From Gammaproteobacteria bacterium (GTDB taxonomy: Bacteria; Pseudomonadota; Gammaproteobacteria; GCA-001735895): a DNA stretch of 64,000 nt. Under the pieces are notes generated by a model that ran no database searches, was not told the DNA's origin, and saw only the letters and a list, made by a program, of their open reading frames with translations. The stretch spans positions 43,585-107,584 of the forward strand of contig JBNLGQ010000029.1 in the NCBI GenBank assembly GCA_050306135.1, in the 5' to 3' direction. A program made the position numbers and the translations under genes. Shown piece by piece: positions 1 to 64,000 of this stretch. How positions within the stretch are numbered: position 1 is the stretch's first letter; each line of letters opens with the position of its first letter.

Positions 1-207
1 GTGAATATGCTCAGGGTAGGGCGTATTGCTTTGTTATATCAAACCAGAGACAGGGCTTTCTGCGGGCTATGGGATCGTAAGGAAAACAGGTGGATGCCAC
101 TGGATAACAGTGAATATCGCAATTCGATTGTTCAGGGACTGAGGATCGCAAAAAATCAGGCCGCAATTGAATTGCTTCAGTTGCCTGTGGCAGGAGTTAG
201 CCAATGA
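1..207 (+). CDS. 3' end of the gene upstream of ttpC; possibly a TtpB/DUF3450-like protein (partial)
   Basis: The ORF runs in from the left edge and overlaps the start of the ttpC-like gene by 4 nt. It is assigned only by synteny with Vibrio TonB2 clusters (ttpB-ttpC-exbB-exbD-tonB-ttpD). I recognise no motif in it. Confidence 0.3.
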   Translation: MNMLRVGRIALLYQTRDRAFCGLWDRKENRWMPLDNSEYRNSIVQGLRIAKNQAAIELLQLPVAGVSQ

Positions 208-1607
208 AGCTATTACACAAACAGGCTTTGATGGTACTACTTGCAGGACTTATATCAGTCATGGTCAATAGCGTACAGGCTCAGTCAGCACATAGCCTTG
301 ATCAGTTACTTGAGCAGGTTAAGCTGTCGAAACAGCTTTCTGGTAAGGAGAATAAGCAACGCGAAACTGAGTTTTTACAACAGAAGAATCAGCAGAAGGA
401 GAAACTAACACAGGCGCAAGCACAACTTAAGCAGCTTGAAAAAAACAGTGCAGAACTGGAGCAGCAGTTTGCCACCAACGAACAGCTGATACAGGCCAAA
501 CGTCAGCAGCTACAGCAACGTATGGGTAACTTAAAAGAACTGTTTGGACATCTCACTGCTGCGTCAGGAGATTTTCGTAGCAATATAGAAACCTCTATCA
601 TCAGTGCGCAGTATCCAGGGCGTGAGCAGGTGTTTGATCAGTTAATCGATAAAATGAGTAATGCCACATTGTTACCCGAGGTAAGTGAGATAGAAGCACT
701 GTGGTATGAAATGTTAAGAGAAATGACTGAATCCTCAAAGGTTGTTCGCTTTAATGCTGAAGTGATTAAACCGGATGGTGAAACGCGTAAGCAATCGATT
801 ATACGCATTGGCACCTTTAACCTGGTGAGTGAAGGGAAATACCTCAGTTATTCGTCGCAAAGTAACAGCATTGGCGAATTAAGCCGTCAACCCGCTTCAA
901 ACTATACCAGTGCTACCCAGCAACTGGAGTCGTCAACAGCTGCTTATACCCGAATTGGAATAGATCCGACAGGGCCGAGCGGAGGTAGTTATTTATCCGC
1001 ATTAGTTGATACACCAACATTGCTTGAACGCTGGCATCAGGGTGGAATTGTGGGATATATCATTACCGCCATTGGTGCGATCACTGCCCTGATAGTGCTG
1101 TGGAGAATAGTGGTGTTGAGTCTAATGGAATCGAGCGTATTAAAACTGTTAAAAGCCAAAACACTGGATAAGCAACAGAAGCTCAACAATGCATTGGGGC
1201 GGGTACTGATGGTCCATCTGAATAATCCATCAATGGATGCTGAAACACTGGAAGCCAAACTCAGTGAAGCAATTTTAAAAGAGCGCCCAGCTATAGAACG
1301 TTATCTCCCGCTATTAAAGATTGTAGCCATGGTTGCTCCTCTGTTAGGGCTGCTGGGGACTGTAGCCGGAATGATCATGACCTTTCAGGCTATTACCATT
1401 TATGGCGCAGGCGACCCTAAAGCCATGGCGAGTGGAATATCCAGTGCACTGGTGACCACCGTGCTAGGTTTGCTGGTGGCTATACCTACAGTGTTTGCGC
1501 ATTCACTGCTCAATGGTAAGGCACAGAATATTTTGCACATACTGGAACAGCAAAGCATGGGGCTAATCGCTCGCCATACCGAGTCACAGTTATCCGCTAA
1601 GGGGTGA
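204..1607 (+). CDS. TtpC-like MotA/TolQ/ExbB-family protein; long N-terminal coiled-coil with a C-terminal proton-channel domain
   Basis: 467 aa. It has a signal/TM segment, a Q/E/K-rich coiled coil, and C-terminal TM helices carrying the 'LLGLLGTVAGMIMTF' MotA/TolQ/ExbB signature. It precedes exbB-exbD-tonB as ttpC does in TonB2 systems. Confidence 0.7.
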   Translation: MKLLHKQALMVLLAGLISVMVNSVQAQSAHSLDQLLEQVKLSKQLSGKENKQRETEFLQQKNQQKEKLTQAQAQLKQLEKNSAELEQQFATNEQLIQAKRQQLQQRMGNLKELFGHLTAASGDFRSNIETSIISAQYPGREQVFDQLIDKMSNATLLPEVSEIEALWYEMLREMTESSKVVRFNAEVIKPDGETRKQSIIRIGTFNLVSEGKYLSYSSQSNSIGELSRQPASNYTSATQQLESSTAAYTRIGIDPTGPSGGSYLSALVDTPTLLERWHQGGIVGYIITAIGAITALIVLWRIVVLSLMESSVLKLLKAKTLDKQQKLNNALGRVLMVHLNNPSMDAETLEAKLSEAILKERPAIERYLPLLKIVAMVAPLLGLLGTVAGMIMTFQAITIYGAGDPKAMASGISSALVTTVLGLLVAIPTVFAHSLLNGKAQNILHILEQQSMGLIARHTESQLSAKG

Positions 1608-2140
1608 GCATGAGACTAGACGAGATTGTTATTTTACTACTCGACTTTATGCATAAGGGTGGTGAAGTCATGTGGCTGATTGCATTGTTGGCTTTGCAGT
1701 TATGGACGCTGGTTTTCGAAAGACTGTGGTATCTATCCAGCGGCATTTACAGGGAGTTTCAAAAAGTTAAAGCAGATTGGTTAAAACGAGGTGATCATTA
1801 TTCCAGATCGGCAAAACATATTCAGGCGGCGGCTATTGCACGTTTGTATCAAAAGATAGACCTGAATATCAATCTGGTCAAAACACTGGTTTTACTCTGC
1901 CCCTTATTAGGTCTGCTGGGCACTGTTAGTGGCATGATATCGGTATTCGATGTGATTGCCTTTACCAGCATGGGTGATGTCAAGCTGATGGCGAATGGAG
2001 TATCTCGCGCTACCATTCCAACCATGGCGAGTATGGTGATTTCTATTTCAGGCCTGATGGCCCATACCTGGCTACGCAAAATAGCAGATGGTAGAAAACA
2101 ACAGATTAACGAAGACTTCAGCGGTGAGCAACATGCGTAA
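1604..2140 (+). CDS. exbB: ExbB/TolQ-family biopolymer transport protein
   Basis: 178 aa with three TM helices and the 'LLGLLGTVSGMI' motif. Its start overlaps the ttpC stop. It begins at GTG 1604 or ATG 1610. Confidence 0.75.
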   Translation: MSMRLDEIVILLLDFMHKGGEVMWLIALLALQLWTLVFERLWYLSSGIYREFQKVKADWLKRGDHYSRSAKHIQAAAIARLYQKIDLNINLVKTLVLLCPLLGLLGTVSGMISVFDVIAFTSMGDVKLMANGVSRATIPTMASMVISISGLMAHTWLRKIADGRKQQINEDFSGEQHA

Positions 2141-2543
2141 AAGTTTGATTCAAAGAGCAACCCAGAATGATGAATCAATGGTTGATATGACACCCATGCT
2201 GGATGTGGTTTTTATTATGCTGATCTTTTTTATCGTGACCGCATCCTTTGTCAAGGAAAGCGGTATCGAGGTGCAGCGTCCACAGGCAGAAACTGCTGAA
2301 GCGAAAGAAAATGCCAGCATTCTGATTGCCATTAGTGCCAGCAATGAAATCTGGATTGATCAACGCAGAATTGATATTAGATCCGTACGTGCCAATGTAG
2401 AGCGCCTGCATGCTGAAAACCCCAAAGGTTCAGTGATTATTCAGGCCGATGAAAGTGCCACAGTAAAAACCCTGACAGCAGTGACCGATGCCTCGCGTCA
2501 GGCGGGTGTGAGAGAGGTGTCTGTCGCAACCATGAAACAATAA
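2133..2543 (+). CDS. exbD: ExbD/TolR-family biopolymer transport protein
   Basis: The sequence 'MTPMLDVVFIMLIFFIV' is the typical ExbD N-terminal TM helix. ATG 2133 overlaps the exbB stop (ATGCGTAA). The longer ORF from 2088 is probably not used. Confidence 0.75.
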   Translation: MRKSLIQRATQNDESMVDMTPMLDVVFIMLIFFIVTASFVKESGIEVQRPQAETAEAKENASILIAISASNEIWIDQRRIDIRSVRANVERLHAENPKGSVIIQADESATVKTLTAVTDASRQAGVREVSVATMKQ

Positions 2544-2549
2544 ATAAAC

Positions 2550-3161
2550 ATGTTATTGCGTCAGCTAATATTTGTGGGGCCTGCGTTACTGGTAACTGCA
2601 GGCCTGTTCATCTTGATGACATCTATCCTGCATCATGATGAATATCAGATTGACGATCAGGGTAGCATTCTGGCGGCTGACTTCCTGATGCCCGAGCGCA
2701 GGATAGAAACCATGCGCCAGATTGAAAAACCGGAAAAGCCAGAAATCAGGACCGAACCGCAGCTCCAATTACCTGAAGTCACCCTGTTAAATAACCAGTC
2801 CTCAATGGAAGAAATCCCGAAATTCAAAGTACCCAGAATGGAGGCTAATGTAAAGATCAATATGAGCCTGCCACAGTCATCGGGAGATAGTGATTACATG
2901 CCTGTACTAAAGGTAGCTCCATTATATCCCCAACGTGCACTTAAACGTGGCCAGGAAGGTTATGTGCTTGTTGAATTTACTGTGACACGCAGTGGTACAG
3001 TGCGCGATGTTAAAGTGATTGAGTCCAAACCTAAATACCTGTTTGATAATGCAGCAATAGAAGCGGCGAGAAAATTCAAATACAAGCCACGAAAAGTGGA
3101 TGGTGAACCAGTAGAAGTGCATGGTGTGCGAAATCAGTTTTCTTTCCGGCTGGAGAAGTAA
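2550..3161 (+). CDS. tonB: TonB-family energy transducer (C-terminal TonB domain)
   Basis: 203 aa with an N-terminal TM anchor, a Pro/Glu-rich spacer ('EKPEKPEIRTEPQLQLPEV'), and a C-terminal TonB fold ('YPQRALKRGQEGYVLVEFTVTRSGTVRDVKV'). Confidence 0.7.
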   Translation: MLLRQLIFVGPALLVTAGLFILMTSILHHDEYQIDDQGSILAADFLMPERRIETMRQIEKPEKPEIRTEPQLQLPEVTLLNNQSSMEEIPKFKVPRMEANVKINMSLPQSSGDSDYMPVLKVAPLYPQRALKRGQEGYVLVEFTVTRSGTVRDVKVIESKPKYLFDNAAIEAARKFKYKPRKVDGEPVEVHGVRNQFSFRLEK

Positions 3162-3164
3162 CTC

Positions 3165-4376
3165 ATGCGCAAGGTGTTATATCTGATTCTAATGATGTGC
3201 CTGACTTTTCCGCTTATTGCAACGGCAAAAACGGCACCGGTAGTCAGAGAGCGCATACTGACGCAATTACAGAAGTCTCAAAAAATGATAGAGGCTGGAG
3301 AGTACAGCAAGTCTTTTGAATTGTTGAATGAACTGAGTGAAGCAGAATTAACTAACTATGAACACTCACAGGTTTACAAATTACTCGCCTACCAGTTTTT
3401 TCAGTCGAATGAATACAGTAAGGCAATACCTTACTACCAGAAAATTCTACAGCTTGAGGATTTGCCACAGTTCACAGTGGATGAATCGCTTTATAGTCTG
3501 AGCCAGCTATATTTCTCAGTGGAGGATTATGTTTCAGCTGAAAAAATATTAAGTCAGTGGTTTGAGCATAACCCTGATGCAGGTGTGCTGGCCTACGAAC
3601 TACAGGGACAGATTTATTATCAGCTCAAGCAGAAAGCACAGGCGATTAAATCATTAACGAAAGCCATAGAGTTAAATCAGCAAAACAATAAACCGCCACG
3701 CCAGAACTGGTTGCAAATGTTACAGGGGCTTTATTACGAATCAGGAGATATATCCAGCACCATTAAAACGGTAGAGCAATTAATCCACTATTACCCCAAA
3801 AAAGTTTACTGGTTACAGCTAGCCGGTCTGTATGGCGAGCAGGAGCAAATAGACAGGCAGCTGTATGTGATGGACGCAGCCTATACCGAGGGCTTGCTGA
3901 ACAGGGAAAGCGAGTTAAAAAATCTTGCCTATCTATATCTCGATCAGCAGGTGCCATATCAGGCAGCAAAAATTTTACAGAAGGGGCTTGATGCAAAACT
4001 GATAACGCCAACTGAAAAAAATCTGCAACTACTGGCCGATGCCTGGCGTATGGCAAAAGAAATCAAACCCTCGATTGAGGCCCTGGAACTGGCCGCAAAA
4101 AAGGCCACGCATGGCAATCTTTATGCTCAGCTGGCACAGTTATATTTGCAGGACGAACAATATAAACAGGCTGAATCAGCCGCAAAACAGGCAATAGAAA
4201 AAGGGAGCTTAAAACAAATCGGTCAGCTGTATAACACACTTGGCATAGCCTTATTCAAACAGCAGAGATATGCATCCGCTAAGCAGGCGTTCACAAAAGC
4301 TAAACAGGATCCTGAAGCGAAAAAGACAGCTCTGCAATGGATAAAATATGTGGAAAGTTTTGAAGGCAAAGGCTAG
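3165..4376 (+). CDS. TPR-repeat protein (TtpD-like, TonB2-system associated)
   Basis: 403 aa with a signal peptide and repeated TPR-like helix pairs ('YYQKILQLED', 'AIKSLTKAIELNQ', 'AKQAFTKAKQ'). It occupies the position of ttpD downstream of tonB2. Confidence 0.6.
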   Translation: MRKVLYLILMMCLTFPLIATAKTAPVVRERILTQLQKSQKMIEAGEYSKSFELLNELSEAELTNYEHSQVYKLLAYQFFQSNEYSKAIPYYQKILQLEDLPQFTVDESLYSLSQLYFSVEDYVSAEKILSQWFEHNPDAGVLAYELQGQIYYQLKQKAQAIKSLTKAIELNQQNNKPPRQNWLQMLQGLYYESGDISSTIKTVEQLIHYYPKKVYWLQLAGLYGEQEQIDRQLYVMDAAYTEGLLNRESELKNLAYLYLDQQVPYQAAKILQKGLDAKLITPTEKNLQLLADAWRMAKEIKPSIEALELAAKKATHGNLYAQLAQLYLQDEQYKQAESAAKQAIEKGSLKQIGQLYNTLGIALFKQQRYASAKQAFTKAKQDPEAKKTALQWIKYVESFEGKG

Positions 4377-4393
4377 GTATTAGCCTGAAAAAA

Positions 4394-4580
4394 TAACCAC
4401 GAAGCACACGAAGAGCACGAAGAGAATATACAAATAAATAACTTAGGGTCTGTTAAGAGGTGTAAAAAGGCTCTTGTATGTGCAATCTTGAAATAAAAAA
4501 TAACCACGAAGCACACGAAGAGCACGAAGGAAATGAACATATATAAAAAGTCTTCGTGAACTTCGTGTGCTTCGTGGTTA
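4394..4580. repeat. Cluster of 9-bp-periodic CACGAAG repeat units: one direct copy (4394-4422) and a palindromic pair (4501-4530 forward, 4552-4580 reverse) separated by a 21-nt AT-rich loop
   Basis: 'TAACCACGAAGCACACGAAGAGCACGAAG' occurs twice, and its reverse complement 'CTTCGTGAACTTCGTGTGCTTCGTGGTTA' once. It lies between the convergent TPR gene and ppnN. The same family recurs at 20281-20690 and 54316-54397. Confidence 0.8.
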
Positions 4581-4628
4581 AATATTAATCCTAAGCTATT
4601 CCTAATTCCTACAGAATCAGCGCCCAAA

Positions 4629-5960
4629 TTAGACTGAACTTCTGATCTGGTAACAGGGCTCGTAGTGGGTTCCTGGTAGCTTCATGCGCTGTTGTTCAAC
4701 GAATGCCTGTAGCAGCGCATCCACTGGTTGCATGATCTCGGGATCACCGCTGAGTTCAAATTTGCCTTTTTGCTTAATTTCTTCAATACCCTGCTGTTTG
4801 ATGTTACCGGACACCACACCTGAAAAGGCACAGCGCAGGTTAGCTGCGAGTAGGTGCTGTTGCTGATTCTTGGTCAGTGTCAGACTGCGCATGTTTTCAT
4901 GGGTTGGGATAAATGGCCTCTGAAATGATTCATCTACTTTCAGGTACCAGTTGTAGTAATAGGCGTCACCCTGCAGCTTACGAAACTCGCGTACCTGTTG
5001 TACGCCTTTCTTCATTTCCAGTGCAACACGAGCTGGATCCTCGATGATGATCTTGTAACGCTGCTGTGCTTCCATTCCCAGTGTATCCAGGATGAATCGG
5101 TTGACCTGATCAAAGTAATCTGTAGCAGTTTTTGGGCCGGTCAGGATTAACGGGAAGGGCACTTCTTTATTATCCGGGTGAGCAAGTATACCCAGCAGAT
5201 AAAGGATTTCTTCCATGGTACCCGCCCCACCAGGGAAAACGACAAAGCCATGCCCTAAACGAACGAAAGCTTCCAGACGTTTTTCGATATCCGGCATGAT
5301 GACCAGTTTGTTGACGATCGGGTTGGGTGATTCGGCAGCGATAATGCCAGGTTCAGTCATGCCGATGTAGCGTCCCAGCTCGCTGCGTTGTTTGGCATGA
5401 CCAATAGTCGCGCCTTTCATGGGGCCTTTCATTGCACCTGGTCCGCAACCCGTGCAGATATCAAGGTTGCGCAGGCCCATCTGGTAGCCAACCTCCTTGG
5501 TATAGTCGTATTCCTCTGGACTGATAGAATGCCCGCCCCAGCAGACCACAAGATTGGGTTCGAGCTCAGGGATAAATAGATCGGCATTACGCAGAATATG
5601 AAAGATAGCATTAGTGACATCTTCAGATTGATTCAGGTCGAATCGCTGTGAATGAACAACACTGTGGTGAGCGTAGAGTACATCGCGTAACACGGAGAAC
5701 AGGTGCTCGTTGATACCGGTAATCAATTCGCCATCGACGAATGCAATGGCAGGGGCATTTTTTAATGAAAGCTTAATACCGCGCTGCTTCTGGATCACCT
5801 CTACAGAAAAATCCGGGTAACGCTTGATCAGTTCCCGACCATCGTCGAGAGGGCTGCCACAGTTCAATACGGCAAGGGAGCAATTACGGAATACTTCAGC
5901 CAGTTCACCTTCACTGGCATCCAGGATATGACTGACCTCAAACTGGGACAGGCTTTGCAT
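4629..5960 (-). CDS. ppnN: Pyrimidine/purine nucleotide 5'-monophosphate nucleosidase PpnN (YgdH family, LOG-like domain)
   Basis: There are strong blocks shared with E. coli PpnN as I recall it: 'FRNCSLAVLN', 'VVCWGGHSI', 'NICTGCGPGAMKGPMKGA', 'IGMTEPGIIAAE', 'IMPDIEKRLEAFVR', LOG motif 'FPGGAGTMEE', 'LILTGPK', and 'MKLPG'. The start is set at the internal Met (MQSLSQFEV...) that aligns with the E. coli N-terminus. The ORF is open up to 6074. Confidence 0.8.
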   Translation of the reverse strand: MQSLSQFEVSHILDASEGELAEVFRNCSLAVLNCGSPLDDGRELIKRYPDFSVEVIQKQRGIKLSLKNAPAIAFVDGELITGINEHLFSVLRDVLYAHHSVVHSQRFDLNQSEDVTNAIFHILRNADLFIPELEPNLVVCWGGHSISPEEYDYTKEVGYQMGLRNLDICTGCGPGAMKGPMKGATIGHAKQRSELGRYIGMTEPGIIAAESPNPIVNKLVIMPDIEKRLEAFVRLGHGFVVFPGGAGTMEEILYLLGILAHPDNKEVPFPLILTGPKTATDYFDQVNRFILDTLGMEAQQRYKIIIEDPARVALEMKKGVQQVREFRKLQGDAYYYNWYLKVDESFQRPFIPTHENMRSLTLTKNQQQHLLAANLRCAFSGVVSGNIKQQGIEEIKQKGKFELSGDPEIMQPVDALLQAFVEQQRMKLPGTHYEPCYQIRSSV

Positions 5961-6485
5961 CTGCCCTCTGGGCGAGATCAATGCATCGATAACTTCAAAT
6001 TTCAACGGATCAATTCCATTAGCTTGTATAAAGAGGCAAGTATAACCGATCAGGTTATTGCTTATACAATCCAATACATGCTAACTGGAATTCAAAAAAT
6101 ATCACTTATTCAGCATCAATGAGAAGGAATAATATTGAATGAATAGTGCAATAAGTGGAAAACTCGGGTCAGAGAGGAATAGCACTTAAATAAGGCTAAC
6201 ATGCAGTTAATGCAAGGAAGGTAATCTCTTTGGCAGTGGGAATTCGTCAAGGTAAGAGATTCCATCCTCAGGCCCATAGAGAGGTCATATTTGTGCCTCT
6301 CATGCCGCGTGAAGTTTAGCCCTTCTGCCCTTTAGAATTTTTGTAGAAATAAGCAAGATCAGTCTTAATGGAGTCATCCTTGGGTATTTTTGTAGGAATA
6401 TTCTTACCTTTTTAATAGCTCTGTAATTTCATCAAATAACCTATAATAGCTCGCGTTTTACTAACATTTTTAACATAGTAGTTTT

Positions 6486-8495
6486 ATGAAAGCATTAAGG
6501 GTACTCACCTGTTTATTATTTGGTTTGTCAATATTATTCAATTATGCTAATGCAGGTATTAAGCTTAATAAGAAGGACGTCCATATAGGTATTACAAAAA
6601 AACCGCTATGGGTTTCGAATATATCAATCGATTATACAAAACCTGATTCGCTCAGATCTCCCAAGCATTACCACCTTTATGATCAACAATTTAATCTTAT
6701 AGATGGATACCAGAAGTATTTCCGTCATGTATACACACTCAATGATGCTTCTTCAATTGAATCGGCTGCAGATATTAAAATTGAGTTTGATCCATTTTAT
6801 GAAAAACTTGAAATTCACAAGATAAATGTTATTCGCAGTGGGAATACCATTAGCAAATTAAACAAAAAGGATATCCAGATTATCAGTTCAGAAGCTGAAA
6901 AAGATAATAATATTTATTCTGGAACGGTCACGGCATTACTTCTTCTGCCAGATATTCGTAAAGGAGATACCATCGATTATAGTTATACTATTAAGGGTAT
7001 GAATCCTGTTTATCTTAATAAGTTTTCAAAATTTATTAGGCTTGGTTGGCAAATAAATATTGATCATATTCATGTGTCAATCAATACGCCAAAAAATATA
7101 GAACTAAAAATTAACAAATTTGATATAGATGAAGATGTTAAAAGACAGGAGTTTGAAAATAAAAAAGTAATAGAGTTGGATATGTATAATTCTATAGCAT
7201 ATGAAAATGAGGGCAATCTTCCATCGTGGTTTATACCGTACCCCTATTTACAGGTATCCCAGTATGCCACCTGGTCTGATGTATCAGTCTGGGCAAACAG
7301 TCTTTTTGATGATGAAGAAACTCATTCAGCATCTTTAACAAATTATATAAGTAAGCTAATGGCGATGGATAAAACATCTGCTATAAACCATGCAATCAAT
7401 TTCGTCCAGAATAATATACGTTATTTAAGTTTAAATATTGCCGAAAACTCGCACAAGGCTCATTCTGTAAATGAAGTTTTTGAAAACAGATATGGTGACT
7501 GTAAGGATAAGGCTCAATTGTTATCAGTTATTTTGCGTACTATAGGTGTTAGAGCATATCCTGCATTAGTAAGCTCTAAAAATTCTATATTTATGAATCA
7601 TGCATTAGCTGGTCATGATTTATTTGATCATGCAATTGTGATGATGAAGATTGGTAATGAAGTGACATGGGTTGACCCGACGATTACCTATCAAGGTTAT
7701 AATTATCGAGAAAAATATCATCCTGATTATGGACTAGCATTGGTGGTTAACCATGAGTACTTTTCGGAATTGACCAGAATGAATAAGCCGAGTCCGACAT
7801 CTGTTTTTATTGAAGAGCAAATTGTTACAGCTGACTATTCCTCACCTGCTGACTGGGAAATTAAAACCATATTTATCGGAAGTGAAGCCGAAGATATGCG
7901 CTACCGATTAGCTCGTGATGGGATAAAAAAAACCGAAAAAAAATATCTGAACTATTACGCAGAGAAATATCCTGAAATAGAAAAATCTTCAGATCTTAAA
8001 ATTGAAGATGATACTGAAAAGAATCAAATAACGATCAAGGAGTTCTACTCGGTACCAGGATTTTGGGATCAATTAAATACAGGGGAGGTTGGTTTTAACC
8101 TGGATGCCGATTATATGGGGGATTATGTTAAATTGCCAAAAACGGTTAAAAGATTTCAGCCTTTGAAAATCTATCACCCTGTTTCTATAAATCATAAGGT
8201 GACTTTGCTACTTCCTGAGCATCTTGACTGGTCGAAGGTGGCTTCAACAGAAAATATTGATGACGATTATGTTGTTTTTAAATCAATTACCTCTTTTGAT
8301 AATCGTAGATTTATATTTGAGAACAGCTATAAATCTAAAAATGGTTTTATTAGTGCAGATAAAATTCCTGATCATTTGGAATTGCTCAAAAAAATTCGTA
8401 GCAATTTAAGGTTTGCGGGGAGCATCTATGATATAGAAAATTACGCTGGTAAAAAGGCAGTGGAAGATTTGTTAAATGCAATCACAGATCTTTAA
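6486..8495 (+). CDS. Secreted transglutaminase-like cysteine protease-fold protein with an N-terminal DUF3857-like domain
   Basis: 669 aa with a signal peptide. It carries a transglutaminase-like Cys-His-Asp core: 'YGDCKDKAQLL' (Cys), 'LFDHAIVMM' (His), and 'WVDPT' (Asp). The nucleotide composition is markedly AT-rich compared with its neighbours. Confidence 0.65.
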   Translation: MKALRVLTCLLFGLSILFNYANAGIKLNKKDVHIGITKKPLWVSNISIDYTKPDSLRSPKHYHLYDQQFNLIDGYQKYFRHVYTLNDASSIESAADIKIEFDPFYEKLEIHKINVIRSGNTISKLNKKDIQIISSEAEKDNNIYSGTVTALLLLPDIRKGDTIDYSYTIKGMNPVYLNKFSKFIRLGWQINIDHIHVSINTPKNIELKINKFDIDEDVKRQEFENKKVIELDMYNSIAYENEGNLPSWFIPYPYLQVSQYATWSDVSVWANSLFDDEETHSASLTNYISKLMAMDKTSAINHAINFVQNNIRYLSLNIAENSHKAHSVNEVFENRYGDCKDKAQLLSVILRTIGVRAYPALVSSKNSIFMNHALAGHDLFDHAIVMMKIGNEVTWVDPTITYQGYNYREKYHPDYGLALVVNHEYFSELTRMNKPSPTSVFIEEQIVTADYSSPADWEIKTIFIGSEAEDMRYRLARDGIKKTEKKYLNYYAEKYPEIEKSSDLKIEDDTEKNQITIKEFYSVPGFWDQLNTGEVGFNLDADYMGDYVKLPKTVKRFQPLKIYHPVSINHKVTLLLPEHLDWSKVASTENIDDDYVVFKSITSFDNRRFIFENSYKSKNGFISADKIPDHLELLKKIRSNLRFAGSIYDIENYAGKKAVEDLLNAITDL

Positions 8496-8516
8496 ATAAA
8501 CATTTTTATTATAAAT

Positions 8517-9701
8517 ATGAAAACCATATCCAAGGCATTTTCTCTATTCGCTATTCTATTATTTTTAGCTGGTTGTAATTCTTTGAAAGTTGATGAAAAC
8601 GTTGGCAGTCAACAATTGCAACCCTCTTTAAAAGAACTATCCATTTATAATTTCAATAAAAAATTTGAAAATGCCTTAAATAATAAAAATTTTGATTTCA
8701 TAAAAAGGATCATCAGTTCTGAATCAATAATAAAATACCTGGAGAAAAAATATTTGCCTGAGTATGCTGACGTTGCCTTTCTTTTTGGTGGAAAAGATAA
8801 ATTTGAAAAACTAATAGATTTTGGTCATATATTTAAATCAGGTATTGTTAAGGTTTTAGATAATAATCCAAATAACAACAACTGGACATATTTGTATTCT
8901 CAGTATAGCAAGGAAAGCGAGCTTACGATTAGCTTGTATAGGATCATTATAGAAGGAAGGTTGCAGTATATAAAATTTTACTTTGATGAAGATAGAAAAC
9001 TCGTTGATCTTCATGTGGCAGGTTATAAATATAGTGATTTTGATCTAATGGTTAATATGATGGCATTGCCATTAAGATCCGGCAAAAAGAGTAATAATTA
9101 CTACGATATAATACGAAGATTCACTGAAAATACCAAAAACTCAGACATAGAAAAATTAGAATCTGATTTCAAAACTTTAGACGATGAGTTAAAAAACTCT
9201 GATGTATTTTACGATTTCTTACTGAAGTTACAAGTGAGCTTACAGAAAGAGCCAGCAAAAAAATTTATTACCCTTATGCAGGAACATATGAAATATCAAA
9301 GCTTTTTGTTGTACCCGTACTTAGAGAATGTTGAAATCACTGAAGAAAGGATACTGTATATAGAAAACTTATTGAATTTCACCAATAATGACAGTAACGC
9401 TCTCTCCGATTTATCTTTGACTTATGCCCAAACAGGTGACTTTATAACAGCCTTAAGACTAGGAAAAAAGGCGCTTATGAAGAGTCCCGAAGATGAGGAG
9501 ATATTTTGGGATTTTCTTGAAGTTACTATTTTGTCTGGACGTTTTGATTTAAGCACTAAGATCCTTCGTGTTCTAAACGAAAAATTCCAAATAAAACTTA
9601 ACGAAGAAAATCTTGCGGCGCTAGATCAATACCCAAAATTCATCAACTCTCAATCATACAAGGTATGGCTCACCGAAAATAAGATATCCTCAGGTCAATA
9701 A
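8517..9701 (+). CDS. Lipoprotein with C-terminal TPR-like repeats (function unknown)
   Basis: 394 aa with the lipobox 'LLFLAGC'. It is Asn/Lys-rich and low-GC. The C-terminal region is TPR-like ('LSLTYAQTGDFITALRLGKKALMKSPEDEE'). It lies 21 nt downstream of the transglutaminase-like gene. Confidence 0.5.
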   Translation: MKTISKAFSLFAILLFLAGCNSLKVDENVGSQQLQPSLKELSIYNFNKKFENALNNKNFDFIKRIISSESIIKYLEKKYLPEYADVAFLFGGKDKFEKLIDFGHIFKSGIVKVLDNNPNNNNWTYLYSQYSKESELTISLYRIIIEGRLQYIKFYFDEDRKLVDLHVAGYKYSDFDLMVNMMALPLRSGKKSNNYYDIIRRFTENTKNSDIEKLESDFKTLDDELKNSDVFYDFLLKLQVSLQKEPAKKFITLMQEHMKYQSFLLYPYLENVEITEERILYIENLLNFTNNDSNALSDLSLTYAQTGDFITALRLGKKALMKSPEDEEIFWDFLEVTILSGRFDLSTKILRVLNEKFQIKLNEENLAALDQYPKFINSQSYKVWLTENKISSGQ

Positions 9702-9905
9702 TAGGTGTGCAATAATTTTACTTGATAAGGTAGAAAGTATAATCATACCACTTTTTCAACATTTAAACGGATCTCGCACCCCGTACTATTGCAATATATA
9801 GAAAGCTTGAATTTAATATGTGAAATCTATTCGAGAATACATCGTTTACTATCTTCTTATACTAGTGAAAACCGTACGAATTTTTTAATATTAGATCTGA
9901 CAACT

Positions 9906-10325
9906 TCATTTCAACCTATTCCTGATACCACTAACAAAACCTCCAAGTACAGGAATATGCTCGTACAACATCGCACCAACATCATAATAATCGCGATGAA
10001 AATAAACCAGATCATCAAATTTTAAATGACTCACACCATCAACATGAATGGTTTTAGATTTATTCAAGCGAGGATGCTGGAAGTGCATGGTCCAGATGAC
10101 AAAAGCCTCCTGTTCCTGTTCTGTTACCTGATGGATTTCAAAATTACAATGTAATAAATCTTCCATCATGTTTTTGAAATATTTATCCAGTGCCTGTCTG
10201 CCCTTCATATGGTGTATAGGGTCTATGAACTCAATATCCTGGTGGTAAACCTGATTCAATCCGCTCAGGTCAGCACTGTCTAACTGTTGATAAAATTGAT
10301 TGAACTTTTCCAGTGTAGGATTCAT
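9906..10325 (-). CDS. NTF2/SnoaL-like fold protein, last gene of the photolyase operon
   Basis: 139 aa, assigned by pattern similarity to the SnoaL/ketosteroid-isomerase-like family. Its start lies 2 nt after the phr stop. Confidence 0.45.
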   Translation of the reverse strand: MNPTLEKFNQFYQQLDSADLSGLNQVYHQDIEFIDPIHHMKGRQALDKYFKNMMEDLLHCNFEIHQVTEQEQEAFVIWTMHFQHPRLNKSKTIHVDGVSHLKFDDLVYFHRDYYDVGAMLYEHIPVLGGFVSGIRNRLK

Positions 10326-10327
10326 TT

Positions 10328-11713
10328 TTATACCTTTATGGCCTGATAACGCAATAGCGTTTCTTTACGGGCCTGATCGTGGTCAACGACAGGCGATGGA
10401 TAGTCGGACTTGATGTTTTGTAATTTAAACCATTGTTGAGGTTTATGAATATATTTCTCCGGAACGTCTTTAAGTTCTTCCACCCAGCGTTTTATAAATT
10501 TTCCCTGTCTGTCGAATTTTTCACCTTGCAGGGTTGGGTTGAAGATTCTGAAATAGGGGGCTGCATCCGCGCCGGTACCTGCGGCCCATTGCCAGCCTCC
10601 GTTATTAGAGGCGAAATCGGCATCGATTAATTGCTGCATAAAATACTGTTCGCCACGCCGCCAGTCTATTTGCAGATCTTTGGTGACAAAACTGGCTACG
10701 ATCATGCGCAGTCGATTATGCATCCAGCCGGTTGCATTTAAGCAGCGCATGGCGGCATCAATGATTGGATAGCCGGTTTTTCCTTCACACCAGCAGTGGA
10801 AAATATGATCATCATTTACCCACAGCAGGTTTTCCATCTTGTCTTTAAAACATTTGTTTTTTGACAGGTCTGGAAAAGCAGTCATCAGGTGTCGATAAAA
10901 CTCTCTCCATATCAATTCATTAACCCAGGCGAACCCTTTTTCACCGGGACTAAGCGGCAAGTGTCCTAATGCAGACTCGATAGCTTGCAAGCATTGTTTT
11001 GCAGAAATAACACCGATAGCCAGGTAAGGGGATAACTTGCTGGTTCTGTCTTCTGCGGGGAAGTTACGAAATGCTTCATAATCCAGCAGATGTTGTTCAC
11101 AGAATCTATTGAGTCTTTCCAAAGCGGCCTGTTCACCTGCTGGCCATTCTAAATCGTTACCTGTTAATAGCCGGTCCCCTTTTGCTTTATTGAGTAATTC
11201 TGGTACCTGTGCCAGTGAAAATCCCTGTTGGTTAAACTGTTTCAACCAGGCATTTCGGAATGGCGTGAAAACACGAAACATTTCATTGTTTTTGGTAACA
11301 ACGCTGCCAGGCGGTAAAATACAGCCCCCTTTTAATCGATAAAAAGGGATCTTAATTAGGTCTCTTACCTGGATGTCCCGCCTGTCTTCATTCAGGCCTG
11401 TATCCCGGTTGGCAAATATTGCAGCAATATCCCGTTGTTCGATAAATTGTTTAAGTAAATCGGGAACTTGAGAATAAAACTCACACTGCAGAATATGCAG
11501 TTCAATGGAATGTTCTGCCAGACTTTCTTTAAGTAGCAGCAGATTGTCATTGATAAAATTTAGTTTTCTGGCCCCTATACCATGTAACTTATCCTGCCCC
11601 GGGCAGTGTATGTATACCGCACTCAGGGAGGTAGCATCCTTTGAAGCGTGATACAGCGCCGGGTTGTCCTGAACCCTGAGATCACTTCTGAACCAGACCA
11701 AATGATTTTTCAT
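10328..11713 (-). CDS. phrB: Deoxyribodipyrimidine photolyase (CPD photolyase, class I)
   Basis: 461 aa. It has an N-terminal photolyase alpha/beta domain ('MKNHLVWFRSDLRVQDNPAL') and a C-terminal FAD-binding domain ('WREFY', 'TGYPIIDAAMR', 'GWMHNRLRMIVASF', 'DADFASNNGGWQW'). Confidence 0.85.
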   Translation of the reverse strand: MKNHLVWFRSDLRVQDNPALYHASKDATSLSAVYIHCPGQDKLHGIGARKLNFINDNLLLLKESLAEHSIELHILQCEFYSQVPDLLKQFIEQRDIAAIFANRDTGLNEDRRDIQVRDLIKIPFYRLKGGCILPPGSVVTKNNEMFRVFTPFRNAWLKQFNQQGFSLAQVPELLNKAKGDRLLTGNDLEWPAGEQAALERLNRFCEQHLLDYEAFRNFPAEDRTSKLSPYLAIGVISAKQCLQAIESALGHLPLSPGEKGFAWVNELIWREFYRHLMTAFPDLSKNKCFKDKMENLLWVNDDHIFHCWCEGKTGYPIIDAAMRCLNATGWMHNRLRMIVASFVTKDLQIDWRRGEQYFMQQLIDADFASNNGGWQWAAGTGADAAPYFRIFNPTLQGEKFDRQGKFIKRWVEELKDVPEKYIHKPQQWFKLQNIKSDYPSPVVDHDQARKETLLRYQAIKV

Positions 11714-12527
11714 GTTGTTTTACTAGTTGCGTGATTGATGCTGTGTAGGGGCTTTTAAGCCATTTTTTGCTGTGGTAAATCTGCCCCATTTCTCCTGAGT
11801 AGTAACAGTTGTCAGGCAGTTTTGAGACTCTATCTGAAAACCAGTTGGCACTTAGTCCACTACCTAAAAGAATAATAAAGGCCTGTACCTGCAGACGTTC
11901 AGATAACAGTAACAGCTGAACAGGATCAACCTGGCCAAGGTCATAGCATCGACATTCCAGACTTTGCAGTTCATAGCGTGCGAGCTGTGCATCCAGCGGG
12001 CTGAGGTTGCCAGCCTGTAGCAATGCAATACGCGGTCCGGTCTGGATTGAAATCATTTTTTCGATTTTACTCGAAAGCTGATTACGCGCCGCCTGTTCAA
12101 TCAGGTCTTTGTCGGGCCTTTGCAACATGGATAATTGCTTTAGCCACGGTTCGATAATTTTTCGTAACCATAATTCAGCCGGGTAAAGTTTGGATGTCTG
12201 GGTTATCAGAGCTTCCAGTTGATTGAGCTTTAATGACAGTGCCAGAGTCATTAATTCATTCTGAATATTTATCCAGTTATCGTTGACTGTCTCATTCTCT
12301 GGATTATCCAGTAATGATCTAACCTGTCCAATACTGACCCCTTTATCCAGCCAGTTTAAGATCTGTCTTATCAGCTGTATGTCATCATCACTATAGAGGC
12401 GATGACCACTTTGCCTGCGCTCGGGCTTAATCAGACCATAACGGCGTTGCCATGCACGCAGCGTGACCGGGTTCACCCCGGTAATTTGTGAAACTTCACG
12501 AATAGGATATTTTTGCTCAGAGTCCAT
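11682..12527 (-). CDS. MerR-family transcriptional regulator (photolyase-operon associated)
   Basis: It has an N-terminal MerR HTH ('YPIREVSQITGVNPVTLRAWQRRYGLIKPERRQSGHRLYSDDDI'). The roughly 180-aa C-terminal domain is uncharacterised. I see no B12-type DxHxxG motif. It overlaps phr and the upstream gene. Confidence 0.7.
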   Translation of the reverse strand: MDSEQKYPIREVSQITGVNPVTLRAWQRRYGLIKPERRQSGHRLYSDDDIQLIRQILNWLDKGVSIGQVRSLLDNPENETVNDNWINIQNELMTLALSLKLNQLEALITQTSKLYPAELWLRKIIEPWLKQLSMLQRPDKDLIEQAARNQLSSKIEKMISIQTGPRIALLQAGNLSPLDAQLARYELQSLECRCYDLGQVDPVQLLLLSERLQVQAFIILLGSGLSANWFSDRVSKLPDNCYYSGEMGQIYHSKKWLKSPYTASITQLVKQHEKSFGLVQK

Positions 12528-13467
12528 AACGCAGGGCCAGTTCAGGAGGATGGGGAGTCAGATAATGCTGTTGAGCAATATAATCATTGGGATGCTCACT
12601 CAGATAGTGTTGAATCATGGTCAATGGTGCATGTATGGGTAAAGATCCCATGCGGTAATCATCGATCAGTTTAATCAGCTGTGAGCGTTGTTTGCTGGTC
12701 ATCTTGTCTTTGAAATAACCGTGTAAATGCTGCAGGGTATTGCATTGATTCTTGCGCGTTGCGATGTGTTTCAGTGCAGACATAAACTTCAATTCATAGG
12801 TCTGTGCAATTACGTGGATATCACCTGAGAGGTCAGATAACAACTGGCCTAATTCCTGGTAGCTGCGTGGATGATGCGCCATCAGCATATATTTGTAACG
12901 ACTATGAAAGTCGATTAATGAAGCAGGGCTGATGCCATCTTGCTGAAGAGTCTTCCAGTTGTGGTAAGCATAAAGTCGTGTGATGAAGTTTTCGCGTAGT
13001 TGAGCATCGTTGAGGCGACCGTTTTCCTCAACCGGCAGGGCCGGGTACATTTGCATAATGTAGTGCGCATAGATACCAATACCATCACTCTGGCTGTATC
13101 CGTTCTCGTGATAGATTTTTACTCTTTCCATGCCGCAGCTGGGTGATTTAGCGCAAAAGATATAGCCGCTTAAATGATCCAGTTTTTGAGCAGTGAGGTG
13201 CGAGAACGCTTCCAGTGGTGAAGTTAGGTTCCGGCCATCTTTGCATTTGGCTATTATCTTTTCATTGGATAGCTCAAGACGAATAGTTGGACGAGGTGTG
13301 CCCAGGCCTATGCCCATCTCAGGGCAGACAGGTACATAACGCACATAATCCTGCAGGCTATCCGTGCAGAAGGCGCTACGTTTATGTCCACCGTCGAAAC
13401 GTACTAGCTGGCCGAGCAGGCAGGAGCTGATACCGATATGTGGTATATTTTTGTCAAAGTTATACAT
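12517..13467 (-). CDS. DUF523/DUF1722 (YbgA-like) fusion protein, first gene of the photolyase operon
   Basis: 316 aa. E. coli has ybgA (DUF1722) immediately upstream of phr, and fused DUF523-DUF1722 genes are common next to phr. The assignment rests on this synteny plus general family recall. Confidence 0.55.
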   Translation of the reverse strand: MYNFDKNIPHIGISSCLLGQLVRFDGGHKRSAFCTDSLQDYVRYVPVCPEMGIGLGTPRPTIRLELSNEKIIAKCKDGRNLTSPLEAFSHLTAQKLDHLSGYIFCAKSPSCGMERVKIYHENGYSQSDGIGIYAHYIMQMYPALPVEENGRLNDAQLRENFITRLYAYHNWKTLQQDGISPASLIDFHSRYKYMLMAHHPRSYQELGQLLSDLSGDIHVIAQTYELKFMSALKHIATRKNQCNTLQHLHGYFKDKMTSKQRSQLIKLIDDYRMGSLPIHAPLTMIQHYLSEHPNDYIAQQHYLTPHPPELALRYGL

Positions 13468-13586
13468 TTTTATCTATCTTGTACAATTATTTATCTGAGC
13501 ATAAATAAACTTGTACAACTTGGCAAGCTTTGTATAACTAATATGTTAAGCAGGTTTAGTTTCTGGGTAGATAAAATCCACTCGTT

Positions 13587-14570
13587 TTAGTTGGTGCGCG
13601 ATATTTCAAGCTCAATATATTCAGGTGATAGTGTGTTATCGTCGGGAGCTGGTACTGCAGTAGCATCCCTTAAGCGAGCTTCAATGCGGGCTGAATTGAT
13701 GTATTTCTGCTGTTGAATATCTGGATAAAGTCGATGTAAGCGCTCTACGCACAGCGCCTGTCTGGTTGCCTGCTGTTCGAACAGGCTACGTTGTTCTCTT
13801 GTCAGGGTGGGCAGGGTCAGCAGATAAGGGGCCAGGAAATTCAGATAATCTTCAAATATAAAATCGTCGATATTGGTTTGTATGACCTCAGGGATAAAGA
13901 ACTCAGGAAAATAGGCGTTTTCCATTTCTCGCCCTTCCAGTGACTCACTAAGTTCGATCCCCGTCAGGCCGATGGAGATATCGTGCTGACGATGAAACCA
14001 CTGGGCCTGCGGTGATTTGCCTGCCATGGATTTCACCGTGGACTCAAGCAAGCGCGTAAAGGGCTGTTGAGTGCTATTACCCTGTTGTTTGTTACTAAAG
14101 AAATCCTTACAGGCCATACCCGCTGTCCAGCTCAGAGGCAGATCGTAATACAGGCGATTGGCGGCAAAAGAGCTACCCAGTAATGCCAGTGGCTGATCAT
14201 TCTGATCCAGCAACCACAGCTCGAAATCATCGGTGAGAGAAAATGGTGCCTGCTGAGCATGTTGCAGCAGGTATTCATATACCACCAGTCCCTGGCGCTC
14301 CATTTCATTAAAATCTTCCGATGGGTAGAGCGGGCCACGTCTGAGACCACTGGTCTCTGACCAGTGACCAAAACGGATTTCGGTAATCAGCATATCGGGA
14401 GATTGTTCCAGGTCTCGCGTCAGGCTCATATCCTTGACGTAGATATCCCAGTTGACGCCATCGATAGTCACTGCTTCGGCCCCCTGGTATTCGATGATAT
14501 TCATCACACCGCGAAAGGGATTAAGCAATCGTACTGCGTGTCTTTGGATCTGGTTATGCTCGGTGGCCAT
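13587..14570 (-). CDS. Hypothetical acidic protein (327 aa), no recognisable domain
   Basis: The ORF is long and uninterrupted, with codon usage like its neighbours. There is a 119-nt gap before the photolyase operon. Confidence 0.45.
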   Translation of the reverse strand: MATEHNQIQRHAVRLLNPFRGVMNIIEYQGAEAVTIDGVNWDIYVKDMSLTRDLEQSPDMLITEIRFGHWSETSGLRRGPLYPSEDFNEMERQGLVVYEYLLQHAQQAPFSLTDDFELWLLDQNDQPLALLGSSFAANRLYYDLPLSWTAGMACKDFFSNKQQGNSTQQPFTRLLESTVKSMAGKSPQAQWFHRQHDISIGLTGIELSESLEGREMENAYFPEFFIPEVIQTNIDDFIFEDYLNFLAPYLLTLPTLTREQRSLFEQQATRQALCVERLHRLYPDIQQQKYINSARIEARLRDATAVPAPDDNTLSPEYIELEISRTN

Positions 14571-14868
14571 AATTTGATTCTAGAGGATAAATCAACATTA
14601 TGTCGATCAGAAAAGACTGGGTGGGTTATACGCGTGATAAAATGCTGATCACCAAACCAAAGGGATATGTTAAGTAATGAGGAAACCTGAATACCTTAAA
14701 GGAATTGAGAAATAAGGTTGTAAGACCTGTAGTGATTAACACTCGATTAGAAGCTCTTTATGATAGGGGTATCATCGAATCGAGCATAGCTATGAATTAA
14801 GCATAGCTATAGCTTGATAACTGAGCGTTAAAGCAAATGCCGAAGGTGTTGAAAACGCTGAACAGGCC

Positions 14869-15813
14869 CTAACTGTTTACTACAAAGTTGGTGTCGTAGT
14901 TAACGCTGATACTCTCAGAATATAATTGTGATTTTAGTGCCTGCCAGACAGATTCTGAACTGATGATACGGTCATGATCACGATTTCTGGTAACCAGTAG
15001 TTTGCTTAAGGGATATGTGGCACAGAATTTTTTAGAGTCTTCTATGGGGGACTCCTGATCATCAGCATCATGCGCGATGACTGTGTTATGGGCATACTGT
15101 TCAAGCTGTTTTGCTAACTCCAGCTGTGCATACTGTTGTGGGTAACTCCACTTAAACTGTTGCTCATATTGCTTTAAAAAGTGATGGCTAATTTTAAGGT
15201 TCCTGAGTTTACGCAGGAAATACTGTTTGTAGTTGAATATAGGTGAAATCAGGAACAGGTGTAATCCATTAATCAACTCAGGGGCTGCATTAGCGATCAT
15301 TTGGCAGCCTGTGTCATGCCCGACAGCAGCATACAACCCTTCTTGAAAATTATTCTGAGCATACTCTAATACCTGATTCGTGATTTCTATCGATTGTTGA
15401 AGGGTAGCGGGTATTTTCTCACTATCTCCATGCCCCAGGTAGTCAAAAGCAAGAGCTCTAAAACCTAAAGCTTTTAACCCATGCATCAGGGGGAAAAACT
15501 GATAAGCACCTCCGCCCCAGCCATGCGCTAAAACGACTAAGGGCCCAGTACCTGTCTGGTAACAGTTGATTTTCCCATGTTTTGTCTGGATGTATTTCTG
15601 AGTGAAATCAGCTGGAACTTTGAGGGATTGTTTTTTCCTGGTGTTAAATAGATATAATTGTGCATCTAACCTGCGTTTGTACCAGTCCGAAGCGATATGG
15701 TTCCAGCGTAGCTTGAGATTGTTGAACAGATTTGGTTTTTGTTGATTTTTGTCAGTCATAACTTCACAAGAGAGAGCATCAGGTAGTGGTAAGTATTTGA
15801 TAATACCAGTCAA
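14869..15813 (-). CDS. Alpha/beta-hydrolase fold protein
   Basis: It has an 'LVVLAHGWGGG' oxyanion-region motif and a 'GHDTGCQ' nucleophile elbow with Asp in the nucleophile position, as in haloalkane dehalogenase and epoxide hydrolase types. The start could be the internal ATG at 15759. Confidence 0.6.
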   Translation of the reverse strand: MTGIIKYLPLPDALSCEVMTDKNQQKPNLFNNLKLRWNHIASDWYKRRLDAQLYLFNTRKKQSLKVPADFTQKYIQTKHGKINCYQTGTGPLVVLAHGWGGGAYQFFPLMHGLKALGFRALAFDYLGHGDSEKIPATLQQSIEITNQVLEYAQNNFQEGLYAAVGHDTGCQMIANAAPELINGLHLFLISPIFNYKQYFLRKLRNLKISHHFLKQYEQQFKWSYPQQYAQLELAKQLEQYAHNTVIAHDADDQESPIEDSKKFCATYPLSKLLVTRNRDHDRIISSESVWQALKSQLYSESISVNYDTNFVVNS

Positions 15814-15962
15814 TCTAGACGTCTGGTATTAACAGGAATGGCGAAGTATAGAGAGGCTGGTCAAAAATTTTCAGGTATTGATTCACAAAAGAAGTATCAT
15901 TCTTTAGAAAATATAATGATAACCTTATAATTAAATATTGACACAATCAGAAAGAGAATCCG

Positions 15963-18900
15963 ATGAGTGATTTTCAGTTTCATCCTGCGGTTATGGAATG
16001 GTTTAGCAAACATTTCGAACGGCCATCCGAGATCCAGGCACAGGCATGGCCAGCGATCCATGCGGGTAAAAACACGCTTATCGCCGCACCAACTGGTTCC
16101 GGTAAAACGCTAGCGGCATTTATGGCGGCTATCGATCATCTGGTACAGGAGGGGCTTCAATTCCCATTGCCAGATGAAACGCGAGTGCTGTATGTCTCGC
16201 CATTAAAGGCGTTATCTAACGATATTCATAAAAATCTCGAATTACCGCTGAATGGTATCCGCGATAGCCTGCTGGAAAACGGCTGTCTGGATGTGCCCAT
16301 ACGTGCCCAGGTTCGCACCGGGGATACGCCTCAGTCGGAACGCACGATGATGAAAAAGCATCCGCCACATATTCTGGTGACTACGCCCGAATCACTCTAC
16401 ATATTGCTGACCTCAGATTCCGGGCGCGAAATGCTGAAAACGGTACGCAGTGTCATTGTCGATGAGATTCATGCACTGGCAGGCAATAAGCGCGGCGCGC
16501 ATCTGACCTTGAGTCTGGAGCGTTTAGCTCAGCTATGTCAGCGACCACCGGTGCGTATCGGTATTTCGGCTACTCAAAAGCCCATCGAAGATATGGCCAG
16601 GTACCTGATCGGGCAGCACGCCGAGTCTGTGCAACGTGAATGTACCATCATCGATACCGGATATGTCAGGGAGCGTGATCTGGCGATAGAAATGACTGGG
16701 TCGCCGTTGGAATCGGTAATGGCTAACGAAGTCTGGGATGAACTCTATAAGCGACTGGAGGAGCTGGTTGAGTCGCATCGTACAACGCTTATTTTTGTGA
16801 ATACCCGTCGTCTGGCAGAACGCGCTGCCGCAGCGCTGGCAGAAAAGCTGGGTGAGGATGCGGTAACCTCGCATCATGGCAGCCTGGCTAAAGAGCATCG
16901 GCTGGATGCCGAGCAACGTCTTAAATCCGGCTCATTACGCGCACTGGTTGCAACTGCATCGTTAGAGCTGGGTATCGATATCGGCGATATCGATCTGGTG
17001 TGCCAGATGGGCTCACCGCGCAGCATTGCTACCTTTTTACAACGCGCCGGACGCTCGGGTCACCAGTTGGCAGCAACACCTAAGGCCCGCCTGTTTCCGC
17101 TCAGCCGAGATGACCTGGTGGAATGTGTCGCTATGCTGGATGCGATTCGCCGCGATGAGCTGGATCGTATTGTCCAACCAAAGCAGCCGCTGGATGTGTT
17201 ATCGCAACAGATTGTAGCTGAGGTTTCCGGGCGAGAGTGGCAGGAACAGGAATTGTATCAGGTATTTAAATCCGCCTGGCCTTATCACGATCTATCGGAA
17301 AAGCAGTTTATCGATATCGTAAAAATGCTGGCCGATGGTTTTCATACCCGTCGTGGGCGTCGCGGTGCCTATCTGCACCGTGATGCAGTGAACGGCGTGT
17401 TACGCGCAAGACGTGGCGCAAGACTCACTTCTATCACCAATGGTGGTGCGATCCCTGACCAGTTTGATTACGATGTTATCTTGCAACCGGAAGGGCTATT
17501 CGTCGGTACCCTGAATGAGGATTTTTCGTTTGAAAGTATGCCGGGTGATATCTTTCAGCTGGGCAATATCTCCTACCGCATTCTCAAGATTGAACAGGGC
17601 AAGATGTATGTGGAAGATGCGCATGGGCAACCTCCTTCGATTCCATTCTGGATTGGTGAAGCGCCAGGGCGGACGGATGAACTCTCTTTAGCCGTATCTC
17701 GTCTACGTGAAACCATCGATGAAAAACTTCAGCAGGGTCAGGATGAAGCCTTACAGTATTTACAGAATAACCTGCAACTGGAAGCGATAGCTGCCACACA
17801 ATTGCTGAATTATCTGGCGAACACAAAAGCCGTGTTAGGTGTGATACCGAGCCAGCATAATATTGTCTTCGAACGTTTCTTTGATGAAACCGGAGATATG
17901 CATTTTGTGATACATGCACCTTTTGGTTCCAGAGTGAATAAGGCCTGGGGTCTGGCATTAAGAAAACGCTTCTGCCGGCGCTTTAATTTTGAACTTCAGG
18001 CCGCTGCCAATGAGGATAATCTGATTCTTTCATTAGGCCCGACACACAGCTTTCCGCTCGATGAACCGGCGAGTTATCTGAAATCTGAAACCGTGGAGCA
18101 TATTCTGGTACAGGCATTACTGGATGCACCTATGTTTCCGACGCGCTGGCGCTGGGTGTGCAATACCTCGCTGGCCGTGCCACGCTTTCGTGCCGGAAAA
18201 AGAGTACCTGCACCTTTTCAGCGTAATGATGCAGAAGATCTGGTGGCACTGGTGTTTCCCGATCAACTGGCCTGTTTTGAAAATATTCAGGGCGAGCGCG
18301 AAGTACCGGACCATCCCCTGGTGAATCAGGTGTTACAGGATTGTCTGCATGAAGTCATGGATATAGATGGCCTGAAACTGATACTGGATGGTATCGCTTC
18401 TGAGCAAATATCAGTGACCACTAAAGACCTGCCAACACCCTCACCCATGGCTCATGAAATATTAAATGCCAGACCCTATGCATTTCTGGATGATACTCCT
18501 GCTGAAGAAAGGCGCGCGCTGGCAGTCAAACAGCGACAGCATGGCGATCCGCAATCGGCGGCAGAAATGGGACGCCTGAATCCGGATGCCATACAAAAGG
18601 TAAAGGATGAAGCCTGGCCGGATGTGCGCCATAAGGATGAATTACATGATGCATTGGTGCTGATGGGGTTTATTGTTGAGGATGAGGTTAGAGCACAGGA
18701 CAGCAAAAGCTGGCAGGAGAACCTCGCTCAACTGCAAACGGGCCAGAGAGCGACGCGATTGTTTAACAGCGAAGGAAAAACGCTCTGGGTCGCTTCTGAA
18801 CGATTACAGATGATGCAGTGCGCCTGCCCGACATTAGAAATGAAGCCTCAGATTCAGGCCATTGACGGCAATGAAGCCGAATCGAGTGAACAGGCGTTGA

Positions 18901-20267
18901 TCGAAGTCATACGTAGTCGACTGGAAGGTCTGGGGCCGGTTACTGAAGCTCAACTGGCTGAACCTTTACCAGTAGACATCTCTGCTATACATCAGGCCTT
19001 ACTGCATCTGGAGCAGGAAGGTTTTGTGATACAGGGGCAATTTACTCCAGGCTTAAATCAACTCGAATGGTGTGAACGCGGACTGCTGGCTCGCATACAT
19101 CGATATACCCTGAAGCAGTTACGTAACGAGATTGAACCGGTCAGCCCTGCTGATTTTATGCGCTACCTGTTTAGCTGGCAGGGTCTGGATGATCCGGGTG
19201 AAGGCATTGATACGCTGGAGCGAGTGATGTTACAGCTGGAAGGCATCAGTGTTGCTGCTGCCAGCTGGGAAGATGAAATTTTACCTGCACGACTGCAGCC
19301 GTATTTTTCTACTCAGCTGGATGAGTTATGCAGCTCAGGTCGTCTTACCTGGCTGCGCATTAAGAATACAGCACAAAAAGAAAACAAACGTAAGAACCCC
19401 GCAATCAAGACCACCCCGATCACTTTTGTGTACAGGCCGAATCTGCCAATGTGGGGCCAGCATATTGAATTTGATGAGGAGGGTCTAAGTTCATCCGCCA
19501 ACAAGGTGCTACAGGTGTTGAAGCAATGGGGCGCGAGTTTCTTTGATGAATTACAGCAGCAGACGGGGCTATTAAAAACCCAGCTGGAAACGGCACTGGG
19601 AGAGCTGGTTGCCTGGGGACTGGTAAACTCGGATCAGTTCCAGGGACTAAGGGCGCTGGTGAGTCCAGTGAAAAGATCACACCCGCAAAGACGTCGGGCA
19701 GTAGTACAGACACCGCTAGCTGCTGGTGGGCGTTGGTCATTGATACGTCCGGTAATGGACAGCGCTGATAAACGACAAAAGGCTGAACAGATCGTACGTA
19801 CCCTGCTAACCCGTTACGGAGTGGTATTCCGTAAGCTACTGGAACGTGAGCATGGCCTGCCGCCATGGTATGAGTTGCTGTATGTATTACGTCGCATGGA
19901 AGCACGCGGTGAATTACGTGGGGGACGTTTTGTGCAGGGTTTTGCGGGTGAGCATTTCGCGCTACCAGAAGCTGTAAGCCTGTTGCGTGAAGTAAGGAAA
20001 CAGAAAGATTCAGATCAACTGATCAGTATCAGTGGCACTGACCCGTTAAATCTGACCGGGATTATCACTCCGGGTAAACGCATGCCAGCGCAATCGGGTT
20101 ATCGCATTCTATATCGAGACGGTAAGCCGGTAGCGAGCAACCAGAATGGTGAAGTGATTATCGATGAACAAATCCCACAACAGGATCATTGGCAGATCAA
20201 GAATCTGCTGACCCGAAAACATCACCCAGCCTCTTTCCATAAACCTCCAGCGGGGCGGTTGTTTTAA
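15963..20267 (+). CDS. lhr: Lhr-type large ATP-dependent helicase (DEAD/DEAH box, superfamily 2)
   Basis: 1434 aa with Walker A 'APTGSGKTLAAF', 'VDEIHAL' (DExH), and 'HHGSLAKEHR'/'QRAGRSGH' helicase C motifs. The length and domain order are those of Lhr. Confidence 0.85.
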   Translation: MSDFQFHPAVMEWFSKHFERPSEIQAQAWPAIHAGKNTLIAAPTGSGKTLAAFMAAIDHLVQEGLQFPLPDETRVLYVSPLKALSNDIHKNLELPLNGIRDSLLENGCLDVPIRAQVRTGDTPQSERTMMKKHPPHILVTTPESLYILLTSDSGREMLKTVRSVIVDEIHALAGNKRGAHLTLSLERLAQLCQRPPVRIGISATQKPIEDMARYLIGQHAESVQRECTIIDTGYVRERDLAIEMTGSPLESVMANEVWDELYKRLEELVESHRTTLIFVNTRRLAERAAAALAEKLGEDAVTSHHGSLAKEHRLDAEQRLKSGSLRALVATASLELGIDIGDIDLVCQMGSPRSIATFLQRAGRSGHQLAATPKARLFPLSRDDLVECVAMLDAIRRDELDRIVQPKQPLDVLSQQIVAEVSGREWQEQELYQVFKSAWPYHDLSEKQFIDIVKMLADGFHTRRGRRGAYLHRDAVNGVLRARRGARLTSITNGGAIPDQFDYDVILQPEGLFVGTLNEDFSFESMPGDIFQLGNISYRILKIEQGKMYVEDAHGQPPSIPFWIGEAPGRTDELSLAVSRLRETIDEKLQQGQDEALQYLQNNLQLEAIAATQLLNYLANTKAVLGVIPSQHNIVFERFFDETGDMHFVIHAPFGSRVNKAWGLALRKRFCRRFNFELQAAANEDNLILSLGPTHSFPLDEPASYLKSETVEHILVQALLDAPMFPTRWRWVCNTSLAVPRFRAGKRVPAPFQRNDAEDLVALVFPDQLACFENIQGEREVPDHPLVNQVLQDCLHEVMDIDGLKLILDGIASEQISVTTKDLPTPSPMAHEILNARPYAFLDDTPAEERRALAVKQRQHGDPQSAAEMGRLNPDAIQKVKDEAWPDVRHKDELHDALVLMGFIVEDEVRAQDSKSWQENLAQLQTGQRATRLFNSEGKTLWVASERLQMMQCACPTLEMKPQIQAIDGNEAESSEQALIEVIRSRLEGLGPVTEAQLAEPLPVDISAIHQALLHLEQEGFVIQGQFTPGLNQLEWCERGLLARIHRYTLKQLRNEIEPVSPADFMRYLFSWQGLDDPGEGIDTLERVMLQLEGISVAAASWEDEILPARLQPYFSTQLDELCSSGRLTWLRIKNTAQKENKRKNPAIKTTPITFVYRPNLPMWGQHIEFDEEGLSSSANKVLQVLKQWGASFFDELQQQTGLLKTQLETALGELVAWGLVNSDQFQGLRALVSPVKRSHPQRRRAVVQTPLAAGGRWSLIRPVMDSADKRQKAEQIVRTLLTRYGVVFRKLLEREHGLPPWYELLYVLRRMEARGELRGGRFVQGFAGEHFALPEAVSLLREVRKQKDSDQLISISGTDPLNLTGIITPGKRMPAQSGYRILYRDGKPVASNQNGEVIIDEQIPQQDHWQIKNLLTRKHHPASFHKPPAGRLF

Positions 20268-20280
20268 GGTTGCTATGTTT

Positions 20281-20690
20281 TAACCACGAAGGGCACGAAG
20301 AACACGAAGGGTGTTAGTGTGGGGGATATCTTTGTGGATTTGGCGTGCTTTGCGGTTGGGAGTTTCTTTTTGCAGCATTATTTAACCACAGAGTGCACGG
20401 AGGACACTGAGAATGATTTTTTAAGATAGCTATTAACCACGAAGGGCACGAAGAACACGAAGGATATTAGTCAGGGGTTAATCTTCGTGCACTTCGTGGT
20501 TGGGATTTTTTGCTTTAGTTGAACCAAAGAACAGTGCTTCAAAGAAAAGCACAAAAAACTCTGTGCTCTCTGTGGTTTAAAAATAATCCTTACGGCCCGC
20601 ACAACCAAACCGCAGCGTCAGCAAGCCACCATAGGAAACATCAAGAACAACAAAAAACCTTCGTGTTCTTCGTGTGCTTCGTGGTTAATC
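20281..20690. repeat. Dense cluster of CACGAAG-type 9-bp-periodic repeat units, at least six copies in both orientations including CACAGAG/CACTGAG variants
   Basis: Forward copies lie at 20281-20310, 20384-20414 (variant 'CCACAGAGTGCACGGAGGACACTGAG') and 20434-20463. Reverse copies lie at 20483-20501, 20559-20578 (variant 'CTCTGTGCTCTCTGTGG') and 20659-20689. The cluster fills the 427-nt gap between the convergent lhr and mocR genes. Confidence 0.8.
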
Positions 20691-20694
20691 AATA

Positions 20695-22254
20695 CTACGA
20701 ATCGATGACCTGTTTTAGCTTCATCATTGCCACTTCCATTTCGGTTTCTGTAAAACTACAAAAGCCCATTAACAATCCATTCTGTGAAGAGCTGGTTGCG
20801 TAGTAACTTGATAGTGGGTGGCAGGTTATTCCATGTTGGGCTAATTTTTCGCTGACTTCACTATCCTTTAGAAAATCGGGTAACTTGACGGCAATGTGCA
20901 TTCCGGCCTTATGATCTTCGAATGTTGCTAACTCACCCAAATAAGTCTGTAGCAGGTTGATAAAGGCCTGTCTGCGTTCAGCATATATCCTGCGTACCCG
21001 CCGAATATGTCGATAATACTCTCCATTACGCATGAATAAGGCCAGCGGGCGTTGCGGCATGATTGAGGCTTTGGAACCGAATTTTTTAATATTAGCGTCA
21101 AAAAGGGGGATAAGTGCAGTAGGCATGACAACAAACCCCATATGTAATCCACTGGAAAATATCTTGGAGAAACTACCTATATAAATGGTCCTTTGATTCA
21201 CATCCAGACCGGCAAGAGAAGGAATAGGACGGCCTGAGTAACGAAATTCACTGTCGTAATCATCTTCAATAATCCAGCCATCTGTCTGCTTTGCCCAGGC
21301 GATAAATGCATTGCGTCGAGCCTGTGGCATGGCCCCGCCTAATGGAAACTGAGATGAAGGCGTGAGGATGACCAACCTCTGCTTTGTGGTGTTTTTATTC
21401 ATGGAGGGTGGTAAGGCACCCTGGTTGTCCATCTCCAGTTCTGAGATAGGTATGGTCAGATTTTCCACGAATGAACGCAGCGGAGGATAACAGGGATCTT
21501 CCAGGAATATCCTGTCGTCTTGTTTGGTCAGGCTACGAATGCAATGTTCCAGCGCTTCACTGGCCCCGGCGGTTATCAAAACCTGAGAATAATCCACCCT
21601 TAAGCCTCTCCACTCGACAAGATAACGACAGATTTCCCGGCGTAGCTCTGGGTCGCCAAATGGGTCACTATTCCTGACCAGCGATTCAGCCTGAGTTCTT
21701 GCAACCTGAGTAATGCACTTTGCCCATTGTCGATAGGGGAACAGGCGTGCGTCAGCATTTCCCGGATGAAATGGGCGTAGGGCACCTCTAAAAATTGTCT
21801 TTTTCCGCGATTGCGGCGTCAGCTCCGTACTCGAATCCTCATGTATTTCATATACACTGCGGTTCTCCGTGCGGTGCTTCCTTGCACTCACGAAAAAATC
21901 CGAATTTTTAGAGGTGCCCTGTAGTGTGTTGCTTGAAACAGCCTGTTCAACAGCAACGGTTTTGTCATTAGCGTGTTTGTCCAGCTGTTCAATTTCTCCA
22001 ATCTCGCTGACATAAACTCCCGAGCCCGTTTTACTGTATGCAAAACCCTCTGCAATAAGCTGTTCATAAGCCGTGATGACGGTAGAGCGCGAAACGCCCA
22101 GTTCTTGCGCTAATTTTCTTGATGGTGGCAGGCGTTCATCCTGCTTGAGTTGAGCAAAAACAATGCGTTCACGTAACCCATCGTAAAGCTGTACGAATAG
22201 AGGCGTTGAACTATCAGGGTTTATGTCCAGCCCGAGTAACGGAATATCTATCAT
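20695..22254 (-). CDS. MocR/GntR-family transcriptional regulator: HTH fused to a PLP-dependent aminotransferase-like domain
   Basis: It has an N-terminal GntR HTH ('LPPSRKLAQELGVSRSTVITAYEQLIAEGFAYSKTGSGVYV') and a C-terminal fold-type I aminotransferase domain. The linker between them is unusually long, about 130 aa. Confidence 0.8.
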   Translation of the reverse strand: MIDIPLLGLDINPDSSTPLFVQLYDGLRERIVFAQLKQDERLPPSRKLAQELGVSRSTVITAYEQLIAEGFAYSKTGSGVYVSEIGEIEQLDKHANDKTVAVEQAVSSNTLQGTSKNSDFFVSARKHRTENRSVYEIHEDSSTELTPQSRKKTIFRGALRPFHPGNADARLFPYRQWAKCITQVARTQAESLVRNSDPFGDPELRREICRYLVEWRGLRVDYSQVLITAGASEALEHCIRSLTKQDDRIFLEDPCYPPLRSFVENLTIPISELEMDNQGALPPSMNKNTTKQRLVILTPSSQFPLGGAMPQARRNAFIAWAKQTDGWIIEDDYDSEFRYSGRPIPSLAGLDVNQRTIYIGSFSKIFSSGLHMGFVVMPTALIPLFDANIKKFGSKASIMPQRPLALFMRNGEYYRHIRRVRRIYAERRQAFINLLQTYLGELATFEDHKAGMHIAVKLPDFLKDSEVSEKLAQHGITCHPLSSYYATSSSQNGLLMGFCSFTETEMEVAMMKLKQVIDS

Positions 22255-22348
22255 TAATTGGTATGTATAAAAATATAGAAATTGGATATTAATTAAATAC
22301 CAATATGACTCTATAGTGCAAGCTTAGTTAAAAAGAAAAGGCTTTCCC

Positions 22349-22789
22349 ATGATTGAATCCGTATCCTCAAATAACCTTGATCAAGTCCTGCCACTGATTC
22401 GACAGTATCAGGAGTTTTATAAAGTAGCTGATATTTCAGATGCGCGTAACGCGTCATTTTTTTCACAGTTTGGGGAGTCAAATCCTGCGGGCTGTCAGTT
22501 CATCTACCGTGACTCCGGTCAGGTGGTCGGCTTTGCTACCGTTTATTTTTCATTTACCACCAGCATTACGGCAAAGGTCGCTGTGCTGAATGACCTGTAT
22601 ACCCTGAACGAGTATCGAGGCAGAGGGATTGGCCGACAGCTAGTACAACATTGCCAGCGCTATGCGGCAAAAAATGGGGCTGCTCGTTTGCAGTGGGTAA
22701 CAGCTCCTGATAATGAGCAGGCACAGAAGCTGTATGACGGGGTATGCACGAGCACAAGTAGATGGCTCTTTTATACACTTAATACCTGA
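22349..22789 (+). CDS. GNAT-family N-acetyltransferase
   Basis: 146 aa with the acetyl-CoA binding motif 'RGRGIGRQLVQHC'. It is divergent from the MocR regulator. Confidence 0.7.
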   Translation: MIESVSSNNLDQVLPLIRQYQEFYKVADISDARNASFFSQFGESNPAGCQFIYRDSGQVVGFATVYFSFTTSITAKVAVLNDLYTLNEYRGRGIGRQLVQHCQRYAAKNGAARLQWVTAPDNEQAQKLYDGVCTSTSRWLFYTLNT

Positions 22790-22849
22790 AAACCATACCT
22801 TAATAATTTGGATACAAATATATCCATAAACGCGAATAGAGAAAATACA

Positions 22850-23503
22850 ATGAGTGATCTAGTGAATAAAACTGAACGTACACGCTTACGCAGGCTACGA
22901 GAGCGTGGACAATATGACCGGGAAACCATATACGCCATCCTTGATGCTATGCCGATGTGTCATATTGGGTATATGCAAAACGGATCTCCTGTTGTTATGC
23001 CTACTTTTCAATGGCGCGAAGGTGATCATATCTACTGGCATGCATCCAGTGGGGGCAGAGGGGTGAAAGCCTGGCTGCAAGGTGAAGTCTGTATCACGGT
23101 CTCCTTACTGGATGGCCTGGTGTTAGCGAGATCGGGTTTGCATCATTCTGCAAACTTTCGTAGCGTGCTGATTTTTGGTCAGCCGAGCCTGATCACGGAT
23201 GAGGATGAAAAACGCAAAAAACTCGATGGACTTATCGATCATCTGTACCCTGGTCGCAGTGCCAGTCTGCGCCCCATGACCGATGTGGAAGCTAAACAAA
23301 CAGCCGTGCTATCACTGCCTATCGAAGAGGCATCTGCCAAGATTCGTGCTACAGGGGTGAGTGATGACGAAGAGGATTATGCGCTACCTGTCTGGTCAGG
23401 CGTGATTCCGGTGAAGATGCAATTAATGGAGCCAGAGCCGGATGAGAGGAACTTAGAGGGAGTTGAAATCCCGGATTATATCAATCAGATATCTATTGGC
23501 TAA
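22850..23503 (+). CDS. Pyridoxamine 5'-phosphate oxidase-like FMN-binding split-barrel protein
   Basis: The size and pattern are those of the PNPOx-like fold. The start is set at ATG 22850, which has a GAGA RBS. The ORF is open from 22808. The family assignment is tentative. Confidence 0.45.
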   Translation: MSDLVNKTERTRLRRLRERGQYDRETIYAILDAMPMCHIGYMQNGSPVVMPTFQWREGDHIYWHASSGGRGVKAWLQGEVCITVSLLDGLVLARSGLHHSANFRSVLIFGQPSLITDEDEKRKKLDGLIDHLYPGRSASLRPMTDVEAKQTAVLSLPIEEASAKIRATGVSDDEEDYALPVWSGVIPVKMQLMEPEPDERNLEGVEIPDYINQISIG

Positions 23504-23747
23504 GAGGTTTATCTTCGGCTTTCTTTACCCGAATAGTACTGCCATTCAGCTCCAATCCATTGGTGGATTTCATTGCTGCTTTGGCTTCACCGGGCTTGGG
23601 CATTTCGACAAAGCCAAAGCCTTTTGACAGGCCGGTTTTGCTATCCATTACCAGTGTGCAGGATTGAACCTGGCCATGGGTTTCGAACAGGCTTTTCAGC
23701 TCTGCTTCGGTGGTTGTGCGGGCGAGATTACGGATTAACAGTTTCAT
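23493..23747 (-). CDS. Small RRM-type RNA-binding protein
   Basis: 84 aa with RNP2 'LLIRNLA' and RNP1 'KGFGFVEM' motifs and no glycine-rich tail. Confidence 0.75.
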   Translation of the reverse strand: MKLLIRNLARTTTEAELKSLFETHGQVQSCTLVMDSKTGLSKGFGFVEMPKPGEAKAAMKSTNGLELNGSTIRVKKAEDKPLSQ

Positions 23748-23835
23748 GCTGGGCTTTGGGTAATGAATGAAAGGTTCGCACTATACTCTGTTACAGCTAT
23801 GATGGAAAAATATTCGACTTAAAGCTGGAGTAAAT

Positions 23836-24594
23836 ATGCAATTTTCTGCAAACCTGGGCTTGCTGTGGAAACAGCTTGCATTGCCCGAGGCTATTCATAA
23901 AGCCGCTGCAGCAGGCTTTGCAGCGGTAGAGTGTCACTGGCCTTATGCTACACCAGCGCATCAGCTTGCACAGGCTTTGGAAGAAACCGGGTTGACCATG
24001 CTAAGCCTGAATGCCTGGCGAGGGGATGCGGCCGGTGATAATGGCTTAACGGCAGTACCAGGTAGAGAACAGGAAGCCCGGGCCGCTATTGATCAGGCGA
24101 TAGCGTATGCACGAATTATTCATACCCGCAAGATTCATGTGATGGCGGGCAATGCCAGTGGTGAGCAGGCCTTTAAAACCTATATCGAAAATCTGCGTTA
24201 CGCGGCGCGTAAGGCAGGCGAGTTTGATATTGCGATTTTGATCGAGCCATTAAATCATTTTGATGCGCCGGGCTATTTTTTAAGCAATACCGAACTTGCC
24301 AAACAGGTAATTGATGAGGTTGCTGCAGCAAATCTTAAGCTGATGTTTGATTGTTATCATGTGCAGATTATGCAGGGTGATATTTCGCGTAGATTGCGTG
24401 ATCTGATGCCGCTTATTGGTCACATTCAGATTGCCTCAGTACCTGACCGCGCTGAACCGGATAGCGGTGAGCTGAATTATCGACACCTTATGGATTTGCT
24501 GGAAGATATAGGCTATAGCCAGCCTATAGGTGCAGAATACAAACCTCGAAGCAGTGAGGAAGAGGGTCTTGGCTGGATCAAGCTGTTAAGTTAA
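23836..24594 (+). CDS. hyi: Hydroxypyruvate isomerase (TIM-barrel sugar-phosphate isomerase/epimerase family)
   Basis: The match to E. coli Hyi as recalled runs end to end: 'FSANLGLL', 'ENLRYAA', 'LIEPLNHFDAPGYFL', 'KLMFDCYHVQIMQGD', 'IGHIQIASVPDRAEPDSGELNYRHL', and 'AEYKP'. Confidence 0.8.
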   Translation: MQFSANLGLLWKQLALPEAIHKAAAAGFAAVECHWPYATPAHQLAQALEETGLTMLSLNAWRGDAAGDNGLTAVPGREQEARAAIDQAIAYARIIHTRKIHVMAGNASGEQAFKTYIENLRYAARKAGEFDIAILIEPLNHFDAPGYFLSNTELAKQVIDEVAAANLKLMFDCYHVQIMQGDISRRLRDLMPLIGHIQIASVPDRAEPDSGELNYRHLMDLLEDIGYSQPIGAEYKPRSSEEEGLGWIKLLS

Positions 24595-24595
24595 A

Positions 24596-25234
24596 GTGCG
24601 ACCACTTTTTATCGACCGAGACAGTTACTTGATTCGCATATACTTCCCCCATTTTATTGCTGCTGTGTATGTAGTGTTCTTTATTATCCTCGGCATTGAA
24701 CCTGTTTCCAGAGAGGTGTGGATTGCCGAAGTGATTCCGGTTGTGGCTATCTTTCTAGGGCTGGTTTTTACCTATAAACTGTTTCGATTCAGTAATCTGG
24801 CGTATGCATTGATGGCGATCTGGATCTTCTGGCATACCGTCGGTGGGCACTACACCTTTGCCAATGTTCCCTTTCAGTGGTTTAGTGATTTAATTGGCTC
24901 AGAAAGGAATCACTTTGACCGTATCGGGCATTTTGTTATTGGTTTTTTTGCCTATGCTATGGCGGAGTGGTTGCTGAGGAAAAACTATTGCGGCATATGG
25001 CTGGCATTAGCATGCAGCCTGTTTTTTATTATGAGTGTGGCAGCCGGCTATGAAATTATCGAATGGTGGTATGCGGTAGCGGAAGGTGGCGATGCAGGCG
25101 TTGAGTTTCTGGGCTCTCAGGGTGATATCTGGGATGCGCAAAAAGACATGTTATCGGATACTCTGGGTGCGATTACCTCGTTAATTCTGTTTTCAATGGT
25201 GCGGCCAGATAAAAAAGCAGCTCTATCTGCTTAG
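24596..25234 (+). CDS. Inner-membrane protein of unknown function (possibly DUF2238/YjdF-like)
   Basis: 212 aa with five or six predicted TM helices and a GTG start 2 nt after the hyi stop. The family assignment comes from memory and is uncertain. Confidence 0.4.
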   Translation: MRPLFIDRDSYLIRIYFPHFIAAVYVVFFIILGIEPVSREVWIAEVIPVVAIFLGLVFTYKLFRFSNLAYALMAIWIFWHTVGGHYTFANVPFQWFSDLIGSERNHFDRIGHFVIGFFAYAMAEWLLRKNYCGIWLALACSLFFIMSVAAGYEIIEWWYAVAEGGDAGVEFLGSQGDIWDAQKDMLSDTLGAITSLILFSMVRPDKKAALSA

Positions 25235-25242
25235 CTGCGGCT

Positions 25243-26778
25243 TCACCTTGTCTGCCTATCTTCCAATGCTTGCTTTTGGTCATTATAGACCACTATCTGA
25301 TTACGCCCCTGCGCCTTGGCGCGGTATAAAGCATCATCGGCCTGATCCAGTAAATTGCTGTAGCTCATTCCCTCCAGCGGTATAACAGTCGCCACACCAA
25401 TACTCGCCGTAACATGATCAGTAATGGGTGAATTGGCATGTGGGATATTTAATTCAACAATAGCCCGGATAATTCGATTCGCAATATGGTAGGCATTTTC
25501 TGAATCAGATTCGGGTAACAGGGCGATAAACTCTTCTCCACCATAACGCGATACCATTTCACCGCTGCGTTCAGCAAACTGAGCAATGGTCCTAGCAATC
25601 TGTTTCAGACATGAATCCCCTTTACTGTGTCCGTAATAGTCATTGTAATTTTTAAAGTAATCGATATCGATGAACAGCAGTGATATCTCTCCTTTCCGGC
25701 GTCGTAAGCGGCGCCATTCTTCATCCAGATGGTCATCCAGGGCACGTCGATTCCACAGGGATGTCAATGGGTCATGGTTGGAGAGTGTAATGGCCTGATC
25801 CAGAAACCCTAGTTGTTGATAAGTAAAATAAGCCATCACCAGCAGAGCTAAACTCGCAAAACCTGCCAGCAGCAATACCTTTATTGAAGTATTAACCCAG
25901 TTTTCGAGCAAAGAATCTTCTGTAACAGTGATGAGGTTTGCAATGGGGTATCTATCGCTGAGCTTAAAGCCCACCAGTCGGTTATAACCATCATAGGGTG
26001 CTGCAACCGCATTTATATAGCCGCTTTTCTGCTGCAGCATTAACTGGAAGTCACTACGCTCTGCTACTGATGTTTGTAAAAAAGATTCAGTCATCGGGTA
26101 GCGGTATATTCCCACGCCATCGCTGCGTAGCACTGTGACTGAACCGCCTGCAGGAATTTCGAGTTGCTGATACATCCGATCAAAATGAGAAAGCTTGAGT
26201 TGGATGCCAATGACGCCACAAAACTGACCATTCTCATTAGAAACCCTTCGGGTTAAAAAAATAACTCTTTCCCCTGTGACCCGAGAATACTCCGGCTGGC
26301 TGATGTGCAGTTTCCTGTCGGGGTAATGCTGGTGATGAATAAAGTATTTTCTGTCTGAGGCATTCACCCTTTTGGAAGGATATGAAACACTGTTTGCTAC
26401 GTTGTAACCATCTTCACCTATTAGAAACAGATGTGAAAAGCTGGGTGTACCGGTTTGCTGATTTATAAAACTACGATAAGTTTTTAGCTCAGTATGGATT
26501 TGTTGTGGGTCGAGGAAGTGATTATTAGCATCAACCTTTAAATGAATTGAAAGCTCTTCCAGAATGGTAACTGCCAGGGTCAGTGTGGCATCTGATTCCT
26601 TACTTAAAATGGCAGCCATGCCTTTAATCGATTGGCCTGCCTGGGTCATCTGATTGCTTTTATTGCTCATTATGAGAGATACGGTAGAAACCGCAAGTAT
26701 CATAAAGATGACAGCCGCTACTATAAGCAGGGAACGCTTCAATCGTTCCAGAATCAATCTACTATAGAGAGGCTGCAT
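25243..26778 (-). CDS. Membrane-bound diguanylate cyclase (periplasmic Cache-like sensor plus GGDEF domain)
   Basis: It has an N-terminal TM helix, a periplasmic domain of about 270 aa, a second TM helix, and a GGDEF domain with active-site 'RYGGEEF' and an I-site-like 'RRLRR'. Confidence 0.8.
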   Translation of the reverse strand: MQPLYSRLILERLKRSLLIVAAVIFMILAVSTVSLIMSNKSNQMTQAGQSIKGMAAILSKESDATLTLAVTILEELSIHLKVDANNHFLDPQQIHTELKTYRSFINQQTGTPSFSHLFLIGEDGYNVANSVSYPSKRVNASDRKYFIHHQHYPDRKLHISQPEYSRVTGERVIFLTRRVSNENGQFCGVIGIQLKLSHFDRMYQQLEIPAGGSVTVLRSDGVGIYRYPMTESFLQTSVAERSDFQLMLQQKSGYINAVAAPYDGYNRLVGFKLSDRYPIANLITVTEDSLLENWVNTSIKVLLLAGFASLALLVMAYFTYQQLGFLDQAITLSNHDPLTSLWNRRALDDHLDEEWRRLRRRKGEISLLFIDIDYFKNYNDYYGHSKGDSCLKQIARTIAQFAERSGEMVSRYGGEEFIALLPESDSENAYHIANRIIRAIVELNIPHANSPITDHVTASIGVATVIPLEGMSYSNLLDQADDALYRAKAQGRNQIVVYNDQKQALEDRQTR

Positions 26779-26870
26779 GGCTTTTATCTATTCGTGATGC
26801 TTTTTATAGTTATAGTGGCAGTCAGGTTACTCCTTATGTATAGAGTATTTCAAGTTTACTGATAAGTTGA

Positions 26871-27722
26871 TCACTGGATCATGCCAAAAGACAACATAAC
26901 GTCATAGGCCTGGTCTTCTGCCAGATTCCAGGCCACCAGTATTTGATCGACCGGGCATTTAGCCTGTTGCCAGTTGGTGATCTTATCCAGTATCGGTAGT
27001 AGCTCTTCTTCTTCCGCTGGCGGTGATCCATTACTGAGGTTATTGGCCAGGTAAACAATGCAGTTAGTGTCTGCATAAGGGCCGAAATGGTCTGTATCAT
27101 GGTGGTTTTTGACGGCATACACCAGCAAATCAGGCAGACGCCATTTTTGCAGCAGGGCCTTGCTCACGTCGGTATGATCAAATCCCAGAATCTCCTGTTC
27201 GGCCTGCAGGATGTCCAGGTTTTTTTCGGCTATCAATGTGTCTATTTGAAGCTGAAGCTCGGGGAGTTTGGCAGCGATTACCAGCTTGCCTACATCATGT
27301 AGCAGACCTGCGGTGAAAAGTGCTTCATGATCAATAATATGGGCGCTTTGCATCGCAATATGACGCGCAATAATGGCGGTTTTGATGCTGTGTCTCCAGA
27401 AATCATTCATGGAGAAATTTTCGTTCTCAATATTCTTGAAAAGTCCTGCCAGCAGGGTGCCAATGAGGATGTCCTTTAAGCGCTGGCGTCCAATCAGTGA
27501 GATGGTCTGGGGGATAGAGGTTACAGAGTAGGGAAGTCCGTAGTAGGCGCTGTTAACCATCCTGAGGATTCGTGAAGTTATGGATGGCTCGGTTTGTACT
27601 GCCTCTCCAATCTTATTCACAGATGCATTAACATCATCGAGCAGAGCCGTAACTCGTGTATAGATCTGGGGCAGGGCTGGTAATTCTTTTACTTTAGAAA
27701 GCAGTAACTCTAATTCGGACAT
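26871..27722 (-). CDS. HDOD-domain signalling protein
   Basis: 283 aa with the HDOD signature 'AGLLHDVGKLVIA'. It sits immediately downstream of the GGDEF gene on the same strand. Confidence 0.75.
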   Translation of the reverse strand: MSELELLLSKVKELPALPQIYTRVTALLDDVNASVNKIGEAVQTEPSITSRILRMVNSAYYGLPYSVTSIPQTISLIGRQRLKDILIGTLLAGLFKNIENENFSMNDFWRHSIKTAIIARHIAMQSAHIIDHEALFTAGLLHDVGKLVIAAKLPELQLQIDTLIAEKNLDILQAEQEILGFDHTDVSKALLQKWRLPDLLVYAVKNHHDTDHFGPYADTNCIVYLANNLSNGSPPAEEEELLPILDKITNWQQAKCPVDQILVAWNLAEDQAYDVMLSFGMIQ

Positions 27723-28139
27723 ATTCTAGTTCTAAATACCTGTGGACCTTTAGAATAGCAGAGCTTGCACAGGTTTGTAATTGCTTAAAAGCGGCATCAA
27801 AAACCCATCTGCCAATTGACATATGTTTCTTCAGCAATGGGAATGAAGCTCACCAGATTGATCGTACAATTTAAATGAGACTGGGCAATGGCCTGATGCC
27901 CATTGGCGGTGTGTTGTATCCGCTATGGAACAGATTTCTGGTATTCGAGGGTGAAATATAAAATGCGATTTCCCCCACCGTGTTTGGATAGATACAGAGA
28001 TTATTCTGCAAACATCAGAATGTCATCAGCATTGCTGCCATCATGCAGATAGCAAGCAATGCCTATACGGGTTGATATATGTATTATCGCCAGTTAGCTC
28101 ACCTTTGATAACACTAAAATTTTAAGGGCTAGATGCAGG

Positions 28140-29012
28140 CTATTTGAAGATAACCGTTTTATTTCCATCAAGGAAAACACGGTGTTCTATATGCAAACGT
28201 ACTGCCTTTGCCAGAGCCACAGTTTCGGTATCACGACCTATTGCAACAAGCATATCGGGACTATGGGTATGGTCTACCTGTTGCACTGACTGTTCGATGA
28301 TTGGGCCTTCATCAAGATCAGAAGTGACATAATGAGCGGTTGCTCCAATCAGTTTTACACCACGCTCATAGGCCTGATGATATGGCTTTGCACCCTTGAA
28401 GCCTGGCAGGAAGGAGTGGTGTATATTGATTGCGCGACCACTGAGTTCCTTACACAGCGTATCTGACAATATTTGCATATAGCGCGCCAGTACAACCAGA
28501 TCGGTTTGGGTTTCCTCTATGATTTCCAGTAAGGCTTTTTCCTGTACTGCTTTATTATCCTTATTAACGGGTAAGTGAATAAAGCGAATGCCCTCACGTT
28601 CAACCATGGGGCGCAGGTCTTTGTGGTTTGAAACCACTGCGGTGATTTCCATGGGCAGTTCGCCTTTGTGGAGACGGTATAGCAGATCATCCAGGCAATG
28701 ATCGAACTTACTGACCATAATTAACACCTTGCTCGGTACAGAACGATCGAAGATCTGCGATTGCATATCAAACTGCTGAGCGATCTCAGGGAACTCCTGC
28801 TGAATATCTTCAATGGAATAGTTGTCGCTTTCAATACGACAAACAGCACGCATAAAAAATTGCCCGGTTTTTTCATCATCAAACTGATTCAGTTCGGAAA
28901 GGTAGCAGTCCCTTGAACTGAGATAGCTGGTTACTCCAGCCACTATACCTCGTTTAGCATGACAGGTGGCTTTGAGGATAAACTCTTTAGAGACTGTTTG
29001 TGTATCTGACAT
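28140..29012 (-). CDS. purU: Formyltetrahydrofolate deformylase
   Basis: 290 aa with an N-terminal ACT domain and a formyl-transferase domain ('INIHHSFLPGFKGAKPYHQA', 'GVKLIGATAHYVTSDLDEGPII'). Confidence 0.85.
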   Translation of the reverse strand: MSDTQTVSKEFILKATCHAKRGIVAGVTSYLSSRDCYLSELNQFDDEKTGQFFMRAVCRIESDNYSIEDIQQEFPEIAQQFDMQSQIFDRSVPSKVLIMVSKFDHCLDDLLYRLHKGELPMEITAVVSNHKDLRPMVEREGIRFIHLPVNKDNKAVQEKALLEIIEETQTDLVVLARYMQILSDTLCKELSGRAINIHHSFLPGFKGAKPYHQAYERGVKLIGATAHYVTSDLDEGPIIEQSVQQVDHTHSPDMLVAIGRDTETVALAKAVRLHIEHRVFLDGNKTVIFK

Positions 29013-29369
29013 TATTTACTATTCCAAAGGTTTTTAAGGTGTTCAGGGCGCGGATAATAATATGTCGAGAGAGAATTACCAACACCTTATTCAGCTTTAG
29101 CTACAGGAAATACCTAGCGTATTCCAGGTACAAACAGTAAATGGCACTAAAGTTAACCCTCCACATGTAAAAACAGGTGGAGGGTATTATCAGCTTGCTC
29201 ATAGATTTTACGAATTAAGGAAGCTCTGAATAATTTATCCATGAATGATCAGAACACGAAAAACGAAAACTGTGATTTGCGTTTTTCTCACAAAATCAAA
29301 GGCTTGAAACCATCGGTTTTGGCGGCACATCCCTGTGCCGCAGGAACCTCTGGATTAATCAGAGATTTC

Positions 29370-30356
29370 TTAAAATGGTTCAGGTGCAGGAGTTTTATCG
29401 GTAGATGGTGGAAGAATAGGCATCAAAAATTCCGGTTGATCTCCTGTTAGCGTTTTCAGGAAGGCAACAATCTGAGCGTTCTGTTTGCTTGATAGTTTCT
29501 TACCCAGTTGCAGGCGGCCCATCAAATCTACCGCGTCAGTCAATGTTGCAGCTTCACCATCGTGGAAATAGGGATAGGTCATCTCAACATTTCGTAAGGT
29601 AGGCACCTTGAACTTAAAACGGTCGGCACCTTTTCCGGTAACGCCGCTTAAGCCTTGAGCTGAACTTTTGGTCTTGTAAGCTTTAACAACCCCCATTTTC
29701 TGGAATGAGTTGCCACCGACAGCTTCACCATTGTGGCATGCCACACAACCACTGTCTTTAAATAGCTTATAGCCAGCTTTTTCATTTGCAGTAATAGCAT
29801 CATTATTGCCAAGTAGATATTGGTCAAAGCGTGAGTTGGGAGTGACAAGTGTTTTTTCAAATTCGGCAATAGCTTGAGTGACCATGTCGATATTGATTTT
29901 TTCTTTACCAAAAACCTGTTTGAACTCGGTGACATAGGCCGGTATCGACTCCAGAACATCTATAGCCAGGGTATGTGAGGATGCCATTTCACCAGGGTTT
30001 GCAATGGGGCCACCAGCCTGTGCCTTTAAATCAGCGGCCCGTCCGTCCCAGAACTGTGCAACATTTAAACTGGAGTTCAGGACCGTAGGGGCATTGATGG
30101 GACCTTGTTGCCAATGATCTCCGATAGAAGTTTTAAGATTGTCTGTACCACCCATACTTAGGTTGTGGCAAGAGTTGCAGGAAATAAATCCGGACTTTGA
30201 CAGTCGGGTATCAAAATAGAGCTTTTTACCTAACTCGACCTGAGCCAGGTTTATATTCTGTACCGGTTTAATGGGTTTTATCGGTTCTTCGGCTAGTACT
30301 GATGCAGAGCAGAGTAGCGCAGCAGTCAGTGACATAGAGATGGATAAGTGTTTCAT
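29370..30356 (-). CDS. Di-haem cytochrome c peroxidase (CCP/MauG family)
   Basis: It has a signal peptide, two CxxCH haem-binding motifs ('CNSCH', 'CVACH'), and the conserved 'PTLRNV' and 'YFHDG' motifs. Confidence 0.8.
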   Translation of the reverse strand: MKHLSISMSLTAALLCSASVLAEEPIKPIKPVQNINLAQVELGKKLYFDTRLSKSGFISCNSCHNLSMGGTDNLKTSIGDHWQQGPINAPTVLNSSLNVAQFWDGRAADLKAQAGGPIANPGEMASSHTLAIDVLESIPAYVTEFKQVFGKEKINIDMVTQAIAEFEKTLVTPNSRFDQYLLGNNDAITANEKAGYKLFKDSGCVACHNGEAVGGNSFQKMGVVKAYKTKSSAQGLSGVTGKGADRFKFKVPTLRNVEMTYPYFHDGEAATLTDAVDLMGRLQLGKKLSSKQNAQIVAFLKTLTGDQPEFLMPILPPSTDKTPAPEPF

Positions 30357-30653
30357 TATTTTTACCTATATATGAGTAGTGGGGATTGTTAAACCATAAA
30401 ATTAGTGCGGGAAAGATTAGAATTAGTCTAAATCTAAACAAATGATCTAAGTCAAAGAATCAAGAAGTCTCAATAAGGGGTGAATGCCTGGTGGGAAATT
30501 AAATTCGAGTTGTTATCAGGAACCTCTGATTGATACAGAGGTTCCTGCGGTACAGGGATGTGTCGCCAAAAAAGATGGCTTCAAGTCATTGATTTTGTGA
30601 GAAAAATTAAAATCATATTTTTCGTTTTCGTAGTCTGATCATTCATGGATGAA

Positions 30654-31100
30654 TTATTCAGCGCTTGCCAAATTCTGATTTCGAACGCGTATGACAATAT
30701 CTACATCATCGAAATAAGTGCCTTCTGGGAGTTGAGCTGTATCAAACCGTGGGGCCAGGTCCTCGGCAATATCCGTTAACTGTCCCGTATCAACATTGTA
30801 GAAATGATGATGGTGGCTGATGTTTGAGTCATAGTAAACAGAGTTTGGATCAATGAAAATTTCAAACAACAGGCCTTTTTCGACAAATGTTGCCAGCGTG
30901 TTATAAACCGTAGCCTTGGATACCAGGAAACCCTGTTGTTTTAAAATCGTATGCAGTTGTTCGGCTGTAATGTGCTGATGCCTGGTGAAAAGAATTTTAG
31001 CGATAGCCATTCGCTGTTGGGTGGGGAAAACGCCGTGCGTACGAAGTAAATTTTCGTGATCTACTGGATTACTACTAATGTTAACGGCAAGCTGGTTCAT
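30654..31100 (-). CDS. Fur-family transcriptional regulator lacking the Cys4 zinc site, with an HHHH motif
   Basis: 148 aa. The Fur-like recognition helix is 'KATVYNTLATFVEKGLL'. An 'SHHHHFYN' His cluster is present. There are no CxxC pairs. It lies directly upstream of the cytochrome c peroxidase. Confidence 0.65.
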   Translation of the reverse strand: MNQLAVNISSNPVDHENLLRTHGVFPTQQRMAIAKILFTRHQHITAEQLHTILKQQGFLVSKATVYNTLATFVEKGLLFEIFIDPNSVYYDSNISHHHHFYNVDTGQLTDIAEDLAPRFDTAQLPEGTYFDDVDIVIRVRNQNLASAE

Positions 31101-31395
31101 ATAATTCTTAAAAATTCAAACAAATTAATGATCAATCCCCTGAAACTGGATAAATTGTAGCATTTACCACTGGCAGGGTCGAATGCATTGGAACTGCACT
31201 GTTTCAGGGAAAAAATCGGATCCGATTCAGCTATAAATTATCCATGCGAGATAAAAAAAGTCTCTATTAGTGGTGTTAAGGTAAAAGTCCATTTAGTAAT
31301 AGCTTCAATGGGGACTTTCTGTTTAAAAATATGTTGGCGTGTTTGTGGTTTATTTTGAGACCCTGGTTAAAGGGGCAGGGGGATAATGGAAAGCT

Positions 31396-31441
31396 CAGAC
31401 AGCCAGCCCAGCAAACCTTAATTTGCTTTGACTGGCTGTCT
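31396..31441. promoter_or_regulatory. Perfect 10-bp inverted repeat (AGACAGCCAG ... CTGGCTGTCT) with a 26-nt loop that contains a nested GCAAA/TTTGC hairpin
   Basis: Seen directly in the sequence, between the small secreted-protein ORF and the fur-family gene. No T-run follows on either strand. It may be an operator or an RNA structure. Confidence 0.35.
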
Positions 31442-31473
31442 AATATACTGATTAGAAACCTGTAGCTACTGGA

Positions 31474-31665
31474 TTATTCAGACTTGGGAGCCAGTTCTTG
31501 GATACACTGCTGAATAAAGTCATCATATTTATCATCAGAGATCTGCATCTCATCAGCTTTGCTAAGGCAAATTTCTTCAGCATCTTGTTCGGCAAATACA
31601 GGGGTAGTGAAAGTAGCGGCCAGCATGAGGGAAGCGGCGCTAATCAGTAAAGAAAGGGGTTTCAT
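31474..31665 (-). CDS. Small secreted protein (63 aa) with a signal peptide and two Cys
   Basis: Residues 'MKPLSLLISAASLMLAATFTTPVFA' form a signal peptide, followed by an acidic mature region of about 38 aa. There is no homology support. Confidence 0.3.
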   Translation of the reverse strand: MKPLSLLISAASLMLAATFTTPVFAEQDAEEICLSKADEMQISDDKYDDFIQQCIQELAPKSE

Positions 31666-31796
31666 TATGTTCTCCGTTTAAGAATGTTGTGCGTCTCTGG
31701 TAACCAAAAATCGCAGCTATATTTAAGAGATAGCGCTATCAAATATCCAACAAAATGTCATAATCCTGACCATCACGATTTTTGCTAGATCTGCCA

Positions 31797-32645
31797 ATGA
31801 ATATCGATCTGTTAAAGACCTTTCTTGAGGTTGCCAAACTGAAGCATTTTGGCAAAGCCGCCGACCGAGTTTGCCTTACTCAGTCCGCAGTATCTGCTCG
31901 TATAAAATTACTGGAAGATACCCTCGGAACGACTCTGTTTGTTCGCAAGCGAAATCAGATTGAACTGACTACGGCAGGCAGAAAGCTTGCAAACAGTGCA
32001 GAGCTTATTGTCAAGCAATGGGATAAAACCAAGAACGAAATCAATTTTGTTACTGAAGAGAATCAGCAACTGCTGAGTATTGGTACGGTATCTGATCTAT
32101 GGCCAATTCTTGTTCAGTCGTGGGTGATTCAATGTCAGGAGCAGAATAAAAATCTACTGTTTCAAATTCAGGCTGCTTCGCCACCGCTACTGGCGCAATC
32201 TGTAATCTCTGAACAGCTGGATGCAGCACTGGTTTTTGATGCTCCCTATCATAATGGCATCGTGTCACATGAAGTTGGTAAGCTCGAACTCCTACTGGTG
32301 AGCAGTGAACCCTGTAATATTTCGCAAGTTTCAGATAAACCCTACTGCTATGTGGACTGGGGTAGTGTGTTTTCTGATCAGCATCAGCAATTATTGGGTG
32401 ATGTACTAACTCCGGATATCACCTTCAATTTTTCAACCATGTCACTGGACTACCTGCTGGCAACCGGAGGTATGAGCTATCAGGCAAGACAACAGGTTGA
32501 AGCCTTGCTAGAAAAAGGAGTGCTTTACGAAGTGGCCGAAGCGCCAGTTTTTCAGCGAGAGATATATTTTATTTATCGCAAGTCGCATCCGATGAGTGAA
32601 TTGTTGTCGGAGATTGTGCCGCAACAGCCTAATATGATTTTATAA
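31797..32645 (+). CDS. LysR-family transcriptional regulator
   Basis: It has an N-terminal LysR HTH ('LKTFLEVAKLKHFGKAADRVCLTQSAVSARIKLLEDTLGTTLFVRKRNQIELTTAGRKL') followed by a substrate-binding domain. The ATG at 31797 is preferred over the TTG at 31782. Confidence 0.75.
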   Translation: MNIDLLKTFLEVAKLKHFGKAADRVCLTQSAVSARIKLLEDTLGTTLFVRKRNQIELTTAGRKLANSAELIVKQWDKTKNEINFVTEENQQLLSIGTVSDLWPILVQSWVIQCQEQNKNLLFQIQAASPPLLAQSVISEQLDAALVFDAPYHNGIVSHEVGKLELLLVSSEPCNISQVSDKPYCYVDWGSVFSDQHQQLLGDVLTPDITFNFSTMSLDYLLATGGMSYQARQQVEALLEKGVLYEVAEAPVFQREIYFIYRKSHPMSELLSEIVPQQPNMIL

Positions 32646-33025
32646 AAGACACCAATAAAATGCTCATACGTCAGACTGTTCTCAGGATGGAATCTGATAT
32701 TTGCTCTTCAAACCAGTGGCTGGGTAAATAAATCTGGATCAGAGTAAGTTATTCCAGTAGGCTCAAAAAAGAATAAAAAAAGTTGCATCAGGCTCACCTG
32801 GTGAGCCACTGTGCAGTTAGAATCAGGAAAAATTTAAATCATCAGGGATTCAGCATGAACATTAAGAATGTTTCTAACGTCATCACTGTTAGTGTCAATG
32901 GCATATCTCCAATGCCAAATCAAACCAGAAAATCTGTACAACAGGTTGTCGCAAGGATTGAAGGCAGGCCTCAGTAGTTAAAAAATCAGATAGATAAATA
33001 TGTTTGGAAACTAAAGGAATAATCA

Positions 33026-33985
33026 ATGGAACAACTCACTGACCTCAAAGCCATCCTTCATTCCAAACGGGCAAATATCTACTATCTGGAAAAATGCCGG
33101 GTGATGCAAAAAGACGGGCGAGTTCTTTATCTCACCGAAGCCAAAAACGAAAACCAGTACTGGAACATACCCATAGCCAACACCACCTGCATCCTGCTAG
33201 GGACAGGAACTTCAATAACTCAGGCAGCAATGAGAATGCTGGCCTCAGCCGGAGTCATGGTCGGCTTCTGTGGGGGCGGTGGCACGCCTTTACTGATGGC
33301 TACCGAAATAGAATGGCTAAGCCCGCAAAGCGAATACCGGCCCACAGAATACCTACAGGGCTGGATGCAATTCTGGTTTAATGATGACAAACGATTGCAA
33401 GCAGCCAAACAATTTCAATTAGCTCGTATTGATTACCTGAACACACTCTGGAGTAAAGACCGCGATCTAAAGTCCGAAGGCTTTGCTAGTGACTACCCCT
33501 TTATCCAACAGGCGATAGAAAACTGTCAGGCCAAAATCAAAGTCGCACCAAAAGTCAGCCAACTGCTACAGGCCGAAGCAGAGTTCACCAAACAACTCTA
33601 CAAACATGCCGCACACAGTACAAAATATGGGGACTTCACGCGCGAGCGAGAATCTGTAGATACCGCTAATGCCTTTTTAAATCATGGCAATTACCTGGCC
33701 TACGGACTAGCCGCAACAACTTTATGGGTGCTGGGTATACCACATGGCTTCGCCGTAATGCATGGTAAAACGAGGCGTGGCGCACTGGTTTTCGACATAG
33801 CCGATCTCATCAAAGACGCCATCGTCCTGCCCTGGGCGTTTATTTGTGCCAAAGAAGGAGCCAGTGAACAGGAATTCCGTCAGCAATGCCTGCAGGCGTT
33901 TACCGACCATAAGGCTCTGGATTTTATGTTTGATCAGGTGAAGGCAGTAGCTCTCAAACAGGACTGGGTGGATATACGGTCATGA
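33026..33985 (+). CDS. cas1: CRISPR integrase Cas1, type I-F
   Basis: The match to P. aeruginosa Cas1 is very close: 'ILHSKRANIYYL', 'YWNIPIANTT', 'LLGTGTSITQAAMR', 'GVMVGFCGGGGTPL', 'LTPQSEYRPTEYLQ', 'NHGNYLAYGLAATTLWVLGIPHG', and 'LVFDIADLIKD'. Confidence 0.92.
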   Translation: MEQLTDLKAILHSKRANIYYLEKCRVMQKDGRVLYLTEAKNENQYWNIPIANTTCILLGTGTSITQAAMRMLASAGVMVGFCGGGGTPLLMATEIEWLSPQSEYRPTEYLQGWMQFWFNDDKRLQAAKQFQLARIDYLNTLWSKDRDLKSEGFASDYPFIQQAIENCQAKIKVAPKVSQLLQAEAEFTKQLYKHAAHSTKYGDFTRERESVDTANAFLNHGNYLAYGLAATTLWVLGIPHGFAVMHGKTRRGALVFDIADLIKDAIVLPWAFICAKEGASEQEFRQQCLQAFTDHKALDFMFDQVKAVALKQDWVDIRS

Positions 33986-36900
33986 TGGTGACCTTTGTAT
34001 CCCAATGCGAAAAGAAAGCACTCAATCGAACTCGCAGAGTGCTGGATGCTTTTGCTGATCGTATTGGTGATAACACCTGGCAGACCGTGATAACGCAAGA
34101 GGGGCTCCTTGCAGTAAAAAAACTACTTAGAAAAACCGCAACAAAAAATACCGCAGTGAGCTGTCACTGGATACGCTCGCGATCCCGCAGTGAATTGATT
34201 TGGGTGGTGGGAAATAGAAGTAGGTTTAATGAGCAAGGTTATGTTCCGGTGAATCTAACTGATAGTCATATCGAACAATTTCAGGACAAGGTACAGTGGC
34301 AAATGTTGCCAGTTATTCAATACGCAGCAAGCATTTCAGGTTTGTTTCATGACTTCGGCAAAGCCAACAAACTGTTTCAGAAAAAAATTGACCCTCATGA
34401 CAAAGACTCATCAATATTTGAACCCTATCGGCATGAGTGGATTTCTTTACGCCTTTTTCAGGCGTTCGTAGGGGATAAAACTGATGCAGAATGGTTGGAC
34501 GAGTTGGCAGATATTAATCCTGATATCGTAGTAGCCTGCTTCCGTGATGGACTAGAAGGTGGCGTGGATAAAGAAAATAACCCATTTCTAAATCTACCTG
34601 CATTTGCGCGTATCGTAGCCTGGATTATTCTGTCACATCACCGCTTACCGTTATCGCCATCATGGCAAGACAATGAGAGGCCAGCCAGATTCGGCGAAAT
34701 GCAATCATGGTTGGAAATTGACTTTGATGCCGTCTGGAACTCCTACCGCTGTAAGGATGCAGACCAAAAAGAACGCATTGAAGACAATTGGCACTTTGCC
34801 GATAAATCACTGCCTTACTTCAGCCAACATTGGAGAGCCAAAGCCTGCACCACAGCGTCTGAGGCTAAGCAAAATCTCAGTTTATGGCTCAACGATAGTG
34901 CAAAAGACTGGATACTTGACCACTTGTTTGTCAGTCATTTGGCTCGCTTGTCAATGATGCTGGCGGATCACCATTATTCCTCTCGACCCAGAGTCACACA
35001 TAAATGGCGCAACCCCAATTACAAGGTATATGCCAACTCAGACCGATTTACAAAACAACTCAAGCAACAACTTGATGAACACTTAATTGGGGTTTCTTAC
35101 AATGCCGAGCGCATTGTGCGCAAGTTATCTAAGCTGAAAGATAGTCTGGAAAAACTCGGTGATAATGAATTTTTAAGTGAGCCGGTTTCGAAGGAGAATA
35201 AAGATGCTTTTGGTTGGCAAGATGCCGCCATAGAGGTTGTAAGAAAATGTGCCGCAGAAACAAGGGGAAAAGGTTTCTTCGGCATCAATATGGCATCCAC
35301 TGGTAAAGGCAAAACCCTCGCTAACGCCAAAATCATGTATGCACTGGGTGAAAATACAGGTGGTGTTCGTTTCAGCGTGGCACTAGGCTTGCGCACACTA
35401 ACCTTGCAAACAGGTCGCGAATTCCGCAAAGAATTAGATCTCAACGAAGAGCAGCTTGCGTTGTTAGTAGGTGGTACAGCGGTTAAACAATTATATGAAA
35501 ACAGCCAAAACCAACAACAAGGCAAGAGTGATCCTGAAGATATGGGAAGTGAATCAGGGCAGGAATATTTGCCAGATGAGCTAAAAGTGAATTACAGCGG
35601 GACTGTAACAAAGCATGCGCTCAGTGAGTGGACGAGAGAAAATCCGCGTATGGACAACATGCTATGCGCACCTGTGCTGGTAAGCACAATCGATCACCTT
35701 ATCCCCGCAACGGAAGGTGTTAGGGGAGGTAAACAAATCGCCCCGATGTTGCGCCTGTTAACCTCCGATCTTGTTTTGGACGAGCCGGATGATTTTGGCT
35801 TGGAGGATTTGCCAGCCTTATGTCGTTTGGTGCATTGGGCGGGAATGCTGGGCAGTCGTGTTTTGCTCTCTACTGCGACCATGCCGCCTGCTCTAGCCTA
35901 CGCATTATTTCAGGCATATAAAGCAGGCTGGGCACAGTATGCCAAAGCCAATCTGGCAGATTGGAATGGTGAAATTTGTTGTGCCTGGTTTGATGAGTTT
36001 AAGCGTAATGCAAGAACAACGAATGTATCTCAATTCAAAAATAGCGAAGCTAAGGGTTTGGCAGCCAAGGCGCTATTTATCAATGCACATAAATCCTTTG
36101 TGTCAGACCGGCTGGCTGAGCTAAGTAAAAACGACATTGCAAAGCGTCAGGGGGAAATCATCTACCCTGATGCACCCTTATCTCCAAGTCAAGCCATCGC
36201 CAAACTATGTCACAAAAAAATAGTTGAGCTGCACCATCAACACCATGTGCGACGAGAAGATGGTAAAACGGTGTCTATTGGTTTGATTCGTATGGCCAAC
36301 ATCAACCCATTGGTGGCAGTAGCACAGAAAATGCTGCAAATGGATGCACACCCAAACACCCGGATTCACTATTGCGTGTATCACAGCCGCTATCCCTTAG
36401 CATTACGCTCTTTCATTGAAAACCGTTTAGATACAGTGCTTTCTCGAAAGAAAGTGGATGAGTTCTGGCAACGCGAGGAAATCACCAGGCCGCTATCACA
36501 GTATCCTGACAGTAATCATCACATTTTTGTAGTCTTAGCTTCACCGGTTGCCGAGGTGGGGCGAGATCATGATTACGACTGGGCGATAGTTGAGCCAAGC
36601 TCGATGCGTTCGATAATTCAGTTGGCGGGGAGGATTTTGCGCCACCGCGAATTAGAAAAGCCGCTGAAGGCTTCCAATGTATTGATACTCAACAAAAACA
36701 CCAAAGTGCTGCAAAATGAGCAAGTTTGTTATTACCGACCAGGCTTTGAAAGCATTGGTTTAAGATTGTCACCACATGAACTGTTAGACACAAAACAGTT
36801 TGCGCAGATTGATGCATCTCCCCGTATTGAAGAGCCTGACTTAAATGGAATAGAAGTGACAGAAAAGGGGAAGTCTCCCTATATCAAATACTCCAATCTA

Positions 36901-37359
36901 AACGAGTTAGAACATGCTGCTCTTAAAAAACAGTTATTCACAGGAACTAAAAAAGCAAAGTTGTGGTGGTCAGAACAACCCCATTGGTGTGGCGAAATGC
37001 AAAAACAACAACGCTTTCGTGAGTCAAAGAAGGATGAGGCTTTTTACCTGTATGTGGATGACGAGTACAAAGAACCTAACTGGCGTTGGCTTAACGAAAA
37101 TGCGCGACCCGCCAAGTTTGGTGAGGTATCGAGTATCAACATAAAAAAAGTACCGGAATTTGGTAAAGGATTAAACAGTGGCTTCTGGTTTGAGATGGAT
37201 ACAAAGTCGATTTATAGCCAGCTAGCAGATGATTTTGGTGTTGAGTTACCTGAGGTTAGCTGCCGTTACGGCGAAGTACGAATAGTTGAATATGAAAATA
37301 ATGATGCTGAATATCTTTGGCATGAAGCTTTAGGGTTATTTCAGGAGGTTAATATCTAA
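33982..37359 (+). CDS. cas3: Cas2-Cas3 fusion (Cas2 domain + HD nuclease + SF2 helicase), type I-F
   Basis: It has an N-terminal Cas2-like segment ('VSQCEKKALNRTRRVLDAFADRIGDNTWQT...AVSCHWIRSRSRSELIWVVG'), an HD motif ('LFHDFGKANKLFQ'), Walker A ('MASTGKGKTLANAKI') and DExD ('LVLDEPDDF'). It overlaps cas1 by 4 nt. Confidence 0.92.
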   Translation: MMVTFVSQCEKKALNRTRRVLDAFADRIGDNTWQTVITQEGLLAVKKLLRKTATKNTAVSCHWIRSRSRSELIWVVGNRSRFNEQGYVPVNLTDSHIEQFQDKVQWQMLPVIQYAASISGLFHDFGKANKLFQKKIDPHDKDSSIFEPYRHEWISLRLFQAFVGDKTDAEWLDELADINPDIVVACFRDGLEGGVDKENNPFLNLPAFARIVAWIILSHHRLPLSPSWQDNERPARFGEMQSWLEIDFDAVWNSYRCKDADQKERIEDNWHFADKSLPYFSQHWRAKACTTASEAKQNLSLWLNDSAKDWILDHLFVSHLARLSMMLADHHYSSRPRVTHKWRNPNYKVYANSDRFTKQLKQQLDEHLIGVSYNAERIVRKLSKLKDSLEKLGDNEFLSEPVSKENKDAFGWQDAAIEVVRKCAAETRGKGFFGINMASTGKGKTLANAKIMYALGENTGGVRFSVALGLRTLTLQTGREFRKELDLNEEQLALLVGGTAVKQLYENSQNQQQGKSDPEDMGSESGQEYLPDELKVNYSGTVTKHALSEWTRENPRMDNMLCAPVLVSTIDHLIPATEGVRGGKQIAPMLRLLTSDLVLDEPDDFGLEDLPALCRLVHWAGMLGSRVLLSTATMPPALAYALFQAYKAGWAQYAKANLADWNGEICCAWFDEFKRNARTTNVSQFKNSEAKGLAAKALFINAHKSFVSDRLAELSKNDIAKRQGEIIYPDAPLSPSQAIAKLCHKKIVELHHQHHVRREDGKTVSIGLIRMANINPLVAVAQKMLQMDAHPNTRIHYCVYHSRYPLALRSFIENRLDTVLSRKKVDEFWQREEITRPLSQYPDSNHHIFVVLASPVAEVGRDHDYDWAIVEPSSMRSIIQLAGRILRHRELEKPLKASNVLILNKNTKVLQNEQVCYYRPGFESIGLRLSPHELLDTKQFAQIDASPRIEEPDLNGIEVTEKGKSPYIKYSNLNELEHAALKKQLFTGTKKAKLWWSEQPHWCGEMQKQQRFRESKKDEAFYLYVDDEYKEPNWRWLNENARPAKFGEVSSINIKKVPEFGKGLNSGFWFEMDTKSIYSQLADDFGVELPEVSCRYGEVRIVEYENNDAEYLWHEALGLFQEVNI

Positions 37360-38894
37360 TGAGCACAGGAAAAACAATGCATGATGCAATCCAGCATTTT
37401 ATTTTAGAGCGGAAAGCGAAGAAAGAAGAAGCTCTCCTTGCAACTAAGCTTGAGAAAGATAAGGATGGCGGGCTAAACAAAATTTTAATTAAAACCATCA
37501 AGTCTACGAAAAAAACAACTAATGATGATTTAAACAGCATTGCAACCAGAAAAAAGTCCAAAGACGAGACTTCACTAAATTTTCATGCCCAAAAATATCA
37601 TGATCTAATCACCTTGGCTGAAGGCAATCAAATAGATCTAGCGGAGTACAAAGAGACATATTTATTACAAAAACAAAAGGTGGATGATTCTCATCAGTTT
37701 GCTACGTGGTTGGATGATAATTGTAGATATGCAGAAGGTGCTTCGGTTGCAACACATGTGTCTAAGCTAACCCATTCATCCAATAAAGCATCTTGTTTTT
37801 TTGATCAAATTCATGACAAAAAATCAGGGTATGTTACAACGTCAATGATAAGCAAGCCGGTTGTCGATGGAGCTTACGATAATGCCAAGTATTCTCCAGT
37901 CGTCTCCCTGCTATTAGTTGAAAATGAAGGGCGATTTTTTTACGAAGATATCATCGAAGGTAAATATGATGGATTGCTAGGTTTTGAGGAGAACGATGAC
38001 CAAATAAATACATGGAGAACCGAGCTAAAAAAGTCAATTGATAAACCAAGCAAAGCAACTGACGGGTTATCTAAGCAAGTCTATTTTCCTTTGAAAAAAA
38101 TCTCCGTAAATTCCAACGATTGGCATTTACTCTCCGTGCTTGTTTCCTCTTCGATGGCACATTCGATCTTCAATATGACTGCATCAAAAGTGTTCAACGA
38201 CCATAATAAGTCTTTGAGGGATAAATATAGAGCTAAGTCTCTATACAGCCCCGAGACACTGATCAGCCACCCGAAAACAGCCACATTGATGGTGACTCAA
38301 AGCTCTCATCAAAATACTTCCCAACTGAATGGTGCACGCAGTGGTAGATTGATATTGACTTCATCCCAGCCACCCACATGGCAACGCCAAGTAACCCCCC
38401 CAATCTATCAAAACTCATGGTTTCGCTACGGCATTCCATACAGCACTATAAAAGAAGATATTAAATACTTACGTGAATTTTTATTACGTAATGACAGGTT
38501 AGAGTTGAGTACTCGTGACCCGAAAAAACATAAGTGGCTGGAAAGTTGGGGAGAGCAAATTCTTGATGAGGTGATGTATCAGGCCAACATCATTCAAGAG
38601 CTACCAGCAGGCTGGTCGGCAGTGGAGGACATCAAGCTCAAAAAAGCACATCAATATTTTCTTGATCCCTACCGAGATGATGTAGGCTTTCAGGGAGAGC
38701 GAGAGGCCACTGATTGGGAACCGGAAGTCTGCGCTGATTTTTCGCGCTGGTTGAATAATCATCTGAAAGGAAAAGACAAGGCCTTTTCCCCGCAACCAGA
38801 GCATAGTAAATTGTGGAAAAGTCTAATGGCTGCGGCTCTACGTGAATTGAAAGATACACAAAAATTCTCCTTTGAGAAGGAGGTAAACGCATGA
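37359..38894 (+). CDS. csy1: Csy1 / Cas8f, large subunit of the type I-F Cascade
   Basis: Blocks are shared with P. aeruginosa Csy1: 'KQVYFPL', 'LTSSQPPTWQRQVTPPIYQNSWF' (compare 'LPSLPPNWQRQNV...SSVF'), and 'FSRWLNNHL'. At 511 aa it is about 75 aa longer at the N-terminus than the 434-aa reference. Its start overlaps the cas3 stop (TAATG). Confidence 0.85.
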   Translation: MSTGKTMHDAIQHFILERKAKKEEALLATKLEKDKDGGLNKILIKTIKSTKKTTNDDLNSIATRKKSKDETSLNFHAQKYHDLITLAEGNQIDLAEYKETYLLQKQKVDDSHQFATWLDDNCRYAEGASVATHVSKLTHSSNKASCFFDQIHDKKSGYVTTSMISKPVVDGAYDNAKYSPVVSLLLVENEGRFFYEDIIEGKYDGLLGFEENDDQINTWRTELKKSIDKPSKATDGLSKQVYFPLKKISVNSNDWHLLSVLVSSSMAHSIFNMTASKVFNDHNKSLRDKYRAKSLYSPETLISHPKTATLMVTQSSHQNTSQLNGARSGRLILTSSQPPTWQRQVTPPIYQNSWFRYGIPYSTIKEDIKYLREFLLRNDRLELSTRDPKKHKWLESWGEQILDEVMYQANIIQELPAGWSAVEDIKLKKAHQYFLDPYRDDVGFQGEREATDWEPEVCADFSRWLNNHLKGKDKAFSPQPEHSKLWKSLMAAALRELKDTQKFSFEKEVNA

Positions 38895-40108
38895 GCCAAT
38901 ACATCTTACTCAATCGTATTAGAGTGCAAAATGCCAATGCGATAGCAGGCTTTACCTGGGGGTTTCCTGCGATAACGCATTTTCTTGGCTTTACCCATAA
39001 CCTGTCACGCAAACTAAGCCGGTCTGACAACTATTCCGGTATCAGCCTGACTGGTTGTGCAGTGATTGCGCATGAGCATCATGTGCATACCTATGGTAAA
39101 TATGGTGATCGATTCACTCAGGTTAAATCTTCATATATCTCAACACCTAAATTTGAAAAAGGCGTAATGAAAACGCCATCAATTATCGAAGAAGCAAAAA
39201 TGAACATGACGGTCTCTCTACTCATCAAGGTGGTGGGACGAATGGGTAATGCGACCTGGGTCGAACAGTTTACTACTTGGATAGAAAAGCAAAGCCATAT
39301 CCAGCGTTTGGCAGGCGGTACGATTTTAGACATCGCCGACGTAAAACTGCTTGATACCCACGAAAGGCGAGATCGTTACCAGCTTAAAGGTAAATTGTTG
39401 CCGGGCTTTGTACTTATGGATCGATCCAGCAGTTTGAAAAGCCGCTATCAGGTGTTGCAGAAAGAAAACCCCAACGCCGAATTACTAGACGCATGGCTGG
39501 ATTTTTCTGCATTCAAACAACAGGCTCGCCCAAAATACGATCAGATTTCAAAGTATCTGGACAAAGGCATTAAACAGGATGCAGCGACCTATGCCAGCTT
39601 GCTACACGATTGGCAAAAACACCTTGAGCATGTGCCTTATCAACAAGACAGCATCCCTGATTCATTGAAAGAGCATTTTTCAACACTTGATGCTAAAAAA
39701 TACAAGGCCTTGTTAGCGCAGTGGCAGCAATATCTGGAACCTAATGAGAAAACACCAGCCGATTGGGAGCGACTACCAAAACCCGAAGCCAGAGGTTATT
39801 TAGTGCCGTTGATGGTGGGCTACAAAGCTATCACCCCCGTTTACGACAATGCTGAAATTGCTAATACCCGCGATAGCGAAACCCCCGTTTGCTTTGTCGA
39901 GGCAGTACACAGTATTGGTGAATGGAAAAGTGCCCACCGTTTGCGCACGGAGGCTGATTTTGCCGAGAGTATTTGGCGCTATGACGACTATCAGGAACAT
40001 TGGTATTTGTGCAAGCAAGATATAGCACTTGAGACAATGGATGAACCTAACGAAACAACCACTGAAGAAGCAGTGATTAGTACCGACGATGATTATGAAG
40101 ATGACTAA
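38891..40108 (+). CDS. csy2: Csy2 / Cas5f, with an internal insertion and a polyacidic C-terminal tail
   Basis: It matches Csy2 in 'RIRVQNANAIAGFTWGFPAITHFLGF', 'LLPGFVLMDR', 'GYLVPLMVGYKAITPVY', and 'NTRDSETPVCFVEAVHSIGEWKSAHRL'. It is about 405 aa against about 327 in PA14 and ends in 'TTEEAVISTDDDYEDD'. Confidence 0.85.
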   Translation: MSQYILLNRIRVQNANAIAGFTWGFPAITHFLGFTHNLSRKLSRSDNYSGISLTGCAVIAHEHHVHTYGKYGDRFTQVKSSYISTPKFEKGVMKTPSIIEEAKMNMTVSLLIKVVGRMGNATWVEQFTTWIEKQSHIQRLAGGTILDIADVKLLDTHERRDRYQLKGKLLPGFVLMDRSSSLKSRYQVLQKENPNAELLDAWLDFSAFKQQARPKYDQISKYLDKGIKQDAATYASLLHDWQKHLEHVPYQQDSIPDSLKEHFSTLDAKKYKALLAQWQQYLEPNEKTPADWERLPKPEARGYLVPLMVGYKAITPVYDNAEIANTRDSETPVCFVEAVHSIGEWKSAHRLRTEADFAESIWRYDDYQEHWYLCKQDIALETMDEPNETTTEEAVISTDDDYEDD

Positions 40109-40117
40109 GGAGAAAGA

Positions 40118-41111
40118 AATGACGACCAAAGCGAAAGAAATTGACCTACCCAGTATGTTGGCATTTGAGCGAAAGCTGGAAGTGTCTGATGGACTGATGT
40201 TTGCTGGTAATTGGAGCGACCTTGCCGAAGAAAATGCTTGGGAGGCTATTAAGGTTGTGCCGCGTAAAAACCGCTCAACGCAAAGTGCTGCTGGCATTAA
40301 GGATGAGGAAAAATCTAAGCCAAACCCTGTTTCGGCAGATAATGATGATGCAAACCTGCCATATGACAAAGATACTCTAAAAGTCAGTTTCACTCTGCGT
40401 ATGATTGGGGATTTGGGCACTCCGTTCGGCTGCAATGACCCTGAATTCGAGAAAGCAATTCACAGCAAGGTAACTGAGTTTAAAGAACAAGGATTGAAAG
40501 AACTGGCACACCGCTATGCACAGAATATTGCCAGCGGGCGTTTCTTATGGCGTAACCGCATCTGTGCTGAAGAATTGCTGATTCAGGTCAGAATTAATCA
40601 TGGTGAGGATCTCATCGAACTTAATGGTTACGACTTCGCGTTAAATGATTTTGCGGCTAGCCGTCAAGACAACAAATTAGTCCAACTAACAGAGGCTATT
40701 TACCAAGGCTTGGTGGGTACACAAGATTTTGTTTTGCTGGAGGTTGATGCCTTTGTTCGCCTGGGCGCTGGTCAGCATGTGTTTCCATCGCAAGAAATGA
40801 ACATGGGCGATAAGAAAAAAGTGCTTTTCAAACTGGGAAAAGATAATAACCAGGCCGCTATGCATAGTGTGAAGTTAGGGAATGCTATTCGCACTATTGA
40901 TGATTGGTATCGCGAGAATGCTGAATTTCCGATTGCGGTAGAGCCCTATGGCTCAGTTACTCAGCGTGGCGAAGCCTACAGAAAAAGCAAAACAGACTTG
41001 TACACATTAATGTTGGACTGGGTGAATGATAAGCCTGTTGCAGACGAACAAAAATGCTATGTGTTAGCAAACCTGATACGTGGTGGCGTTTTTGGTGGAA
41101 AAAGTGAATAG
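40118..41111 (+). CDS. csy3: Csy3 / Cas7f, Cascade backbone subunit
   Basis: It is near-collinear with PA14 Csy3: 'LAFERKLEVSDGLMFAGNW', 'TLKVSFTLRMIGDLGTPFGCNDPEF', 'LAHRYAQNIASGRFLWRNR', 'VLLEVDAFVRLGAGQHVFPSQEM', 'IAVEPYGSVTQRGEAYR', and 'ANLIRGGVFGG'. The start is set at ATG 40118 behind an AGGAGA RBS. Confidence 0.9.
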
Positions 41112-41119
41112 GATCTAAG

Positions 41120-41671
41120 ATGAATCACTATTTCGAAATCAAAATACTACCCGACCCGGAGATACTGGACACAGTTCTGATGAACGCGGTTTACACCAAA
41201 CTCCACAAAGCCTTATGTGATCTGAACTCGACCGGTATTGGCGTTAGCTTTCCCAATAGGCAGAAGACTCTTGGCAATACGGTGCGATTACATGGTTCTG
41301 ATAAAGACCTGGATGACTTAATGAGGCTGAATTGGACAGGGGGTATGAGTGGATACTGCTCTATCAGTGATATCTTACCAGTACCTGATAATTCTAAGTT
41401 CCGCACCGTGTCGCGCAAGCAAACCACGATGAGTCAATCTAAGCTCAATCGGTTGTTAAAGCGTGGCTCCATCACTGAGGATGAGGTTAAAAATTACAAA
41501 GCGAAAATGTTTACCAAAGGTCTGGATAATCCTTATCTGGAATTACAAAGTGGTTCAAATGGACATAGACACCGTCGCTATATCGAATTTGGTGAGTTGT
41601 TAAACGAACCCGTCAGCGGCCAGTTTGACCAGTTCGGCCTATCCAAAACTGCGACTATCCCCTGGTTTTAA
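41120..41671 (+). CDS. csy4: Csy4 / Cas6f, pre-crRNA endoribonuclease
   Basis: 183 aa. 'MNHYFEIKILPDPE' parallels PA14 'MDHYLDIRLRPDPE'. 'IGVSFP' and the C-terminal 'YGLSKTATIPWF' (compare 'YGLSKGGFVPWF') are present. Confidence 0.9.
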   Translation: MNHYFEIKILPDPEILDTVLMNAVYTKLHKALCDLNSTGIGVSFPNRQKTLGNTVRLHGSDKDLDDLMRLNWTGGMSGYCSISDILPVPDNSKFRTVSRKQTTMSQSKLNRLLKRGSITEDEVKNYKAKMFTKGLDNPYLELQSGSNGHRHRRYIEFGELLNEPVSGQFDQFGLSKTATIPWF

Positions 41672-41985
41672 CTTACAGTAGCCAGATTGTAGCCACCTGC
41701 CTCAATCTGGCTTAATCCTCTATCTGAGAGGTATAACATGGCTAAGGCAACCTCACCGATCCGATTACAGCAGGGGCTCATGCAGCAGACAGAATCAACA
41801 ACACGGCTTTTCATCGAAATATTCCGAGAAGATTGAATGTTGGACTAACTTTTTACCAAAGTTTTTATCGTTCTTTAACAATCATTAAAAATCAATCACT
41901 TACAGGGGATGTGTTTTTCATTGGTAAAACAGTAGAAATCCCCTTAAGTGTTTGTTGTGCAATGGATAAATATCAATTATCTTCA
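41672..41985 (+). promoter_or_regulatory. CRISPR leader (AT-rich, about 314 bp) between csy4 and the first repeat
   Basis: This AT-rich non-coding stretch lies directly 5' of repeat 1. The degenerate terminal repeat is at the far end of the array, so this side is the leader-proximal end. Confidence 0.7.
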
Positions 41986-44653
41986 GTTCACTGCCGCACA
42001 GGCAGCTTAGAAAGGTGCCTTGGGCACGAGCAATCAATTTTGAGAGTTCACTGCCGCACAGGCAGCTTAGAAATGCCTCCAGCACCTTTTTATATTTATC
42101 ACCGAGTTCACTGCCGCACAGGCAGCTTAGAAAATAATATACTTTTGCTATATGAAGTTTCGGAGTTCACTGCCGCACAGGCAGCTTAGAAATTCGAGCT
42201 TAACGGTGTCACCCGCGTCGGCCAGTTCACTGCCGCACAGGCAGCTTAGAAATGGTTACGGTACCGCTCCGACATCACACGGACCGTTCACTGCCGCACA
42301 GGCAGCTTAGAAATATGCAAGTGCAACCTCGTTTACTGTTGTAGGGTTCACTGCCGCACAGGCAGCTTAGAAATATCGAATAAATAACCGCTATCTGGCG
42401 GAATTGTTCACTGCCGCACAGGCAGCTTAGAAAAAGCTATGGACACAGGGCAGAGGATTTTCCTCGTTCACTGCCGCACAGGCAGCTTAGAAAATTAACT
42501 ATAAACTCATGAGATGGCATGCAGGGTTCACTGCCGCACAGGCAGCTTAGAAATCGTGTTGCCTACGTATAGCCGCCATAACTTCGTTCACTGCCGCACA
42601 GGCAGCTTAGAAAATCGGCGTAGTCGATTGCTCGCTGTATCGGCCGTTCACTGCCGCACAGGCAGCTTAGAAAATTGGATGGCATCGCGTCATTTGAGTC
42701 TACAGGTTCACTGCCGCACAGGCAGCTTAGAAAAGTCAATGAAGCAGGGGTTGGTATAGCGATTGGTTCACTGCCGCACAGGCAGCTTAGAAACGGATGC
42801 GCATTCATTGAAAACAGCCCAATGCGTTCACTGCCGCACAGGCAGCTTAGAAATTTACTCATCTAATGAAAGAGCTGGGCGAATTGTTCACTGCCGCACA
42901 GGCAGCTTAGAAATCCTAATACTGATTGGCAGCTTGCGGCAACTAGTTCACTGCCGCACAGGCAGCTTAGAAAACCCACAGATACCATCTGTACGTGGAG
43001 TCATTGTTCACTGCCGCACAGGCAGCTTAGAAAACAGTAACCTCACATCAGAAATTCTGCAAACCGTTCACTGCCGCACAGGCAGCTTAGAAATGAACAC
43101 GCGACATTTGAGGATGGCGGGAATGGTTCACTGCCGCACAGGCAGCTTAGAAATTCTTCAATCGCATCGAGTACTGCGGTTACAGGTTCACTGCCGCACA
43201 GGCAGCTTAGAAATACAAAATGGAATACTTCATATATGACAACTGGTTCACTGCCGCACAGGCAGCTTAGAAAATTACCAGCAAAGACAGACTGCAGCTG
43301 ATTACGTTCACTGCCGCACAGGCAGCTTAGAAATGCTATAAAGGCAGCGTGGTGTTTTCAGTCGGGTTCACTGCCGCACAGGCAGCTTAGAAAATTGTCA
43401 ACGCCATGCAGCCAGCGTACCCACGGTTCACTGCCGCACAGGCAGCTTAGAAATCAATAGCCATTAGCTCCTTACGACGCATAATGTTCACTGCCGCACA
43501 GGCAGCTTAGAAATTGTTAGAGTCCCCGATAAACCGACTATACATGTTCACTGCCGCACAGGCAGCTTAGAAAATCAACTAGAGTATCTGCATCAGGTAA
43601 TTCTGGTTCACTGCCGCACAGGCAGCTTAGAAACCTACTGGACGCGATCATCACCAGCGAGTAACGTTCACTGCCGCACAGGCAGCTTAGAAACAGCAGA
43701 TCCAGCGTCAGATCGTTGTTATCGCGTTCACTGCCGCACAGGCAGCTTAGAAAACCTTCAGCATTTGCTGATAGCGACCCGACATGTTCACTGCCGCACA
43801 GGCAGCTTAGAAACAGTGGATTGCCGGTAGTACCGCACTCAACCCGTTCACTGCCGCACAGGCAGCTTAGAAATGTGTGTTCTGCACGCATTCAGAAAGA
43901 AAGAAGTTCACTGCCGCACAGGCAGCTTAGAAAATGTACCTAGTTCATCTAAAACTAAAAGCCCAGTTCACTGCCGCACAGGCAGCTTAGAAAAGCTCAG
44001 GACCCGCGACATCAGTGGGTACCGGGTTCACTGCCGCACAGGCAGCTTAGAAAAATTCAGATAAATGGTACTGTACGCGAATCGAGTTCACTGCCGCACA
44101 GGCAGCTTAGAAATCTGAAACAACATCTCTAGCATGTGTACCACCGTTCACTGCCGTACAGGCAGCTTAGAAACAAATTCCGTAATTAGTAGCAGAATTT
44201 TTAGCGTTCACTGCCGCACAGGCAGCTTAGAAAGTTAAGGTCTTTTGGCCAGGTCATCAGAAACAGTTCACTGCCGCACAGGCAGCTTAGAAATAGTAGA
44301 ATTAACTAGCTATATCATCGATAAAGTTCACTGCCGCACAGGCAGCTTAGAAAATTGATTCGCACAGCTCAAGGAATGTAATTACGTTCACTGCCGCACA
44401 GGCAGCTTAGAAATAGATAGGTTCGAGTCGCCGCGGACGCCCCTTGTTCACTGCCGCACAGGCAGCTTAGAAAAGTTTTTGATTGCACTCTGGCAAAACT
44501 TTTTAGTTCACTGCCGCACAGGCAGCTTAGAAAAAGTCGATTCAACTTTAGCAGTAGAACCATGCGTTCACTGCCGCACAGGCAGCTTAGAAAACAGTAC
44601 AATTTAAAACCAGTAGCCAGATTATGTTAACTGCCGCACAGGCAGCTTAAAAC
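41986..44653 (+). CRISPR. Type I-F CRISPR array: 45 copies of the 28-bp repeat GTTCACTGCCGCACAGGCAGCTTAGAAA with 44 spacers of 31-33 nt
   Basis: The repeats were counted directly: 60-nt periodicity from 41986 through 44626. The repeat has the I-F (Yersinia-type) stem 'CTGCCGCACAGGCAG'. One internal repeat carries a SNP (44146-44173, 'CTGCCGTACAGGCAG'). The last repeat (44626-44653) is degenerate: 'GTTAACTGCCGCACAGGCAGCTTAAAAC'. Confidence 0.97.
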
Positions 44654-45024
44654 CGGATATGGGTAAATCATTATGCATACATCGAATGGCCGGCAAGTGA
44701 GCGACTCATCTGCGACAGCATACCTGTCTGTTATATTGCTTGATAGCAGCTGTTATAGGATCCTTTCAAGGCGCCATATTGTTGAGTTGGCTATCACAAT
44801 TCAGGTGAAATTTTCTGAAGACGTTATTCATCTAACTGATCTGAATATCAATCCCAAAATCGATGGCTGCGAGAAATTGATTTTGTGAGAAAAGAAAAAA
44901 CACATTTTTTGTTTTTTGTGCACTGAGAATTCAGGGATGAATTATTCAGGTCTCTCCCAAATAAACCATTTTTATCAAACTGTCATAATCCCCCTATAAG
45001 CTTGAATCGTTTAAATTAATTAGT

Positions 45025-46782
45025 GTGAAAGGCATGATCAATGTCGAGGCAATGCTGGATAATTTTTTACCGGACTTTAGAAACAAAAAGAAACGTCTGT
45101 ATAAAACAACAGTAGCTGTATTAAAAAAGATCCTGCATCAGGATGAAATCAATCAGTTTATTGACAGCCATAAACACCTTGAAGGCGTGGAGTTTCTGGA
45201 TGCGGTGCTGGACCATTTTGATTTTAAATATAGTCTGTCCAATCGCGACCGCGCTAATATCCCCGCACAGGGGCGTGTCATTATTGTGGCGAATCATCCA
45301 TTAGGTTCTCTGGATGGGCTGGCTTTATTGAAAATGGTTTCCGAGATCCGTCCTGATGTGAAAATTGTGGCGACTACCGTGCTGAGTCAGGTTAAACCGC
45401 TGGAGAATCTGTTTCTTAGCGTGGATAACCTGTCGAGTAAAGCGAGCCATATTGCCAGCCTGAAAAAGATTCTGGCTGCCTTGCAGCAGGAACAGGCGGT
45501 GATTATGTTTCCTACGGGAGAGGTTTCCCGCATTCGTCCACAGGGTGTGCGTGATGGCAAGTGGAAAACGGGCTTTGTCAGCATGGCTTACAAATCTAAC
45601 TCACCAGTGGTTCCTGTTTTCATTAATGGGAAGAATTCTACGCTGTTTTATAGCATGTCTACTCTGTATAAACCATTGGGTACCCTGATGCTGGTGATGG
45701 AGATGTTTAATAAGCAGGATCAGGAAATATCTTTTCGCGTGGGTAAACCAATTCCTGTTAATTCAATGAAGTTGCTGGATCTGCCACCTAAAAAAGTTGC
45801 AAAGCGGATGCGTAAGCAGGTTTATCGTTTGGCAAAAAATTTTAAGAAGCCACTATTCGAAACCATTGAAAATATTGTGCATCCGGTTAATCGTAAAAAT
45901 ATCCGCGATGAGCTTAAGCAATCTGAGTTTCTGGGTGCCACTCAGGATGGTATGGAAATCTATTTATTTGACTACCGATCAAATTCCAGTGTGATCCGTG
46001 AAATAGGAAGGTTAAGAGAGCTGTCGTTTCGACAGGTGCATGAAGGTACAGGCAAATCTATCGATGTTGATGAGTTTGATCGTTACTATCGCCATCTGGT
46101 GTTATGGGATGACAAGCAACTGGAGATCGTTGGCACTTATCGTATTGGTGAAGGTGCGCGTATCCTGGCGCAACATGGCATACAGGGGTTTTATACCAAT
46201 ACACTGTTTGAGTTACAGGGCTGTATGGTGGGTTATCTTGAAAAATCAATTGAACTGGGGCGTAGTTTTATCCAGCCACGTTACTGGGGTAAGCGTAGTT
46301 TGGATTACCTTTGGTATGGTATAGGTGCTTATCTTCAGAAACACCCGCAGGTTGAATATATGATTGGTCCTGTCACCTTGAGTGCTTCCTACCCTGAACA
46401 GGCGAAGCATGAAATTGTAAACTTCTATCAGCAATTATTTGGCAATAGCGATAATCTGGTTAAACCCAGACTGCCATATGATTACCCGGTTAGCAGTGAC
46501 TATGCTGAGTATCAGCAGGTATCTCAGGAATCAGATTATAAGCAGGCTTATTCACGTTTGAAAGTGAAGCTGGATGAGTTAGGGGTCAGAGTACCGACCC
46601 TGTTCAAACAGTATGTTGAGCTATGTAAGCCGGGTGGTTGTGAATTTCTGGGATTCAATGTGGATCCGGAATTTTCAAACTGTATAGATGCGATGATACT
46701 GGTACATATTGATGCGGTTTATGAAAAGAAGCGAGATCGTTATATCAATGTACATAATGTTAAAGTTGAGCAAGCTGCTTAG
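45025..46782 (+). CDS. Bifunctional acyltransferase: N-terminal PlsC-type (HX4D) domain fused to a C-terminal OlsB/GNAT-like N-acyltransferase domain. It is OlsF-like and a candidate ornithine/amino-lipid synthase.
   Basis: 585 aa with an 'VIIVANHPLGSLDG' HX4D motif and a 'FPTGE' block typical of lysophospholipid acyltransferases. The roughly 280-aa C-terminal half is of the hemolysin/OlsB-like acyltransferase type ('GTYRIGEGARIL'). This architecture matches the published OlsF of Serratia and Flavobacterium as I recall it. Confidence 0.5.
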   Translation: MKGMINVEAMLDNFLPDFRNKKKRLYKTTVAVLKKILHQDEINQFIDSHKHLEGVEFLDAVLDHFDFKYSLSNRDRANIPAQGRVIIVANHPLGSLDGLALLKMVSEIRPDVKIVATTVLSQVKPLENLFLSVDNLSSKASHIASLKKILAALQQEQAVIMFPTGEVSRIRPQGVRDGKWKTGFVSMAYKSNSPVVPVFINGKNSTLFYSMSTLYKPLGTLMLVMEMFNKQDQEISFRVGKPIPVNSMKLLDLPPKKVAKRMRKQVYRLAKNFKKPLFETIENIVHPVNRKNIRDELKQSEFLGATQDGMEIYLFDYRSNSSVIREIGRLRELSFRQVHEGTGKSIDVDEFDRYYRHLVLWDDKQLEIVGTYRIGEGARILAQHGIQGFYTNTLFELQGCMVGYLEKSIELGRSFIQPRYWGKRSLDYLWYGIGAYLQKHPQVEYMIGPVTLSASYPEQAKHEIVNFYQQLFGNSDNLVKPRLPYDYPVSSDYAEYQQVSQESDYKQAYSRLKVKLDELGVRVPTLFKQYVELCKPGGCEFLGFNVDPEFSNCIDAMILVHIDAVYEKKRDRYINVHNVKVEQAA

Positions 46783-47270
46783 TTTGTAGCTTCATTCCCT
46801 TACTCAGCTCAGGCATCCTGCTTCGCTCTAACACCTATACCGTGTAGGTGTCCTTCGTGGGTGCAGATCCTGTAATTCTGCCGATGGAAAAATGAATAGC
46901 TGACATATAATCATTCCAGTTGAACATACTCTATTGATCCAATGTGGTTATTCCACATAAGATGCGAGGATTAACGGGCTCGTTGATATATAGCTGCCGT
47001 TCGAGTAATTAAGGGAATTAAGTAAACTATCCTCGAAATCGCTCCGGAATTGAATTTGCCCATCACTCCGACACATAGCCAAAATAAAACTAATTTAAAA
47101 GTGTCTAAATTCTTTACAGGTAAAAATCCAGCGGTATCGGTTTTTGTAAAAAAAATATACACCTAAAGTTAGACGGAAAATGGTATTCCATTGAAACTAT
47201 GGGACTAAAGGATTGCGGTACCTTAATTGCATGAAGGATTTATTGTGTAAACTGGAAGGAGTGAGGAACT

Positions 47271-47972
47271 ATGAAAAAAAGAATAACTAGTACTGTAGGT
47301 GTATTCACTGTTTTAACATTGATCACGATAAATGCTTATGCGGCCCCTTTTCGTCTACTGGGTGAAGTGGCCGATACCGGTGCTGCAAGCGCTGGCAGTG
47401 AGTCTGCTATTTATAACTATGATACCAATGCTGATATGCACTCTGGCACTTACAGCAGTTGGTCTTATACAGGATTCGACTGGAACTCAAGCTATTCAAC
47501 TGCAGGATTGGCATACGATGGCAAATACCGCCTAATAGGTGAAGTGGCCAACACTGGTGCTGCAAGCGCAGGTAATGAATCTGCTATTTATACCTATGAT
47601 TCCTACGCGGATATGCAGTCGGGCAATTACAGCAGCTGGTCTTATACAGGATTTGACTGGATTTCAAGTTATTCAACCGCGGGATTGGCATATGATGGCA
47701 AATACCGTCTGTTAGGTGAAGTAGCCGATACCGGTACTGCAAGCGCAGGTAGTGAATCTGCTATTTATACCTATGATACGTTCGATGATATGCTGTCTGG
47801 AACTTATAGTAGCTGGTCCTATACAGGGTTCGACTGGATTTCAAGTTATTCAACCGCGGGATTGGCATACGAATCTATACCAACATCTGAAGTACCAGAA
47901 CCAACGAGCCTTTTACTTATGGGGCTAGGGTTAGTAGGACTAGGATTTGCTCGTAAAAAACGAATCGTATAG
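47271..47972 (+). CDS. Secreted PEP-CTERM protein with three tandem repeats of about 59 aa
   Basis: It has a signal peptide. It then has three near-identical units ('RLLGEVADTGAASAGSESAIYTYD...SGTYSSWSYTGFDWISSYSTAGLAYDGKY'). The C-terminal sorting signal is 'VPEPTSLLLMGLGLVGLGFARKKR' (PEP + TM + basic). Confidence 0.75.
   Translation: MKKRITSTVGVFTVLTLITINAYAAPFRLLGEVADTGAASAGSESAIYNYDTNADMHSGTYSSWSYTGFDWNSSYSTAGLAYDGKYRLIGEVANTGAASAGNESAIYTYDSYADMQSGNYSSWSYTGFDWISSYSTAGLAYDGKYRLLGEVADTGTASAGSESAIYTYDTFDDMLSGTYSSWSYTGFDWISSYSTAGLAYESIPTSEVPEPTSLLLMGLGLVGLGFARKKRIV
47346..47880 (+). repeat. Three tandem direct repeats of about 177 bp inside the PEP-CTERM gene
   Basis: The DNA-level periodicity corresponds to the three protein repeats. 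There are only a few substitutions between copies. Confidence 0.8.
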
Positions 47973-47983
47973 TCTCATAACAA

Positions 47984-48008
47984 CCCCGCCTGGTGCGGGG
48001 TTTTTTTA
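47984..48008 (+). terminator. Rho-independent terminator downstream of the PEP-CTERM gene
   Basis: 'CCCCGCCTGGTGCGGGG' forms a GC-rich hairpin followed by TTTTTTT. Confidence 0.8.
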
Positions 48009-48231
48009 TTTCTAAACCTTAGCTATCGATTATTTTTATTTTGTGAATGTGCAACCAACTAGAGTTGATAGGGAGCGTTAATAGTTGCCTGATCTCATTT
48101 ACCTGAACGATCGTTTTTAGACATTGCAAAAATTGAGCTAGTCTTTATTGAAGGGTTATAGTTGGTATATTTTTAACTGTAGTCGCGCACAATAACAATG
48201 ACTGCTTCGAACGATTTACTTAAAGGGTCCA

Positions 48232-48852
48232 TCATTTTGTTGTCAGGCTTTCATCATACCAGTCACTCATATCATCAATCATTTCACCCTTAATCAGGTA
48301 ATAAGGTGCTTTATGGTAAATATAGAAATCATGGAATGGATCGGTCAATATTTTGCTAAACCATACCAGACCCGATTGAATGCCCATGATGAAGAACAGA
48401 TGAACAGTTCTAAAGATTAATGCACCAGCGCCTATAAAAAGCCACAGCACTGAGGTGTTATAAATAAACTCATTCAGCGAGGTGTGAGGCTGTAGTAGAC
48501 CGAAAAAGTCAGGGTTGAAATACAGTACAAGAGGGGCGGCTACCCATACTGATAACAGTACAACCTTTCTACGTAGATTATAACCCACCTTAATACTTTC
48601 CTTGTATGCCTGACTGGCATCGTTGATCTCGTCGTACTCCAACGGTTCAAAGAAAAAATGTCCGCTTTGACGTAATACCATGGCCAGTAACCAACCGATC
48701 ATTACGGCTGCCACGGGATTGATAAAGATCAGTACGTAACTGGCCATAAAGCAGATACAGCTCAAAAAGTGTAAAAACTGATTGATTCGGTTCTGGTGAT
48801 AGTAACGATGATCATCCCAGCGTTGCTGACGTAGTTCCTGCATAAAAGTCAT
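48232..48852 (-). CDS. DUF962 / Mpo1-like integral membrane protein, last gene of the lipid operon
   Basis: 206 aa with four TM helices. It has an N-terminal 'YYHQNRINQFLH' (HxxN-type) segment and a 'GHFFFEP' motif, resembling the Mpo1/YGL010w family as I recall it. Confidence 0.45.
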   Translation of the reverse strand: MTFMQELRQQRWDDHRYYHQNRINQFLHFLSCICFMASYVLIFINPVAAVMIGWLLAMVLRQSGHFFFEPLEYDEINDASQAYKESIKVGYNLRRKVVLLSVWVAAPLVLYFNPDFFGLLQPHTSLNEFIYNTSVLWLFIGAGALIFRTVHLFFIMGIQSGLVWFSKILTDPFHDFYIYHKAPYYLIKGEMIDDMSDWYDESLTTK

Positions 48853-48894
48853 AATGATTACCTCTGTTTAATAGTTTATTAAGTGATGAAGTTT

Positions 48895-49773
48895 TTATTC
48901 TGAAATCGATGGCCTTTTTCTGAGTAGCGCCTGCCCCATCAGGATGGGAGTGTCGGTCTGTATATGGTCGAGTAACTGATAGTTAGATGAAGCAAATACA
49001 ATGATGGTTGAGCCATGCTGAAAGTAGCCCATTTCTTCGCCTTTACGATAACTTGCATTGCAGTTTAAATGGTTAGGGCCCTGGTATTTCAAATCCAGTG
49101 TTTCATTCAGGCAGTGGAATTTCATACTCGCCACCAGAATAGCGGCAACCGGCACCATTACCATGCAGTCATCTTGTTTACCCGTATGTAGTTCGATGAC
49201 TGCACGCTCATTTTTGCAATACAGCTTTTCAATGCGTTTAAGTGCTATGGGATTTACGTTCCAGGTGTCGCCGGAGATGTAGGTAATATCCGATACCGAA
49301 CAATCCTGCGGGGCATGGAATCGGTGGTACATGCTGGATTTCAGGCGCAGGGTGACAAAGATGCCATTACTGAGTTTTTTACAAAGACTGGTATCAGGTA
49401 TTAAGTCACTCAGTTCATAGGGGTAGCCCTTGGCCTGAAATAATGACTGGCCTTCAATATTTCCGCAGGCACCAACAATTGCATCACAGGGGCTGGTAAT
49501 AATGTCTTTATTTATATCCACAGGACGACTGCCTGGCTTTAACTGGCGTATAAAACAATCATGCAGGCTGCTGAAGTGTTGCTGTTGTGCTTCATTCAGA
49601 TTTAAATCGCTAGCAAATAGCTTCCATACGGCAATGGAAAAGCGTGTTAGCCATGGATTTTTAAGCTTGCTATACCAGCCCATAAACTGCGTTAGCAGAC
49701 GACGCGGAATACGATTTGTCAGCAGGAAGTTCAGCTGTTCCTGTTGAGTTAAGTGGCGGATTAATGATGTCAT
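48895..49773 (-). CDS. psd: Phosphatidylserine decarboxylase proenzyme
   Basis: It matches E. coli Psd in 'LFQAKGYPYEL', 'YHRFHAP', 'NERAV', and the self-cleavage site 'GYFQHGSTIIVF' (the G-S-T pyruvoyl-forming motif). Confidence 0.8.
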   Translation of the reverse strand: MTSLIRHLTQQEQLNFLLTNRIPRRLLTQFMGWYSKLKNPWLTRFSIAVWKLFASDLNLNEAQQQHFSSLHDCFIRQLKPGSRPVDINKDIITSPCDAIVGACGNIEGQSLFQAKGYPYELSDLIPDTSLCKKLSNGIFVTLRLKSSMYHRFHAPQDCSVSDITYISGDTWNVNPIALKRIEKLYCKNERAVIELHTGKQDDCMVMVPVAAILVASMKFHCLNETLDLKYQGPNHLNCNASYRKGEEMGYFQHGSTIIVFASSNYQLLDHIQTDTPILMGQALLRKRPSISE

Positions 49774-49787
49774 CGTGTGACAGATGC

Positions 49788-52508
49788 TCAGGCAACAGAA
49801 CGCGTTGCAAGTGGTTCCAGCACTATTGCTGACTCTTCACCCAGGCCCATATCTTCAGCAAACTGTTGCATGATCGGTTCTGCCTGATAATCTTCGCTGC
49901 GTAACCTGGCATTACCTTTCATTTTATAGCGCAGATCTGCATCGCTAAAATATTTGATGATGAGTTCAGCCATGTCATGCATATCCTCTGCGAGGAATCC
50001 GCTGACTCCATGCTGGATGATATTTTTCGGTCCTTTGCAATTATAGGAAACTACCGGCATACCATTAACAAAGGATTCCAGGATGACGTTACCAAAGGTG
50101 TCAAAGCGTGATGGGAAGACTTTAAGATCCAGTCCAGCATAAAGCTGGGACATGCGAGTTTTGTCAACCCAGCCCAGATACAGGGCTTCAGGGAATAGCT
50201 TTTTCAGTTCTTCTTCAGCTGGCCCAGATCCAGCAATGACCATGCGCACATCGGGTATGGCATTTTTTACCATGCGGTAAATTTTGGGTAATTCAAAGAT
50301 GCCTTTTTCCTTGCTGATACGGCTGGCAAATAGCATGACCTGAGTGTCTTCAGTTGCATCTTCAAATAGTGTGGCTTTGTCTACAGGTATTATAGAGACA
50401 TCCCTTGCCTGAGTATGATGCGCAGTTAGTAATACCTTATCCTCGTCCAGTTGCATCTGGTGACCGGTAAGCCAGTCTCTATGGTCATCATTAAGTACAA
50501 ATACACCAGCGAACTGTTGATAGAAGAAACGCAATATTCTGCGTAGCCGATCAATTTCATGCTGATTTAAGTCGGTTGTGTTATGGATGAAATCGAGCCA
50601 GTCGGTATGCATGAAAAAGTAGGCAGGCACATTAAACATATGTTTGATGAATAAGGCTGCAAATGCCATGGGCCCTTCGGTGGAGCAGACAATGCGATCA
50701 TAGCCACCTGCATAAAAGATGCGTGCAATCTCCATAAAATCCGGGATGCGTATCTCCTGTTCGCCGAATTCAGAGAGTGTCAAACTGGTTAAGGGACGTA
50801 TCACATGTAAATGTGGTGCTGCTTCGGCATCAGCGTGGCAGATGAGAAAATCGATGGGTAGATCAGCCTGCTGTATATGTTTCAATTTACCCGATAAGGA
50901 ACTGGATACACCATTTTTATCCAGCAAGGTGTCCGTAAGATAGAGCGCCCGCCTGGGGTGATGGCTGGTACCAATATGGTCGGCAAACTCATTCAGGAAG
51001 CGTCTGTTCTGATACAGTAAACGGGTACTAGCCAGCGTTGTCCCTAGTAGTATCACGCCTACTAAAAAAGGAAACGATAAATTATCCAGTAGCGAAGAAA
51101 AGTTGTAACAACTCATCCCCGGTTTATTGCTTTTACCCCCAAAGATTAACTCTGTGAGCTGGCTGGGTACTTCAAACTTGCGTGTCAGCTCTTCGCTGGA
51201 AAATGATTTCAACTTGTATTCGCTGGTACTACTGGATGTGGTTTTCAGGCGCTTTATAACCAACAGGTTGAGTCCTTTAAAAAGTGCTGGTATCGCTTCG
51301 TTAACGGTCTGGATGAAAACTTCAGTAGATTTGTTTCTACTATCTGCAATGTTTTCCAGATGTTGAATACAGAAGCGATAATCTTTTTTGATTTTCCATT
51401 TAACCAGTTTATTGGGTTTTTTACCCTGTAGGGCATCGTGGATAAACTTGAAGAACTTCTGTGTGTTTTTATGTTTCTGCATCTCCAGTAACAGATTACT
51501 GATAAGGAAACAGGCCAGTTTGTCGGACACTTCACCACGATGAAACATAATGCGCAATAAGCCGGGGTCCTGGATATGCGTAGCAACCTGAGAGAAGTAA
51601 TCCAGCAGAGCGATATTCAGTTTCTGGTTTTCAGCAACAAGGCCATAGGGAGCAATATTGCCTTTGCGAATGGCTTCCAATGCCAGTGTCGAAGCCGTAT
51701 CGGTTTTTAATCGCTGCTTGAGATTTGGGATATATAGATAACTGCCAGATTGACCGGCAAACATACCCATATGATCATCTGAGCCACCGCTTAGTACTTT
51801 TGCCTGATCTGGGTCCACACCAAATTCAGCTGGGTTAAGATTATGCTTGCGTCCGTATGCGCGTATTTTTTCTGCGCTCAGGCTTTTAATCCATTTCAGG
51901 GTTAGTACCGATTGCCATTGATCTCGTTGGCCGTTGACGACTTCAAAACGTTGAAACATAACCGCCAGTTTTTCGAACAGGGAGAGATTGATTTTGTCAT
52001 TACGTGTATAAAAATACAGTGGATGCGGCAGAATAACGGGAATGTCACATTTATGTGCATAACGCAGAAACTGATAGATGTTGTCACGTTTATGATTGAG
52101 CTCCTTTTCCTGATGACGATTAAAACCATAGGCCAGCACATGTACGAATAAATCATATTCAGGAAAGTGGCAGGTAAACTCAGCGGCAGTTAAAACATCT
52201 TCACCCTGATCCTGTAATTCCCAGCAGGAATTCGCATTATTATGATTGGTGATGGTAATGACATCACAGTGACTTTGTTTAAGTTGTTTGACCAGCTTTT
52301 TGGTTTTCAGCCAGGTTTCGGGCAGGCCAAGAATGCGACCCCATAGCTCATCGGGTACATCGCTGTTTTTATCATGGCAGTGCAGGTCAATCTTAAGGCA
52401 GTCTTCGCGTTTGAAGCGGTTGGATTCGTTGAGTAGATAAGCATTGAACTCACGGGTTAAGGAATTTCTAAATTCACTTACTGATTCGTTTGATGTAGGT
52501 AATATCAT
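49788..52508 (-). CDS. Fusion protein: N-terminal PHP-family metal-dependent phosphoesterase domain, a central TM segment, and a C-terminal GT4 (GT-B) glycosyltransferase domain
   Basis: The PHP motifs appear in order: 'IDLHCHD' (HxH), 'ITNHNN', 'EF..HFPEYD', 'VHVLAYG', 'LPHP', and 'GGSDDHMG' (DxH). There is a TM helix 'FPFLVGVILLGTTLA'. The C-terminal GT4 domain has 'VMLFASRISKEKG', 'VRMVIAGSGPAEEEL', and 'FGNVILESFVNGMPVVS' (E-X7-E region). Confidence 0.65.
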   Translation of the reverse strand: MILPTSNESVSEFRNSLTREFNAYLLNESNRFKREDCLKIDLHCHDKNSDVPDELWGRILGLPETWLKTKKLVKQLKQSHCDVITITNHNNANSCWELQDQGEDVLTAAEFTCHFPEYDLFVHVLAYGFNRHQEKELNHKRDNIYQFLRYAHKCDIPVILPHPLYFYTRNDKINLSLFEKLAVMFQRFEVVNGQRDQWQSVLTLKWIKSLSAEKIRAYGRKHNLNPAEFGVDPDQAKVLSGGSDDHMGMFAGQSGSYLYIPNLKQRLKTDTASTLALEAIRKGNIAPYGLVAENQKLNIALLDYFSQVATHIQDPGLLRIMFHRGEVSDKLACFLISNLLLEMQKHKNTQKFFKFIHDALQGKKPNKLVKWKIKKDYRFCIQHLENIADSRNKSTEVFIQTVNEAIPALFKGLNLLVIKRLKTTSSSTSEYKLKSFSSEELTRKFEVPSQLTELIFGGKSNKPGMSCYNFSSLLDNLSFPFLVGVILLGTTLASTRLLYQNRRFLNEFADHIGTSHHPRRALYLTDTLLDKNGVSSSLSGKLKHIQQADLPIDFLICHADAEAAPHLHVIRPLTSLTLSEFGEQEIRIPDFMEIARIFYAGGYDRIVCSTEGPMAFAALFIKHMFNVPAYFFMHTDWLDFIHNTTDLNQHEIDRLRRILRFFYQQFAGVFVLNDDHRDWLTGHQMQLDEDKVLLTAHHTQARDVSIIPVDKATLFEDATEDTQVMLFASRISKEKGIFELPKIYRMVKNAIPDVRMVIAGSGPAEEELKKLFPEALYLGWVDKTRMSQLYAGLDLKVFPSRFDTFGNVILESFVNGMPVVSYNCKGPKNIIQHGVSGFLAEDMHDMAELIIKYFSDADLRYKMKGNARLRSEDYQAEPIMQQFAEDMGLGEESAIVLEPLATRSVA

Positions 52509-54229
52509 AGCTCGCTAACCTCTTCGGCTTTGGGCAGGCCTGTGTAGCCAGTTTTCGGTTTTATCCATCTGGAAAGCACGGGAAAGCGAGCAGCAATCAT
52601 TTCTTTCAACATTATTCGCTTGATGGCTTTATTACTCAGATTGGGGTTATGCCACCACCAACCATCATTTTTCATCTGCCTGGCAGCAGCAATAAATAAA
52701 TCAACTACCTTCAGAAAATCTTCATCGCTGAAATTATGGCTCATGATGATTCGGCCACTACCAACCCAGCTGAGACTCAGTCCCTGCGCTTTCAGATAGA
52801 ACTGAAACATCCAGTTATAACGCGATGGCTGGGTATACAGAATGGTCCAGATAGACATGAGGTTGGCAATTCTAACGGGCAGGCCTTCGTCATGCAGACG
52901 CTTGTTGAGCAGGCTGACGCGCGCGTTCCATAGCTCATCGGCATGTTGATAATTGTTTTGATACTCAGGCTGCTGAATGCGCGTTAAGAACTGATGCATG
53001 CAGGCCATCACATAAGGATGTGAATTAAAGGTTCCGCGTGCGAAAGAGATATCTACAGGCTGTTCAGGTTTATAGCGTTTCATCAATGCATGACTGCCAC
53101 AGACCACACCTACAGGCAGTCCGCCACCCAAGGTTTTGCCGTAGGTAACTATGTCTGCCTGTATGCCAAAATACTCCTGAGCACCACGATAACCCAGACG
53201 AAAACCGGTAAACACTTCATCAAAGATTAAAACGATAGCTCGTTCGATACAGACTTCACTGACCTGCTTTAACCACCGACTATAGGCTTTTCGATCAAAG
53301 TGAGCGCTACGGTCGCTGTTAACCAATGAAGCATCGCTGGAAGCATCGGCGTTAGGATGTAAACCCTGTAAGGGATTGATCAGTACACAGGCGATATCAT
53401 TACGTGTACGTAACACCTTTAATGTTGTGTCGCTCATATCCTGTAGTGTGTATACATCATGGCTGGCACGCTGGTTACCTATGCCTGGTTGTACACCATC
53501 CCACCAGCCGTGGTAGGCGCCGCATAAACGAACCAGATGCGTTTTTCCCGTGTGGTAACGTGCCAGACGAACCGCCTGCATCACAGCCTCGGTGCCGGAC
53601 ATGTGAAAAGATACTTCATCCAGGCCGGATATCTTTTTTAAGCGCTCAACATTGCTTTTAATAATGGGGTGATAGGCCCCAAGTACTGGACCCATATCTT
53701 TCACCATTTCCATGCCGTCCTGCATGCACTGTTTGTAAAAATCATAACCAAACACGTTGACCCCGTAAGAGCCAGTCAGGTCATAGCTCCAGTTACCATC
53801 CAGGTCTTTAACCTTGACACCTTTTGATTCCTTCACGGCATTGGGCAGGGTTAATTGGGTAGCGAGGTATTTTCTATAAGGAAAGGGAACTCGATACTGG
53901 TTGGTGAATTCAACATCTGAAATACTGTCCTGCACTGAGTGATTGAATTCAATGCCTTTGAGCATGTGTTGATTAAAATGCTTTTTGAGTCTGTTCAGGG
54001 CCTGACGGCGTTGCTGAGTAATATTCTGCGGGGCAGCATCGCTACAGAAGAAATTAACTTCATTGTATTCAAAGTAGGGGATGAGCCTTGCAACACGGCG
54101 TGACATTTTTGAATGTCCGCGTAGCGATGGATGTTTGGCGCGTGAAAGGCGTAAGCGAATCCATAGTCTATAGGATAGATACAATGCAATAAACAGGATG
54201 AAAATATTTTGTAGTGTAATCTCGGGCAT
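52505..54229 (-). CDS. Membrane-anchored class-III (GSA-aminomutase-like) PLP-dependent aminotransferase, first gene of the lipid operon
   Basis: 574 aa. The N-terminal TM helix is 'IFILFIALYLSYRLWI', followed by an extension of about 100 aa. The class-III core has 'FDEVFTGFR' and the PLP-lysine motif 'YGKTLGGGLPVGVV'. It overlaps the downstream gene by 4 nt. Confidence 0.7.
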   Translation of the reverse strand: MPEITLQNIFILFIALYLSYRLWIRLRLSRAKHPSLRGHSKMSRRVARLIPYFEYNEVNFFCSDAAPQNITQQRRQALNRLKKHFNQHMLKGIEFNHSVQDSISDVEFTNQYRVPFPYRKYLATQLTLPNAVKESKGVKVKDLDGNWSYDLTGSYGVNVFGYDFYKQCMQDGMEMVKDMGPVLGAYHPIIKSNVERLKKISGLDEVSFHMSGTEAVMQAVRLARYHTGKTHLVRLCGAYHGWWDGVQPGIGNQRASHDVYTLQDMSDTTLKVLRTRNDIACVLINPLQGLHPNADASSDASLVNSDRSAHFDRKAYSRWLKQVSEVCIERAIVLIFDEVFTGFRLGYRGAQEYFGIQADIVTYGKTLGGGLPVGVVCGSHALMKRYKPEQPVDISFARGTFNSHPYVMACMHQFLTRIQQPEYQNNYQHADELWNARVSLLNKRLHDEGLPVRIANLMSIWTILYTQPSRYNWMFQFYLKAQGLSLSWVGSGRIIMSHNFSDEDFLKVVDLFIAAARQMKNDGWWWHNPNLSNKAIKRIMLKEMIAARFPVLSRWIKPKTGYTGLPKAEEVSEL

Positions 54230-54315
54230 GCTCGCGGACCGGAATATAATTTGCGAGACGCTAACATGTGAAAATGACAGTCTGGTTTCAATGTTGAAGT
54301 TTCGGTATTTTTAAT

Positions 54316-54397
54316 GGTTTAAGCACAGAGGACACTGAGAGCACAGAGAATATATTATTTGATATCTTCTTCGTGGCCTTCGTGAGCTTCGTGGTTA
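54316..54397. repeat. CACAGAG/CACGAAG 9-bp-periodic repeat pair (variant forward 54316-54348, canonical reverse 54369-54397) in the divergent lipid-operon/phnC promoter region
   Basis: The forward unit is 'GGTTTAAGCACAGAGGACACTGAGAGCACAGAG'. It is followed by 'CTTCGTGGCCTTCGTGAGCTTCGTGGTTA'. Confidence 0.75.
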
Positions 54398-54558
54398 TCC
54401 TGTTTTTTTCGTTCCCATGCTCTGAGATGGAATGCGTATGAACTGGCGTGGCAATGTGACTTTTCTTTTAGATTCTGTAACAAAAATTTAATAATTCCAT
54501 AACATTTTCGACATATTTAAAGGCTAAAGTGTGCCGCATTAAATTTTCGAGAAGTGTA

Positions 54559-55401
54559 ATGTCTGAAGCCATCAGGATTTCATCGTTGTCCAAAACCTTC
54601 AACAGGAAGATTGCGTTAGATGATATTTCTATACGCATAGCTGAAGGTGAAATTGTGGCACTGATCGGCCCCAGTGGGTCAGGTAAGTCTACTTTACTAC
54701 GTCACATTGCAGGACTTGAAGTTTCGGATAAGAATTCAAGCACTGAAGTTACCGTAGATGGATTGCCGGTACAGAATAATGGCAGGCTGACAAAAGGTGC
54801 CAGAAAGGCACGCGTTAAAATAGGACTCATCTTTCAGCAGTTTAATTTAATAAATAGATTGAATGTGCTGACCAATGTATTGATCGGTTGCCTGGGTAGT
54901 ATTCCCGCCTGGCGTGGCACTCTAGGTATTTTCACTCAACAGGAAAAGAGCAGGGCGTTGGAGGCGCTTGATCGTGTCGGGTTAAAGGAAATTGCCTTTC
55001 AACGAGCCTCTACCTTATCGGGTGGGCAACAACAACGCGTTGCGATTGCACGCAGTTTAATGCAGCAGGCCAACGTCATACTTGCCGATGAGCCTATTGC
55101 CTCTCTCGATCCAAAATCAGCCAAAACCGTCATGCGTTATCTACGCGATATCAATAAGCATGATGGTAAGTCAGTGGTTGTAACCCTGCATCAGGTGGAT
55201 TATGCGCGTAAATACTGTAAACGCGTCATAGCACTGGTGGATGGAAAAATTGCTTTTGATGGAAAAGCCAAAGAGCTCACCGATAAGGTTCTGGAAAAAC
55301 TCTATGGCACAGCAATGTCAGATGACGATGAAGATGTCATTGTCGAACAGCAACAACCTGTCTATCCGGCAGCCAAATTGATAGCTGGTATATCAGGTTA
55401 A
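54559..55401 (+). CDS. phnC: Phosphonate ABC transporter ATP-binding protein
   Basis: It has Walker A 'GPSGSGKST', the signature '[13 protein letters not shown]', and Walker B 'ILADEP'. The start is set at ATG 54559. The ORF is open from 54529. Confidence 0.85.
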
Positions 55402-55428
55402 TCATTAATTAAAAAACTGGAGTACTAT

Positions 55429-56439
55429 ATGTTTCGTAAATTTATCAAGCCTGCCATAGCCGCGGCTGCAATTACTGCCTCAGTGATGATGCCAAGCGCC
55501 TCATTCGCTGACACCAAAATCCTGAATTTCGGTATTATCTCAACCGAATCATCGCAAAATCTTCGCACTATCTGGAATCCCTTCCTGGAAGATATGGGTA
55601 AAAAGCTGGGCGTAAAGGTTAAAGCATTTTTTGCACCTGACTATGCCGGTATTATCGAAGGCATGCGCTTTAACAAGGTAGATGTTGCCTGGTTTGGAAA
55701 TAAGTCTGCTATGGAAGCGGTTGATCGTGCAGGCGGAGAAATTTTTGCACAGACTGTTGACATAGAAGGTAACCCTGGTTACTGGTCATTACTGGTTACC
55801 CATAAGGATAGCAAAATTAATTCAGTTGAAGATATGCTGAAAAATGCGAAGGACCTGACTTTTGGTAACGGCGATCCTAATTCAACGTCGGGTTTCCTGG
55901 TGCCTTCATACTATGTTTTCGCTAAAAACCATGTAGATCCCAAGAAAGCATTCAAACGTGTACTGAATTCAAATCATCAGACTAATCTACTGGCCGCTGC
56001 TAGCAAGCAGGTAGATGTTGCTACTAACAATACTGAAAACTACCGACGCCTTGAAGTCACTCATCCTGACAAGGTTGAAAATATCAAAATTATCTGGAAA
56101 TCCCCTCTGATTCCTTCTGATCCAATCGTATGGCGCAAGAATATGGACGAAGGCACCAAGAACAGGATTTATGATTTCTTCATGACTTATGGTACTCAGG
56201 ATAACAGGGAAAAAGAAATTCTGACTGCTTTACAGTGGGCTCCTTTTAGTGCATCTAGCGATGATCAGTTGATTCCTATCCGTCAGCTGGTGCTATTCAA
56301 AAAGCGTGTAAAGCTTGAAGCCGATGAGCAGTTATCAGCCAGTGAAAAGAAAGCAAAGATTGCTGAAATTGATGATCAGCTGAATGTACTTAAGCGTCGT
56401 TCTGCTGCACTACAGGCCTTCGCTGCAAAAAATTCATAA
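55429..56439 (+). CDS. phnD: Phosphonate ABC transporter periplasmic binding protein
   Basis: 336 aa with a signal peptide. It has the PhnD-family binding-protein pattern and sits between phnC and phnE. Confidence 0.8.
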   Translation: MFRKFIKPAIAAAAITASVMMPSASFADTKILNFGIISTESSQNLRTIWNPFLEDMGKKLGVKVKAFFAPDYAGIIEGMRFNKVDVAWFGNKSAMEAVDRAGGEIFAQTVDIEGNPGYWSLLVTHKDSKINSVEDMLKNAKDLTFGNGDPNSTSGFLVPSYYVFAKNHVDPKKAFKRVLNSNHQTNLLAAASKQVDVATNNTENYRRLEVTHPDKVENIKIIWKSPLIPSDPIVWRKNMDEGTKNRIYDFFMTYGTQDNREKEILTALQWAPFSASSDDQLIPIRQLVLFKKRVKLEADEQLSASEKKAKIAEIDDQLNVLKRRSAALQAFAAKNS

Positions 56440-56467
56440 ATCCATTTGTCTGTCCCCGACGGATATT

Positions 56468-56497
56468 CCGGGTCGTGTATACGACCCGGTGTTTTTA
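56468..56497 (+). terminator. Intra-operon hairpin/attenuator between phnD and phnE
   Basis: 'CCGGGTCGTGTATACGACCCGG' is a perfect 8-bp stem followed by TGTTTTT. Confidence 0.6.
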
Positions 56498-56577
56498 TAA
56501 ATCATTTCATCAAAGACTAAAAGTAAAAGGGCTTTAATGAAATGAAACCGCTGTTATGAATTCTTTAGGTCAACACA

Positions 56578-57366
56578 ATGAGTGAAACACTAAATTTAGA
56601 AAACCCGCAACAACGCAGCTCAATAATTAATCTTATTGGTTGGGCTGCGGTTTTACTGTTGCTGAGCTGGTCCTGGAAGGGGGCAGAAATGAACCCCTGG
56701 GCGCTGGTTGAATACAGCGGCAATATGCTGGAGCTGGGGGCTGATTTTTTTCCTCCCAATCTACATGACTGGGATCTGTATGTTCATGAAATGATTATCA
56801 CGGTGCAGATAGCAATATGGGGAACGGTACTGGCGATTGTCGCTGCGGTACCCTTTGGGATTCTGTCTTCAGAAAATCTCATGCCGTGGTGGATATCCCA
56901 GCCGACGAGACGACTGATGGACTCAGCCCGGGCCATCAATGAAATGGTTTTCGCGATGCTGTTTGTCGTCGCCGTGGGGCTGGGACCTTTTGCAGGTGTG
57001 ATGGCCTTGTTCGTCCACACCACAGGGATTCTGGCGAAACTGTTTTCAGAGGCCGTTGAAGCCATAGAACCAGGTCCAGTAGAAGGCGTGCGTGCAACCG
57101 GTGCAACTGCCATACAGGAGATAATTTATGGTGTCATTCCACAGGTATTACCGCTATGGATTTCTTTTTCACTGTATCGTTTTGAATCCAATGTACGCTC
57201 TGCCACGGTACTCGGCATGGTGGGCGCGGGTGGTATTGGTGTCATCCTGTGGGAAAGTATTCGCGGCTTTATGTTCCAGGAAACCTGTACCGTGATACTG
57301 ATTATTATTGTATCGGTGACCCTGCTCGACCTGCTCTCACAGAAGCTACGCAGAATGGTGATTTAG
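56578..57366 (+). CDS. phnE: Phosphonate ABC transporter permease
   Basis: 262 aa with six TM helices of the binding-protein-dependent permease type. It lies downstream of phnD. Confidence 0.8.
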
Positions 57367-57810
57367 GTGAATACACAACAACGACAGCAATTGATTTCAG
57401 TATTGGCCAAATCATCTTTGTCCGATATCAAAAAATACTGGAAGCAATCTTTAGAAGATTTTGATTACAGCACATTACGTCAGCCTCAAACAGGCATGGT
57501 AATGGCAGTTGCCAGAACAGAGGCCAAAGGCGATCCGTTCAATTTGGGTGAAGTCAGTGTAACACGCTGCGCAATAAGGTTAAGCAGCGGCGAGACTGGA
57601 ATTGGTTATGTAATGGGCAGTAATAAGGAGCACGCACTACATGTCGCGATGCTGGATGCTATTGCGCAAAAGCAGAATCAGTACGCAGAGGTACATGCTC
57701 AGCTTATACAACCATTACAGCAAAAGCTTTTACAGACGCATCAAAAACAGCAGCAAAAAACAGATTCAACCCGGGTAGATTTTTTTACCATGGTGAGAGG
57801 AGAAGATTAA
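57367..57810 (+). CDS. phnG: C-P lyase core complex subunit PhnG
   Basis: 147 aa. The C-terminal 'RVDFFTMVRGED' matches the E. coli PhnG C-terminus as recalled. Confidence 0.8.
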   Translation: MNTQQRQQLISVLAKSSLSDIKKYWKQSLEDFDYSTLRQPQTGMVMAVARTEAKGDPFNLGEVSVTRCAIRLSSGETGIGYVMGSNKEHALHVAMLDAIAQKQNQYAEVHAQLIQPLQQKLLQTHQKQQQKTDSTRVDFFTMVRGED

Positions 57811-58421
57811 TGAATAATATTCAAGACGTTGTACAGGTACAACCAGGGCTTAGTAATCCCGTTTACGATTCGCAGGGGATCTTTCGCCTGTTATTAAAAG
57901 GTATGGCTGAGCCGGGCCTTATTGCACGCCTGGACGATGTACCTGACTTTCCGGTGGGGCTGAATGCGGCAAGTTATGCGGTGGCGCTTGCATTGTTTGA
58001 TCAGGATACGCGTATCAACCTTACCGCTTCTCTACAACAGACAGCGATCAAAGAATCATTACGCTTCCATACCGCAGCTGCATTAGTAGAGGACTGTGAT
58101 ACGGCCGATTTTGTCATCTGTAATGAATCTGACCGTCCCGATCTGGATCAGCTGAATGCCGGCACCGAAACCTATCCTGATCAATCCTGTACGCTGATTA
58201 TTCAATGTGAATCTTTTTTTAAGGGCATCATCTATCGAGCTAGCGGTCCGGGTATTGAAACCTCGCGTAAGATCCGTTGTAGCGGCTTTAACGGTACGCT
58301 TCTGCATCAGCGAGAAAATCTGGCCGCTCAATTCCCGCTGGGTATAGATTTGATTCTCAGCTGTGGGCGTGAGTTTTTCTGTATTCCACGGACCACCAAA
58401 CTATTGATCGAGAATAACTGA
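57810..58421 (+). CDS. phnH: C-P lyase core complex subunit PhnH
   Basis: 'LRFHT', 'FPLGIDLILSCG' and 'IPRTT' match E. coli PhnH. Confidence 0.8.
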   Translation: MNNIQDVVQVQPGLSNPVYDSQGIFRLLLKGMAEPGLIARLDDVPDFPVGLNAASYAVALALFDQDTRINLTASLQQTAIKESLRFHTAAALVEDCDTADFVICNESDRPDLDQLNAGTETYPDQSCTLIIQCESFFKGIIYRASGPGIETSRKIRCSGFNGTLLHQRENLAAQFPLGIDLILSCGREFFCIPRTTKLLIENN

Positions 58422-59527
58422 TGTACGTAGCAGTAAAAGGTGGAGAGAAGGCCATACACGCAGCGCATAGGTTGTTGCGTGAGAAACGTCGTGGTAATGA
58501 CACTGAAAAGGCATTAACCATTGCTCAGATTCAACAGCAAATGCCTTATGCGGTTGATCGAGTGATGACCGAAGGTTCCTTATACGATCCGCAACTGGCT
58601 GCTTTGGCGATCAAGCAGGCTGCGGGAGACTTGATTGAGGCTATCTTTTTATTGCGTGCCTTTCGAACGACTCTGGAACGCTTTTGTGACAGTCTGCCAT
58701 TGGATACCGATAGTATGCGTATTGAAAGACGTATCTCGGCTGCTTTCAAGGATGTACCTGGTGGTCAGGTGTTAGGTCCAACCTTTGACTATACCCATCG
58801 CCTGCTGGATTTCAGCCTGCTGGATGAAGAGGAGGCAGGGGTATCTCCGGAACAGGATAGCGAAGTCACCTTGCAGGAGCAGGCATTTGCGCATGTGCTG
58901 GAGACGATGAATGACGAAGATATTATTGAACAACAGCTATCGGATAATCTCTCTCCCAGTTTTGATATCACTCAACAACCGCTTGAATATCCGGCTAATC
59001 GCAGTACACGATTACAGGCACTTGCGCGTGGTGATGAAGGGTTTCTGCTGGCGCTAGGTTATTCGACCCAGCGCGGTTATGGCAGAACGCATCCCTTTGC
59101 CGGTGAGATAAGAATAGGTCAGGCTGCCTTAAGCATACAACCCGAAGAACTGGGTTTTGAGATTGAGATTGGTGAAATCACCCTGACCGAATGCGATATG
59201 ATTAACCAGTTTAAGGGGTCAAAGAAGGTGCAGCCCAGATTTACCCGGGGCTATGGCCTGTCCTTTGGGCATAATGAACGTAAGGCCATGTCTATGGCAT
59301 TGGTAGATAGAGCCCTACGCGGTACAGAACTGGGTGAAGACTTTGGCAGCCCCGCGCAGGATGAGGAATTTGTACTGGCTCATGCAGATAATGTGGAAGC
59401 GGTGGGCTTTGTATCACATCTTAAATTACCCCATTACGTAGATTTTCAGTCAGAACTGGAATTGATCCGTAAGATACGCAAGGCCGCTGTTAAAGACCAG
59501 GAGAATGATGTGGAGTCAGCAGCATGA
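58421..59527 (+). CDS. phnI: C-P lyase core complex subunit PhnI
   Basis: 368 aa, the expected size, at the expected position between phnH and phnJ. It is translationally coupled on both sides. Confidence 0.8.
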   Translation: MYVAVKGGEKAIHAAHRLLREKRRGNDTEKALTIAQIQQQMPYAVDRVMTEGSLYDPQLAALAIKQAAGDLIEAIFLLRAFRTTLERFCDSLPLDTDSMRIERRISAAFKDVPGGQVLGPTFDYTHRLLDFSLLDEEEAGVSPEQDSEVTLQEQAFAHVLETMNDEDIIEQQLSDNLSPSFDITQQPLEYPANRSTRLQALARGDEGFLLALGYSTQRGYGRTHPFAGEIRIGQAALSIQPEELGFEIEIGEITLTECDMINQFKGSKKVQPRFTRGYGLSFGHNERKAMSMALVDRALRGTELGEDFGSPAQDEEFVLAHADNVEAVGFVSHLKLPHYVDFQSELELIRKIRKAAVKDQENDVESAA

Positions 59528-60363
59528 ATGAATACAACTTTGCTTATCTCGATGAACACAGCAAACGTATGATTCGACGCGCTCTGCTGAAGGCTGTGGC
59601 GATACCCGGTTATCAGGTACCTTTTGGTGGGCGTGAAATGCCCATGCCTTATGGGTGGGGAACTGGTGGTATACAGTTGACAGCTTCGGTAATCGGTCCT
59701 GATGATGTACTTAAGGTGATCGATCAGGGTGCTGACGATACCACTAATGCAGTCAGTATCCGCAATTTTTTCAAACGCGTATGCGGCGTGAAAACGACTG
59801 TAAGCACAGTCGATGCGACGCTCATTCAGACTCGTCATCGTATTCCTGAAACGCCTTTAAGCAATGATCAGATCTTGATTTATCAGGTGCCTATTCCTGA
59901 ACCCCTGCGTTTTATTGAACCCCGTGAAACGGAAACCAGAACCATGCATGCGCTGGAAGAATACGGTGTAATGCATCTAAAGCTGTATGAAGATATTGCG
60001 CGCTATGGACATATCTCAACGGCTTACGCCTATCCGGTGCGAGTGAATGGTCGTTATATTATGGATCCTTCGCCCATACCTAAATTTGATAATCCTAAAA
60101 TGCATCGTAGTCCTGCACTGCAGCTATTTGGCGCTGGACGTGAAAAACGCATTTATGCAGTACCGCCCTATACCGATGTGGTGAGTCTGGATTTTGAAGA
60201 TTATCCCTTCGAGATTCAGCAATGGGATGATAGCTGCGCCATCTGTGGTGCAGACAATAGCTTTCTGGATGAGATTATTACCGACAACGAAGGTAACCGT
60301 ATGTTCGTCTGTTCCGACTCCGACTTCTGTCAACAACGGGTAGAGGTCAATACTCATGGCTGA
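59524..60363 (+). CDS. phnJ: C-P lyase catalytic subunit PhnJ (radical SAM-dependent, 4-Cys)
   Basis: It is near-identical in blocks to E. coli PhnJ: 'YNFAYLDE', 'AIPGYQVPFGGREMPMPYGWGTGGIQLTASVIG', 'ETRTMHALEEYGVM', and the Cys cluster 'CAICGADNSFLDEI...FVCSDSDFC'. Confidence 0.92.
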   Translation: MNEYNFAYLDEHSKRMIRRALLKAVAIPGYQVPFGGREMPMPYGWGTGGIQLTASVIGPDDVLKVIDQGADDTTNAVSIRNFFKRVCGVKTTVSTVDATLIQTRHRIPETPLSNDQILIYQVPIPEPLRFIEPRETETRTMHALEEYGVMHLKLYEDIARYGHISTAYAYPVRVNGRYIMDPSPIPKFDNPKMHRSPALQLFGAGREKRIYAVPPYTDVVSLDFEDYPFEIQQWDDSCAICGADNSFLDEIITDNEGNRMFVCSDSDFCQQRVEVNTHG

Positions 60364-61150
60364 TACTGCATTATTACTGGATCAATTGCCGTTAATGCAG
60401 GTTGATCAATTAACCCGTCTGTACGGAATTAACAAGGGCTGTCAACAAATTGATCTGGATGTTTATCCAGGTGAAGTGCTGGGTATAGTCGGTGAATCCG
60501 GTTCCGGGAAATCGACCCTGTTGCGCTGCCTGTCTGGTCTGGAACAGATCGATCATGGGCAGGTCGTTTATCAGTCGGAAAAGGGAGCGGTGTCACTACA
60601 TGAATTACGCGAAGCTGAGCGCCGTCAGTTGTTGCGCTTTGACTGGGGCATCATACAGCAGAATCCACGCGATGGATTGCATCTGGATATCAGTGCCGGG
60701 GCCAATATCGGCGAGCGGCTGATGGCGCAGGGACAACGTCATTACGGCAACATCCGACAGCAGGCGCTGGAGTGGATGGAGCGCGTAGAGCTGGATCAGG
60801 AGCGTATCGATGATAAGCCAAAACAATTTTCCGGCGGTATGCAGCAGCGCCTGCAGATTGCACGTAATCTGGTGACGCGCCCGCGTCTGTTATTTATGGA
60901 TGAACCTACCGGCGGGCTGGATGTATCAGTACAGGCGAGAGTACTGGATCTGATCAGAAAGCTGGTGCATGAGCTGAATGTCTCGGTGATTCTGGTCACC
61001 CACGATATGGGCGTTGCACGTCTGCTGGCGGATCGCCTGATTGTGATGCGTCATAGCCGTATCGTAGAAAGCGGCCTCACCGATCAAATACTGGAAGACC
61101 CCCAGCAACCCTACACCCAGTTGCTGGTGTCCTCTATTTTACAGGTATAG
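60356..61150 (+). CDS. phnK: C-P lyase-associated ABC-type ATPase PhnK
   Basis: It has Walker A 'GESGSGKST', a signature 'FSGGMQQRLQIAR', and Walker B 'LFMDEPTGG'. Confidence 0.85.
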   Translation: MADTALLLDQLPLMQVDQLTRLYGINKGCQQIDLDVYPGEVLGIVGESGSGKSTLLRCLSGLEQIDHGQVVYQSEKGAVSLHELREAERRQLLRFDWGIIQQNPRDGLHLDISAGANIGERLMAQGQRHYGNIRQQALEWMERVELDQERIDDKPKQFSGGMQQRLQIARNLVTRPRLLFMDEPTGGLDVSVQARVLDLIRKLVHELNVSVILVTHDMGVARLLADRLIVMRHSRIVESGLTDQILEDPQQPYTQLLVSSILQV

Positions 61151-61154
61151 AAAC

Positions 61155-61856
61155 ATGTCGCAGGCCGTATTAGAAATACAGAATTTGAATAAATCATTCA
61201 CTATGCATAACCAGGGTGAAGTCAGCTTCCAGGTATTCAGTGATTTAAATCTAAAGGTTCATCAGGGCGAGTGTGTCGTGTTGCATGGTGAGTCAGGCAT
61301 GGGTAAGAGCACGCTGCTGCGCTGTCTAAACGCCAACTACCTGAGTGACTCTGGCGCGATTATTTTTTCTGAGCATGACCAACAATTCGATTTAAACCAG
61401 CTAAGCGACCGACAATTGATTCGACTGCGTCGTGAAAAGATTGCCTATGTTAGCCAGTTTTTACGCGTGATTCCACGCATACCAACAATCGAAATTGTTA
61501 TGCAACCTATGCTTGAAATGGCAATAGACCGAGTGCAGGCGGAACAACGGGCTAAGGAGTTATTACAACGCCTGAATATCCCCGAGCGTTTATGGGGACT
61601 GTCACCCACCACTTTCTCTGGAGGAGAGCAGCAACGGGTCAATATCGCGCGCGAGTTTACCGTGATTCGTCCGTTAATGTTGCTGGATGAGCCGACTGCA
61701 TCACTGGATCAGCAGAATAGAAATACCGTGATTGAACTGATCCTGGAAGCTAAGGCGAAGAATTCAGCTATTGTCGGTATTTTTCATGATGAAGAAAGTC
61801 GCAGCCGTGTAGCAGATCGATTATTTGATTTAAAGAAGAGTGCTTTCAATGACTGA
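61155..61856 (+). CDS. phnL: C-P lyase-associated ABC-type ATPase PhnL
   Basis: It has Walker A 'GESGMGKST', 'FSGGEQQRVNIAR', and 'LLDEPTASLD'. Confidence 0.85.
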   Translation: MSQAVLEIQNLNKSFTMHNQGEVSFQVFSDLNLKVHQGECVVLHGESGMGKSTLLRCLNANYLSDSGAIIFSEHDQQFDLNQLSDRQLIRLRREKIAYVSQFLRVIPRIPTIEIVMQPMLEMAIDRVQAEQRAKELLQRLNIPERLWGLSPTTFSGGEQQRVNIAREFTVIRPLMLLDEPTASLDQQNRNTVIELILEAKAKNSAIVGIFHDEESRSRVADRLFDLKKSAFND

Positions 61857-62991
61857 ACAGATTATCAGCAATGCTAATATTGTACTAAGCGATGAAGTCG
61901 TACACGGCAGCATTACCCTACAGGGTGGTAATATCAAAGCGATAGACCAGGGCAATAGTTCGCTACCCTCTGCTATCGACTGGGATGGTGATTATCTGCT
62001 GCCGGGCCTGATCGAGTTACATACCGATAATATGGAAAAATACTTCACACCCAGACCTGGTGTGATATGGCCCAGGGTATCCGCAATCATGACGCATGAT
62101 ACACAGATGATCTCCTCAGGTGTGACTACGGTATTTGATGCGGTAGCTGTAGGTTACGATATTTACAAAAGCAGCCGTAAAGAAGTGCTGCAGGACATCA
62201 TCGAATCTATCGCCTATATCAGCGATCATAAACTCGCGCGTGCAGATCATTTTATACACCTGCGCTGCGAACTGAGTTGTGAAGAAACCTCCAAAGAGTT
62301 TGATCAATACCTCAATGACCCCAGATTAAAACTGGTGTCGCTGATGGATCATGCTCCGGGGCAAAGACAATTCGCCAAGCTGGAAAAATACGTTGAGTAT
62401 TATCAGAAAAAATATGCATTCTCTGATGAAGAGATTCAGACCTCAATACAACAGCATTTGCAATCTTCAGAAACCTGGTCGGCAGCACATAGACGCTATA
62501 TTGCAGAAACCTGTCTGGAGCGAAATATTCCCATGGCCAGTCATGATGATGCCACACATCAACATGTTGAAGAGGCATTGAGTTATGAAGTCAGCATCGC
62601 TGAATTTCCAACCACCCTGGAAGCTGCCAGCCTGTCGCATCAAAGTAGTTTAAAGGTATTGATGGGCGCACCCAATTTAATGCGCGGATACTCACATTCC
62701 GGTAATGTAGCCGCACGTGAGCTAGCCGAGGGAGGTTATCTGGATATACTGTCATCGGATTATTATCCCAGCAGTTTATTACATAGTGCGTTTTTACTGG
62801 CTGATCTGGAAATAGGATATTCATTGCCCAAGGCGATAAAATGCGTCACACAAAATCCAGCCGATGCTGTTGAGCTACATGACAGGGGGCGTATTAAAAC
62901 AGGTTATATGGCTGATATTTTACGAGTAGATAAACATAACGATATGCCGGTGCTAAAAGAAACCTGGAAATCAGGCAGGCGAATCAGTTAA
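61840..62991 (+). CDS. phnM: Alpha-D-ribose 1-methylphosphonate 5-triphosphate diphosphatase PhnM (amidohydrolase family)
   Basis: 383 aa with the amidohydrolase metal-binding pattern ('GLIELHTDNMEKY'). It overlaps phnL and sits at the expected operon position. Confidence 0.8.
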   Translation: MLSMTEQIISNANIVLSDEVVHGSITLQGGNIKAIDQGNSSLPSAIDWDGDYLLPGLIELHTDNMEKYFTPRPGVIWPRVSAIMTHDTQMISSGVTTVFDAVAVGYDIYKSSRKEVLQDIIESIAYISDHKLARADHFIHLRCELSCEETSKEFDQYLNDPRLKLVSLMDHAPGQRQFAKLEKYVEYYQKKYAFSDEEIQTSIQQHLQSSETWSAAHRRYIAETCLERNIPMASHDDATHQHVEEALSYEVSIAEFPTTLEAASLSHQSSLKVLMGAPNLMRGYSHSGNVAARELAEGGYLDILSSDYYPSSLLHSAFLLADLEIGYSLPKAIKCVTQNPADAVELHDRGRIKTGYMADILRVDKHNDMPVLKETWKSGRRIS

Positions 62992-63707
62992 TGTCTGAAC
63001 GTTACGCCATCTATTTCACCTTGCCACAAAATGATCCGCTGTATCAGTTAGTCGCTCAATGGTTTGGTTACGATTTTTATCAGGGAGACAAACCTGCAAT
63101 AAAAATGGATCATCATGCGCTGTTGAAACCATTGTTGCCCTATGCTGAGTATAATTCAAAGGCTACTTTATATGGTTTTCACGCAACCTTAAAACCCCCG
63201 TTTCGTTTAAAGCCGGGTATATCGTTAAAACAGCTGGTTAAGATACTAAAGCATTTTTCAAAATTACATACTCCGTTTACCTGCGCACCACTGCAGGTTG
63301 AGCAAGTGGGTGATTTTCTGGCGCTGGTTCCCGAGCAGCCCTGTTCCAGGCTGGATGGCCTGGCAAAAGACTGTGTGCAAACCTTCGATGTCTTTCGCGA
63401 TGAGTTAGCAGTCGAAGAGATTCAGAAACGAAACCCCATGAGTCTGAGCGAACAGCAACGGTTGATGCTTAAGTTGTGGGGCTATCCGTTTGTACTGGAT
63501 GAATTTCGCTTTCATATGACGCTCACCGATAAATTAACACAGCCGCAGATAGATAAGTGCAGGCCACTACTGGAAAGCTATCTGCAGCCCTATACATCCC
63601 GCGTACTCACTATCGATCAAATAAGCCTGTGCTATCAGGCTACTGAGCATTCGCCTTTTGTGGTGCTGGAAACCTATTCATTAAAGCAGAAAAAAGGGAA
63701 AGATTAG
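62991..63707 (+). CDS. 2H-phosphoesterase family protein (PhnPP-like/DUF1045) in place of PhnP
   Basis: 238 aa with two H-x-T-x motifs, 'FHATLKPPF' and 'FHMTLTDKL', the hallmark of the 2H cyclic phosphodiesterase superfamily. It is translationally coupled to phnM (ATGA... overlap). Confidence 0.6.
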   Translation: MSERYAIYFTLPQNDPLYQLVAQWFGYDFYQGDKPAIKMDHHALLKPLLPYAEYNSKATLYGFHATLKPPFRLKPGISLKQLVKILKHFSKLHTPFTCAPLQVEQVGDFLALVPEQPCSRLDGLAKDCVQTFDVFRDELAVEEIQKRNPMSLSEQQRLMLKLWGYPFVLDEFRFHMTLTDKLTQPQIDKCRPLLESYLQPYTSRVLTIDQISLCYQATEHSPFVVLETYSLKQKKGKD

Positions 63708-64000
63708 GCCGTGGAGTTTTTAAGAGGTTACAGTCTTATTTGATTGCCCCTTAGTTTTGGTAATTCAAAAAATAGTCAATATTAATCATCGAGAACACAG
63801 AGAGTTAAATTTAAGCAGGTCTTCCCTGTTTATTTCTTTGTTAAGCACAGAATTGAAAACTTTCGATATATCTCTGTTAATAAGACATCCACAGGGGAGT
63901 TCATATTCTCAAGTATTAAATCCCTGTCGTAGATAGTAGCAAACTGCAAGTTTAGTTTAGGGCTAGTTGCTCGTTCAGTTCAGTAAACGATACTTCCCTG

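Follow-up and report, generated by a model that had tools for sequence, protein, structure and literature searches.

The three intergenic loci described here probably hold ORF-less miniatures, in part nested or decayed, of a palindromic cassette that is widespread and in its full form carries a gene for a GxxExxY nuclease in its loop. The loci lie in a window of 64,000 nucleotides, which is the whole stretch of DNA that was analysed, and they are built from arms, i.e., arrays of a CACNRAG heptamer behind a short outer tag. They belong to a family whose longer members carry a nuclease gene between identical arms, and this family is neither genus-specific nor local. We read the window loci as miniatures because GxxExxY genes sit between the same arms elsewhere and because the element lengths are bimodal across all loci collected, with 60-200 nt for elements without an ORF and 400-550 nt for elements with a gene. 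A full-length cassette would measure about 440-610 bp, with two inverted arms and the gene for a GxxExxY protein of ~125 aa in its loop, and a miniature of 60-200 bp would have nothing but a short unrelated loop. Longer elements with the ends of the miniatures do exist and encode a putative PD-(D/E)XK nuclease.

Heptamer arrays in the 64-kb window

The original prediction described a repeat family of CACGAAG heptamer arrays at three loci, and the counts bear this out. CACGAAG occurs 25 times in the window (5.4 +/- 2.2 expected), and the triple unit, consisting of three CACNRAG heptamers with two free bases between neighbours, was found nine times, compared to none in 100 shuffles. A relaxed scan of the whole 64 kb revealed that the arrays are confined to three intergenic loci, and Tandem Repeats Finder reported from the window only two isolated low-scoring 9-nt arrays besides these loci and no comparable family. 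In total 13 arms are present, each made of a T(T)AACC tag and two or three CACNRAG heptamers with a period of 9 nt, and most of them form inverted pairs that fold into long bulged hairpins. Eleven of the 13 arms fully match a tag TT(C/A/T)ACC followed by at least two C(A/G)CNRAG units at a period of 8-9 nt; the remaining two have a diverged tag (TTTAAG) and degenerate heptamers, respectively. All pairs (4501/4580, 20433/20503, 20382/20579, 20280/20359 or, for the latter, 20280/20688, and 54318/54398) are ordered forward to reverse with their tags outward.

Locus 1 is flanked by convergent genes, encoding a TPR protein (part of a TPR/TonB cluster) and PpnN. A solo forward arm on the + strand (4394..4422), with a TAACC tag and three CACGAAG units at a 9-nt period, starts 17 nt past the stop codon of the TPR gene and showed no convincing partner on folding (z -1.3). 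A contig from a public run breaks off within this arm, as expected for a dispersed repeat. The same sequence, A-rich 5' flank included, returns on the + strand at 4501..4529, where it serves as forward arm of a hairpin element (4501-4580). This arm is followed by a loop of 22 nt (4530..4551), which is AT-rich and unrelated to the loops of other copies, and by the reverse arm on the - strand (4552..4580), three CTTCGTG units and GGTTA, located 48 nt from the stop codon of the convergent ppnN-like gene. A strain 99% identical to the window organism has two units per arm in this element, in both arms, compared to three in the window.

Locus 2, also between convergent genes (Lhr helicase and a MocR/GntR regulator), is the most complex of the three. 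Its first forward arm, F1 (20280..20309, + strand), consists of TTAACC and three CACGAAG units and starts 12 nt past the stop codon of the Lhr helicase gene. It pairs with a degenerate reverse arm (20330..20359, - strand), in which CTTTGTG, TTTGGCG and CTTTGCG, separated by GA and TG, are followed by GTTGG; direct reading of the sequence identified this whole F1 element as a diverged copy of the element 20433-20503, loop included. An older, heterogeneous element has CACAGAG, CACGGAG and CACTGAG in its forward arm (20382..20411, + strand) and is closed by the type-matched reverse arm 20559..20579 (- strand), with two CTCTGTG units and GGTTTA. Inside the loop of this element 20382-20579 lies a nested CACGAAG element, with its forward arm at 20433..20462 (+ strand) and its reverse arm at 20483..20503 (- strand), the latter made of two CTTCGTG units and GGTTGG and followed by TTTTTT. 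Finally, the reverse arm R4 (20659..20688, - strand), three CTTCGTG units and GGTTAA, ends 6 nt short of the stop codon of the convergent MocR/GntR-type gene; when the entire locus 2 region is folded to minimum energy, F1 is the partner of R4. At least six copies had been claimed at this locus; the multiple arms, including the CACAGAG and CACTGAG variants, are indeed present, and their exact number is seven.

Locus 3 lies in the divergent intergenic region between genes for a class-III aminotransferase and an ABC ATPase. Its forward arm (54318..54348, + strand) is the one with the diverged tag TTTAAG and contains CACAGAG, CACTGAG and CACAGAG; the reverse arm (54369..54398, - strand), with three CTTCGTG units and GGTTAT, is mismatched in heptamer type with this partner. 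The flanking genes are unremarkable in kind, and they agree with the convergent (loci 1 and 2) and divergent (locus 3) contexts first assigned, and at three of the four convergent stop codons the arm boundary is 6-17 nt away.

Imperfect hairpins of about 30 bp had also been proposed, and they are real. The region 4493-4590 folds on either strand with -46.5 kcal/mol (z -12 vs shuffles) and 20428-20512 with -33.9 kcal/mol (z -7.5), and the entire locus 2 folds as a nest with -168 kcal/mol (z -9.8); the F1 element (20280-20359) gave -29.6 (z -2.6), and the pair at locus 3 forms a weak hairpin (z -2.8).

Distribution, anatomy and partner gene of the family

A scan of a one-genome-per-species collection with AACCACNRAGNNCACNRAGNNCACNRAG found the same arms in many phyla, archaea included, on at least 120 genome stretches. 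Among the genome matches listed are Planctomycetota, Acidobacteriota, Verrucomicrobiota, Chloroflexota, Cyanobacteria, Bacillota, Spirochaetota, Bacteroidota, several proteobacterial classes and two methanogen MAGs. In IMG/VR viral contigs arms with a 9-nt period are present in at least 120 stretches. A BLAST search of plasmid records with a CACAGAG arm as query returned cultured Pseudoalteromonas, Gemmatirosa, Bacteroides, Nostoc, Calothrix and Anabaena, with the arm at 24 and 16 places on two megaplasmids of Gemmatirosa; the same search with the CACGAAG element found nothing. For random sequence about two hits are estimated in the genome collection, which is a poor null, as a permuted 9-nt control still gave 61 viral stretches. 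The matches of this control were all same-strand tandem runs with no +/- pairs, a large share of them from giant-virus MAG contigs.

The 9-bp phasing had been put forward as a defining feature. In viral contigs, however, the 8-nt period (single-base spacers) is about as common, with 107 stretches vs at least 120 for 9 nt, and for this reason the phasing does not define the family; a period of 10 nt (three-base spacers) was found in six stretches. As to novelty, searches of Rfam with the window loci matched only CRISPR repeats at gathering thresholds and, in E-value mode, only sub-threshold generic miRNA-hairpin noise. Literature searches by arm sequence and by descriptor returned no description of the element, the arm strings matching primers only; one such primer, for Bacteroides fragilis, ends in a reverse arm by chance. 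The claim of a previously unrecognised family is in line with these searches, but the presence of the arms in many phyla and phage contigs is at odds with a local family.

The members share a common anatomy. In the cassette layout each arm starts with an outer tag TT(C/A/T)ACC, followed by two to five C(A/G)CNRAG heptamers with one or two free bases in between, and where the spacers are dinucleotides these are mostly purines. The first reading that reverse copies occur downstream of forward copies extends to the whole family, in which forward-reverse pairs with outward tags outnumber the reverse order by 71 to 3. Loops range from 12 to about 400 nt and differ in sequence between copies, even within one genome; such unrelated loops among the miniatures of a single genome are unusual for copy-and-paste MITEs. 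Nesting is frequent, and the two arms of a pair are of one heptamer type in the inner as well as in the outer pair, as in the window for 20433-20503 within 20382-20579. An inverted partner is present for ~70% of the strict genome arms and the other ~30% are solo; in phage contigs ~80% of the arms are solo. Solo arms are not explicable by a hairpin or a two-ended element alone. No target-site duplication was detected as an excess of direct repeats (k = 2-5, offsets 0-15), and of 66 pairs 29 have a palindromic base next to AACC and only 12 a directly repeated one. A piggyBac-like TTAA duplication was also considered, and was not found in the flank analysis.

In phages the arms are located at gene junctions that are conserved, and some of them are read as coding sequence. 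The arrays lack T on one strand and so have no stop codon in any frame. A coding repeat of the type T-E/K-x, suggested by ACN wobble and by some phage N-termini, was rejected, since the arrays located in ORFs do not prefer a frame and a period of 8 nt is incompatible with it. Short ORFs and gene starts called across arms are likely artefacts, an example being the start of a "zinc ribbon" gene in Bacteroides finegoldii.

A REP-associated tyrosine transposase (RAYT) had been suggested as a possible partner. No link to a RAYT was found; the partner that did emerge is a gene of the GxxExxY/PDDEXK_3 family located between the arms. On a contig of B. finegoldii a forward and a reverse arm bracket the gene for a 124-aa "GxxExxY protein", and three gene-less copies in the same 25 kb share the unusual arm CACAGAG-GA-CGCAGAG with this full-length copy. 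Miniature and GxxExxY gene are known to co-occur in one genome only for B. finegoldii and for the MAG loci L022 and L102. Clustering of ORFs around the 120 motif-selected genome loci yielded as partner candidates only ABC transporters and two-component systems, nothing specific. Two GxxExxY homologues are present among these loci, each within about 100 nt of an array, and PDDEXK_3 is among the few Pfam families that recur in 88 small neighbouring ORFs, together with DinB families.

A second set of 80 metagenomic GxxExxY loci was chosen by protein similarity only, as the best tblastn hits to a Bacteroides-anchored alignment, and is therefore not an unbiased sample of PF13366. Strict CACNRAG arrays are located within 200 nt of 38 of these 80 genes, and 22 genes are bracketed in the order forward arm, gene, reverse arm. 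With a relaxed unit that admits CGC variants, arms were found on both sides of 50 genes, on one side of 21 and on neither side of nine. The median length of the bracketed elements is 506 nt, with the start of the forward arm ~67 nt upstream of the gene and the end of the reverse arm ~52 nt downstream of it. Outer tags at these loci are TTCACC (31), TTAACC (14), TTTACC (7) and CTCACC (6), and the window arms (TAACC or TTAACC with three CACGAAG units at a 9-nt period) are the same as the arms at three of the GxxExxY loci (L511, L522 and L553). Among the inner ORFs of the elements 42 of 61 are GxxExxY-like, in a sample enriched by the selection of loci. In Bacteroides the GxxExxY gene is found at the same locus across species, so that any mobility must be slow. 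The link between PF13366 and the arms appears to be undescribed.

The GxxExxY protein (~125 aa; NCBIfam TIGR04256 "GxxExxY protein", Pfam PF13366 PDDEXK_3) gave a confident structural model (pLDDT 94.9) with a minimal PD-(D/E)XK core. The nearest solved folds, all of them distant, are Cas4, lambda exonuclease, RecE, Bax1 and tRNA splicing endonuclease, and a search of solved structures for sequence relatives found none. The family is very large, with at least 7990 sequences at E <= 1e-10 among 8000 candidates scored. PF13366 has been listed as "Prokaryota & Viruses, multiple transfers" with its function given as unknown (PMC3424549), a distribution that matches the one of the arms.

Conserved unit, gene context and alternative explanations

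The palindromes could be host-selected RNA structures instead of mobile DNA, with a bulged hairpin after stop codons that serves as a 3'-end barrier, a terminator or an RNase III site, and with the GxxExxY gene as incidental loop content. We regard this as rather unlikely, even though a good part of the evidence agrees with it. The folds are very stable, and the arms are enriched just past same-strand stops: an ORF on the same strand ends at -16 to -4 nt of the first heptamer in 83 of 181 viral and 29 of 138 genome arrays, compared to 17 viral and about 5 genome arrays for the other strand at the same distance, and in 33 viral cases the stop codon is the TAA of the tag. By type of gap, 61 arm sites are tandem, 19 convergent and 9 divergent (414, 125 and 109 in the background), with divergent gaps depleted (9 of 89 sites vs 17% of the gaps and 23% of the intergenic length). 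G.U-compatible mismatches show a weak bias towards the sense strand (55 vs 37), a compensatory change was found within the loop stem of two orthologous copies (L072 and L081), and the intervening sequences of 23S rRNA, cut by RNase III, offer a precedent (PMC4990558). Against a selected stem speaks, however, the way in which the arms are conserved. The spacers of the two arms are complementary in 20 of 99 cases vs 13.3 expected and, at the nucleotide level, in 72 of 198 vs 69.9, which is not beyond chance. Heptamer types agree between arms (120 of 170 vs 45.5 expected), and a search for register-specific covariation in mixed elements found no effect (F_i matches R_i in 44% and R_j in 47%). Because the spacers are not complementary and the types match without an effect of register, the conserved unit looks like the heptamer and not the base pair or a continuous stem, which points to recognition of the unit. 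Exact heptamers are kept across phyla, which a plain stem would not need; solo arms are dominant in phage contigs, and between tandem genes those of genomes are found in both orientations without bias (11 vs 9). The terminator-like role suggested at first is at most tentative: a simple terminator scan made no call for the main hairpins, whose loops are ~20 nt; T runs do occur after 20503 (+ strand) and after 4501 and 4394 (- strand).

Other explanations place the origin of the arrays elsewhere. Tandem repeats might expand in place at gene boundaries and become palindromic via template switching, with no dedicated trans factor, and CACNRAG would then be spread by recombination and phages. This seems improbable, though phage genomes provide some support: in one phage family, in which the protein flanking a tail-gene junction is 96-98% identical, this junction is either empty (TAACCATG) or occupied by CTTAAAA/CTGAAAA runs, a CACAGAG array or other 7-9 nt arrays, including GTCGAGG and CAGCCTT. 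The number of units also differs between close strains, the arrays are stop-free in all frames and sometimes read as coding, and the pervasive tandem repeats of Borg elements are a known parallel (PMC9879509). Slippage, however, should homogenise the spacers too, whereas the spacers vary and the heptamers are exact, and expansion leaves unexplained the outward tag, the 71:3 orientation and the tight link to one protein family. The arrays had also been likened to the binding sites of a repeat-recognising protein, and sites in double-stranded DNA for a host regulator or nucleoid protein, with phasing of relevance, would fit the conservation of heptamers instead of stems and the occurrence of arms in both orientations and solo. 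That likeness stands as far as the heptamers are concerned, but a host regulator is highly improbable: 8-nt and 9-nt periods are both common, so that there is no fixed helical phasing, most sites are downstream of genes and few in promoters, and no recurrent regulator gene lies beside the arms. A REP/REPIN family maintained by a RAYT (a Y1 HUH transposase) is largely refuted and would be a great surprise. The extragenic palindromic repeats, the conserved outer tag, the lack of a target duplication and the presence in many phyla all recall GTAG/CGTC REPs (PMC3733652), and in one relative (L125) the corresponding intergenic space holds a Y1_Tnp gene. That very conserved Y1_Tnp family, however, has its own different flanking repeats, with heptamer arrays at 0 of 11 loci; the window and the 120 genome loci are free of Y1_Tnp genes, each arm is an array of direct repeats where a REP would have a small palindrome, and its tag differs from both GTAG and CGTC. 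On the same grounds we agree with the first assessment that the repeats are not REP, BIME or ERIC elements.

The cassette explanation, which we favour, has evidence against it as well. The 64-kb window lacks the GxxExxY gene (no tblastn hit), and relatives of the window organism (85% protein identity) showed no arrays in 13-21 kb of syntenic DNA. A clean empty site for the window loci was not recovered among these relatives, which are too diverged for an empty-site alignment to be usable. In its favour, closely related phages differ in the presence of the array at one orthologous tail-gene junction, and the second element of locus 1 differs in unit number between close strains. We nevertheless take the family to be only a probable selfish element, because exact units are conserved without covariation of the stem, because the orientation rule, the nesting and the absence of a target duplication fit, and because arms and protein are distributed in parallel across phyla. 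The nuclease encoded by the element would recognise the heptamer arrays, and gene-less copies would rely on this nuclease in trans, as MITEs do on their parent element. Conceivably the DNA is cut while extruded as a cruciform or hairpin, a route that would produce no duplication. Where arms are transcribed, they may pair into a long bulged stem just past stop codons, which could act as a 3'-end barrier or be processed in the manner of RNase III, similar to the intervening sequences of 23S rRNA. The GxxExxY nuclease could instead be cargo.

A bolder proposal can be advanced only tentatively, namely that the arrays are the binding and cutting sites of the GxxExxY nuclease and define a hitherto undescribed class of PD-(D/E)XK-driven selfish elements without target-site duplication, perhaps moving via cruciform or hairpin cutting, in bacteria, archaea and phages, with the window miniatures as non-autonomous offspring. 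If true, this would be the first functional assignment for PF13366; the tie of PF13366/TIGR04256 to an easily recognised DNA element offers a hypothesis amenable to in vitro tests. In Bacteroidota, PVC bacteria, Acidobacteriota, Cyanobacteria, Proteobacteria and phage contigs the element also accounts for a class of hairpins between genes, for breaks in assemblies and for unusual "coding" repeats where genes end.

Comparison with known systems

Heptamer direct repeats of the TAACTGA type have been reported from Beggiatoaceae, Cyanobacteria and Bacteroidetes, at gene boundaries and with no known transfer mechanism, and an unidentified binding factor has been proposed for them (PMC4679880). They resemble the present arrays as heptamer direct repeats at gene boundaries common to distant phyla (PMC4679880), and similar CTGAAAA and CTTAAAA runs occur at the phage junctions described above. 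TAACTGA repeats are, however, contiguous, mostly located just upstream of start codons, rarely inverted and without a linked gene. Integron attC sites were considered and rejected: the likeness is limited to the AAC/GTT ends and the A/T-rich flanks, each copy is a lone site between housekeeping genes, and no recurrent recombinase gene lies nearby.

The likeness to REP/BIME/REPIN sequences with their RAYT extends beyond the features weighed above to the position near stop codons and the tie to a single small nuclease-type gene flanked by repeats (PMC3733652). The tag is different (TT(C/A)ACC), the arm is a direct-repeat array and not a hairpin, and the linked gene encodes a PD-(D/E)XK protein and not a Y1 HUH enzyme. 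As in MITEs, short copies without a gene have the same terminal inverted repeats as a longer form with one; both forms are scattered through intergenic DNA, can be inserted into one another and break assemblies. Unlike MITEs, they have no target-site duplication, their partner gene encodes a 125-aa nuclease instead of a DDE transposase, and the interior of the miniature copies is not conserved between copies.

The intervening sequences (IVS) of 23S rRNA offer a further comparison. In Coxiella burnetii the IVS is ~430 nt long, has 28-bp terminal repeats and a small ORF (S23p) and is cut by RNase III (PMC4990558). Both types of element measure roughly 430-500 nt, with terminal inverted repeats of ~28 bp and a long stem around a small ORF, and IVSs too have been described as selfish and horizontally spread, with ORF-less forms (PMC4990558). 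IVSs, however, reside in helices 9, 25 or 45 of 23S rRNA, whereas the window copies lie between protein-coding genes, with no rRNA in the window; the arms are periodic heptamer arrays, and the ORF encodes a PD-(D/E)XK nuclease instead of the four-helix-bundle S23p. No array-linked S23p gene was found in 4.2 Mb of loci, in a weak test with a consensus as query. In kind, the family is a variant on the MITE, REP and IVS theme: a protein-gene counterpart to rRNA intervening sequences and a third tagged superfamily besides the GTAG and CGTC REPs.

Arrays in phage genomes

In one phage family (L258-L325), the junction directly after the matched tail gene varies in content. Its minimal form is TAACCATG, and its filled forms carry CTTAAAA, CTGAAAA, CACAGAG (9-nt period), GTCGAGG, CAGCCTT, GACTATTA or other short tandem arrays, making this junction a hypervariable boundary built of periodic repeats. 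In three other phage stretches (L207, L222 and L227, junction D), the heptamer array falls within the 5′ coding region of some genes, where it is translated as L-T-T-E-D-T-E-x-T-E; downstream of this stretch the protein has a KKR motif along with a hydrophobic helix. Arms, i.e., the tag with its heptamers, are free of stop codons in all six frames, because one of their strands lacks T.

Elements in Bacteroides and Pseudoalteromonas

Because no reading frame is interrupted within the arms, they may be absorbed into neighbouring gene models. In Bacteroides finegoldii (NZ_OY725952.1; L501 8731-9846), the annotated start of a gene for a "zinc ribbon domain-containing protein" crosses two arms, one forward (8749) and one reverse (8889), and was probably placed too far upstream for this reason. 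In Bacteroides fragilis, the published primer BF2782 ON-Rev (PMC3090145) ends in CTCTGTGTTCTCTGTGGTG, which corresponds to a reverse arm; the element therefore adjoins the invertible promoter region investigated in that study, which makes no comment on it. On the Pseudoalteromonas shioyasakiensis megaplasmid CP076682, a CACAGAG-type element is present in tandemly duplicated copies in a single intergenic region (L500 20005-20720, about 439.2-439.9 kb of the megaplasmid), neighboured by dnd/dpt phosphorothioation genes, and no further arrays were found in the 40 kb around it.

Other features of the window

A segment at about 6100-9900 of the window, comprising a DUF3857/transglutaminase-like protein of 669 aa and a 394-aa ORF without a Pfam match, is missing in the contig of a related strain (L126, compared region 10810-11027) whose TPR protein is 99% identical to that of the window. 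This presence/absence represents a strain-level indel directly adjoining the repeat locus at 4394-4580. Further along, a CRISPR array of 45 repeats (28 nt, 60-nt period; Rfam family CRISPR-DR4) is located at 41986-44653, and the six ORFs upstream of it on the forward strand (33026-41671; 319, 1125, 511, 405, 340 and 183 aa) have sizes that would suit a candidate type I-F cas operon. Within the ORF at 47271-47972 lies a probable coding repeat, a 177-nt tandem repeat at 47361-47872 (2.9 copies, 85% identity).

A Y1_Tnp family with its own flanking motifs

One Y1_Tnp (PF01797) family of 235-241 aa is strongly conserved, with at least 70% identity across thousands of proteins, mostly from contigs of 1-2 kb. 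Its gene is located at 11311-12027 in L125, a relative's contig, and at 4001-4717 in most of the stretches L127-L137. Inverted GGGTCAGACTC / GAGTCTGACCC motifs, particular to this family, occur on both flanks of the gene; L137 additionally has tandem CACGAATAGGGGTCA units ahead of it. Together with these flanking motifs, the family looks like a separate system of the REP/RAYT type.

Follow-up and report, generated by a model that had tools for sequence, protein, structure and literature searches.

A laterally acquired two-gene operon, encoding an exported cysteine enzyme and a dedicated lipoprotein partner, is on balance the best overall explanation for an AT-rich stretch of the 64-kb window (the whole stretch of DNA analysed). 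The first gene, referred to here as gene A, is an ORF at 6486..8495 (+) encoding a 669-aa protein with a DUF3857 domain and a transglutaminase-fold core, and is predicted to be exported. The second, gene B, is an ORF at 8517..9701 (+) encoding a 394-aa predicted lipoprotein that has no family annotation and is the partner of A. One flank of the pair is ppnN (NF038390 equivalog), and the other consists of a SnoaL-like gene and a photolyase gene (phr).

The domain content of A was assigned by Pfam. The DUF3857 domain (PF12969; E = 7e-34, 117.7 bits, cut-off 24.6) spans aa 76-233, located at 6711..7184 (+), and can be aligned to PDB 3kd4. The transglutaminase-like core is located at 7350..7685 (+), aa 289-400, based on PF01841 and PF04473, with the Transglut_core match (PF01841; E = 3e-7, 31.1 bits, cut-off 23) extending over aa 293-358. 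Cys339 (codon 7500-7502, in GDCKD), His382 (codon 7629-7631, in FDHAIV) and Asp397 (codon 7674-7676, in WVDPT), all checked at the codon level, stand in canonical triad order and are invariant across 18 aligned sequences, and Cys339 is the only cysteine of mature A. The N-terminus, MKALRVLTCLLFGLSILFNYANA followed by G, reads as a Sec signal peptide (6486..6554 (+), aa 1-23) with an ANA/G cleavage motif; the single hydrophobic 19-mer in A is N-terminal, and all 18 aligned homologues have a hydrophobic segment at the N-terminus. The complete Cys-His-Asp core behind a signal peptide that a preliminary description of this DNA had reported was therefore upheld by the Pfam matches and by the invariance in 18 homologues. 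That description had also proposed profile searches for DUF3857 and DUF3858, and only the former was detected; DUF3858 (PF12970) gave no match in A at E up to 1. Among 18 relatives of A, DUF3857 matched in all, and DUF3858 matched in two, at E = 0.077.

By sequence, A is a member of the DUF3857 plus Transglut_core proteins, which include PDB 3kd4, a "putative protease" from Parabacteroides, and a profile built from the relatives of A aligned to 3kd4 with E = 4.6e-13 over residues 90-355. No other relative has a solved structure, and 3kd4 has no cysteine at the catalytic position, whereas the A subfamily keeps the Cys, His and Asp residues invariant; because the catalytic cysteine is missing from the solved relative, protease activity of the fold is putative only. 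DUF3857-transglutaminase proteins are numerous and widespread in Bacteroidota and Proteobacteria with no known function for any of them, and the papers searched mentioned DUF3857, a functionally uncharacterised family, in passing only. A word-filtered search returned 310 matches to A.

Gene B had no family match in Pfam or NCBIfam. A word-indexed search using the B-family alignment gave almost nothing new, and the family emerged from an exhaustive HMMER profile search, which identified 81 relatives, mostly 370-400 aa in length and matched over their full length. B is a member of an unannotated family with approximately 60 or more full-length representatives, which is new and merits a database entry. 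Near its N-terminus B reads LFLAGC, which fits the lipobox pattern [LVI][ASTVI][GAS]C (L-A-G-C at 8565..8576 (+), aa 17-20, with Cys20 as the predicted lipidation site). The cysteine is invariant in 28 aligned family members, none of which has Asp at +2; taken by itself, the +2 rule, which was established for enterobacteria, suggests that B is sorted to the outer membrane. An AlphaFold model of B based on a 50-sequence alignment had a pLDDT of 86, compared with 45 for a 3-sequence input. The model predicts an N-terminal NTF2-like alpha+beta domain (aa ~40-170, 8634..9026 (+)) and an all-helical TPR-fold domain (aa ~174-389, 9036..9683 (+)), the C-terminal half of the modelled protein being built of the helical-hairpin repeats of the TPR fold. 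Pfam TPR models scored below the gathering threshold on B itself (TPR_19, 15 bits against 25, E = 0.03; TPR_2, 13.7 bits against a cut-off of 27), and TPR_19 reached E ≤0.01 in 23 of 50 B homologues. The invariant lipobox cysteine and the modelled fold agree with the initial reading of B as a lipoprotein with C-terminal TPRs.

A and B very probably constitute a conserved functional module. In all nine loci that could be read (the window, L002, L004, L097, L086 from Catenovulum sediminis, L087 from Corallincola platygyrae, L088 from Catenovulum sp. 2E275, L090 and L092), a B-family gene lies directly 3′ of a gene for a ~670-aa DUF3857-transglutaminase protein, with A-to-B spacing of -4 to +21 nt. 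Furthermore, the 1041-aa protein P0192 is a natural A-B fusion, in which aa 13-656 match A (E = 2e-95) and aa 690-1040 match positions 40-387 of the B profile (hhalign 99.9% probability, E = 3e-33), with neither a signal peptide nor a lipobox at the junction. The adjacency in 9/9 loci and the natural fusion together indicate that A and B act together, validating their initial treatment as a pair, and the fusion, having no lipid anchor, means that tethering cannot be the sole or essential role of B. Two other long DUF3857 proteins with TPRs, P0092 and P0079, were considered as A-B fusions and rejected (hhalign probability <1%), and a hypothetical gene downstream of an Aureibacter DUF3857 gene was unrelated to B. 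Analysis of dN/dS showed purifying selection on both genes (0.10-0.17 for A and 0.12-0.25 for B), with B diverging faster than A (75 vs 86%, 56 vs 73% and 24 vs 39% identity for B and A, respectively). The A-B pair recurs in marine bacteria. One subclade of DUF3857-transglutaminase proteins shows strict coupling, and in one case fusion, to lipoproteins that neither Pfam nor NCBIfam recognises as a family, and this coupling yields a testable two-component hypothesis of an enzyme with an adaptor or regulator.

What B does for A can be read in more than one way. It is unlikely that the two form an enzyme-inhibitor pair, with A a harmful exported cysteine protease or deamidase and B a periplasmic inhibitor, immunity protein or chaperone that would keep A from acting before its release or activation. 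This explanation would accommodate the NTF2-like domain modelled in B, a fold often seen in the immunity proteins of polymorphic toxin systems, the approximately twofold faster divergence of B, as is frequent in immunity or inhibitor proteins, and the tight or overlapping gene spacing, which fits stoichiometric co-expression. However, unlike polymorphic toxin-immunity pairs, A has no delivery module or secretion-system domain, and no secretion-system locus or T6SS, Rhs or CDI context was present in the nine loci. A fusion of the two proteins would be unusual for toxin and immunity, though compatible with a pro-domain-like inhibitor, and the large predicted TPR domain suggests scaffolding. PADLOC and PHROG returned no hits, and a defence-system or phage origin was rejected on this basis.

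The pair is more readily, if still tentatively, understood as an enzyme of the periplasm whose partner subunit serves as adaptor or tether. By analogy with characterised systems, A would most likely be a periplasmic cysteine peptidase or acyl-transferase that is positioned or controlled by its lipoprotein subunit. Both proteins would be exported to the periplasm, where B, held by its lipid anchor, probably in the outer membrane, would bind A one-to-one. B may position A, activate it or recruit its substrates, and the single free cysteine of A would then cleave, or less probably cross-link, an envelope protein or peptide. A periplasmic protease acting with an outer-membrane TPR lipoprotein as adaptor or activator has been described for NlpI (PMC7049810) and for CtpA-LbcA (PMC8764530). 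Like Prc-NlpI of E. coli and CtpA-LbcA of Pseudomonas aeruginosa, the A-B pair combines a putative soluble exported hydrolase with a predicted TPR lipoprotein that would bind it and direct or activate it. In contrast, Prc and CtpA are S41 serine peptidases whereas A is a transglutaminase-fold cysteine enzyme; as Pfam detected no S41 domain in A, the pair is not a member of either system and the likeness is one of analogy only. NlpI and LbcA also lack an NTF2-like domain and share no homology with B. A precedent for the use of transglutaminase-like enzymes as envelope proteases is LapG, a periplasmic Cys-His-Asp transglutaminase-like enzyme responsible for cleaving a protein on the cell surface (PMC3032545, PMC4359373). 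LapG is a member of a different family (BTLCP), with no BTLCP or DUF920 match found in A, and its regulator is the inner-membrane c-di-GMP receptor LapD rather than a lipoprotein; no LapD- or LapA-type genes turned up in the nine loci.

The preliminary description had instead envisaged a secreted protein, possibly involved in surface or host interaction. A released A acting as a protease or cross-linker on surfaces or a host, with B as a surface-exposed or outer-membrane docking lipoprotein, would agree with the predicted signal peptide of A and the predicted lipidation of B, with the accessory and mobile nature of the pair, which resembles that of many interaction factors, and with the c-di-GMP signalling genes located within 5 kb in four of the nine loci, recalling LapG (PMC3032545). 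Nevertheless, this scenario is very unlikely. The c-di-GMP genes were not significantly enriched around the pair (4/9 loci compared with 9/45 control loci, P ~0.09), and neither a T2SS, T9SS or T1SS signal nor neighbouring secretion genes were seen. In addition, Bacteroidota homologues of A that have no partner carry a C-terminal transmembrane helix or multi-pass membrane region, which in diderms would hold them in the inner membrane facing the periplasm, and A falls in a subclade from Gammaproteobacteria whose members, ~670 aa long, are paired with a lipoprotein in place of the membrane anchor. The transmembrane helices of the partner-less relatives point to a periplasmic, cell-envelope role for A and not to a released protein, and nothing supported its involvement in interaction with hosts or surfaces, leaving the original interpretation as a whole partly supported.

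A broader proposal, which we regard as rather doubtful, is that the pair represents an envelope system of marine Gammaproteobacteria not recognised before. In such a system, the cysteine enzyme and an obligatory NTF2-TPR subunit, which most lineages would anchor by a lipid and at least one has fused to the enzyme, would remodel the envelope through cleavage of envelope or surface proteins or through isopeptide cross-linking, possibly under c-di-GMP-linked control, and would have spread as a promoter-to-stop cassette without a recombinase of its own. The findings do not overturn current understanding, and are a lead for envelope biology and protein-family work.

Lateral acquisition of the pair in this genome is likely. 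Using the 44 other window ORFs of at least 150 aa as the background (GC 0.456±0.025, GC3 0.456±0.040), gene A (GC 0.332, GC3 0.279) had z-scores of -4.9 for GC and -4.4 for GC3, and gene B (GC 0.313, GC3 0.316) had z-scores of -5.6 and -3.5, respectively. Asn, Lys and Ile together make up 25.7% of A and 25.6% of B, compared with 16.3±2.8% in the background (z ~ +3.4), and in a 1-kb profile GC fell below 0.35 nowhere in the window except in the A-B stretch. These values match the AT-richness and Asn/Lys/Ile bias originally reported for both genes. The pair was found in four copies sharing a common unit of 3.3 kb, which starts ~100 bp before A and ends with the B stop codon, such that the conserved unit in the window is 6386-9703 rather than the 6486-9701 initially delimited. 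The copies lie in four different neighbourhoods: between ppnN and SnoaL-phr, upstream of tex, between a LysR gene and an H+-PPase gene, and between GGDEF and HD-GYP genes. GC3 of the pair was 0.28-0.36 in all four copies, compared with 0.42-0.62 in the flanking genes. That the same unit is AT-rich relative to its flanks in four unrelated neighbourhoods supports lateral acquisition, as first proposed from the composition of the window. More distant A-B pairs have a GC content like that of their hosts, indicating that AT-richness is not intrinsic to these genes, and the nearest outgroups are only 35-39% identical, which implies an unsampled donor pool.

The contrary explanation, that the pair is an old resident whose AT-richness reflects selection or local mutation bias and whose varied neighbourhoods reflect ordinary rearrangement, has little probability, although several observations are compatible with it. 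The low GC3 of the copies persists despite saturated synonymous sites (dS >1) in five of six copy pairs; this can be explained by separate recent acquisitions or by active maintenance of AT-richness. The adjoining SnoaL-like gene is also fairly AT-rich (GC 0.376), and no mobility genes or tRNA accompany the pair: in keeping with the preliminary description, no tRNA was found in the 64-kb window and no integrase or transposase among the annotated ORFs between 0.2 and 22 kb. An empty site was not observed, with the pair present on all eight strain-level contigs that encode an identical SnoaL protein. Weighing against long residence are the sharp, identical homology boundaries, from promoter to stop codon, in four unrelated contexts, the host-like GC of the distant homologous pairs, the low identity of the nearest outgroups, and the L002/L003 copy, in which the pair lies within a 5.3-kb low-GC unit bounded by identical 77-nt repeats.

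Further searches were performed around the insertion. A metagenome scan for additional cassette copies found nothing. Scanning genome contigs for ppnN gave 80 loci, the three closest of which were only 74-76% identical, with two of these three contigs ending at the ppnN 5′ end; in none of the 80 did another window gene have a homologue within 10 kb of ppnN. The PpnN relatives point loosely to Thiotrichaceae-like Gammaproteobacteria. Plasmid carriage was rejected, as the closest plasmid match to A was 28% identical and B had no plasmid match. Querying metagenomes with the photolyase gave no match. Separately, the 90% cluster of the photolyase was observed to include two JGI members, P0209 and P0210, of which P0210 is on a contig of 21.2 kb.

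The atypical composition and variable genomic location of the pair are those by which genomic islands are recognised, and like classical islands it is compositionally foreign, accessory and found at different chromosomal sites. Unlike classical islands, it is only 3.3 kb in length and is without an integrase, tRNA target or flanking direct repeats in the window; among the cassette copies, L002/L003 alone has bracketing repeats (77 nt). The best candidate for att repeats flanking the pair, a 15-nt match at 13/15 (family D19), was not conserved in the copies and was attributed to chance. The unit also differs from integron cassettes, which consist of a promoterless ORF with attC and depend on an integron integrase, in carrying its own upstream 100 bp and no integrase, with no conserved element after the B stop codon among the copies. 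The cassette offers a small and clear-cut case of genes being transferred with no mobility machinery that can be recognised.

The upstream 100 bp (6386..6485 (+)), presumed to contain the promoter and operator, mark the start of homology with the three other copies, as blastn matches to L004, L002 and L097 begin at window positions 6386-6391. In the alignment of the copies, the conserved block runs from TTTTTGTAGGAATA to the ATG. A TATAAT -10-like hexamer, read from the sequence at 6442..6447 (+), lies 39 nt before the ATG and is conserved among the copies; no good -35 element accompanies it, which is why a consensus promoter scan passed over it. Rfam hits to the region were at chance level, and no terminator-like site was found in it. 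The missing Shine-Dalgarno sequence was dropped as a clue to the donor, since approximately half of the host ORFs are without one as well. The near-palindrome GTAGGAATATTCTTAC (6392..6407 (+)), which lies at the cassette's left boundary, is in the same place in all four copies, with the variant GTAGGAAAAGTCTTAC in L097, and is a candidate regulator-binding site. A partial direct copy of the left edge (repeat family D5), matching at 19/23 nt, is located at 6329..6351 (+), 49 bp upstream of the cassette; a motif scan was negative for it in the other three copies, and it was seen in this genome only.

Genes A (window 6486-8495; 669 aa, GC 0.332, GC3 0.279) and B (8517-9701; 394 aa, GC 0.313, GC3 0.316) were located where the preliminary description had placed two AT-rich open reading frames, and encode an exported protein with a DUF3857 domain and a transglutaminase core, and a lipoprotein, respectively. 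Relative to the 44 other non-overlapping window ORFs of at least 150 aa (mean GC 0.456, sd 0.025; mean GC3 0.456, sd 0.040), GC was 4.9 sd lower in A and 5.6 sd lower in B, and GC3 was 4.4 and 3.5 sd lower, respectively. The reported Asn/Lys/Ile bias was also seen, with these residues making up 25.7% of A and 25.6% of B versus 16.3% (sd 2.8) in the reference ORFs. A GC profile in 1-kb steps showed the A+B stretch to be the only part of the 64 kb below 0.35, confirming that the AT-richness of the pair lies far beyond the window's own variation. The pair is flanked by ppnN (NCBIfam equivalog) on one side, and on the other by a SnoaL-like gene, behind a photolyase gene. A photolyase with at least 90% identity to that of the window (P0210) is encoded on a 21.2-kb JGI contig. 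In agreement with the earlier statement that no integrase, transposase or tRNA adjoins the pair, a tRNA search across the window returned none, and there was no recombinase among the annotated neighbours (ExbB, ExbB, ExbD, TonB, TPR protein, PpnN, SnoaL-like, photolyase, MerR, DUF1722, hydrolase, Lhr and GntR). The SnoaL/DUF2358-like gene beside the pair (9906-10325; GC 0.376, GC3 0.393, ~3 sd under the window mean) starts 2 nt past the photolyase stop codon. On the strand opposite ppnN, and immediately downstream of it, a TonB energy-transduction cluster (204-4376) comprises two MotA/ExbB-family genes, ExbD, TonB with its TonB_C domain, and a multi-TPR protein of 403 aa.

Pfam matches to DUF3857 (aa 76-233, 7e-34) and Transglut_core (aa 293-358, 3e-7), each over its curated cut-off, assign A to the DUF3857/Transglut_core proteins. 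Of the two profiles proposed for A, DUF3857 was therefore found, whereas DUF3858 was undetectable in A and, of 18 relatives, matched just 2 (E = 0.077). The complete Cys-His-Asp core read previously was borne out by an alignment of 18 sequences (27-86% identity), in which Cys339 (RYGDCKDK), His382 (F[DN]HAIV) and Asp397 (W.D[PA]T) are invariant. Cys339 is the single cysteine of mature A, in keeping with a free nucleophile located in an oxidising compartment. The N-terminus, MKALRVLTCLLFGLSILFNYANA and then G, is the sole hydrophobic segment of A and reads as a Sec signal peptide, as had been proposed. The sole solved relative is 3kd4, a 'putative protease' without Cys at the catalytic position, which matched A with E = 0.0025 using the single sequence and 4.6e-13 using the family profile. 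In the literature searched, DUF3857 received only passing mentions, and the family lacks a characterised function.

B carries the canonical lipobox LAGC, with Cys20, matched no family in Pfam or NCBIfam, and belongs to none of the described families. A word-indexed search of 5.8 billion proteins returned only two relatives, giving the impression of an orphan that was overturned by an exhaustive profile search, with 81 matches at E <= 1e-3, mostly of 370-400 aa and with full-length coverage. The single invariant residue in 28 aligned members is the lipobox Cys, and none of the 28 has Asp at position +2. A confident AlphaFold model built on a 50-sequence alignment (pLDDT 86.3, pTM 0.83) predicted that the signal helix is followed by an alpha+beta domain (helices 43-115, four-stranded sheet 122-167) and then by an all-helical domain (174-389). 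The best matches of the window copy to TPR Pfam models were sub-threshold (E = 0.03-0.07, aa 291-356), and Pfam TPR_19 was detected at E <= 0.01 in 23 of 50 family members. By lipobox, predicted helical domain and family matches, the description of B as a TPR lipoprotein was right, with the window copy itself under the Pfam threshold; the NTF2-like domain of B is an addition to that description. One 764-aa protein from the profile search (P0146), about twice the length of B, has two stretches matching the B-family profile and looks like a tandem B-B fusion.

Every B-family gene with readable upstream DNA was preceded, on the same strand, by a ~670-aa DUF3857-transglutaminase gene. This synteny sample comprises nine loci out of the larger B family: the window, L002, L004, L097, L086 (Catenovulum sediminis), L087 (Corallincola platygyrae), L088 (Catenovulum sp. 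2E275), L090 and L092; at a tenth, L089, the DNA ends 154 nt upstream of B. A-B spacing ranged from -4 to +21 nt (window and L097 values from coordinates). Identity to window B was 24% at full length in Catenovulum (pairwise E 1e-22) and 20% over about two-thirds of B in Corallincola (pairwise E 9e-9). The case for a single A-B module is strongest in P0192, a protein of 1041 aa in which residues 13-656 cover A in full (E = 2e-95, 31% identity) and residues 690-1040 match B-profile positions 40-387 (hhalign probability 99.9%, E = 3e-33). Neither a signal peptide nor a lipobox is present at the junction, so P0192 is a genuine fusion that joins mature B to the A C-terminus rather than a two-gene read-through. 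Selection on both genes is purifying (dN/dS 0.10-0.25). The partner was absent beside DUF3857 proteins outside the A subclade, as seen in Sphingomonas and Aureibacter, Bacteroidota forms have a C-terminal transmembrane helix or multi-pass membrane region in place of B, and partner-bearing A proteins cluster together in a neighbour-joining tree (no bootstrap).

We infer from sequence, structure prediction and genomic context, on which all functional statements on the pair rest, that A and B would be exported into one compartment, given the A signal peptide and the B lipobox. The preliminary description suggested a secreted or host-interaction role for the pair, which found no positive support; the B-less relatives are anchored by alpha-helical membrane segments, which in diderms means the inner membrane, facing the periplasm, and this favours a periplasmic over an extracellular location for A. 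Strict adjacency, frequent start/stop overlap and the fusion suggest that A and B form a one-to-one complex, in which the TPR domain of B may be a protein-binding scaffold. The best reading is that A would be an envelope cysteine peptidase, with transamidation also possible, and that B would position A, activate it or provide its substrates; tethering cannot be all that B does, since P0192 is without a lipid anchor. The main rival makes B a cognate inhibitor or pro-domain-like chaperone of A, with which the NTF2-like fold of B and its faster divergence than A agree, but which fits less well with the large TPR scaffold and with the absence of a delivery context. The peptidase-partner reading has its nearest working precedents in Prc-NlpI and CtpA-LbcA, in which the outer-membrane TPR lipoproteins NlpI and LbcA bind the periplasmic proteases Prc and CtpA and direct or activate them (PMC7049810, PMC8764530). 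Because the enzyme fold of A differs, the pair does not belong to those systems; A and B may work likewise. LapG illustrates that transglutaminase-fold Cys-His-Asp enzymes can be periplasmic proteases acting on envelope proteins (PMC3032545, PMC4359373).

Comparison by blastn of the pair region with its three closest copies gave one continuous match each, to L004 (window 6386-9703, 86% identity), L002 (6387-9701, 74%) and L097 (6391-9701, 71%). In all copies homology extends from 95-100 bp upstream of the A start codon, where a near-palindrome is conserved (window copy GTAGGAATATTCTTAC; palindrome also written GTAGGAAnAnTCTTAC), to the B stop codon; the adjacent SnoaL/DUF2358-like gene is outside it. 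The four neighbourhoods have nothing else in common: the cassette lies between ppnN and SnoaL-photolyase in the window, upstream of tex in L002, together with a gene for a 148-aa secreted protein, between isocitrate lyase-LysR and H+-pyrophosphatase in L004, and between PAS-GGDEF and HD-GYP in L097. c-di-GMP signalling genes (GGDEF, EAL, HD-GYP, PilZ) were present within 5 kb of the pair at four of nine loci (L097, L086, L087 and L088), on both sides in L097, relative to 9 of 45 control loci around ppnN, a difference that is not significant (P ~0.09). Just downstream of the L004 cassette, a 538-bp stretch occurs twice (6784-7320 and 8434-8971), the copies being 1.65 kb apart and 99% identical. 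An H+-pyrophosphatase gene, once truncated and once full-length, is associated with this repeat, which reflects either local duplication or an error of assembly. PpnN relatives hint at a Thiotrichaceae-like gammaproteobacterium as host of the window, the best match being only 76% identical. Contigs of two of the three closest metagenome-assembled PpnN relatives (L006 and L008) end at the ppnN 5′ end, the site of the cassette in the window, which may be coincidence or a strain-variable spot.

The pair was AT-rich in all four copies (GC3 0.28-0.36 versus 0.42-0.62 in flanking genes). Synonymous divergence was 0.39-0.68 between the window and L004 and above 1 for the other five copy pairs. Residence in genomes of 45-52% GC throughout this divergence should have let third positions drift to the host value, and this drift was not seen; more distant pairs have host-like GC, so the AT-richness is not intrinsic to the genes. 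Its persistence points either to separate acquisition by each host from an AT-rich gene pool or to active maintenance. In L002 (1-5381) the pair lies in a 5,304-bp low-GC unit, containing ~860 bp without ORFs, A+B and the gene for the 148-aa secreted protein, with an identical 77-nt sequence at either boundary that takes in the opening 44 nt of tex; in a second assembly (L003) this unit is a 5,381-bp contig, and these 77 nt form the overlap between its ends. An island flanked by direct repeats, a tandem copy or an excised circle would each give this pattern, and the true repeat may exceed 77 nt, as 77 is also a typical assembler k-mer. No comparable repeats flank the window copy, and a 13/15 match (family D19) considered as its flanking repeat was within chance. 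A 19/23 direct copy of the left edge (family D5; CCTTTAGAATTTTTGTAGAAATA versus CCTTGGGTATTTTTGTAGGAATA) lies 49 bp upstream of that edge (6329-6351) and is absent from the other three copies. No close relative of A or B was found on plasmids. The defining features of a classical island and of an integron cassette were sought and not found, and the pair is neither; we regard it as a minimal mobile cassette carrying an enzyme-partner module that is unstudied and whose partner family lacks annotation. None of this would greatly surprise a specialist, but through the pairing and the fusion DUF3857, long a domain of unknown function, becomes directly testable.

Elsewhere in the window, a 327-aa ORF (13587-14570; GC 0.49) between a DUF1722/2-thiouracil desulfurase gene and an alpha/beta hydrolase gene matched no Pfam family at E <= 1e-5. 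A complete type I-F CRISPR-Cas locus (33026-44653) comprises a putative cas1 ORF (33026-33985; presumed by position), a Cas2-Cas3 fusion (33982-37359; Pfam Cas3_I-F_Cas2), four more ORFs up to 41671, and a CRISPR array (41986-44653) of 45 identical 28-nt repeats (Rfam CRISPR-DR4).

What the first reader, a model, noticed from the sequence alone, without database searches (positions are those of the whole stretch)
33026..44653. Complete type I-F CRISPR-Cas locus with a large 45-repeat array; Cas8f and Cas5f carry extra segments
cas1, cas2-3, csy1, csy2, csy3 and csy4 are all intact, translationally coupled, and followed by a leader and a 44-spacer array. That argues for an active system with a long acquisition history. 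Csy1 is about 75 aa longer at the N-terminus than the P. aeruginosa reference. Csy2 carries an insertion of about 70 aa between the conserved 'LLPGFVLMDR' and 'GYLVPLMVGY' blocks, plus a polyacidic tail 'TEEAVISTDDDYEDD'. Acidic DNA-mimic tails on Cascade subunits are unusual. The tail could modulate non-target DNA binding or Cas2-3 recruitment. This is speculation.
Basis: partly seen in the sequence, partly recalled or inferred. Interest (0 to 1): 0.5.

Follow-up and report, generated by a model that had tools for sequence, protein, structure and literature searches.

The report
Ordinary intact type I-F1 CRISPR-Cas locus
This is a complete, standard type I-F1 CRISPR-Cas immune locus with 44 spacers in an Amphritea-like marine bacterium, and the "extra" pieces on two of its proteins are shared by a large, widespread sub-lineage of such systems, not peculiar to this genome.

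Summary
Window 33026-44653 carries cas1, cas2/3, csy1 (cas8f), csy2 (cas5f), csy3 (cas7f) and csy4 (cas6f). All pass NCBIfam type I-F equivalog cut-offs. A 314-bp leader follows, then 45 repeats of 28 nt and 44 unique spacers.

Relative to solved Csy complexes, Csy1 has about 65 extra N-terminal residues. Csy2 has a 70-aa insertion (res 214-283) and a 30-aa acidic tail.

- The insertion is present without gaps in all 120 best database homologues (51-87% identity), which come from many orders of Proteobacteria.
- It is present in 12 of 131 representative clusters at 50% identity.
- The long Csy1 is equally widespread, and also occurs with short Csy2.
- Acidic tails with an aromatic tip occur in both long and short Cas5f.

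AlphaFold2 predicts the insertion as a confident four-helix subdomain, the Csy1 extension as helical, and the tail as disordered. No solved Cas5f has the insertion, and it matches no Pfam or PDB family. The sub-lineage is therefore structurally uncharacterised, but this locus is only a new member of it.

No convincing protospacer was found, so the PAM is unconfirmed. Interest is low.

The parts
33026..33985 (+). cas1 (Cas1f, 319 aa)
   Evidence: TIGR03637 at 503.5 bits against a cut-off of 150, full-length match. Its stop overlaps the cas2/3 start (ATGA).
33982..37359 (+). cas2/3 fusion (Cas3f, 1125 aa)
   Evidence: TIGR02562 at 1081 bits against 566, profile positions 1-1110 of 1110 matched. 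Pfam Cas3_I-F_Cas2 and Cas3-like_C_2 are recorded on the identical protein.
37359..38894 (+). csy1 / cas8f (511 aa)
   Evidence: TIGR02564 at 202 bits against 169. Sequence matches to Csy1 of 9irf, 9jpf and PA14. The AF2 model (pLDDT 86) matches Cas8f chains by Foldseek.
37359..37673 (+). N-terminal helical extension of Cas8f (residues 1-105)
   Evidence: No counterpart in PA14 Csy1 before its residue 41. AF2 predicts helices H7-28, H38-50, H55-62, H72-89 and H95-111 at pLDDT mostly 83-95. Present in all 118 long homologues. Also present in loci with short Csy2. No Pfam match.
38891..40108 (+). csy2 / cas5f (405 aa)
39530..39739 (+). four-helix insertion in Cas5f (residues 214-283)
   Evidence: Absent from every solved Cas5f. 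AF2 predicts H217-226, H231-246, H257-264 and H272-282 at pLDDT 93-97. W241, W278 and Y281 inside it, and R213, P214 and W292 at its edges, are invariant across 80 homologues. No PDB or Pfam match.
40013..40105 (+). acidic, disordered C-terminal tail of Cas5f (residues 375-405)
   Evidence: 13 D/E against 1 K/R. AF2 pLDDT is below 50. The sequence varies among homologues but the acidic composition and hydrophobic tip recur.
40119..41111 (+). csy3 / cas7f (330 aa from the likely start; the maximal ORF begins at 40089)
   Evidence: TIGR02566 at 298 bits against 158. AAGGAG lies 6 nt before the ATG at 40119. Gene callers give 330 aa.
41120..41671 (+). csy4 / cas6f (183 aa)
   Evidence: TIGR02563 at 208 bits against 36, full-length match.
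41672..41985 (+). leader (314 bp; last 150 bp are 71% A+T), with an IHF-consensus match at 41890-41902
   Evidence: The trailer repeat is degenerate, so the leader lies on the csy4 side. AATCAATCACTTA is one of only 8 WATCAANNNNTTR matches in the 64 kb and ends 83 bp before repeat 1. The blocks AAAATCAA and TTTCATTGGTAAAA are shared with the relative L025.
41986..44653 (+). CRISPR array: 45 repeats of 28 nt, 44 spacers
   Evidence: The repeat folds into a 5-bp stem with a 5-nt loop, -8.6 kcal/mol.

Best explanation
This is a canonical, intact chromosomal type I-F1 CRISPR-Cas adaptive immune locus. The host is an Amphritea-like (Oceanospirillaceae) marine gammaproteobacterium.

Inferred from family knowledge:
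- Cas6f cleaves the pre-crRNA at the base of the 5-bp repeat hairpin. This gives 60-nt crRNAs with an 8-nt CUUAGAAA 5' handle, a 32-nt spacer and a 20-nt 3' hairpin.
- Cas8f, Cas5f, six Cas7f and Cas6f assemble on the crRNA into the Csy surveillance complex.
- Cas8f reads the PAM.
- R-loop formation recruits Cas2/3 to degrade the target.
- Cas1-Cas2/3 inserts new spacers at the leader-proximal repeat.

Shown here:
- The Cas8f N-terminal helical extension and the Cas5f four-helix insertion are lineage traits of a large I-F1 sub-lineage.
- The two features are separable, because long Cas8f also occurs with short Cas5f.
- The acidic Cas5f tail is a disordered, compositionally conserved feature found across type I-F.

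Inferred only: in PA14 the Cas5f/Cas8f-NTD heterodimer anchors the crRNA 5' handle and, together with Cas7f.6, forms the DNA vise. The two additions therefore most likely enlarge this 'tail' module of the complex rather than add a new activity.
For: Gene content and array:
- All six Cas families score above the type I-F equivalog cut-offs with full-length matches.
- The array has 45 repeats that all match Rfam CRISPR-DR4, and 44 unique spacers, 42 of them 32 nt long. The repeat forms a hairpin.

Folds:

Distribution of the long forms:
- All 120 best Csy2 homologues are 376-406 aa and have no gap across the insertion.
- Sixteen species-representative genomes have the same six-gene operon with long Csy1 and long Csy2. 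They include Oceaniserpentilla, Teredinibacter, Sulfuriflexus, Reinekea, Marinomonas, Psychromonas, Methylococcales, Methylophilaceae and Oligoflexales.
- The linker length at the insertion site is bimodal across the 131 representatives at 50% identity plus the window's own protein: 20-49 aa in 114 and 86-107 aa in 13.
- Loci L035 and L036 carry short Csy2 with a homologous long Csy1.

Host and context:
- The closest named relative is Amphritea pacifica, at 83% identity for Csy1, with its Csy2 in the same 90% cluster.
- Flanking genes are ordinary chromosomal genes and the G+C content of the locus equals that of the window.

PA14 mechanism: Rollins et al., bioRxiv 10.1101/453720.
Against: There is no direct evidence of expression or interference.

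No protospacer was found that could confirm a CC PAM. The only hit is 29/32 to the dcm gene of Marinobacter phage AS1, at E = 0.2 and with CG rather than CC upstream. Plasmids, five IMG/VR scans and two metagenome scans gave nothing.

Where the insertion and the N-extension sit in the assembled complex was not modelled, because no multimer prediction was available.
Confidence: 0.92

Rival explanations
1. One reading: the Cas8f extension, the Cas5f insertion and the polyacidic tail are unusual, genome-specific innovations that give this system a special property.
For: They are absent from every solved Csy complex (PA14, 9irf, 9jpf, ICP1, I-F-HNH, I-F3) and from the NCBIfam Csy1 and Csy2 profiles. 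The window's tail is at the acidic extreme, with a net charge of -12 over 31 residues.
Against: The insertion is gap-free in all 120 top homologues and in 12 representative clusters at 50% identity, across many orders. Long Csy1 is present in all 118 homologues over 470 aa among the 120 best hits. Acidic tails with an aromatic tip also occur in short-form Cas5f of Photobacterium, Legionella, Psychrobacter, Vitreoscilla and Alysiella.
Confidence: 0.03
2. The acidic, disordered Cas5f tail is a functional short linear motif. It would act either as an in-cis DNA mimic that occupies the positively charged R-loop-binding channel until the non-target strand displaces it, or as a docking peptide for Cas2/3.
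For: Of the long-form homologues, 71% have a net charge of -4 or lower in the last 20 residues. Ninety-nine percent have F, Y, W, I or L within the last 4 residues, against the roughly 67% I estimate from typical amino-acid frequencies (not computed). So the composition and the tip are conserved while the sequence is not. In PA14, acidic residues of the Cas8f C-terminal helical bundle (D331, E427-D434) occupy the arginine-rich helix of Cas5f in the apo state, which is a precedent for charge-complementary autoinhibition. The equivalent Cas5f helix here (residues 155-172) keeps 5 K/R.
Against: The tail has pLDDT below 50 and no conserved sequence. Some clade members have a neutral tail or none (P0126, P0128, P0133). 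I found no anticorrelation between Cas8f C-terminal charge and Cas5f tail charge across 25 loci. No structural or biochemical data exist.
Confidence: 0.2
3. The locus is a silent or decaying remnant, and the array is a fossil.
For: No protospacer match was found in phage, plasmid, IMG/VR or metagenome collections. The pattern scan found no sigma-70-like promoter in the leader.
Against: All six ORFs are full-length against their profiles. Forty-three of 45 repeats are identical and only the trailer repeat is degenerate. The leader keeps conserved blocks and an IHF-like site. Missing targets are expected for a poorly sampled marine host.
Confidence: 0.06

Closest known systems
Pseudomonas aeruginosa PA14 type I-F1 Csy complex (PDB 5uz9, 6b44, 6ne0)
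   Different: Identity is only about 23-30%. PA14 Cas8f is 434 aa and lacks the roughly 65-aa N-terminal helical extension. PA14 Cas5f is 327 aa and lacks the 70-aa four-helix insertion.
Csy complex of PDB 9irf (source organism not determined here)
   Different: Its Csy2 is 310 aa: residues 203 to 205 of the chain span the site where the window has residues 214-282. Its Csy1 is 443 aa and lacks about 50 N-terminal residues.
Annotated long-form type I-F systems of Amphritea pacifica, Teredinibacter, Oceaniserpentilla, Vibrio cincinnatiensis, V. navarrensis, V. metoecus, Paraglaciecola and others
   Same: Same architecture with long Csy1 (about 490-515 aa) and long Csy2 (about 385-405 aa). The related contig L025, whose Csy1 and Csy2 are 87% and 84% identical to the window's, has the identical repeat.
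   Different: They differ only in sequence (51-87% identity for Csy2), spacer content and genomic location. L025 lies next to TonB-receptor, transglutaminase and HU genes, not the window's LysR and Fur genes.
Types I-F2 and I-F3 (the I-F2 definition is from memory; the I-F3 Cas8/Cas5 fusion is seen)
   Same: Related Cas5f, Cas7f and Cas6f folds.
   Different: The window has separate cas8f and cas5f genes, together with cas1 and cas2/3. It has no Cas8/Cas5 fusion, and no tniQ was seen among the ORFs next to the locus that were scanned.

Membership tests
Type I-F1 CRISPR-Cas | Cas1 of the I-F (YPEST) type | tested here: met
   TIGR03637 at 503.5 bits against a cut-off of 150.
Type I-F1 CRISPR-Cas | Fused Cas2-Cas3 (Cas2/3) with HD nuclease and helicase domains | tested here: met
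   TIGR02562 at 1081 bits against 566, covering profile positions 1-1110 of 1110. The HD and helicase-core sub-models also hit. Pfam Cas3_I-F_Cas2 is recorded on the identical protein.
Type I-F1 CRISPR-Cas | Separate large subunit Cas8f (Csy1), Cas5f (Csy2) and Cas7f (Csy3) | tested here: met
   TIGR02564, TIGR02565 and TIGR02566 are all above their cut-offs. The folds are confirmed. The three are separate genes.
Type I-F1 CRISPR-Cas | Cas6f (Csy4) endoribonuclease and 28-nt hairpin repeats of the I-F family | tested here: met
   TIGR02563 at 208 bits against 36. Rfam CRISPR-DR4 matches all 45 repeats. The repeat forms a 5-bp stem.
Type I-F1 CRISPR-Cas | 5'-CC PAM on the non-target strand | tested here: inconclusive
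   Only one weak protospacer candidate was found (29/32, E = 0.2), and it is preceded by CG. All other searches were empty.
Type I-F1 CRISPR-Cas | crRNA-guided interference and spacer acquisition in vivo | not testable with these tools
   This needs RNA-seq and interference or adaptation assays.
Long-form I-F1 sub-lineage (Cas5f with a helical insertion) | Homologous insertion of about 70 aa between the LDAWLDF and GYLVP blocks, with conserved W241, H244, P249-Y250, W278, Y281 and W292 | tested here: met
   The alignment of 80 homologues shows these positions invariant or at least 90% conserved. Twelve representative clusters carry the same motif pattern.
Type I-F3 (transposon-associated) or I-F2 | Cas8/Cas5 fusion with tniQ and no cas1 or cas2/3 (I-F3); no Cas8f (I-F2) | tested here: not met
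   Separate csy1 and csy2 are present together with cas1 and cas2/3. Neighbouring ORFs are housekeeping genes.

The most novel reading that the evidence does not exclude
The long-form I-F1 sub-lineage builds a Csy complex with an enlarged 'tail'. This sub-lineage combines a Cas8f N-terminal helical domain, a Cas5f four-helix subdomain and an acidic tail with an aromatic tip. No solved structure contains these elements. The enlarged tail could measurably change PAM-proximal DNA clamping, R-loop locking, Cas2/3 recruitment or sensitivity to anti-CRISPRs that target the tail. The window would be one representative of this sub-lineage, not its discovery.
Probability: 0.3. Interest if true: 0.4.

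Novelty: new member of a known kind. Interest (0 to 1): 0.18.

Why it matters
The locus itself matters little. It adds one more intact I-F1 system, with 44 spacers of unknown target, to a poorly sampled marine genus.

The useful by-product is a clear description of the sub-lineage it belongs to. That sub-lineage covers 12 of 131 representative Cas5f clusters at 50% identity and is found in Oceanospirillales, Vibrionales, Alteromonadales, Cellvibrionales, methanotrophs and others. It carries a confidently folded helical subdomain in Cas5f and a helical N-terminal domain in Cas8f. Both are missing from every solved Csy structure and from the curated profiles.

Anyone using PA14 as the structural template for these systems should know that the tail module differs. 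This applies to anti-CRISPR range prediction and to genome-editing tools for Vibrio or Shewanella-like hosts.

Tried and rejected
1. Sequencing error or a mis-called csy2 stop. Rejected: the identical protein is on 9 contigs, and the tail is conserved in relatives at 79-87% identity.

2. The insertion and the Cas8f extension as an obligatorily coupled pair. Rejected: L035 (Csy2 354 aa, Csy1 505 aa) and L036 (335 aa, 534 aa) have the homologous Cas8f N-extension without the Cas5f insertion.

3. The idea that the acidic tail moved from the Cas8f C-terminus, where PA14 has it, to Cas5f. Not supported: Csy1 C-termini are about neutral in both long-form and short-form loci, and Cas5f tails are acidic in both.

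4. Origin of the insertion. A profile of 27 insertion sequences against PDB sequences gave a best E of 1.2. Pfam gave a best E of 0.011, below the gathering score. The Cas8f N-extension gave no Pfam hit.

5. Monophyly of the long form. A neighbour-joining tree on core columns puts 10 long forms in one clade, but P0125 and P0133 sit beside short forms. This could mean secondary losses or tree noise, and I did not resolve it.

6. Spacer targets and PAM. I ran all 44 spacers against phages (one marginal hit) and plasmids (none). Four different spacers (one in two pattern forms) were run against IMG/VR and two against JGI metagenomes, some with every sixth base degenerate. All were empty. No self-target with 7 or fewer mismatches exists in the window.

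7. Strain comparison of arrays. The only other contig that carries the array (L022, GCA_050297215.1) has the same array, with 2 single-base differences inside it (4 in the whole 12.5 kb). The relative L025 ends at its first repeat.

8. The small ORF in the leader (41738-41836, 32 aa). It is not conserved in L025, so it is probably spurious.

9. Literature. No paper in the library cites 9IRF or 9JPF. The Shewanella xiamenensis Sh95 I-F1 paper does not say whether its Cas5f is the long form.
Full report
**Observation**

The region 33026-44653 contains six co-directional ORFs. Each matches its NCBIfam type I-F equivalog well above the curated cut-off and over the full profile length.

| Gene | Model | Bits | Cut-off |
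|---|---|---|---|
| cas1 (Cas1f) | TIGR03637 | 503.5 | 150 |
| cas2/3 (Cas3f) | TIGR02562 | 1081 | 566 |
| csy1 | TIGR02564 | 202 | 169 |
| csy2 | TIGR02565 | 269 | 154 |
| csy3 | TIGR02566 | 298 | 158 |
| csy4 | TIGR02563 | 208 | 36 |

- The junctions cas1/cas2-3, cas2-3/csy1 and csy1/csy2 are ATGA, TAATG and ATGA overlaps.
- csy3 most likely starts at 40119. An AAGGAG site precedes that ATG, and independent gene calls give 330 aa. The maximal ORF begins earlier, at 40089.
- A 314-bp leader follows csy4.
- The array spans 41986-44653 with 45 repeats of 28 nt. Forty-three are identical, repeat 37 has one loop substitution, and the terminal repeat has three changes.
- There are 44 spacers (42 of 32 nt, one of 31, one of 33), none duplicated.
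- All 45 repeats pass Rfam CRISPR-DR4.
- The repeat folds into the expected 5-bp stem with a 5-nt loop.

**The extra segments are real**

- Against solved Csy complexes, Csy2 aligns in two blocks, residues 1-213 and 283-378. Residues 214-282 have no counterpart in 9irf_A (310 aa) or PA14 Csy2 (327 aa).
- Csy1 aligns from residue 106 to residue 41 of PA14 Csy1, and from residue 88 to residue 36 of 9irf_J. That is about 50-65 extra N-terminal residues.
- The last 31 residues of Csy2 hold 13 D/E and 1 K/R.
- A frameshift or assembly artefact is excluded. The identical protein is called on nine contigs from several runs, and relatives at 79-87% identity end in ...DDDYDDN or ...DDDYDDY.

**They are not peculiar to this genome**

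- All 120 best Csy2 hits in the 5.8-billion-protein collection (51-87% identity) are 376-406 aa. None has a gap across the insertion.
- Their sources include Amphritea pacifica, Oceaniserpentilla, Teredinibacter, Sulfuriflexus, Paraglaciecola, Vibrio cincinnatiensis, V. navarrensis, Pseudohongiellaceae and SAR324.
- Sixteen species-representative genomes carry the same cas1-cas2/3-csy1-4 operon with long Csy2 (385-397 aa) and long Csy1 (478-546 aa as maximal ORFs). They additionally include Reinekea, Marinomonas, Psychromonas, Oceanospirillum, Neptuniibacter, Thalassotalea, Methylococcales, Methylophilaceae, Oxalobacteraceae and Oligoflexales.
- In an exhaustive HMMER scan of cluster representatives at 50% identity, the length between the conserved F205 and G302 blocks is bimodal: 20-49 aa in 114 and 86-107 aa in 13 of the 132 aligned sequences (131 representatives plus the window's own protein).
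- Besides the window's own protein, eleven of the thirteen long representatives share its motif pattern (ARP...W..HL..PY...IP...YF...LL.QW..Y..P..KT.A.W). One, P0144, has an unrelated 107-aa insert at the same site. Several short forms carry low-complexity acidic inserts of 45-64 aa there. The site is therefore an insertion hot spot.
- Csy1 behaves the same way. Of the 120 best hits, 118 are longer than 470 aa, and the N-terminal region aligns with few gaps apart from one loop at residues 31-45. They include Vibrio metoecus, Endozoicomonas and Teredinibacter purpureus.

**Structure predictions**

- AlphaFold2 on an 80-sequence alignment gives Csy2 a mean pLDDT of 79.
- The insertion is the most confident part of that model, at pLDDT 93-97. 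It forms four helices: 217-226, 231-246, 257-264 and 272-282.
- The tail (residues 377-405) and the thumb (residues 70-99) are below pLDDT 50.
- Every solved Cas5f is 327 aa or shorter.
- W241, W278 and Y281 within the insertion, and R213, P214 and W292 at its edges, are invariant, so it is a folded, selected subdomain.
- Neither a profile of the insertion nor its sequence matches any PDB chain or Pfam family at a meaningful E-value.
- The Csy1 model has a mean pLDDT of 86. Residues 1-122 form six helices, mostly at pLDDT 83-95. The remainder matches Cas8f chains.

**Are the two additions coupled?**

- Every long-Csy2 locus I examined also has long Csy1.
- Short forms on plasmids and in the PDB pair Csy1 of 418-473 aa with Csy2 of 297-354 aa.
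- Two loci from short-Csy2 lineages close to the long clade break the pairing. L035 has Csy2 of 354 aa with Csy1 of 505 aa. L036 has 335 aa with 534 aa.
- Their Csy1 aligns with the window's from residues 4 and 11 onward.
- The Cas8f extension is therefore older or broader than the Cas5f insertion, and the two are separable.
- A neighbour-joining tree of core columns places 10 long forms in one clade and 2 beside short forms. This is compatible with one gain plus losses, but I did not resolve it.

**The tail**

- Across long-form homologues the tail sequence is not conserved, but its character is.
- Seventy-one percent have a net charge of -4 or lower in the last 20 residues.
- Ninety-nine percent have F, Y, W, I or L among the last four residues. 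Typical endings are ...DDDIYS...NPDDDF and ...EILDLS.
- Short-form Cas5f proteins end similarly...EYNEDY in Photobacterium...SNDDY in Legionella...QQQDF in Psychrobacter and ...DDNLFS in Alysiella.
- An acidic tail on Cas5f is therefore a family-wide tendency, and the window sits at the acidic end of it.
- In PA14, Rollins et al. describe an arginine-rich helix of Cas5f (D166-R179). [quoted passage not shown]
- That gives a plausible model in which an acidic Cas5f tail plays a similar charge-complementary role. I found no anticorrelation between Cas8f C-terminal charge and Cas5f tail charge, and nothing else tests the model. I give it about 0.2.

**Host, context and activity**

- The closest named relative is Amphritea pacifica, at 83% identity for Csy1 and with its Csy2 in the same 90% cluster.
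- A near-identical contig is in GCA_050297215.1. It differs at 4 positions in 12.5 kb and carries the same array.
- Flanking genes are ordinary chromosomal genes: Fur, LysR, cytochrome c peroxidase, GGDEF, acyltransferase, a PEP-CTERM protein, Lhr helicase and photolyase.
- G+C content is 44% in the cas operon, the spacers and the whole window alike.
- A related contig (L025, whose Csy1 and Csy2 are 87% and 84% identical to the window's) has the same repeat, but the locus lies in a different neighbourhood.
- The leader contains one of only eight IHF-consensus matches in the 64 kb. It ends 83 bp upstream of repeat 1.
- Intact genes, uniform repeats and a degenerate trailer repeat are consistent with an active system, but this is indirect evidence.

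**Targets**

- The 44 spacers gave a single marginal phage hit: spacer 23 matches the dcm gene of Marinobacter phage AS1 at 29/32, with E = 0.2 and CG rather than CC upstream.
- There were no plasmid hits, no hits in five IMG/VR scans or two metagenome scans, and no self-target in the window.
- The PAM remains unconfirmed.

**Verdict**

This is a textbook type I-F1 locus and a new member of a known, widely distributed long-form sub-lineage. The one point of wider interest is that this sub-lineage's Cas5f/Cas8f tail module has never been seen in a structure. That is a property of hundreds of annotated systems, not of this window.

Noticed in passing
Csy2 residues 205-302 (window 39503-39796); proteins P0144, P0160, P0165, P0184, P0257, P0265: The loop between the LDAWLDF and GYLVP blocks of Cas5f is an insertion hot spot across type I-F. 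P0144 carries an unrelated 107-aa insert there, and several others carry low-complexity acidic or polar inserts of 45-64 aa.
   Followed up: partly
L035:2487-5065 and L036:1291-3899: Loci with a short Cas5f (354 and 335 aa) have a long Cas8f (505 and 534 aa) whose N-terminus is homologous to the window's. The two additions are therefore evolutionarily separable.
   Followed up: yes
window 41738-41836 (+): A 32-codon ORF (MAKATSPIRLQQGLMQQTESTTRLFIEIFRED) with a GAGAGG upstream lies in the csy4-array leader. It is not conserved in the relative L025, so it is probably spurious.
   Followed up: partly
window 41890-41902 (+): AATCAATCACTTA matches the IHF consensus WATCAANNNNTTR and ends 83 bp upstream of repeat 1. 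It is one of only 8 such matches in the 64 kb. The nearby blocks AAAATCAA and TTTCATTGGTAAAA are shared with L025.
   Followed up: partly
L025:1-13598: A related contig (Csy1 and Csy2 87% and 84% identical to the window's) carries the same I-F1 operon and an identical repeat. It sits next to TonB-dependent receptor, transglutaminase and HU genes, and its csy4-array gap is about 800 bp rather than 314 bp. This suggests the locus has moved or the neighbourhood has been rearranged.
   Followed up: no
window 43274-43305 (spacer 23): Spacer 23 matches the DNA cytosine-5 methyltransferase gene of Marinobacter phage AS1 (MK088078.1) at 29/32, with E = 0.2. The two bases upstream are CG, not the expected CC.
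   Followed up: partly
window 44146-44173 (repeat 37): A single C-to-T change in the hairpin loop gives GTTCACTGCCGTACAGGCAGCTTAGAAA. From memory, this is the repeat variant typical of Pectobacterium or Yersinia-type I-F arrays.
   Followed up: no
window 45025-54229: Downstream of the array lies a fused acyltransferase/GNAT protein, a PEP-CTERM protein, phosphatidylserine decarboxylase, a 906-aa glycosyltransferase and a 574-aa class-III aminotransferase. This may be an envelope or exopolysaccharide cluster.
   Followed up: no
window 15963-20267 (+): A 1434-aa Lhr-type large helicase with DEAD, DEAD_assoc and several Lhr winged-helix domains. It is ordinary and unrelated to the CRISPR locus.
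   Followed up: no

Follow-up and report, generated by a model that had tools for sequence, protein, structure and literature searches.

Gene content of the locus

A 64,000-nucleotide stretch of a gammaproteobacterial contig (JBNLGQ010000029.1), here called the window, carries genes with membrane-lipid chemistry between a CRISPR array and a set of phn genes, raising the question of whether they serve to replace membrane phospholipids when phosphate is scarce. The original prediction described five such genes as one lipid-remodelling cluster. All five open reading frames were found exactly where it had placed them (Table 1), and its domain assignments were borne out by profile searches, although the PHP domain was recognized only through its predicted structure and the Mpo1-like call was borderline. 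As a cluster of five, however, the proposal held only in part, since the conserved unit is a four-gene operon (or, in 5 loci, the fusion gene alone), with olsF as an occasional neighbour. Between the four minus-strand genes there are only overlaps or gaps of 4, 14 and 42 bp, and they therefore form an operon. All four encoded proteins contain membrane anchors or membrane-binding segments.

Table 1. Features of the locus (window coordinates)
Feature	Position	Strand	Remarks
CRISPR array	41986-44653		
Pho box ahead of olsF	44969..44986	+	Predicted; TTTTTAT CAAA CTGTCAT; TATAAG 8 nt later
OlsF, bifunctional ornithine-lipid synthase	45025..46782	+	Separate transcription unit, facultative neighbour of the operon
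PEP-CTERM gene	47271-47972		Between olsF and the operon; missing from the original prediction
Mpo1-like/DUF962 protein, 206 aa	48232..48852	-	Divergent, His-rich integral membrane protein
Phosphatidylserine decarboxylase (Psd) paralogue, 292 aa	48895..49773	-	Predicted pyruvoyl proenzyme
GT4 glycosyltransferase domain of the 906-aa fusion	49839..50948	-	aa ~521-890; GT-B, retaining
All-helical linker of the fusion	50949..51638	-	aa ~291-520, one hydrophobic helix at aa ~470-498; from secondary structure of the full-length model and hydrophobicity scan, no Pfam hit
PHP (polymerase and histidinol phosphatase) metallo-phosphoesterase domain of the fusion	51639..52406	-	aa ~35-290
Class-III (AMT/HemL-like) PLP aminotransferase, 574 aa	52505..54229	-	Membrane-anchored
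Extended -10 element	54258..54266	-	TGtTAGCGT; hexamer begins 10 nt past the Pho box
Pho box of the four-gene operon	54274..54291	-	TTGAAAC CAGA CTGTCAT; predicted from sequence
phnCDE-GH..KLM	from 54529		Divergent from the operon

Conservation of the operon

The neighbourhoods of 83 related loci were surveyed. The order aminotransferase – PHP::GT4 – Psd-like – Mpo1-like was found in roughly 70 of them, a strong conservation of the four-gene set. Beside the fusion, the aminotransferase was present in 73 loci, Psd in 77 and the Mpo1-like gene in 74, and missing operon genes were mostly explained by contig ends. Genomes of 384 species contained relatives of the fusion, and each operon protein retained 58-75% identity across Gamma- and Zetaproteobacteria. 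No further gene family was common to more than 10 of the 83 loci. Two recurrent neighbours, a 262-aa protein with six transmembrane segments (10 loci) and a 276-aa protein, matched nothing in Pfam or NCBIfam.

The 585-aa OlsF scored 804.8 bits against NF052615 (equivalog cutoff 620; aa 4-575) and contained the N-terminal O-acyltransferase (PF19576/PF01553) and C-terminal N-acyltransferase (PF13444) domains. It adjoined the operon in only 7 of the 83 loci, five of these from distant lineages with 41-45% identity, and was rejected as an operon member. The PEP-CTERM gene was likewise rejected, as it is not conserved across loci. After OlsF, the commonest immediate neighbour was UDP-glucose 6-dehydrogenase, found in 5 loci and of two types, one of them the TuaD type; in two loci it was co-directional and directly downstream. 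These dehydrogenase neighbours point to a glucuronosyl lipid.

Promoter and phosphate control

Pho boxes were scored as matches of at least 10 of 14 positions to CTGTCATnnnnCTGTCAT, the E. coli consensus, on the sense strand between -130 and -25. Such a match was present in 33 of 69 loci (48%) and in 28 of 566 control upstream regions (5%; Fisher p 1e-19, the loci being interrelated), and in 30 of 59 loci once similar promoters had been removed. In most related loci, two to four 7-bp half-sites with an 11-bp period occupied an equivalent position upstream of the first gene, and four half-sites formed two tandem boxes in many of them. When the loci were compared, the half-sites had fixed peak positions, confined to the sense strand, and a TGnTAnnnT element was kept at the same spacing from the box. 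The operon has predicted direct repeats for PhoB binding, with a period of 11 bp and lying about 10 bp ahead of a -10 element, the geometry of PhoB-dependent promoters in E. coli. A simple count of Pho boxes over the whole window was uninformative (6 found, 6.5 expected), so weight is given only to the positional, cross-locus comparison.

The same promoter preceded the stand-alone PHP::GT4 gene in four of five loci (L019, L072, L073 and L075); no such promoter could be made out in the fifth, L017. In L075 the fusion is flanked by PhoX and a 5'-nucleotidase, and in L002 PhoBR and Ppx are nearby. The window's olsF also has a Pho box, and olsF is Pho-regulated in Serratia and Vibrio (PMC12971839). 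The original prediction had drawn its link to phosphate stress from adjacency to the phn genes. That argument proved weak, phnCDE being adjacent in just 1 of the 83 loci, but the link itself was upheld by the Pho boxes across lineages, the PhoX, OlsF and PhoBR neighbours and the box ahead of olsF. From these promoter sequences, the four genes are best read as a PhoB-controlled, phosphate-starvation operon.

The PHP::GT4 fusion

The predicted structure of the N-terminal domain is a distorted (beta/alpha)7 barrel, the PHP fold. All nine PHP metal ligands (HxH, D/H, H, E, H, H, DxH) are present, as H43, H45, D50, H89, E110, H123, H162, D244 and H246, which were invariant or at least 90% conserved among 30 homologues. 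By sequence, the N-terminal 518 aa gave no useful Pfam hit even at E<=10 and did not reach the PF02811 gathering score, and distant relatives scored no more than 16.8-24 bits (cutoff 26.4). A PHP-core profile searched against the PDB matched a PHP phosphoesterase (3e0f) at only E 0.12, and a PDB sequence search with the whole fusion returned GT4 chains only.

The C-terminal domain matched Glycos_transf_1 above cutoff and has a GT-B fold and the acidic-x7-Glu motif of GT4 enzymes. Its matches were generic. The top ones were BshA, SdgA, MshA and PimA, with BshA and MshA as the nearest structural and profile neighbours; several of these four use UDP-GlcNAc and non-lipid acceptors. Weak matches included TuaC and LPS and EPS transferases, and none of the NCBIfam lipid-glycosyltransferase equivalogs was reached (Mgs scored 29 bits, cutoff 400). 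The gene partners of more distant PHP::GT4 relatives are quite different and include an aquaglyceroporin-type MIP gene beside one relative and an ~800-aa protein that matched nothing in Pfam or NCBIfam.

The three accompanying proteins

Behind a hydrophobic N-terminal helix, the aminotransferase matched PF00202 (119 bits, cutoff 30.5; aa 129-510). Its best PDB match was the aminotransferase domain of MycA (6kfm, E 3.6e-47, aa 117-523), and HemL matched at 1e-32. The motif VTYGKTLGGG, with the Schiff-base lysine of class-III aminotransferases, was at least 95% conserved in 69 orthologues, and its YGK aligned with that of MycA. Identity with HemL was rejected on equivalog scores of 169-171 bits against cutoffs of 398-527. 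A kinship with ethanolamine-phosphate phospho-lyase was also rejected, as none was among the PDB matches at E<=1e-10, and the protein's relatives included none with a known activity on ethanolamine headgroups. An amino-sugar headgroup had been suggested earlier; the protein is nearest to the MycA beta-ketoacyl domain and HemL, not to sugar aminotransferases.

The 292-aa protein belongs to the phosphatidylserine decarboxylase family (PF02666, 183 bits; TIGR00163, 164.4 bits against a cutoff of 111.75), and falls below both the proteobacterial and the Bacillus equivalog cutoff. It aligned to E. coli Psd (6l06, E 1.6e-27), N-terminal membrane helices included. The SPCDA, MYHRFHAP and HGST motifs were at least 95% conserved, and the Asp-His-Ser triad and G-S cleavage site were present.

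The 206-aa protein scored 23.4 bits against PF06127 (cutoff 24) over profile positions 7-66 of 95, and all 25 of 25 orthologues matched this family at E<0.01 (best 2.9e-6). Residues H15, H19, H28, H65 and H174 were invariant. Sequence and profile searches of the PDB found no relative.

Comparison with known systems

A lipid-remodelling operon of PlcP and Agt occurs in SAR11, roseobacters, Agrobacterium and Pseudomonas. There, under Pho control, the GT4 enzymes Agt/GTcp act after the phosphoesterase PlcP and produce Glc- and GlcA-diacylglycerol (PMC8231724, PMC4796936). The pairing of a Pho-box-linked metallophosphoesterase with a GT4 enzyme is common to both operons, and the association with UDP-glucuronate supply seen here fits the GlcA-diacylglycerol product of Agt (PMC4796936, PMC8231724). 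The two differ in that PlcP is calcineurin-like (a Mn metallophosphoesterase) whereas a PHP fold is predicted here, and Pfam detected no metallophos domain in any operon protein. Moreover, the two activities are fused here through a helical linker of ~230 aa, and the aminotransferase, Psd paralogue and Mpo1-like protein are predicted to be co-transcribed with them. The earlier suggestion that the fusion is a functional analogue of PlcP plus Agt is reasonable, Agt being a GT4 enzyme as well (PMC8231724), and the fused core is best read as analogous to that system and not a member of it.

The window's OlsF is a full family member preceded by a Pho box as in Serratia and Vibrio, but its gene is separate and outside the conserved operon. 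Among solved structures, the best relative of the 574-aa protein is the MycA (mycosubtilin/iturin) domain, with a full-length alignment and the catalytic lysine in common. However, the MycA domain is embedded in a PKS-NRPS, and its substrates are beta-ketoacyl chains bound to carrier proteins, while the 574-aa protein stands alone and has a membrane anchor at its N-terminus and a conserved extension of ~100 aa. The Psd paralogue has the family, membrane-binding helices, triad and self-cleavage site in common with E. coli Psd, a housekeeping enzyme, but is divergent and lies in a predicted Pho-regulated operon. With yeast Mpo1, a 2-hydroxy fatty acid dioxygenase of the DUF962 family, the 206-aa integral membrane protein shares a weak, consistent profile match over a His-rich N-terminal region of ~60 residues; it stays just below the family cutoff, and its C-terminal two thirds are unmatched.

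Proposed function and alternatives

The operon probably exchanges phosphorus-containing membrane lipids for sugar lipids, and we give an even chance to the fuller reading in which it is activated by PhoB and remodels membrane lipids from the cytoplasmic face of the inner membrane. The PHP domain, as a trinuclear-metal phosphoesterase, would produce diacylglycerol from phosphatidic acid or a phospholipid. The GT4 domain would then use a UDP-sugar, with UDP-glucuronate or UDP-glucose as the most likely donor, to glycosylate the diacylglycerol, yielding a phosphorus-free glycolipid. The Psd paralogue, aminotransferase and Mpo1-like protein would be an accessory set, present in most lineages, for a lipid headgroup bearing an amine or amino acid. 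In the simplest scheme using all the enzymes, Psd would convert phosphatidylserine (PS) to phosphatidylethanolamine (PE), the PLP enzyme, aided by the putative oxygenase, would strip the amine of PE, and the phosphatidyl or diacylglycerol product would be handed to PHP::GT4. The Psd-like protein, which has retained the N-terminus for membrane binding and the catalytic triad found in E. coli Psd, is consistent with a lipid context, as are the anchor of the aminotransferase, the hydrophobic helix of the fusion, the membrane-integral Mpo1-like protein and the OlsF neighbours.

It is unlikely that the five activities form one linear new route from aminophospholipids to glucuronosyl (or glucosyl) diacylglycerol that dispenses with phospholipase C. 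In such a route Psd would make PE from PS, the PLP enzyme would take the ethanolamine nitrogen by transamination or elimination, thereby saving it, the His-rich Mpo1-like oxygenase would help to free phosphatidate, PHP would release the phosphate and GT4 would cap the diacylglycerol. If true, this would be a new way of dismantling a phospholipid headgroup, at work in hundreds of Gamma- and Zetaproteobacteria of marine and freshwater habitats.

Some observations count against lipid remodelling. A second Psd has no obvious use where phospholipids are destroyed, the aminotransferase is nearest to MycA and HemL, the GT4 matches are generic, and the partners of distant relatives differ. The combination of GT4 and phosphatase also typifies pathways in which a small acceptor is glycosylated and then dephosphorylated, such as MshA/MshA2 and sucrose-phosphate synthase/phosphatase (SPS/SPP).

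Such a soluble or headgroup-like small-molecule pathway, with GT4 glycosylating a phosphorylated acceptor, the fused PHP removing the phosphate and the other three enzymes converting a 2-hydroxy-acid moiety through a 2-oxo acid and an amino acid to an amine, seems quite improbable to us. Glycosyltransferase-phosphatase pairs and fusions are typical of these pathways, the GT4 domain is closest to BshA and MshA, a distant relative adjoins the MIP gene, and the order oxidase, aminotransferase, pyruvoyl decarboxylase would be chemically coherent. MshA/MshA2 and SPS/SPP likewise couple a retaining GT-B glycosyltransferase to a phosphatase, but they yield soluble products with HAD-type or unknown phosphatases and are neither Pho-regulated nor membrane-anchored, whereas all four proteins here have anchors or segments that bind the membrane. 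Lipid remodelling is also the better fit to Pho control and to the neighbouring OlsF and PhoX genes, and the only substrates known for the Psd family are lipids.

There is a small chance that the operon instead spares phosphate by remodelling a surface glycoconjugate and not glycerolipids. PHP would then remove phosphate from lipid A, LPS core or a polymer precursor, and GT4 would substitute uronic acid or another sugar, much as teichuronic acid takes over from teichoic acid, or galacturonate from the phosphate of lipid A. The predicted Pho control, the UDP-glucose dehydrogenase neighbours (one of TuaD type), the weak matches to TuaC, LPS and EPS transferases and the PEP-CTERM gene next to the operon in the window would all suit it. 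However, no conserved association of the operon with a flippase, polymerase, initiating transferase or LPS gene was found, the PEP-CTERM gene itself lacks conservation, OlsF is the commonest annotated neighbour, and the intact membrane-binding and catalytic motifs of Psd point to glycerophospholipid headgroups. It is very unlikely that the PHP domain is a metal-dependent oxidative enzyme like PsfC and not a hydrolase, the operon then oxidizing a lipid or sugar with no release of phosphate.

Significance

Replacement of phospholipids by bacteria at scarce phosphate shapes the phosphorus demand of the ocean, and the known bacterial route, PlcP plus Agt, is best documented in Alphaproteobacteria. 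Full-text literature searches found no description of the four-gene set, and its lipid-remodelling route is probably previously undescribed. Carriers include many marine and freshwater bacteria, among them Alteromonadales, Marinobacter, Halieaceae, Methylococcales, sulfur oxidizers and iron-oxidizing Zetaproteobacteria, and in many of them the operon is a strong candidate for filling the equivalent role. The question is directly testable, since some carriers are in culture, including Marinobacter, Paraglaciecola, Colwellia, Psychromonas and Nevskia soli. If the lipid-remodelling reading is true, the operon would bring a new phosphoesterase fold into lipid remodelling and provide a marker gene of phosphorus stress for metagenomes. 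It would also give the membrane aminotransferase, the second Psd and the bacterial Mpo1-like protein a testable physiological context.

Gene organization of the operon and its surroundings

Every open reading frame of the original prediction, which had placed a five-gene phosphorus-stress lipid-remodelling module between a CRISPR array and the phn (C-P lyase) operon, was found at the exact coordinates it had given. The four minus-strand genes run head to tail with a 4-bp overlap at the first junction and gaps of 14 and 42 bp at the next two, indicating that they form one transcription unit.

Features of the CRISPR-phn interval (window positions)
Feature	Position	Strand	Remark
CRISPR array	41986-44653		45 repeats, 28 nt, 60-bp period
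olsF	45025-46782	+	OlsF (ornithine-lipid synthase) family member
PEP-CTERM gene	47271-47972		between olsF and operon; absent from the original prediction
Mpo1-like gene	48852-48232	-	fourth gene of operon
Psd-like gene	49773-48895	-	third gene of operon
PHP::GT4 fusion gene	52508-49788	-	second gene of operon
Aminotransferase gene	54229-52505	-	first gene of operon
Predicted Pho box of operon			TTGAAAC-CAGA-CTGTCAT, upstream of aminotransferase gene; lies with the -10 in 54258-54291
Extended -10 of operon			TGtTAGCGT, 7 nt after Pho box; hexamer starts 10 nt after repeat
phnC, D, E, G, H, K, L, M	from 54529		divergent to operon

Within the PEP-CTERM sorting-signal protein gene, a 177-bp (59-aa) unit is repeated in tandem, with 2.9 copies at 85% identity (47361-47872); no such gene was conserved beside the operon in other loci. 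The repeats of the CRISPR array (GTTCACTGCCGCACAGGCAGCTTAGAAA, Rfam CRISPR-DR4) are identical, the last one alone being degenerate, and the large ORFs before the array (33026-41671, one of 1125 aa) resemble cas genes and are candidates for that role. The G+C content was 0.32-0.34 at 6-10 kb (6001-10000) compared to about 0.44 elsewhere, and 0.51 at 16-20 kb (16001-20000), with a 1434-aa ORF at 15963-20267; these swings may point to DNA of foreign origin and to a large gene of unusual composition.

Conservation and gene neighbourhoods

Full-length homologues of the fusion were found in more than 120 database clusters with 63-96% identity, and relatives occurred in 384 species when one genome per species was scanned. 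The carriers were mainly Gammaproteobacteria, including Paraglaciecola, Colwellia, Psychromonas, Psychrosphaera, Marinobacter, Halioglobus/Haliea, Nevskia, Cycloclasticus, Achromatium, Methylococcales and Aliikangiella, together with the Zetaproteobacteria Mariprofundus and Ghiorsea. Marinobacter metalliresistant CuT 6, Colwellia sp. RE-S-Sl-9, Paraglaciecola arctica and Nevskia soli DSM 19509 are among the carriers available in culture. The window showed 96% identity to a gammaproteobacterial MAG. Operons with 61-64% identity were also found on contigs binned as Flavobacteriales, Rhodospirillales, Margulisiibacteriota and Binatia (loci L035, L062, L067 and L068), which are either mis-binned gammaproteobacterial contigs or cases of recent horizontal transfer.

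Among the 83 related loci examined, the gene for the fusion was adjoined by that for the aminotransferase in 73, for Psd (phosphatidylserine decarboxylase) in 77 and for the Mpo1-like protein in 74, and contig ends accounted for most of the missing genes. The gene order was invariant, with each protein 58-75% identical to that of the window, confirming the conservation that a neighbourhood survey had been meant to check. Since clustering of all flanking ORFs gave no further family in more than 10 loci, the operon is a self-contained unit in varying surroundings. The fusion was present without the other three genes in five loci, and different partners were seen with more remote PHP::GT4 relatives (29-47% identity, or 30-35% over the PHP core alone), indicating a core that consists of the fusion and an accessory set, specific to this clade, made up of the other three genes.

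OlsF was the commonest annotated neighbour of the operon (7 loci, five from distant lineages). The next commonest immediate neighbour was UDP-glucose 6-dehydrogenase, whose product is UDP-glucuronate; it was found in 5 loci as two different types and was co-directional and directly 3' of the operon in two of them. Among genes outside the operon, the neighbour found most often encodes a protein of about 262 aa with about six hydrophobic helices (L006:13293-14081, L007:5054-5899, L074:12714-13511 and seven other loci), which had no match in Pfam or NCBIfam; it occurred in 10/83 loci, on both sides of the operon and on both strands. Immediately 5' of the distant PHP::GT4 genes of two further loci, L087 and L088 (43% and 29% identity to the fusion, respectively), lies a gene for a soluble protein of about 770-830 aa (L087:4486-6984, L088:4687-7005); the two proteins share the motifs PTELIEQG and WVWPYW, had no family match and may serve the PHP::GT4 core as an alternative partner.

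Proteins of the operon and OlsF

The aminotransferase (574 aa) has a hydrophobic N-terminal helix, a basic stretch and a class-III fold (PF00202, 119 bits). Its closest solved structure was the aminotransferase domain of MycA of mycosubtilin synthase (E 3.6e-47, aa 117-523), clearly ahead of the glutamate-1-semialdehyde aminomutases (1e-32). No NCBIfam equivalog cutoff was reached, and the Schiff-base lysine motif was kept in the orthologues. For the 906-aa fusion, a Pfam search with the first 520 residues gave no match; the nine canonical PHP metal ligands showed full or near-full conservation across 30 homologues, and a helical region of about 230 residues with one hydrophobic helix separates the PHP and GT4 domains. 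The Psd-like protein (292 aa) belongs to the phosphatidylserine decarboxylase family (183 bits) and passed the TIGR00163 cutoff, while the lineage-specific Psd equivalog cutoffs were not reached. Its alignment with E. coli Psd takes in the membrane-binding N-terminus, and the Asp, His and Gly-Ser-Thr motifs are retained. The fourth protein (206 aa) is an integral membrane protein with invariant histidines and is plausibly Mpo1-like/DUF962, as judged from a profile score of 23.4 bits, just under the cutoff of 24, and from matches in all 25 orthologues tested. The OlsF assignment held, with NF052615 at 804.8 bits (cutoff 620) and both acyltransferase domains found.

Predicted phosphate regulation

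Adjacency to phn had been taken as ground for phosphate-stress control; this was not conserved, as phnCDE adjoined the operon in 1/83 loci. The phosphate-stress link itself found much better support in positioned Pho-box repeats in promoters across lineages. The spacing from repeat to hexamer in the operon promoter is that of PhoB-dependent promoters in E. coli, and the Pho box with an extended -10 was found again in most lineages. Many loci, among them those of Paraglaciecola, Psychromonas, Marinobacter and Halieaceae, have four half-sites at 11-bp spacing. The sense-strand distribution of TGTCA[TC] showed sharp peaks at two positions (bins with 21 and 11 occurrences vs 1-5 elsewhere), whereas the antisense strand was flat.

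A Pho box was called where the sense strand between -130 and -25 matched the E. coli consensus at 10 or more of its 14 specified positions. Such matches were obtained in 33/69 operon loci compared to 28/566 regions upstream of the loci's other genes (Fisher p 1e-19), and in 30/59 after removal of sequence-sharing promoters, counts that overstate independence because the loci are related. The lineages span two classes, however, and their flanks differ. Where the fusion was the first or only gene, repeats lay directly 5' of it in 4/5 loci (L019, L072, L073 and L075), and none were apparent in the fifth, L017. The fusion of L075 lies between PhoX and a 5'-nucleotidase, and phoBR and ppx are close by in another locus, L002. 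Counted over the window as a whole, Pho-box-like words were no more frequent than expected by chance; the argument rests on position and conservation, not on word count. Taken from sequence comparison, the case that the operon is conserved and under Pho control is strong.

The olsF gene of the window has its own predicted box, TTTTTAT-CAAA-CTGTCAT, followed by TATAAG, consistent with the Pho regulation known for olsF from Serratia and Vibrio (PMC12971839). Pho-box-like half-sites with an 11-bp period (CTGTAAC AAAA ATTTAAT AATT CCATAAC ATTT TCGACAT) were also observed at 54475-54514, just 5' of phnC. Only 14 nt separate the last of them from the annotated GTG at 54529, so that phnC may in fact start further downstream; each of the two operons thus seems to have its own Pho boxes within the 300-bp divergent intergenic region.

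Proposed function

All four operon products are equipped for work at the membrane, and one belongs to the Psd family, which to our knowledge acts only on lipid substrates. We regard a lipid function of the operon as moderately well supported. Remodelling of LPS or of a surface polymer to spare phosphate would agree with the Pho control and with the UDP-glucose 6-dehydrogenase neighbour, but is unlikely, there being no conserved export or polymerisation gene and the Psd being left unexplained. Slightly less probable is a soluble glycoside pathway, with which membrane anchoring is at odds despite the glycosyltransferase-plus-phosphatase pattern and the resemblance to BshA/MshA. A non-hydrolytic, PsfC-like role of the PHP domain would be compatible with its predicted structure alone; the sequence motifs match the hydrolase pattern, and we regard this role as improbable.

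The lipid function has a precedent in PlcP and the GT4 enzyme Agt/GTcp, a known bacterial remodelling pair under Pho control, in which PlcP converts PE or PG to diacylglycerol and Agt/GTcp forms glucosyl- and glucuronosyl-diacylglycerol (PMC4796936, PMC8231724). Read most economically, PHP::GT4 would perform both steps in one polypeptide. The likeness is a functional analogy of phosphoesterase plus GT4, whereas the phosphoesterase fold of the single-chain fusion is unrelated; because the defining PlcP fold is absent, the operon is not counted as a PlcP-Agt member.

Any specific reaction can be proposed only weakly for the operon enzymes. In a catabolic scheme, Psd would convert PS to PE, the PLP-dependent aminotransferase would take off the PE amine, the putative Mpo1-like oxygenase would aid release of phosphatidate, and the product would pass to PHP::GT4. 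In a biosynthetic scheme, an amine headgroup would arise from a 2-hydroxy-acid moiety by oxidation, transamination and decarboxylation. Specific homology backs neither scheme; the aminotransferase resembles enzymes aminating beta-keto acyl chains, and Psd requires a free alpha-amino acid.

No account of the four-gene set or of PHP::GT4 fusions was found in full-text literature searches, whose coverage left out most subscription journals. Pho-regulated lipid remodelling by a phosphoesterase plus GT4 is already known, and we rate the operon as a probable variant of it, part of which could be new chemistry. The catabolic scheme, if true, would use every activity of the operon and save nitrogen.
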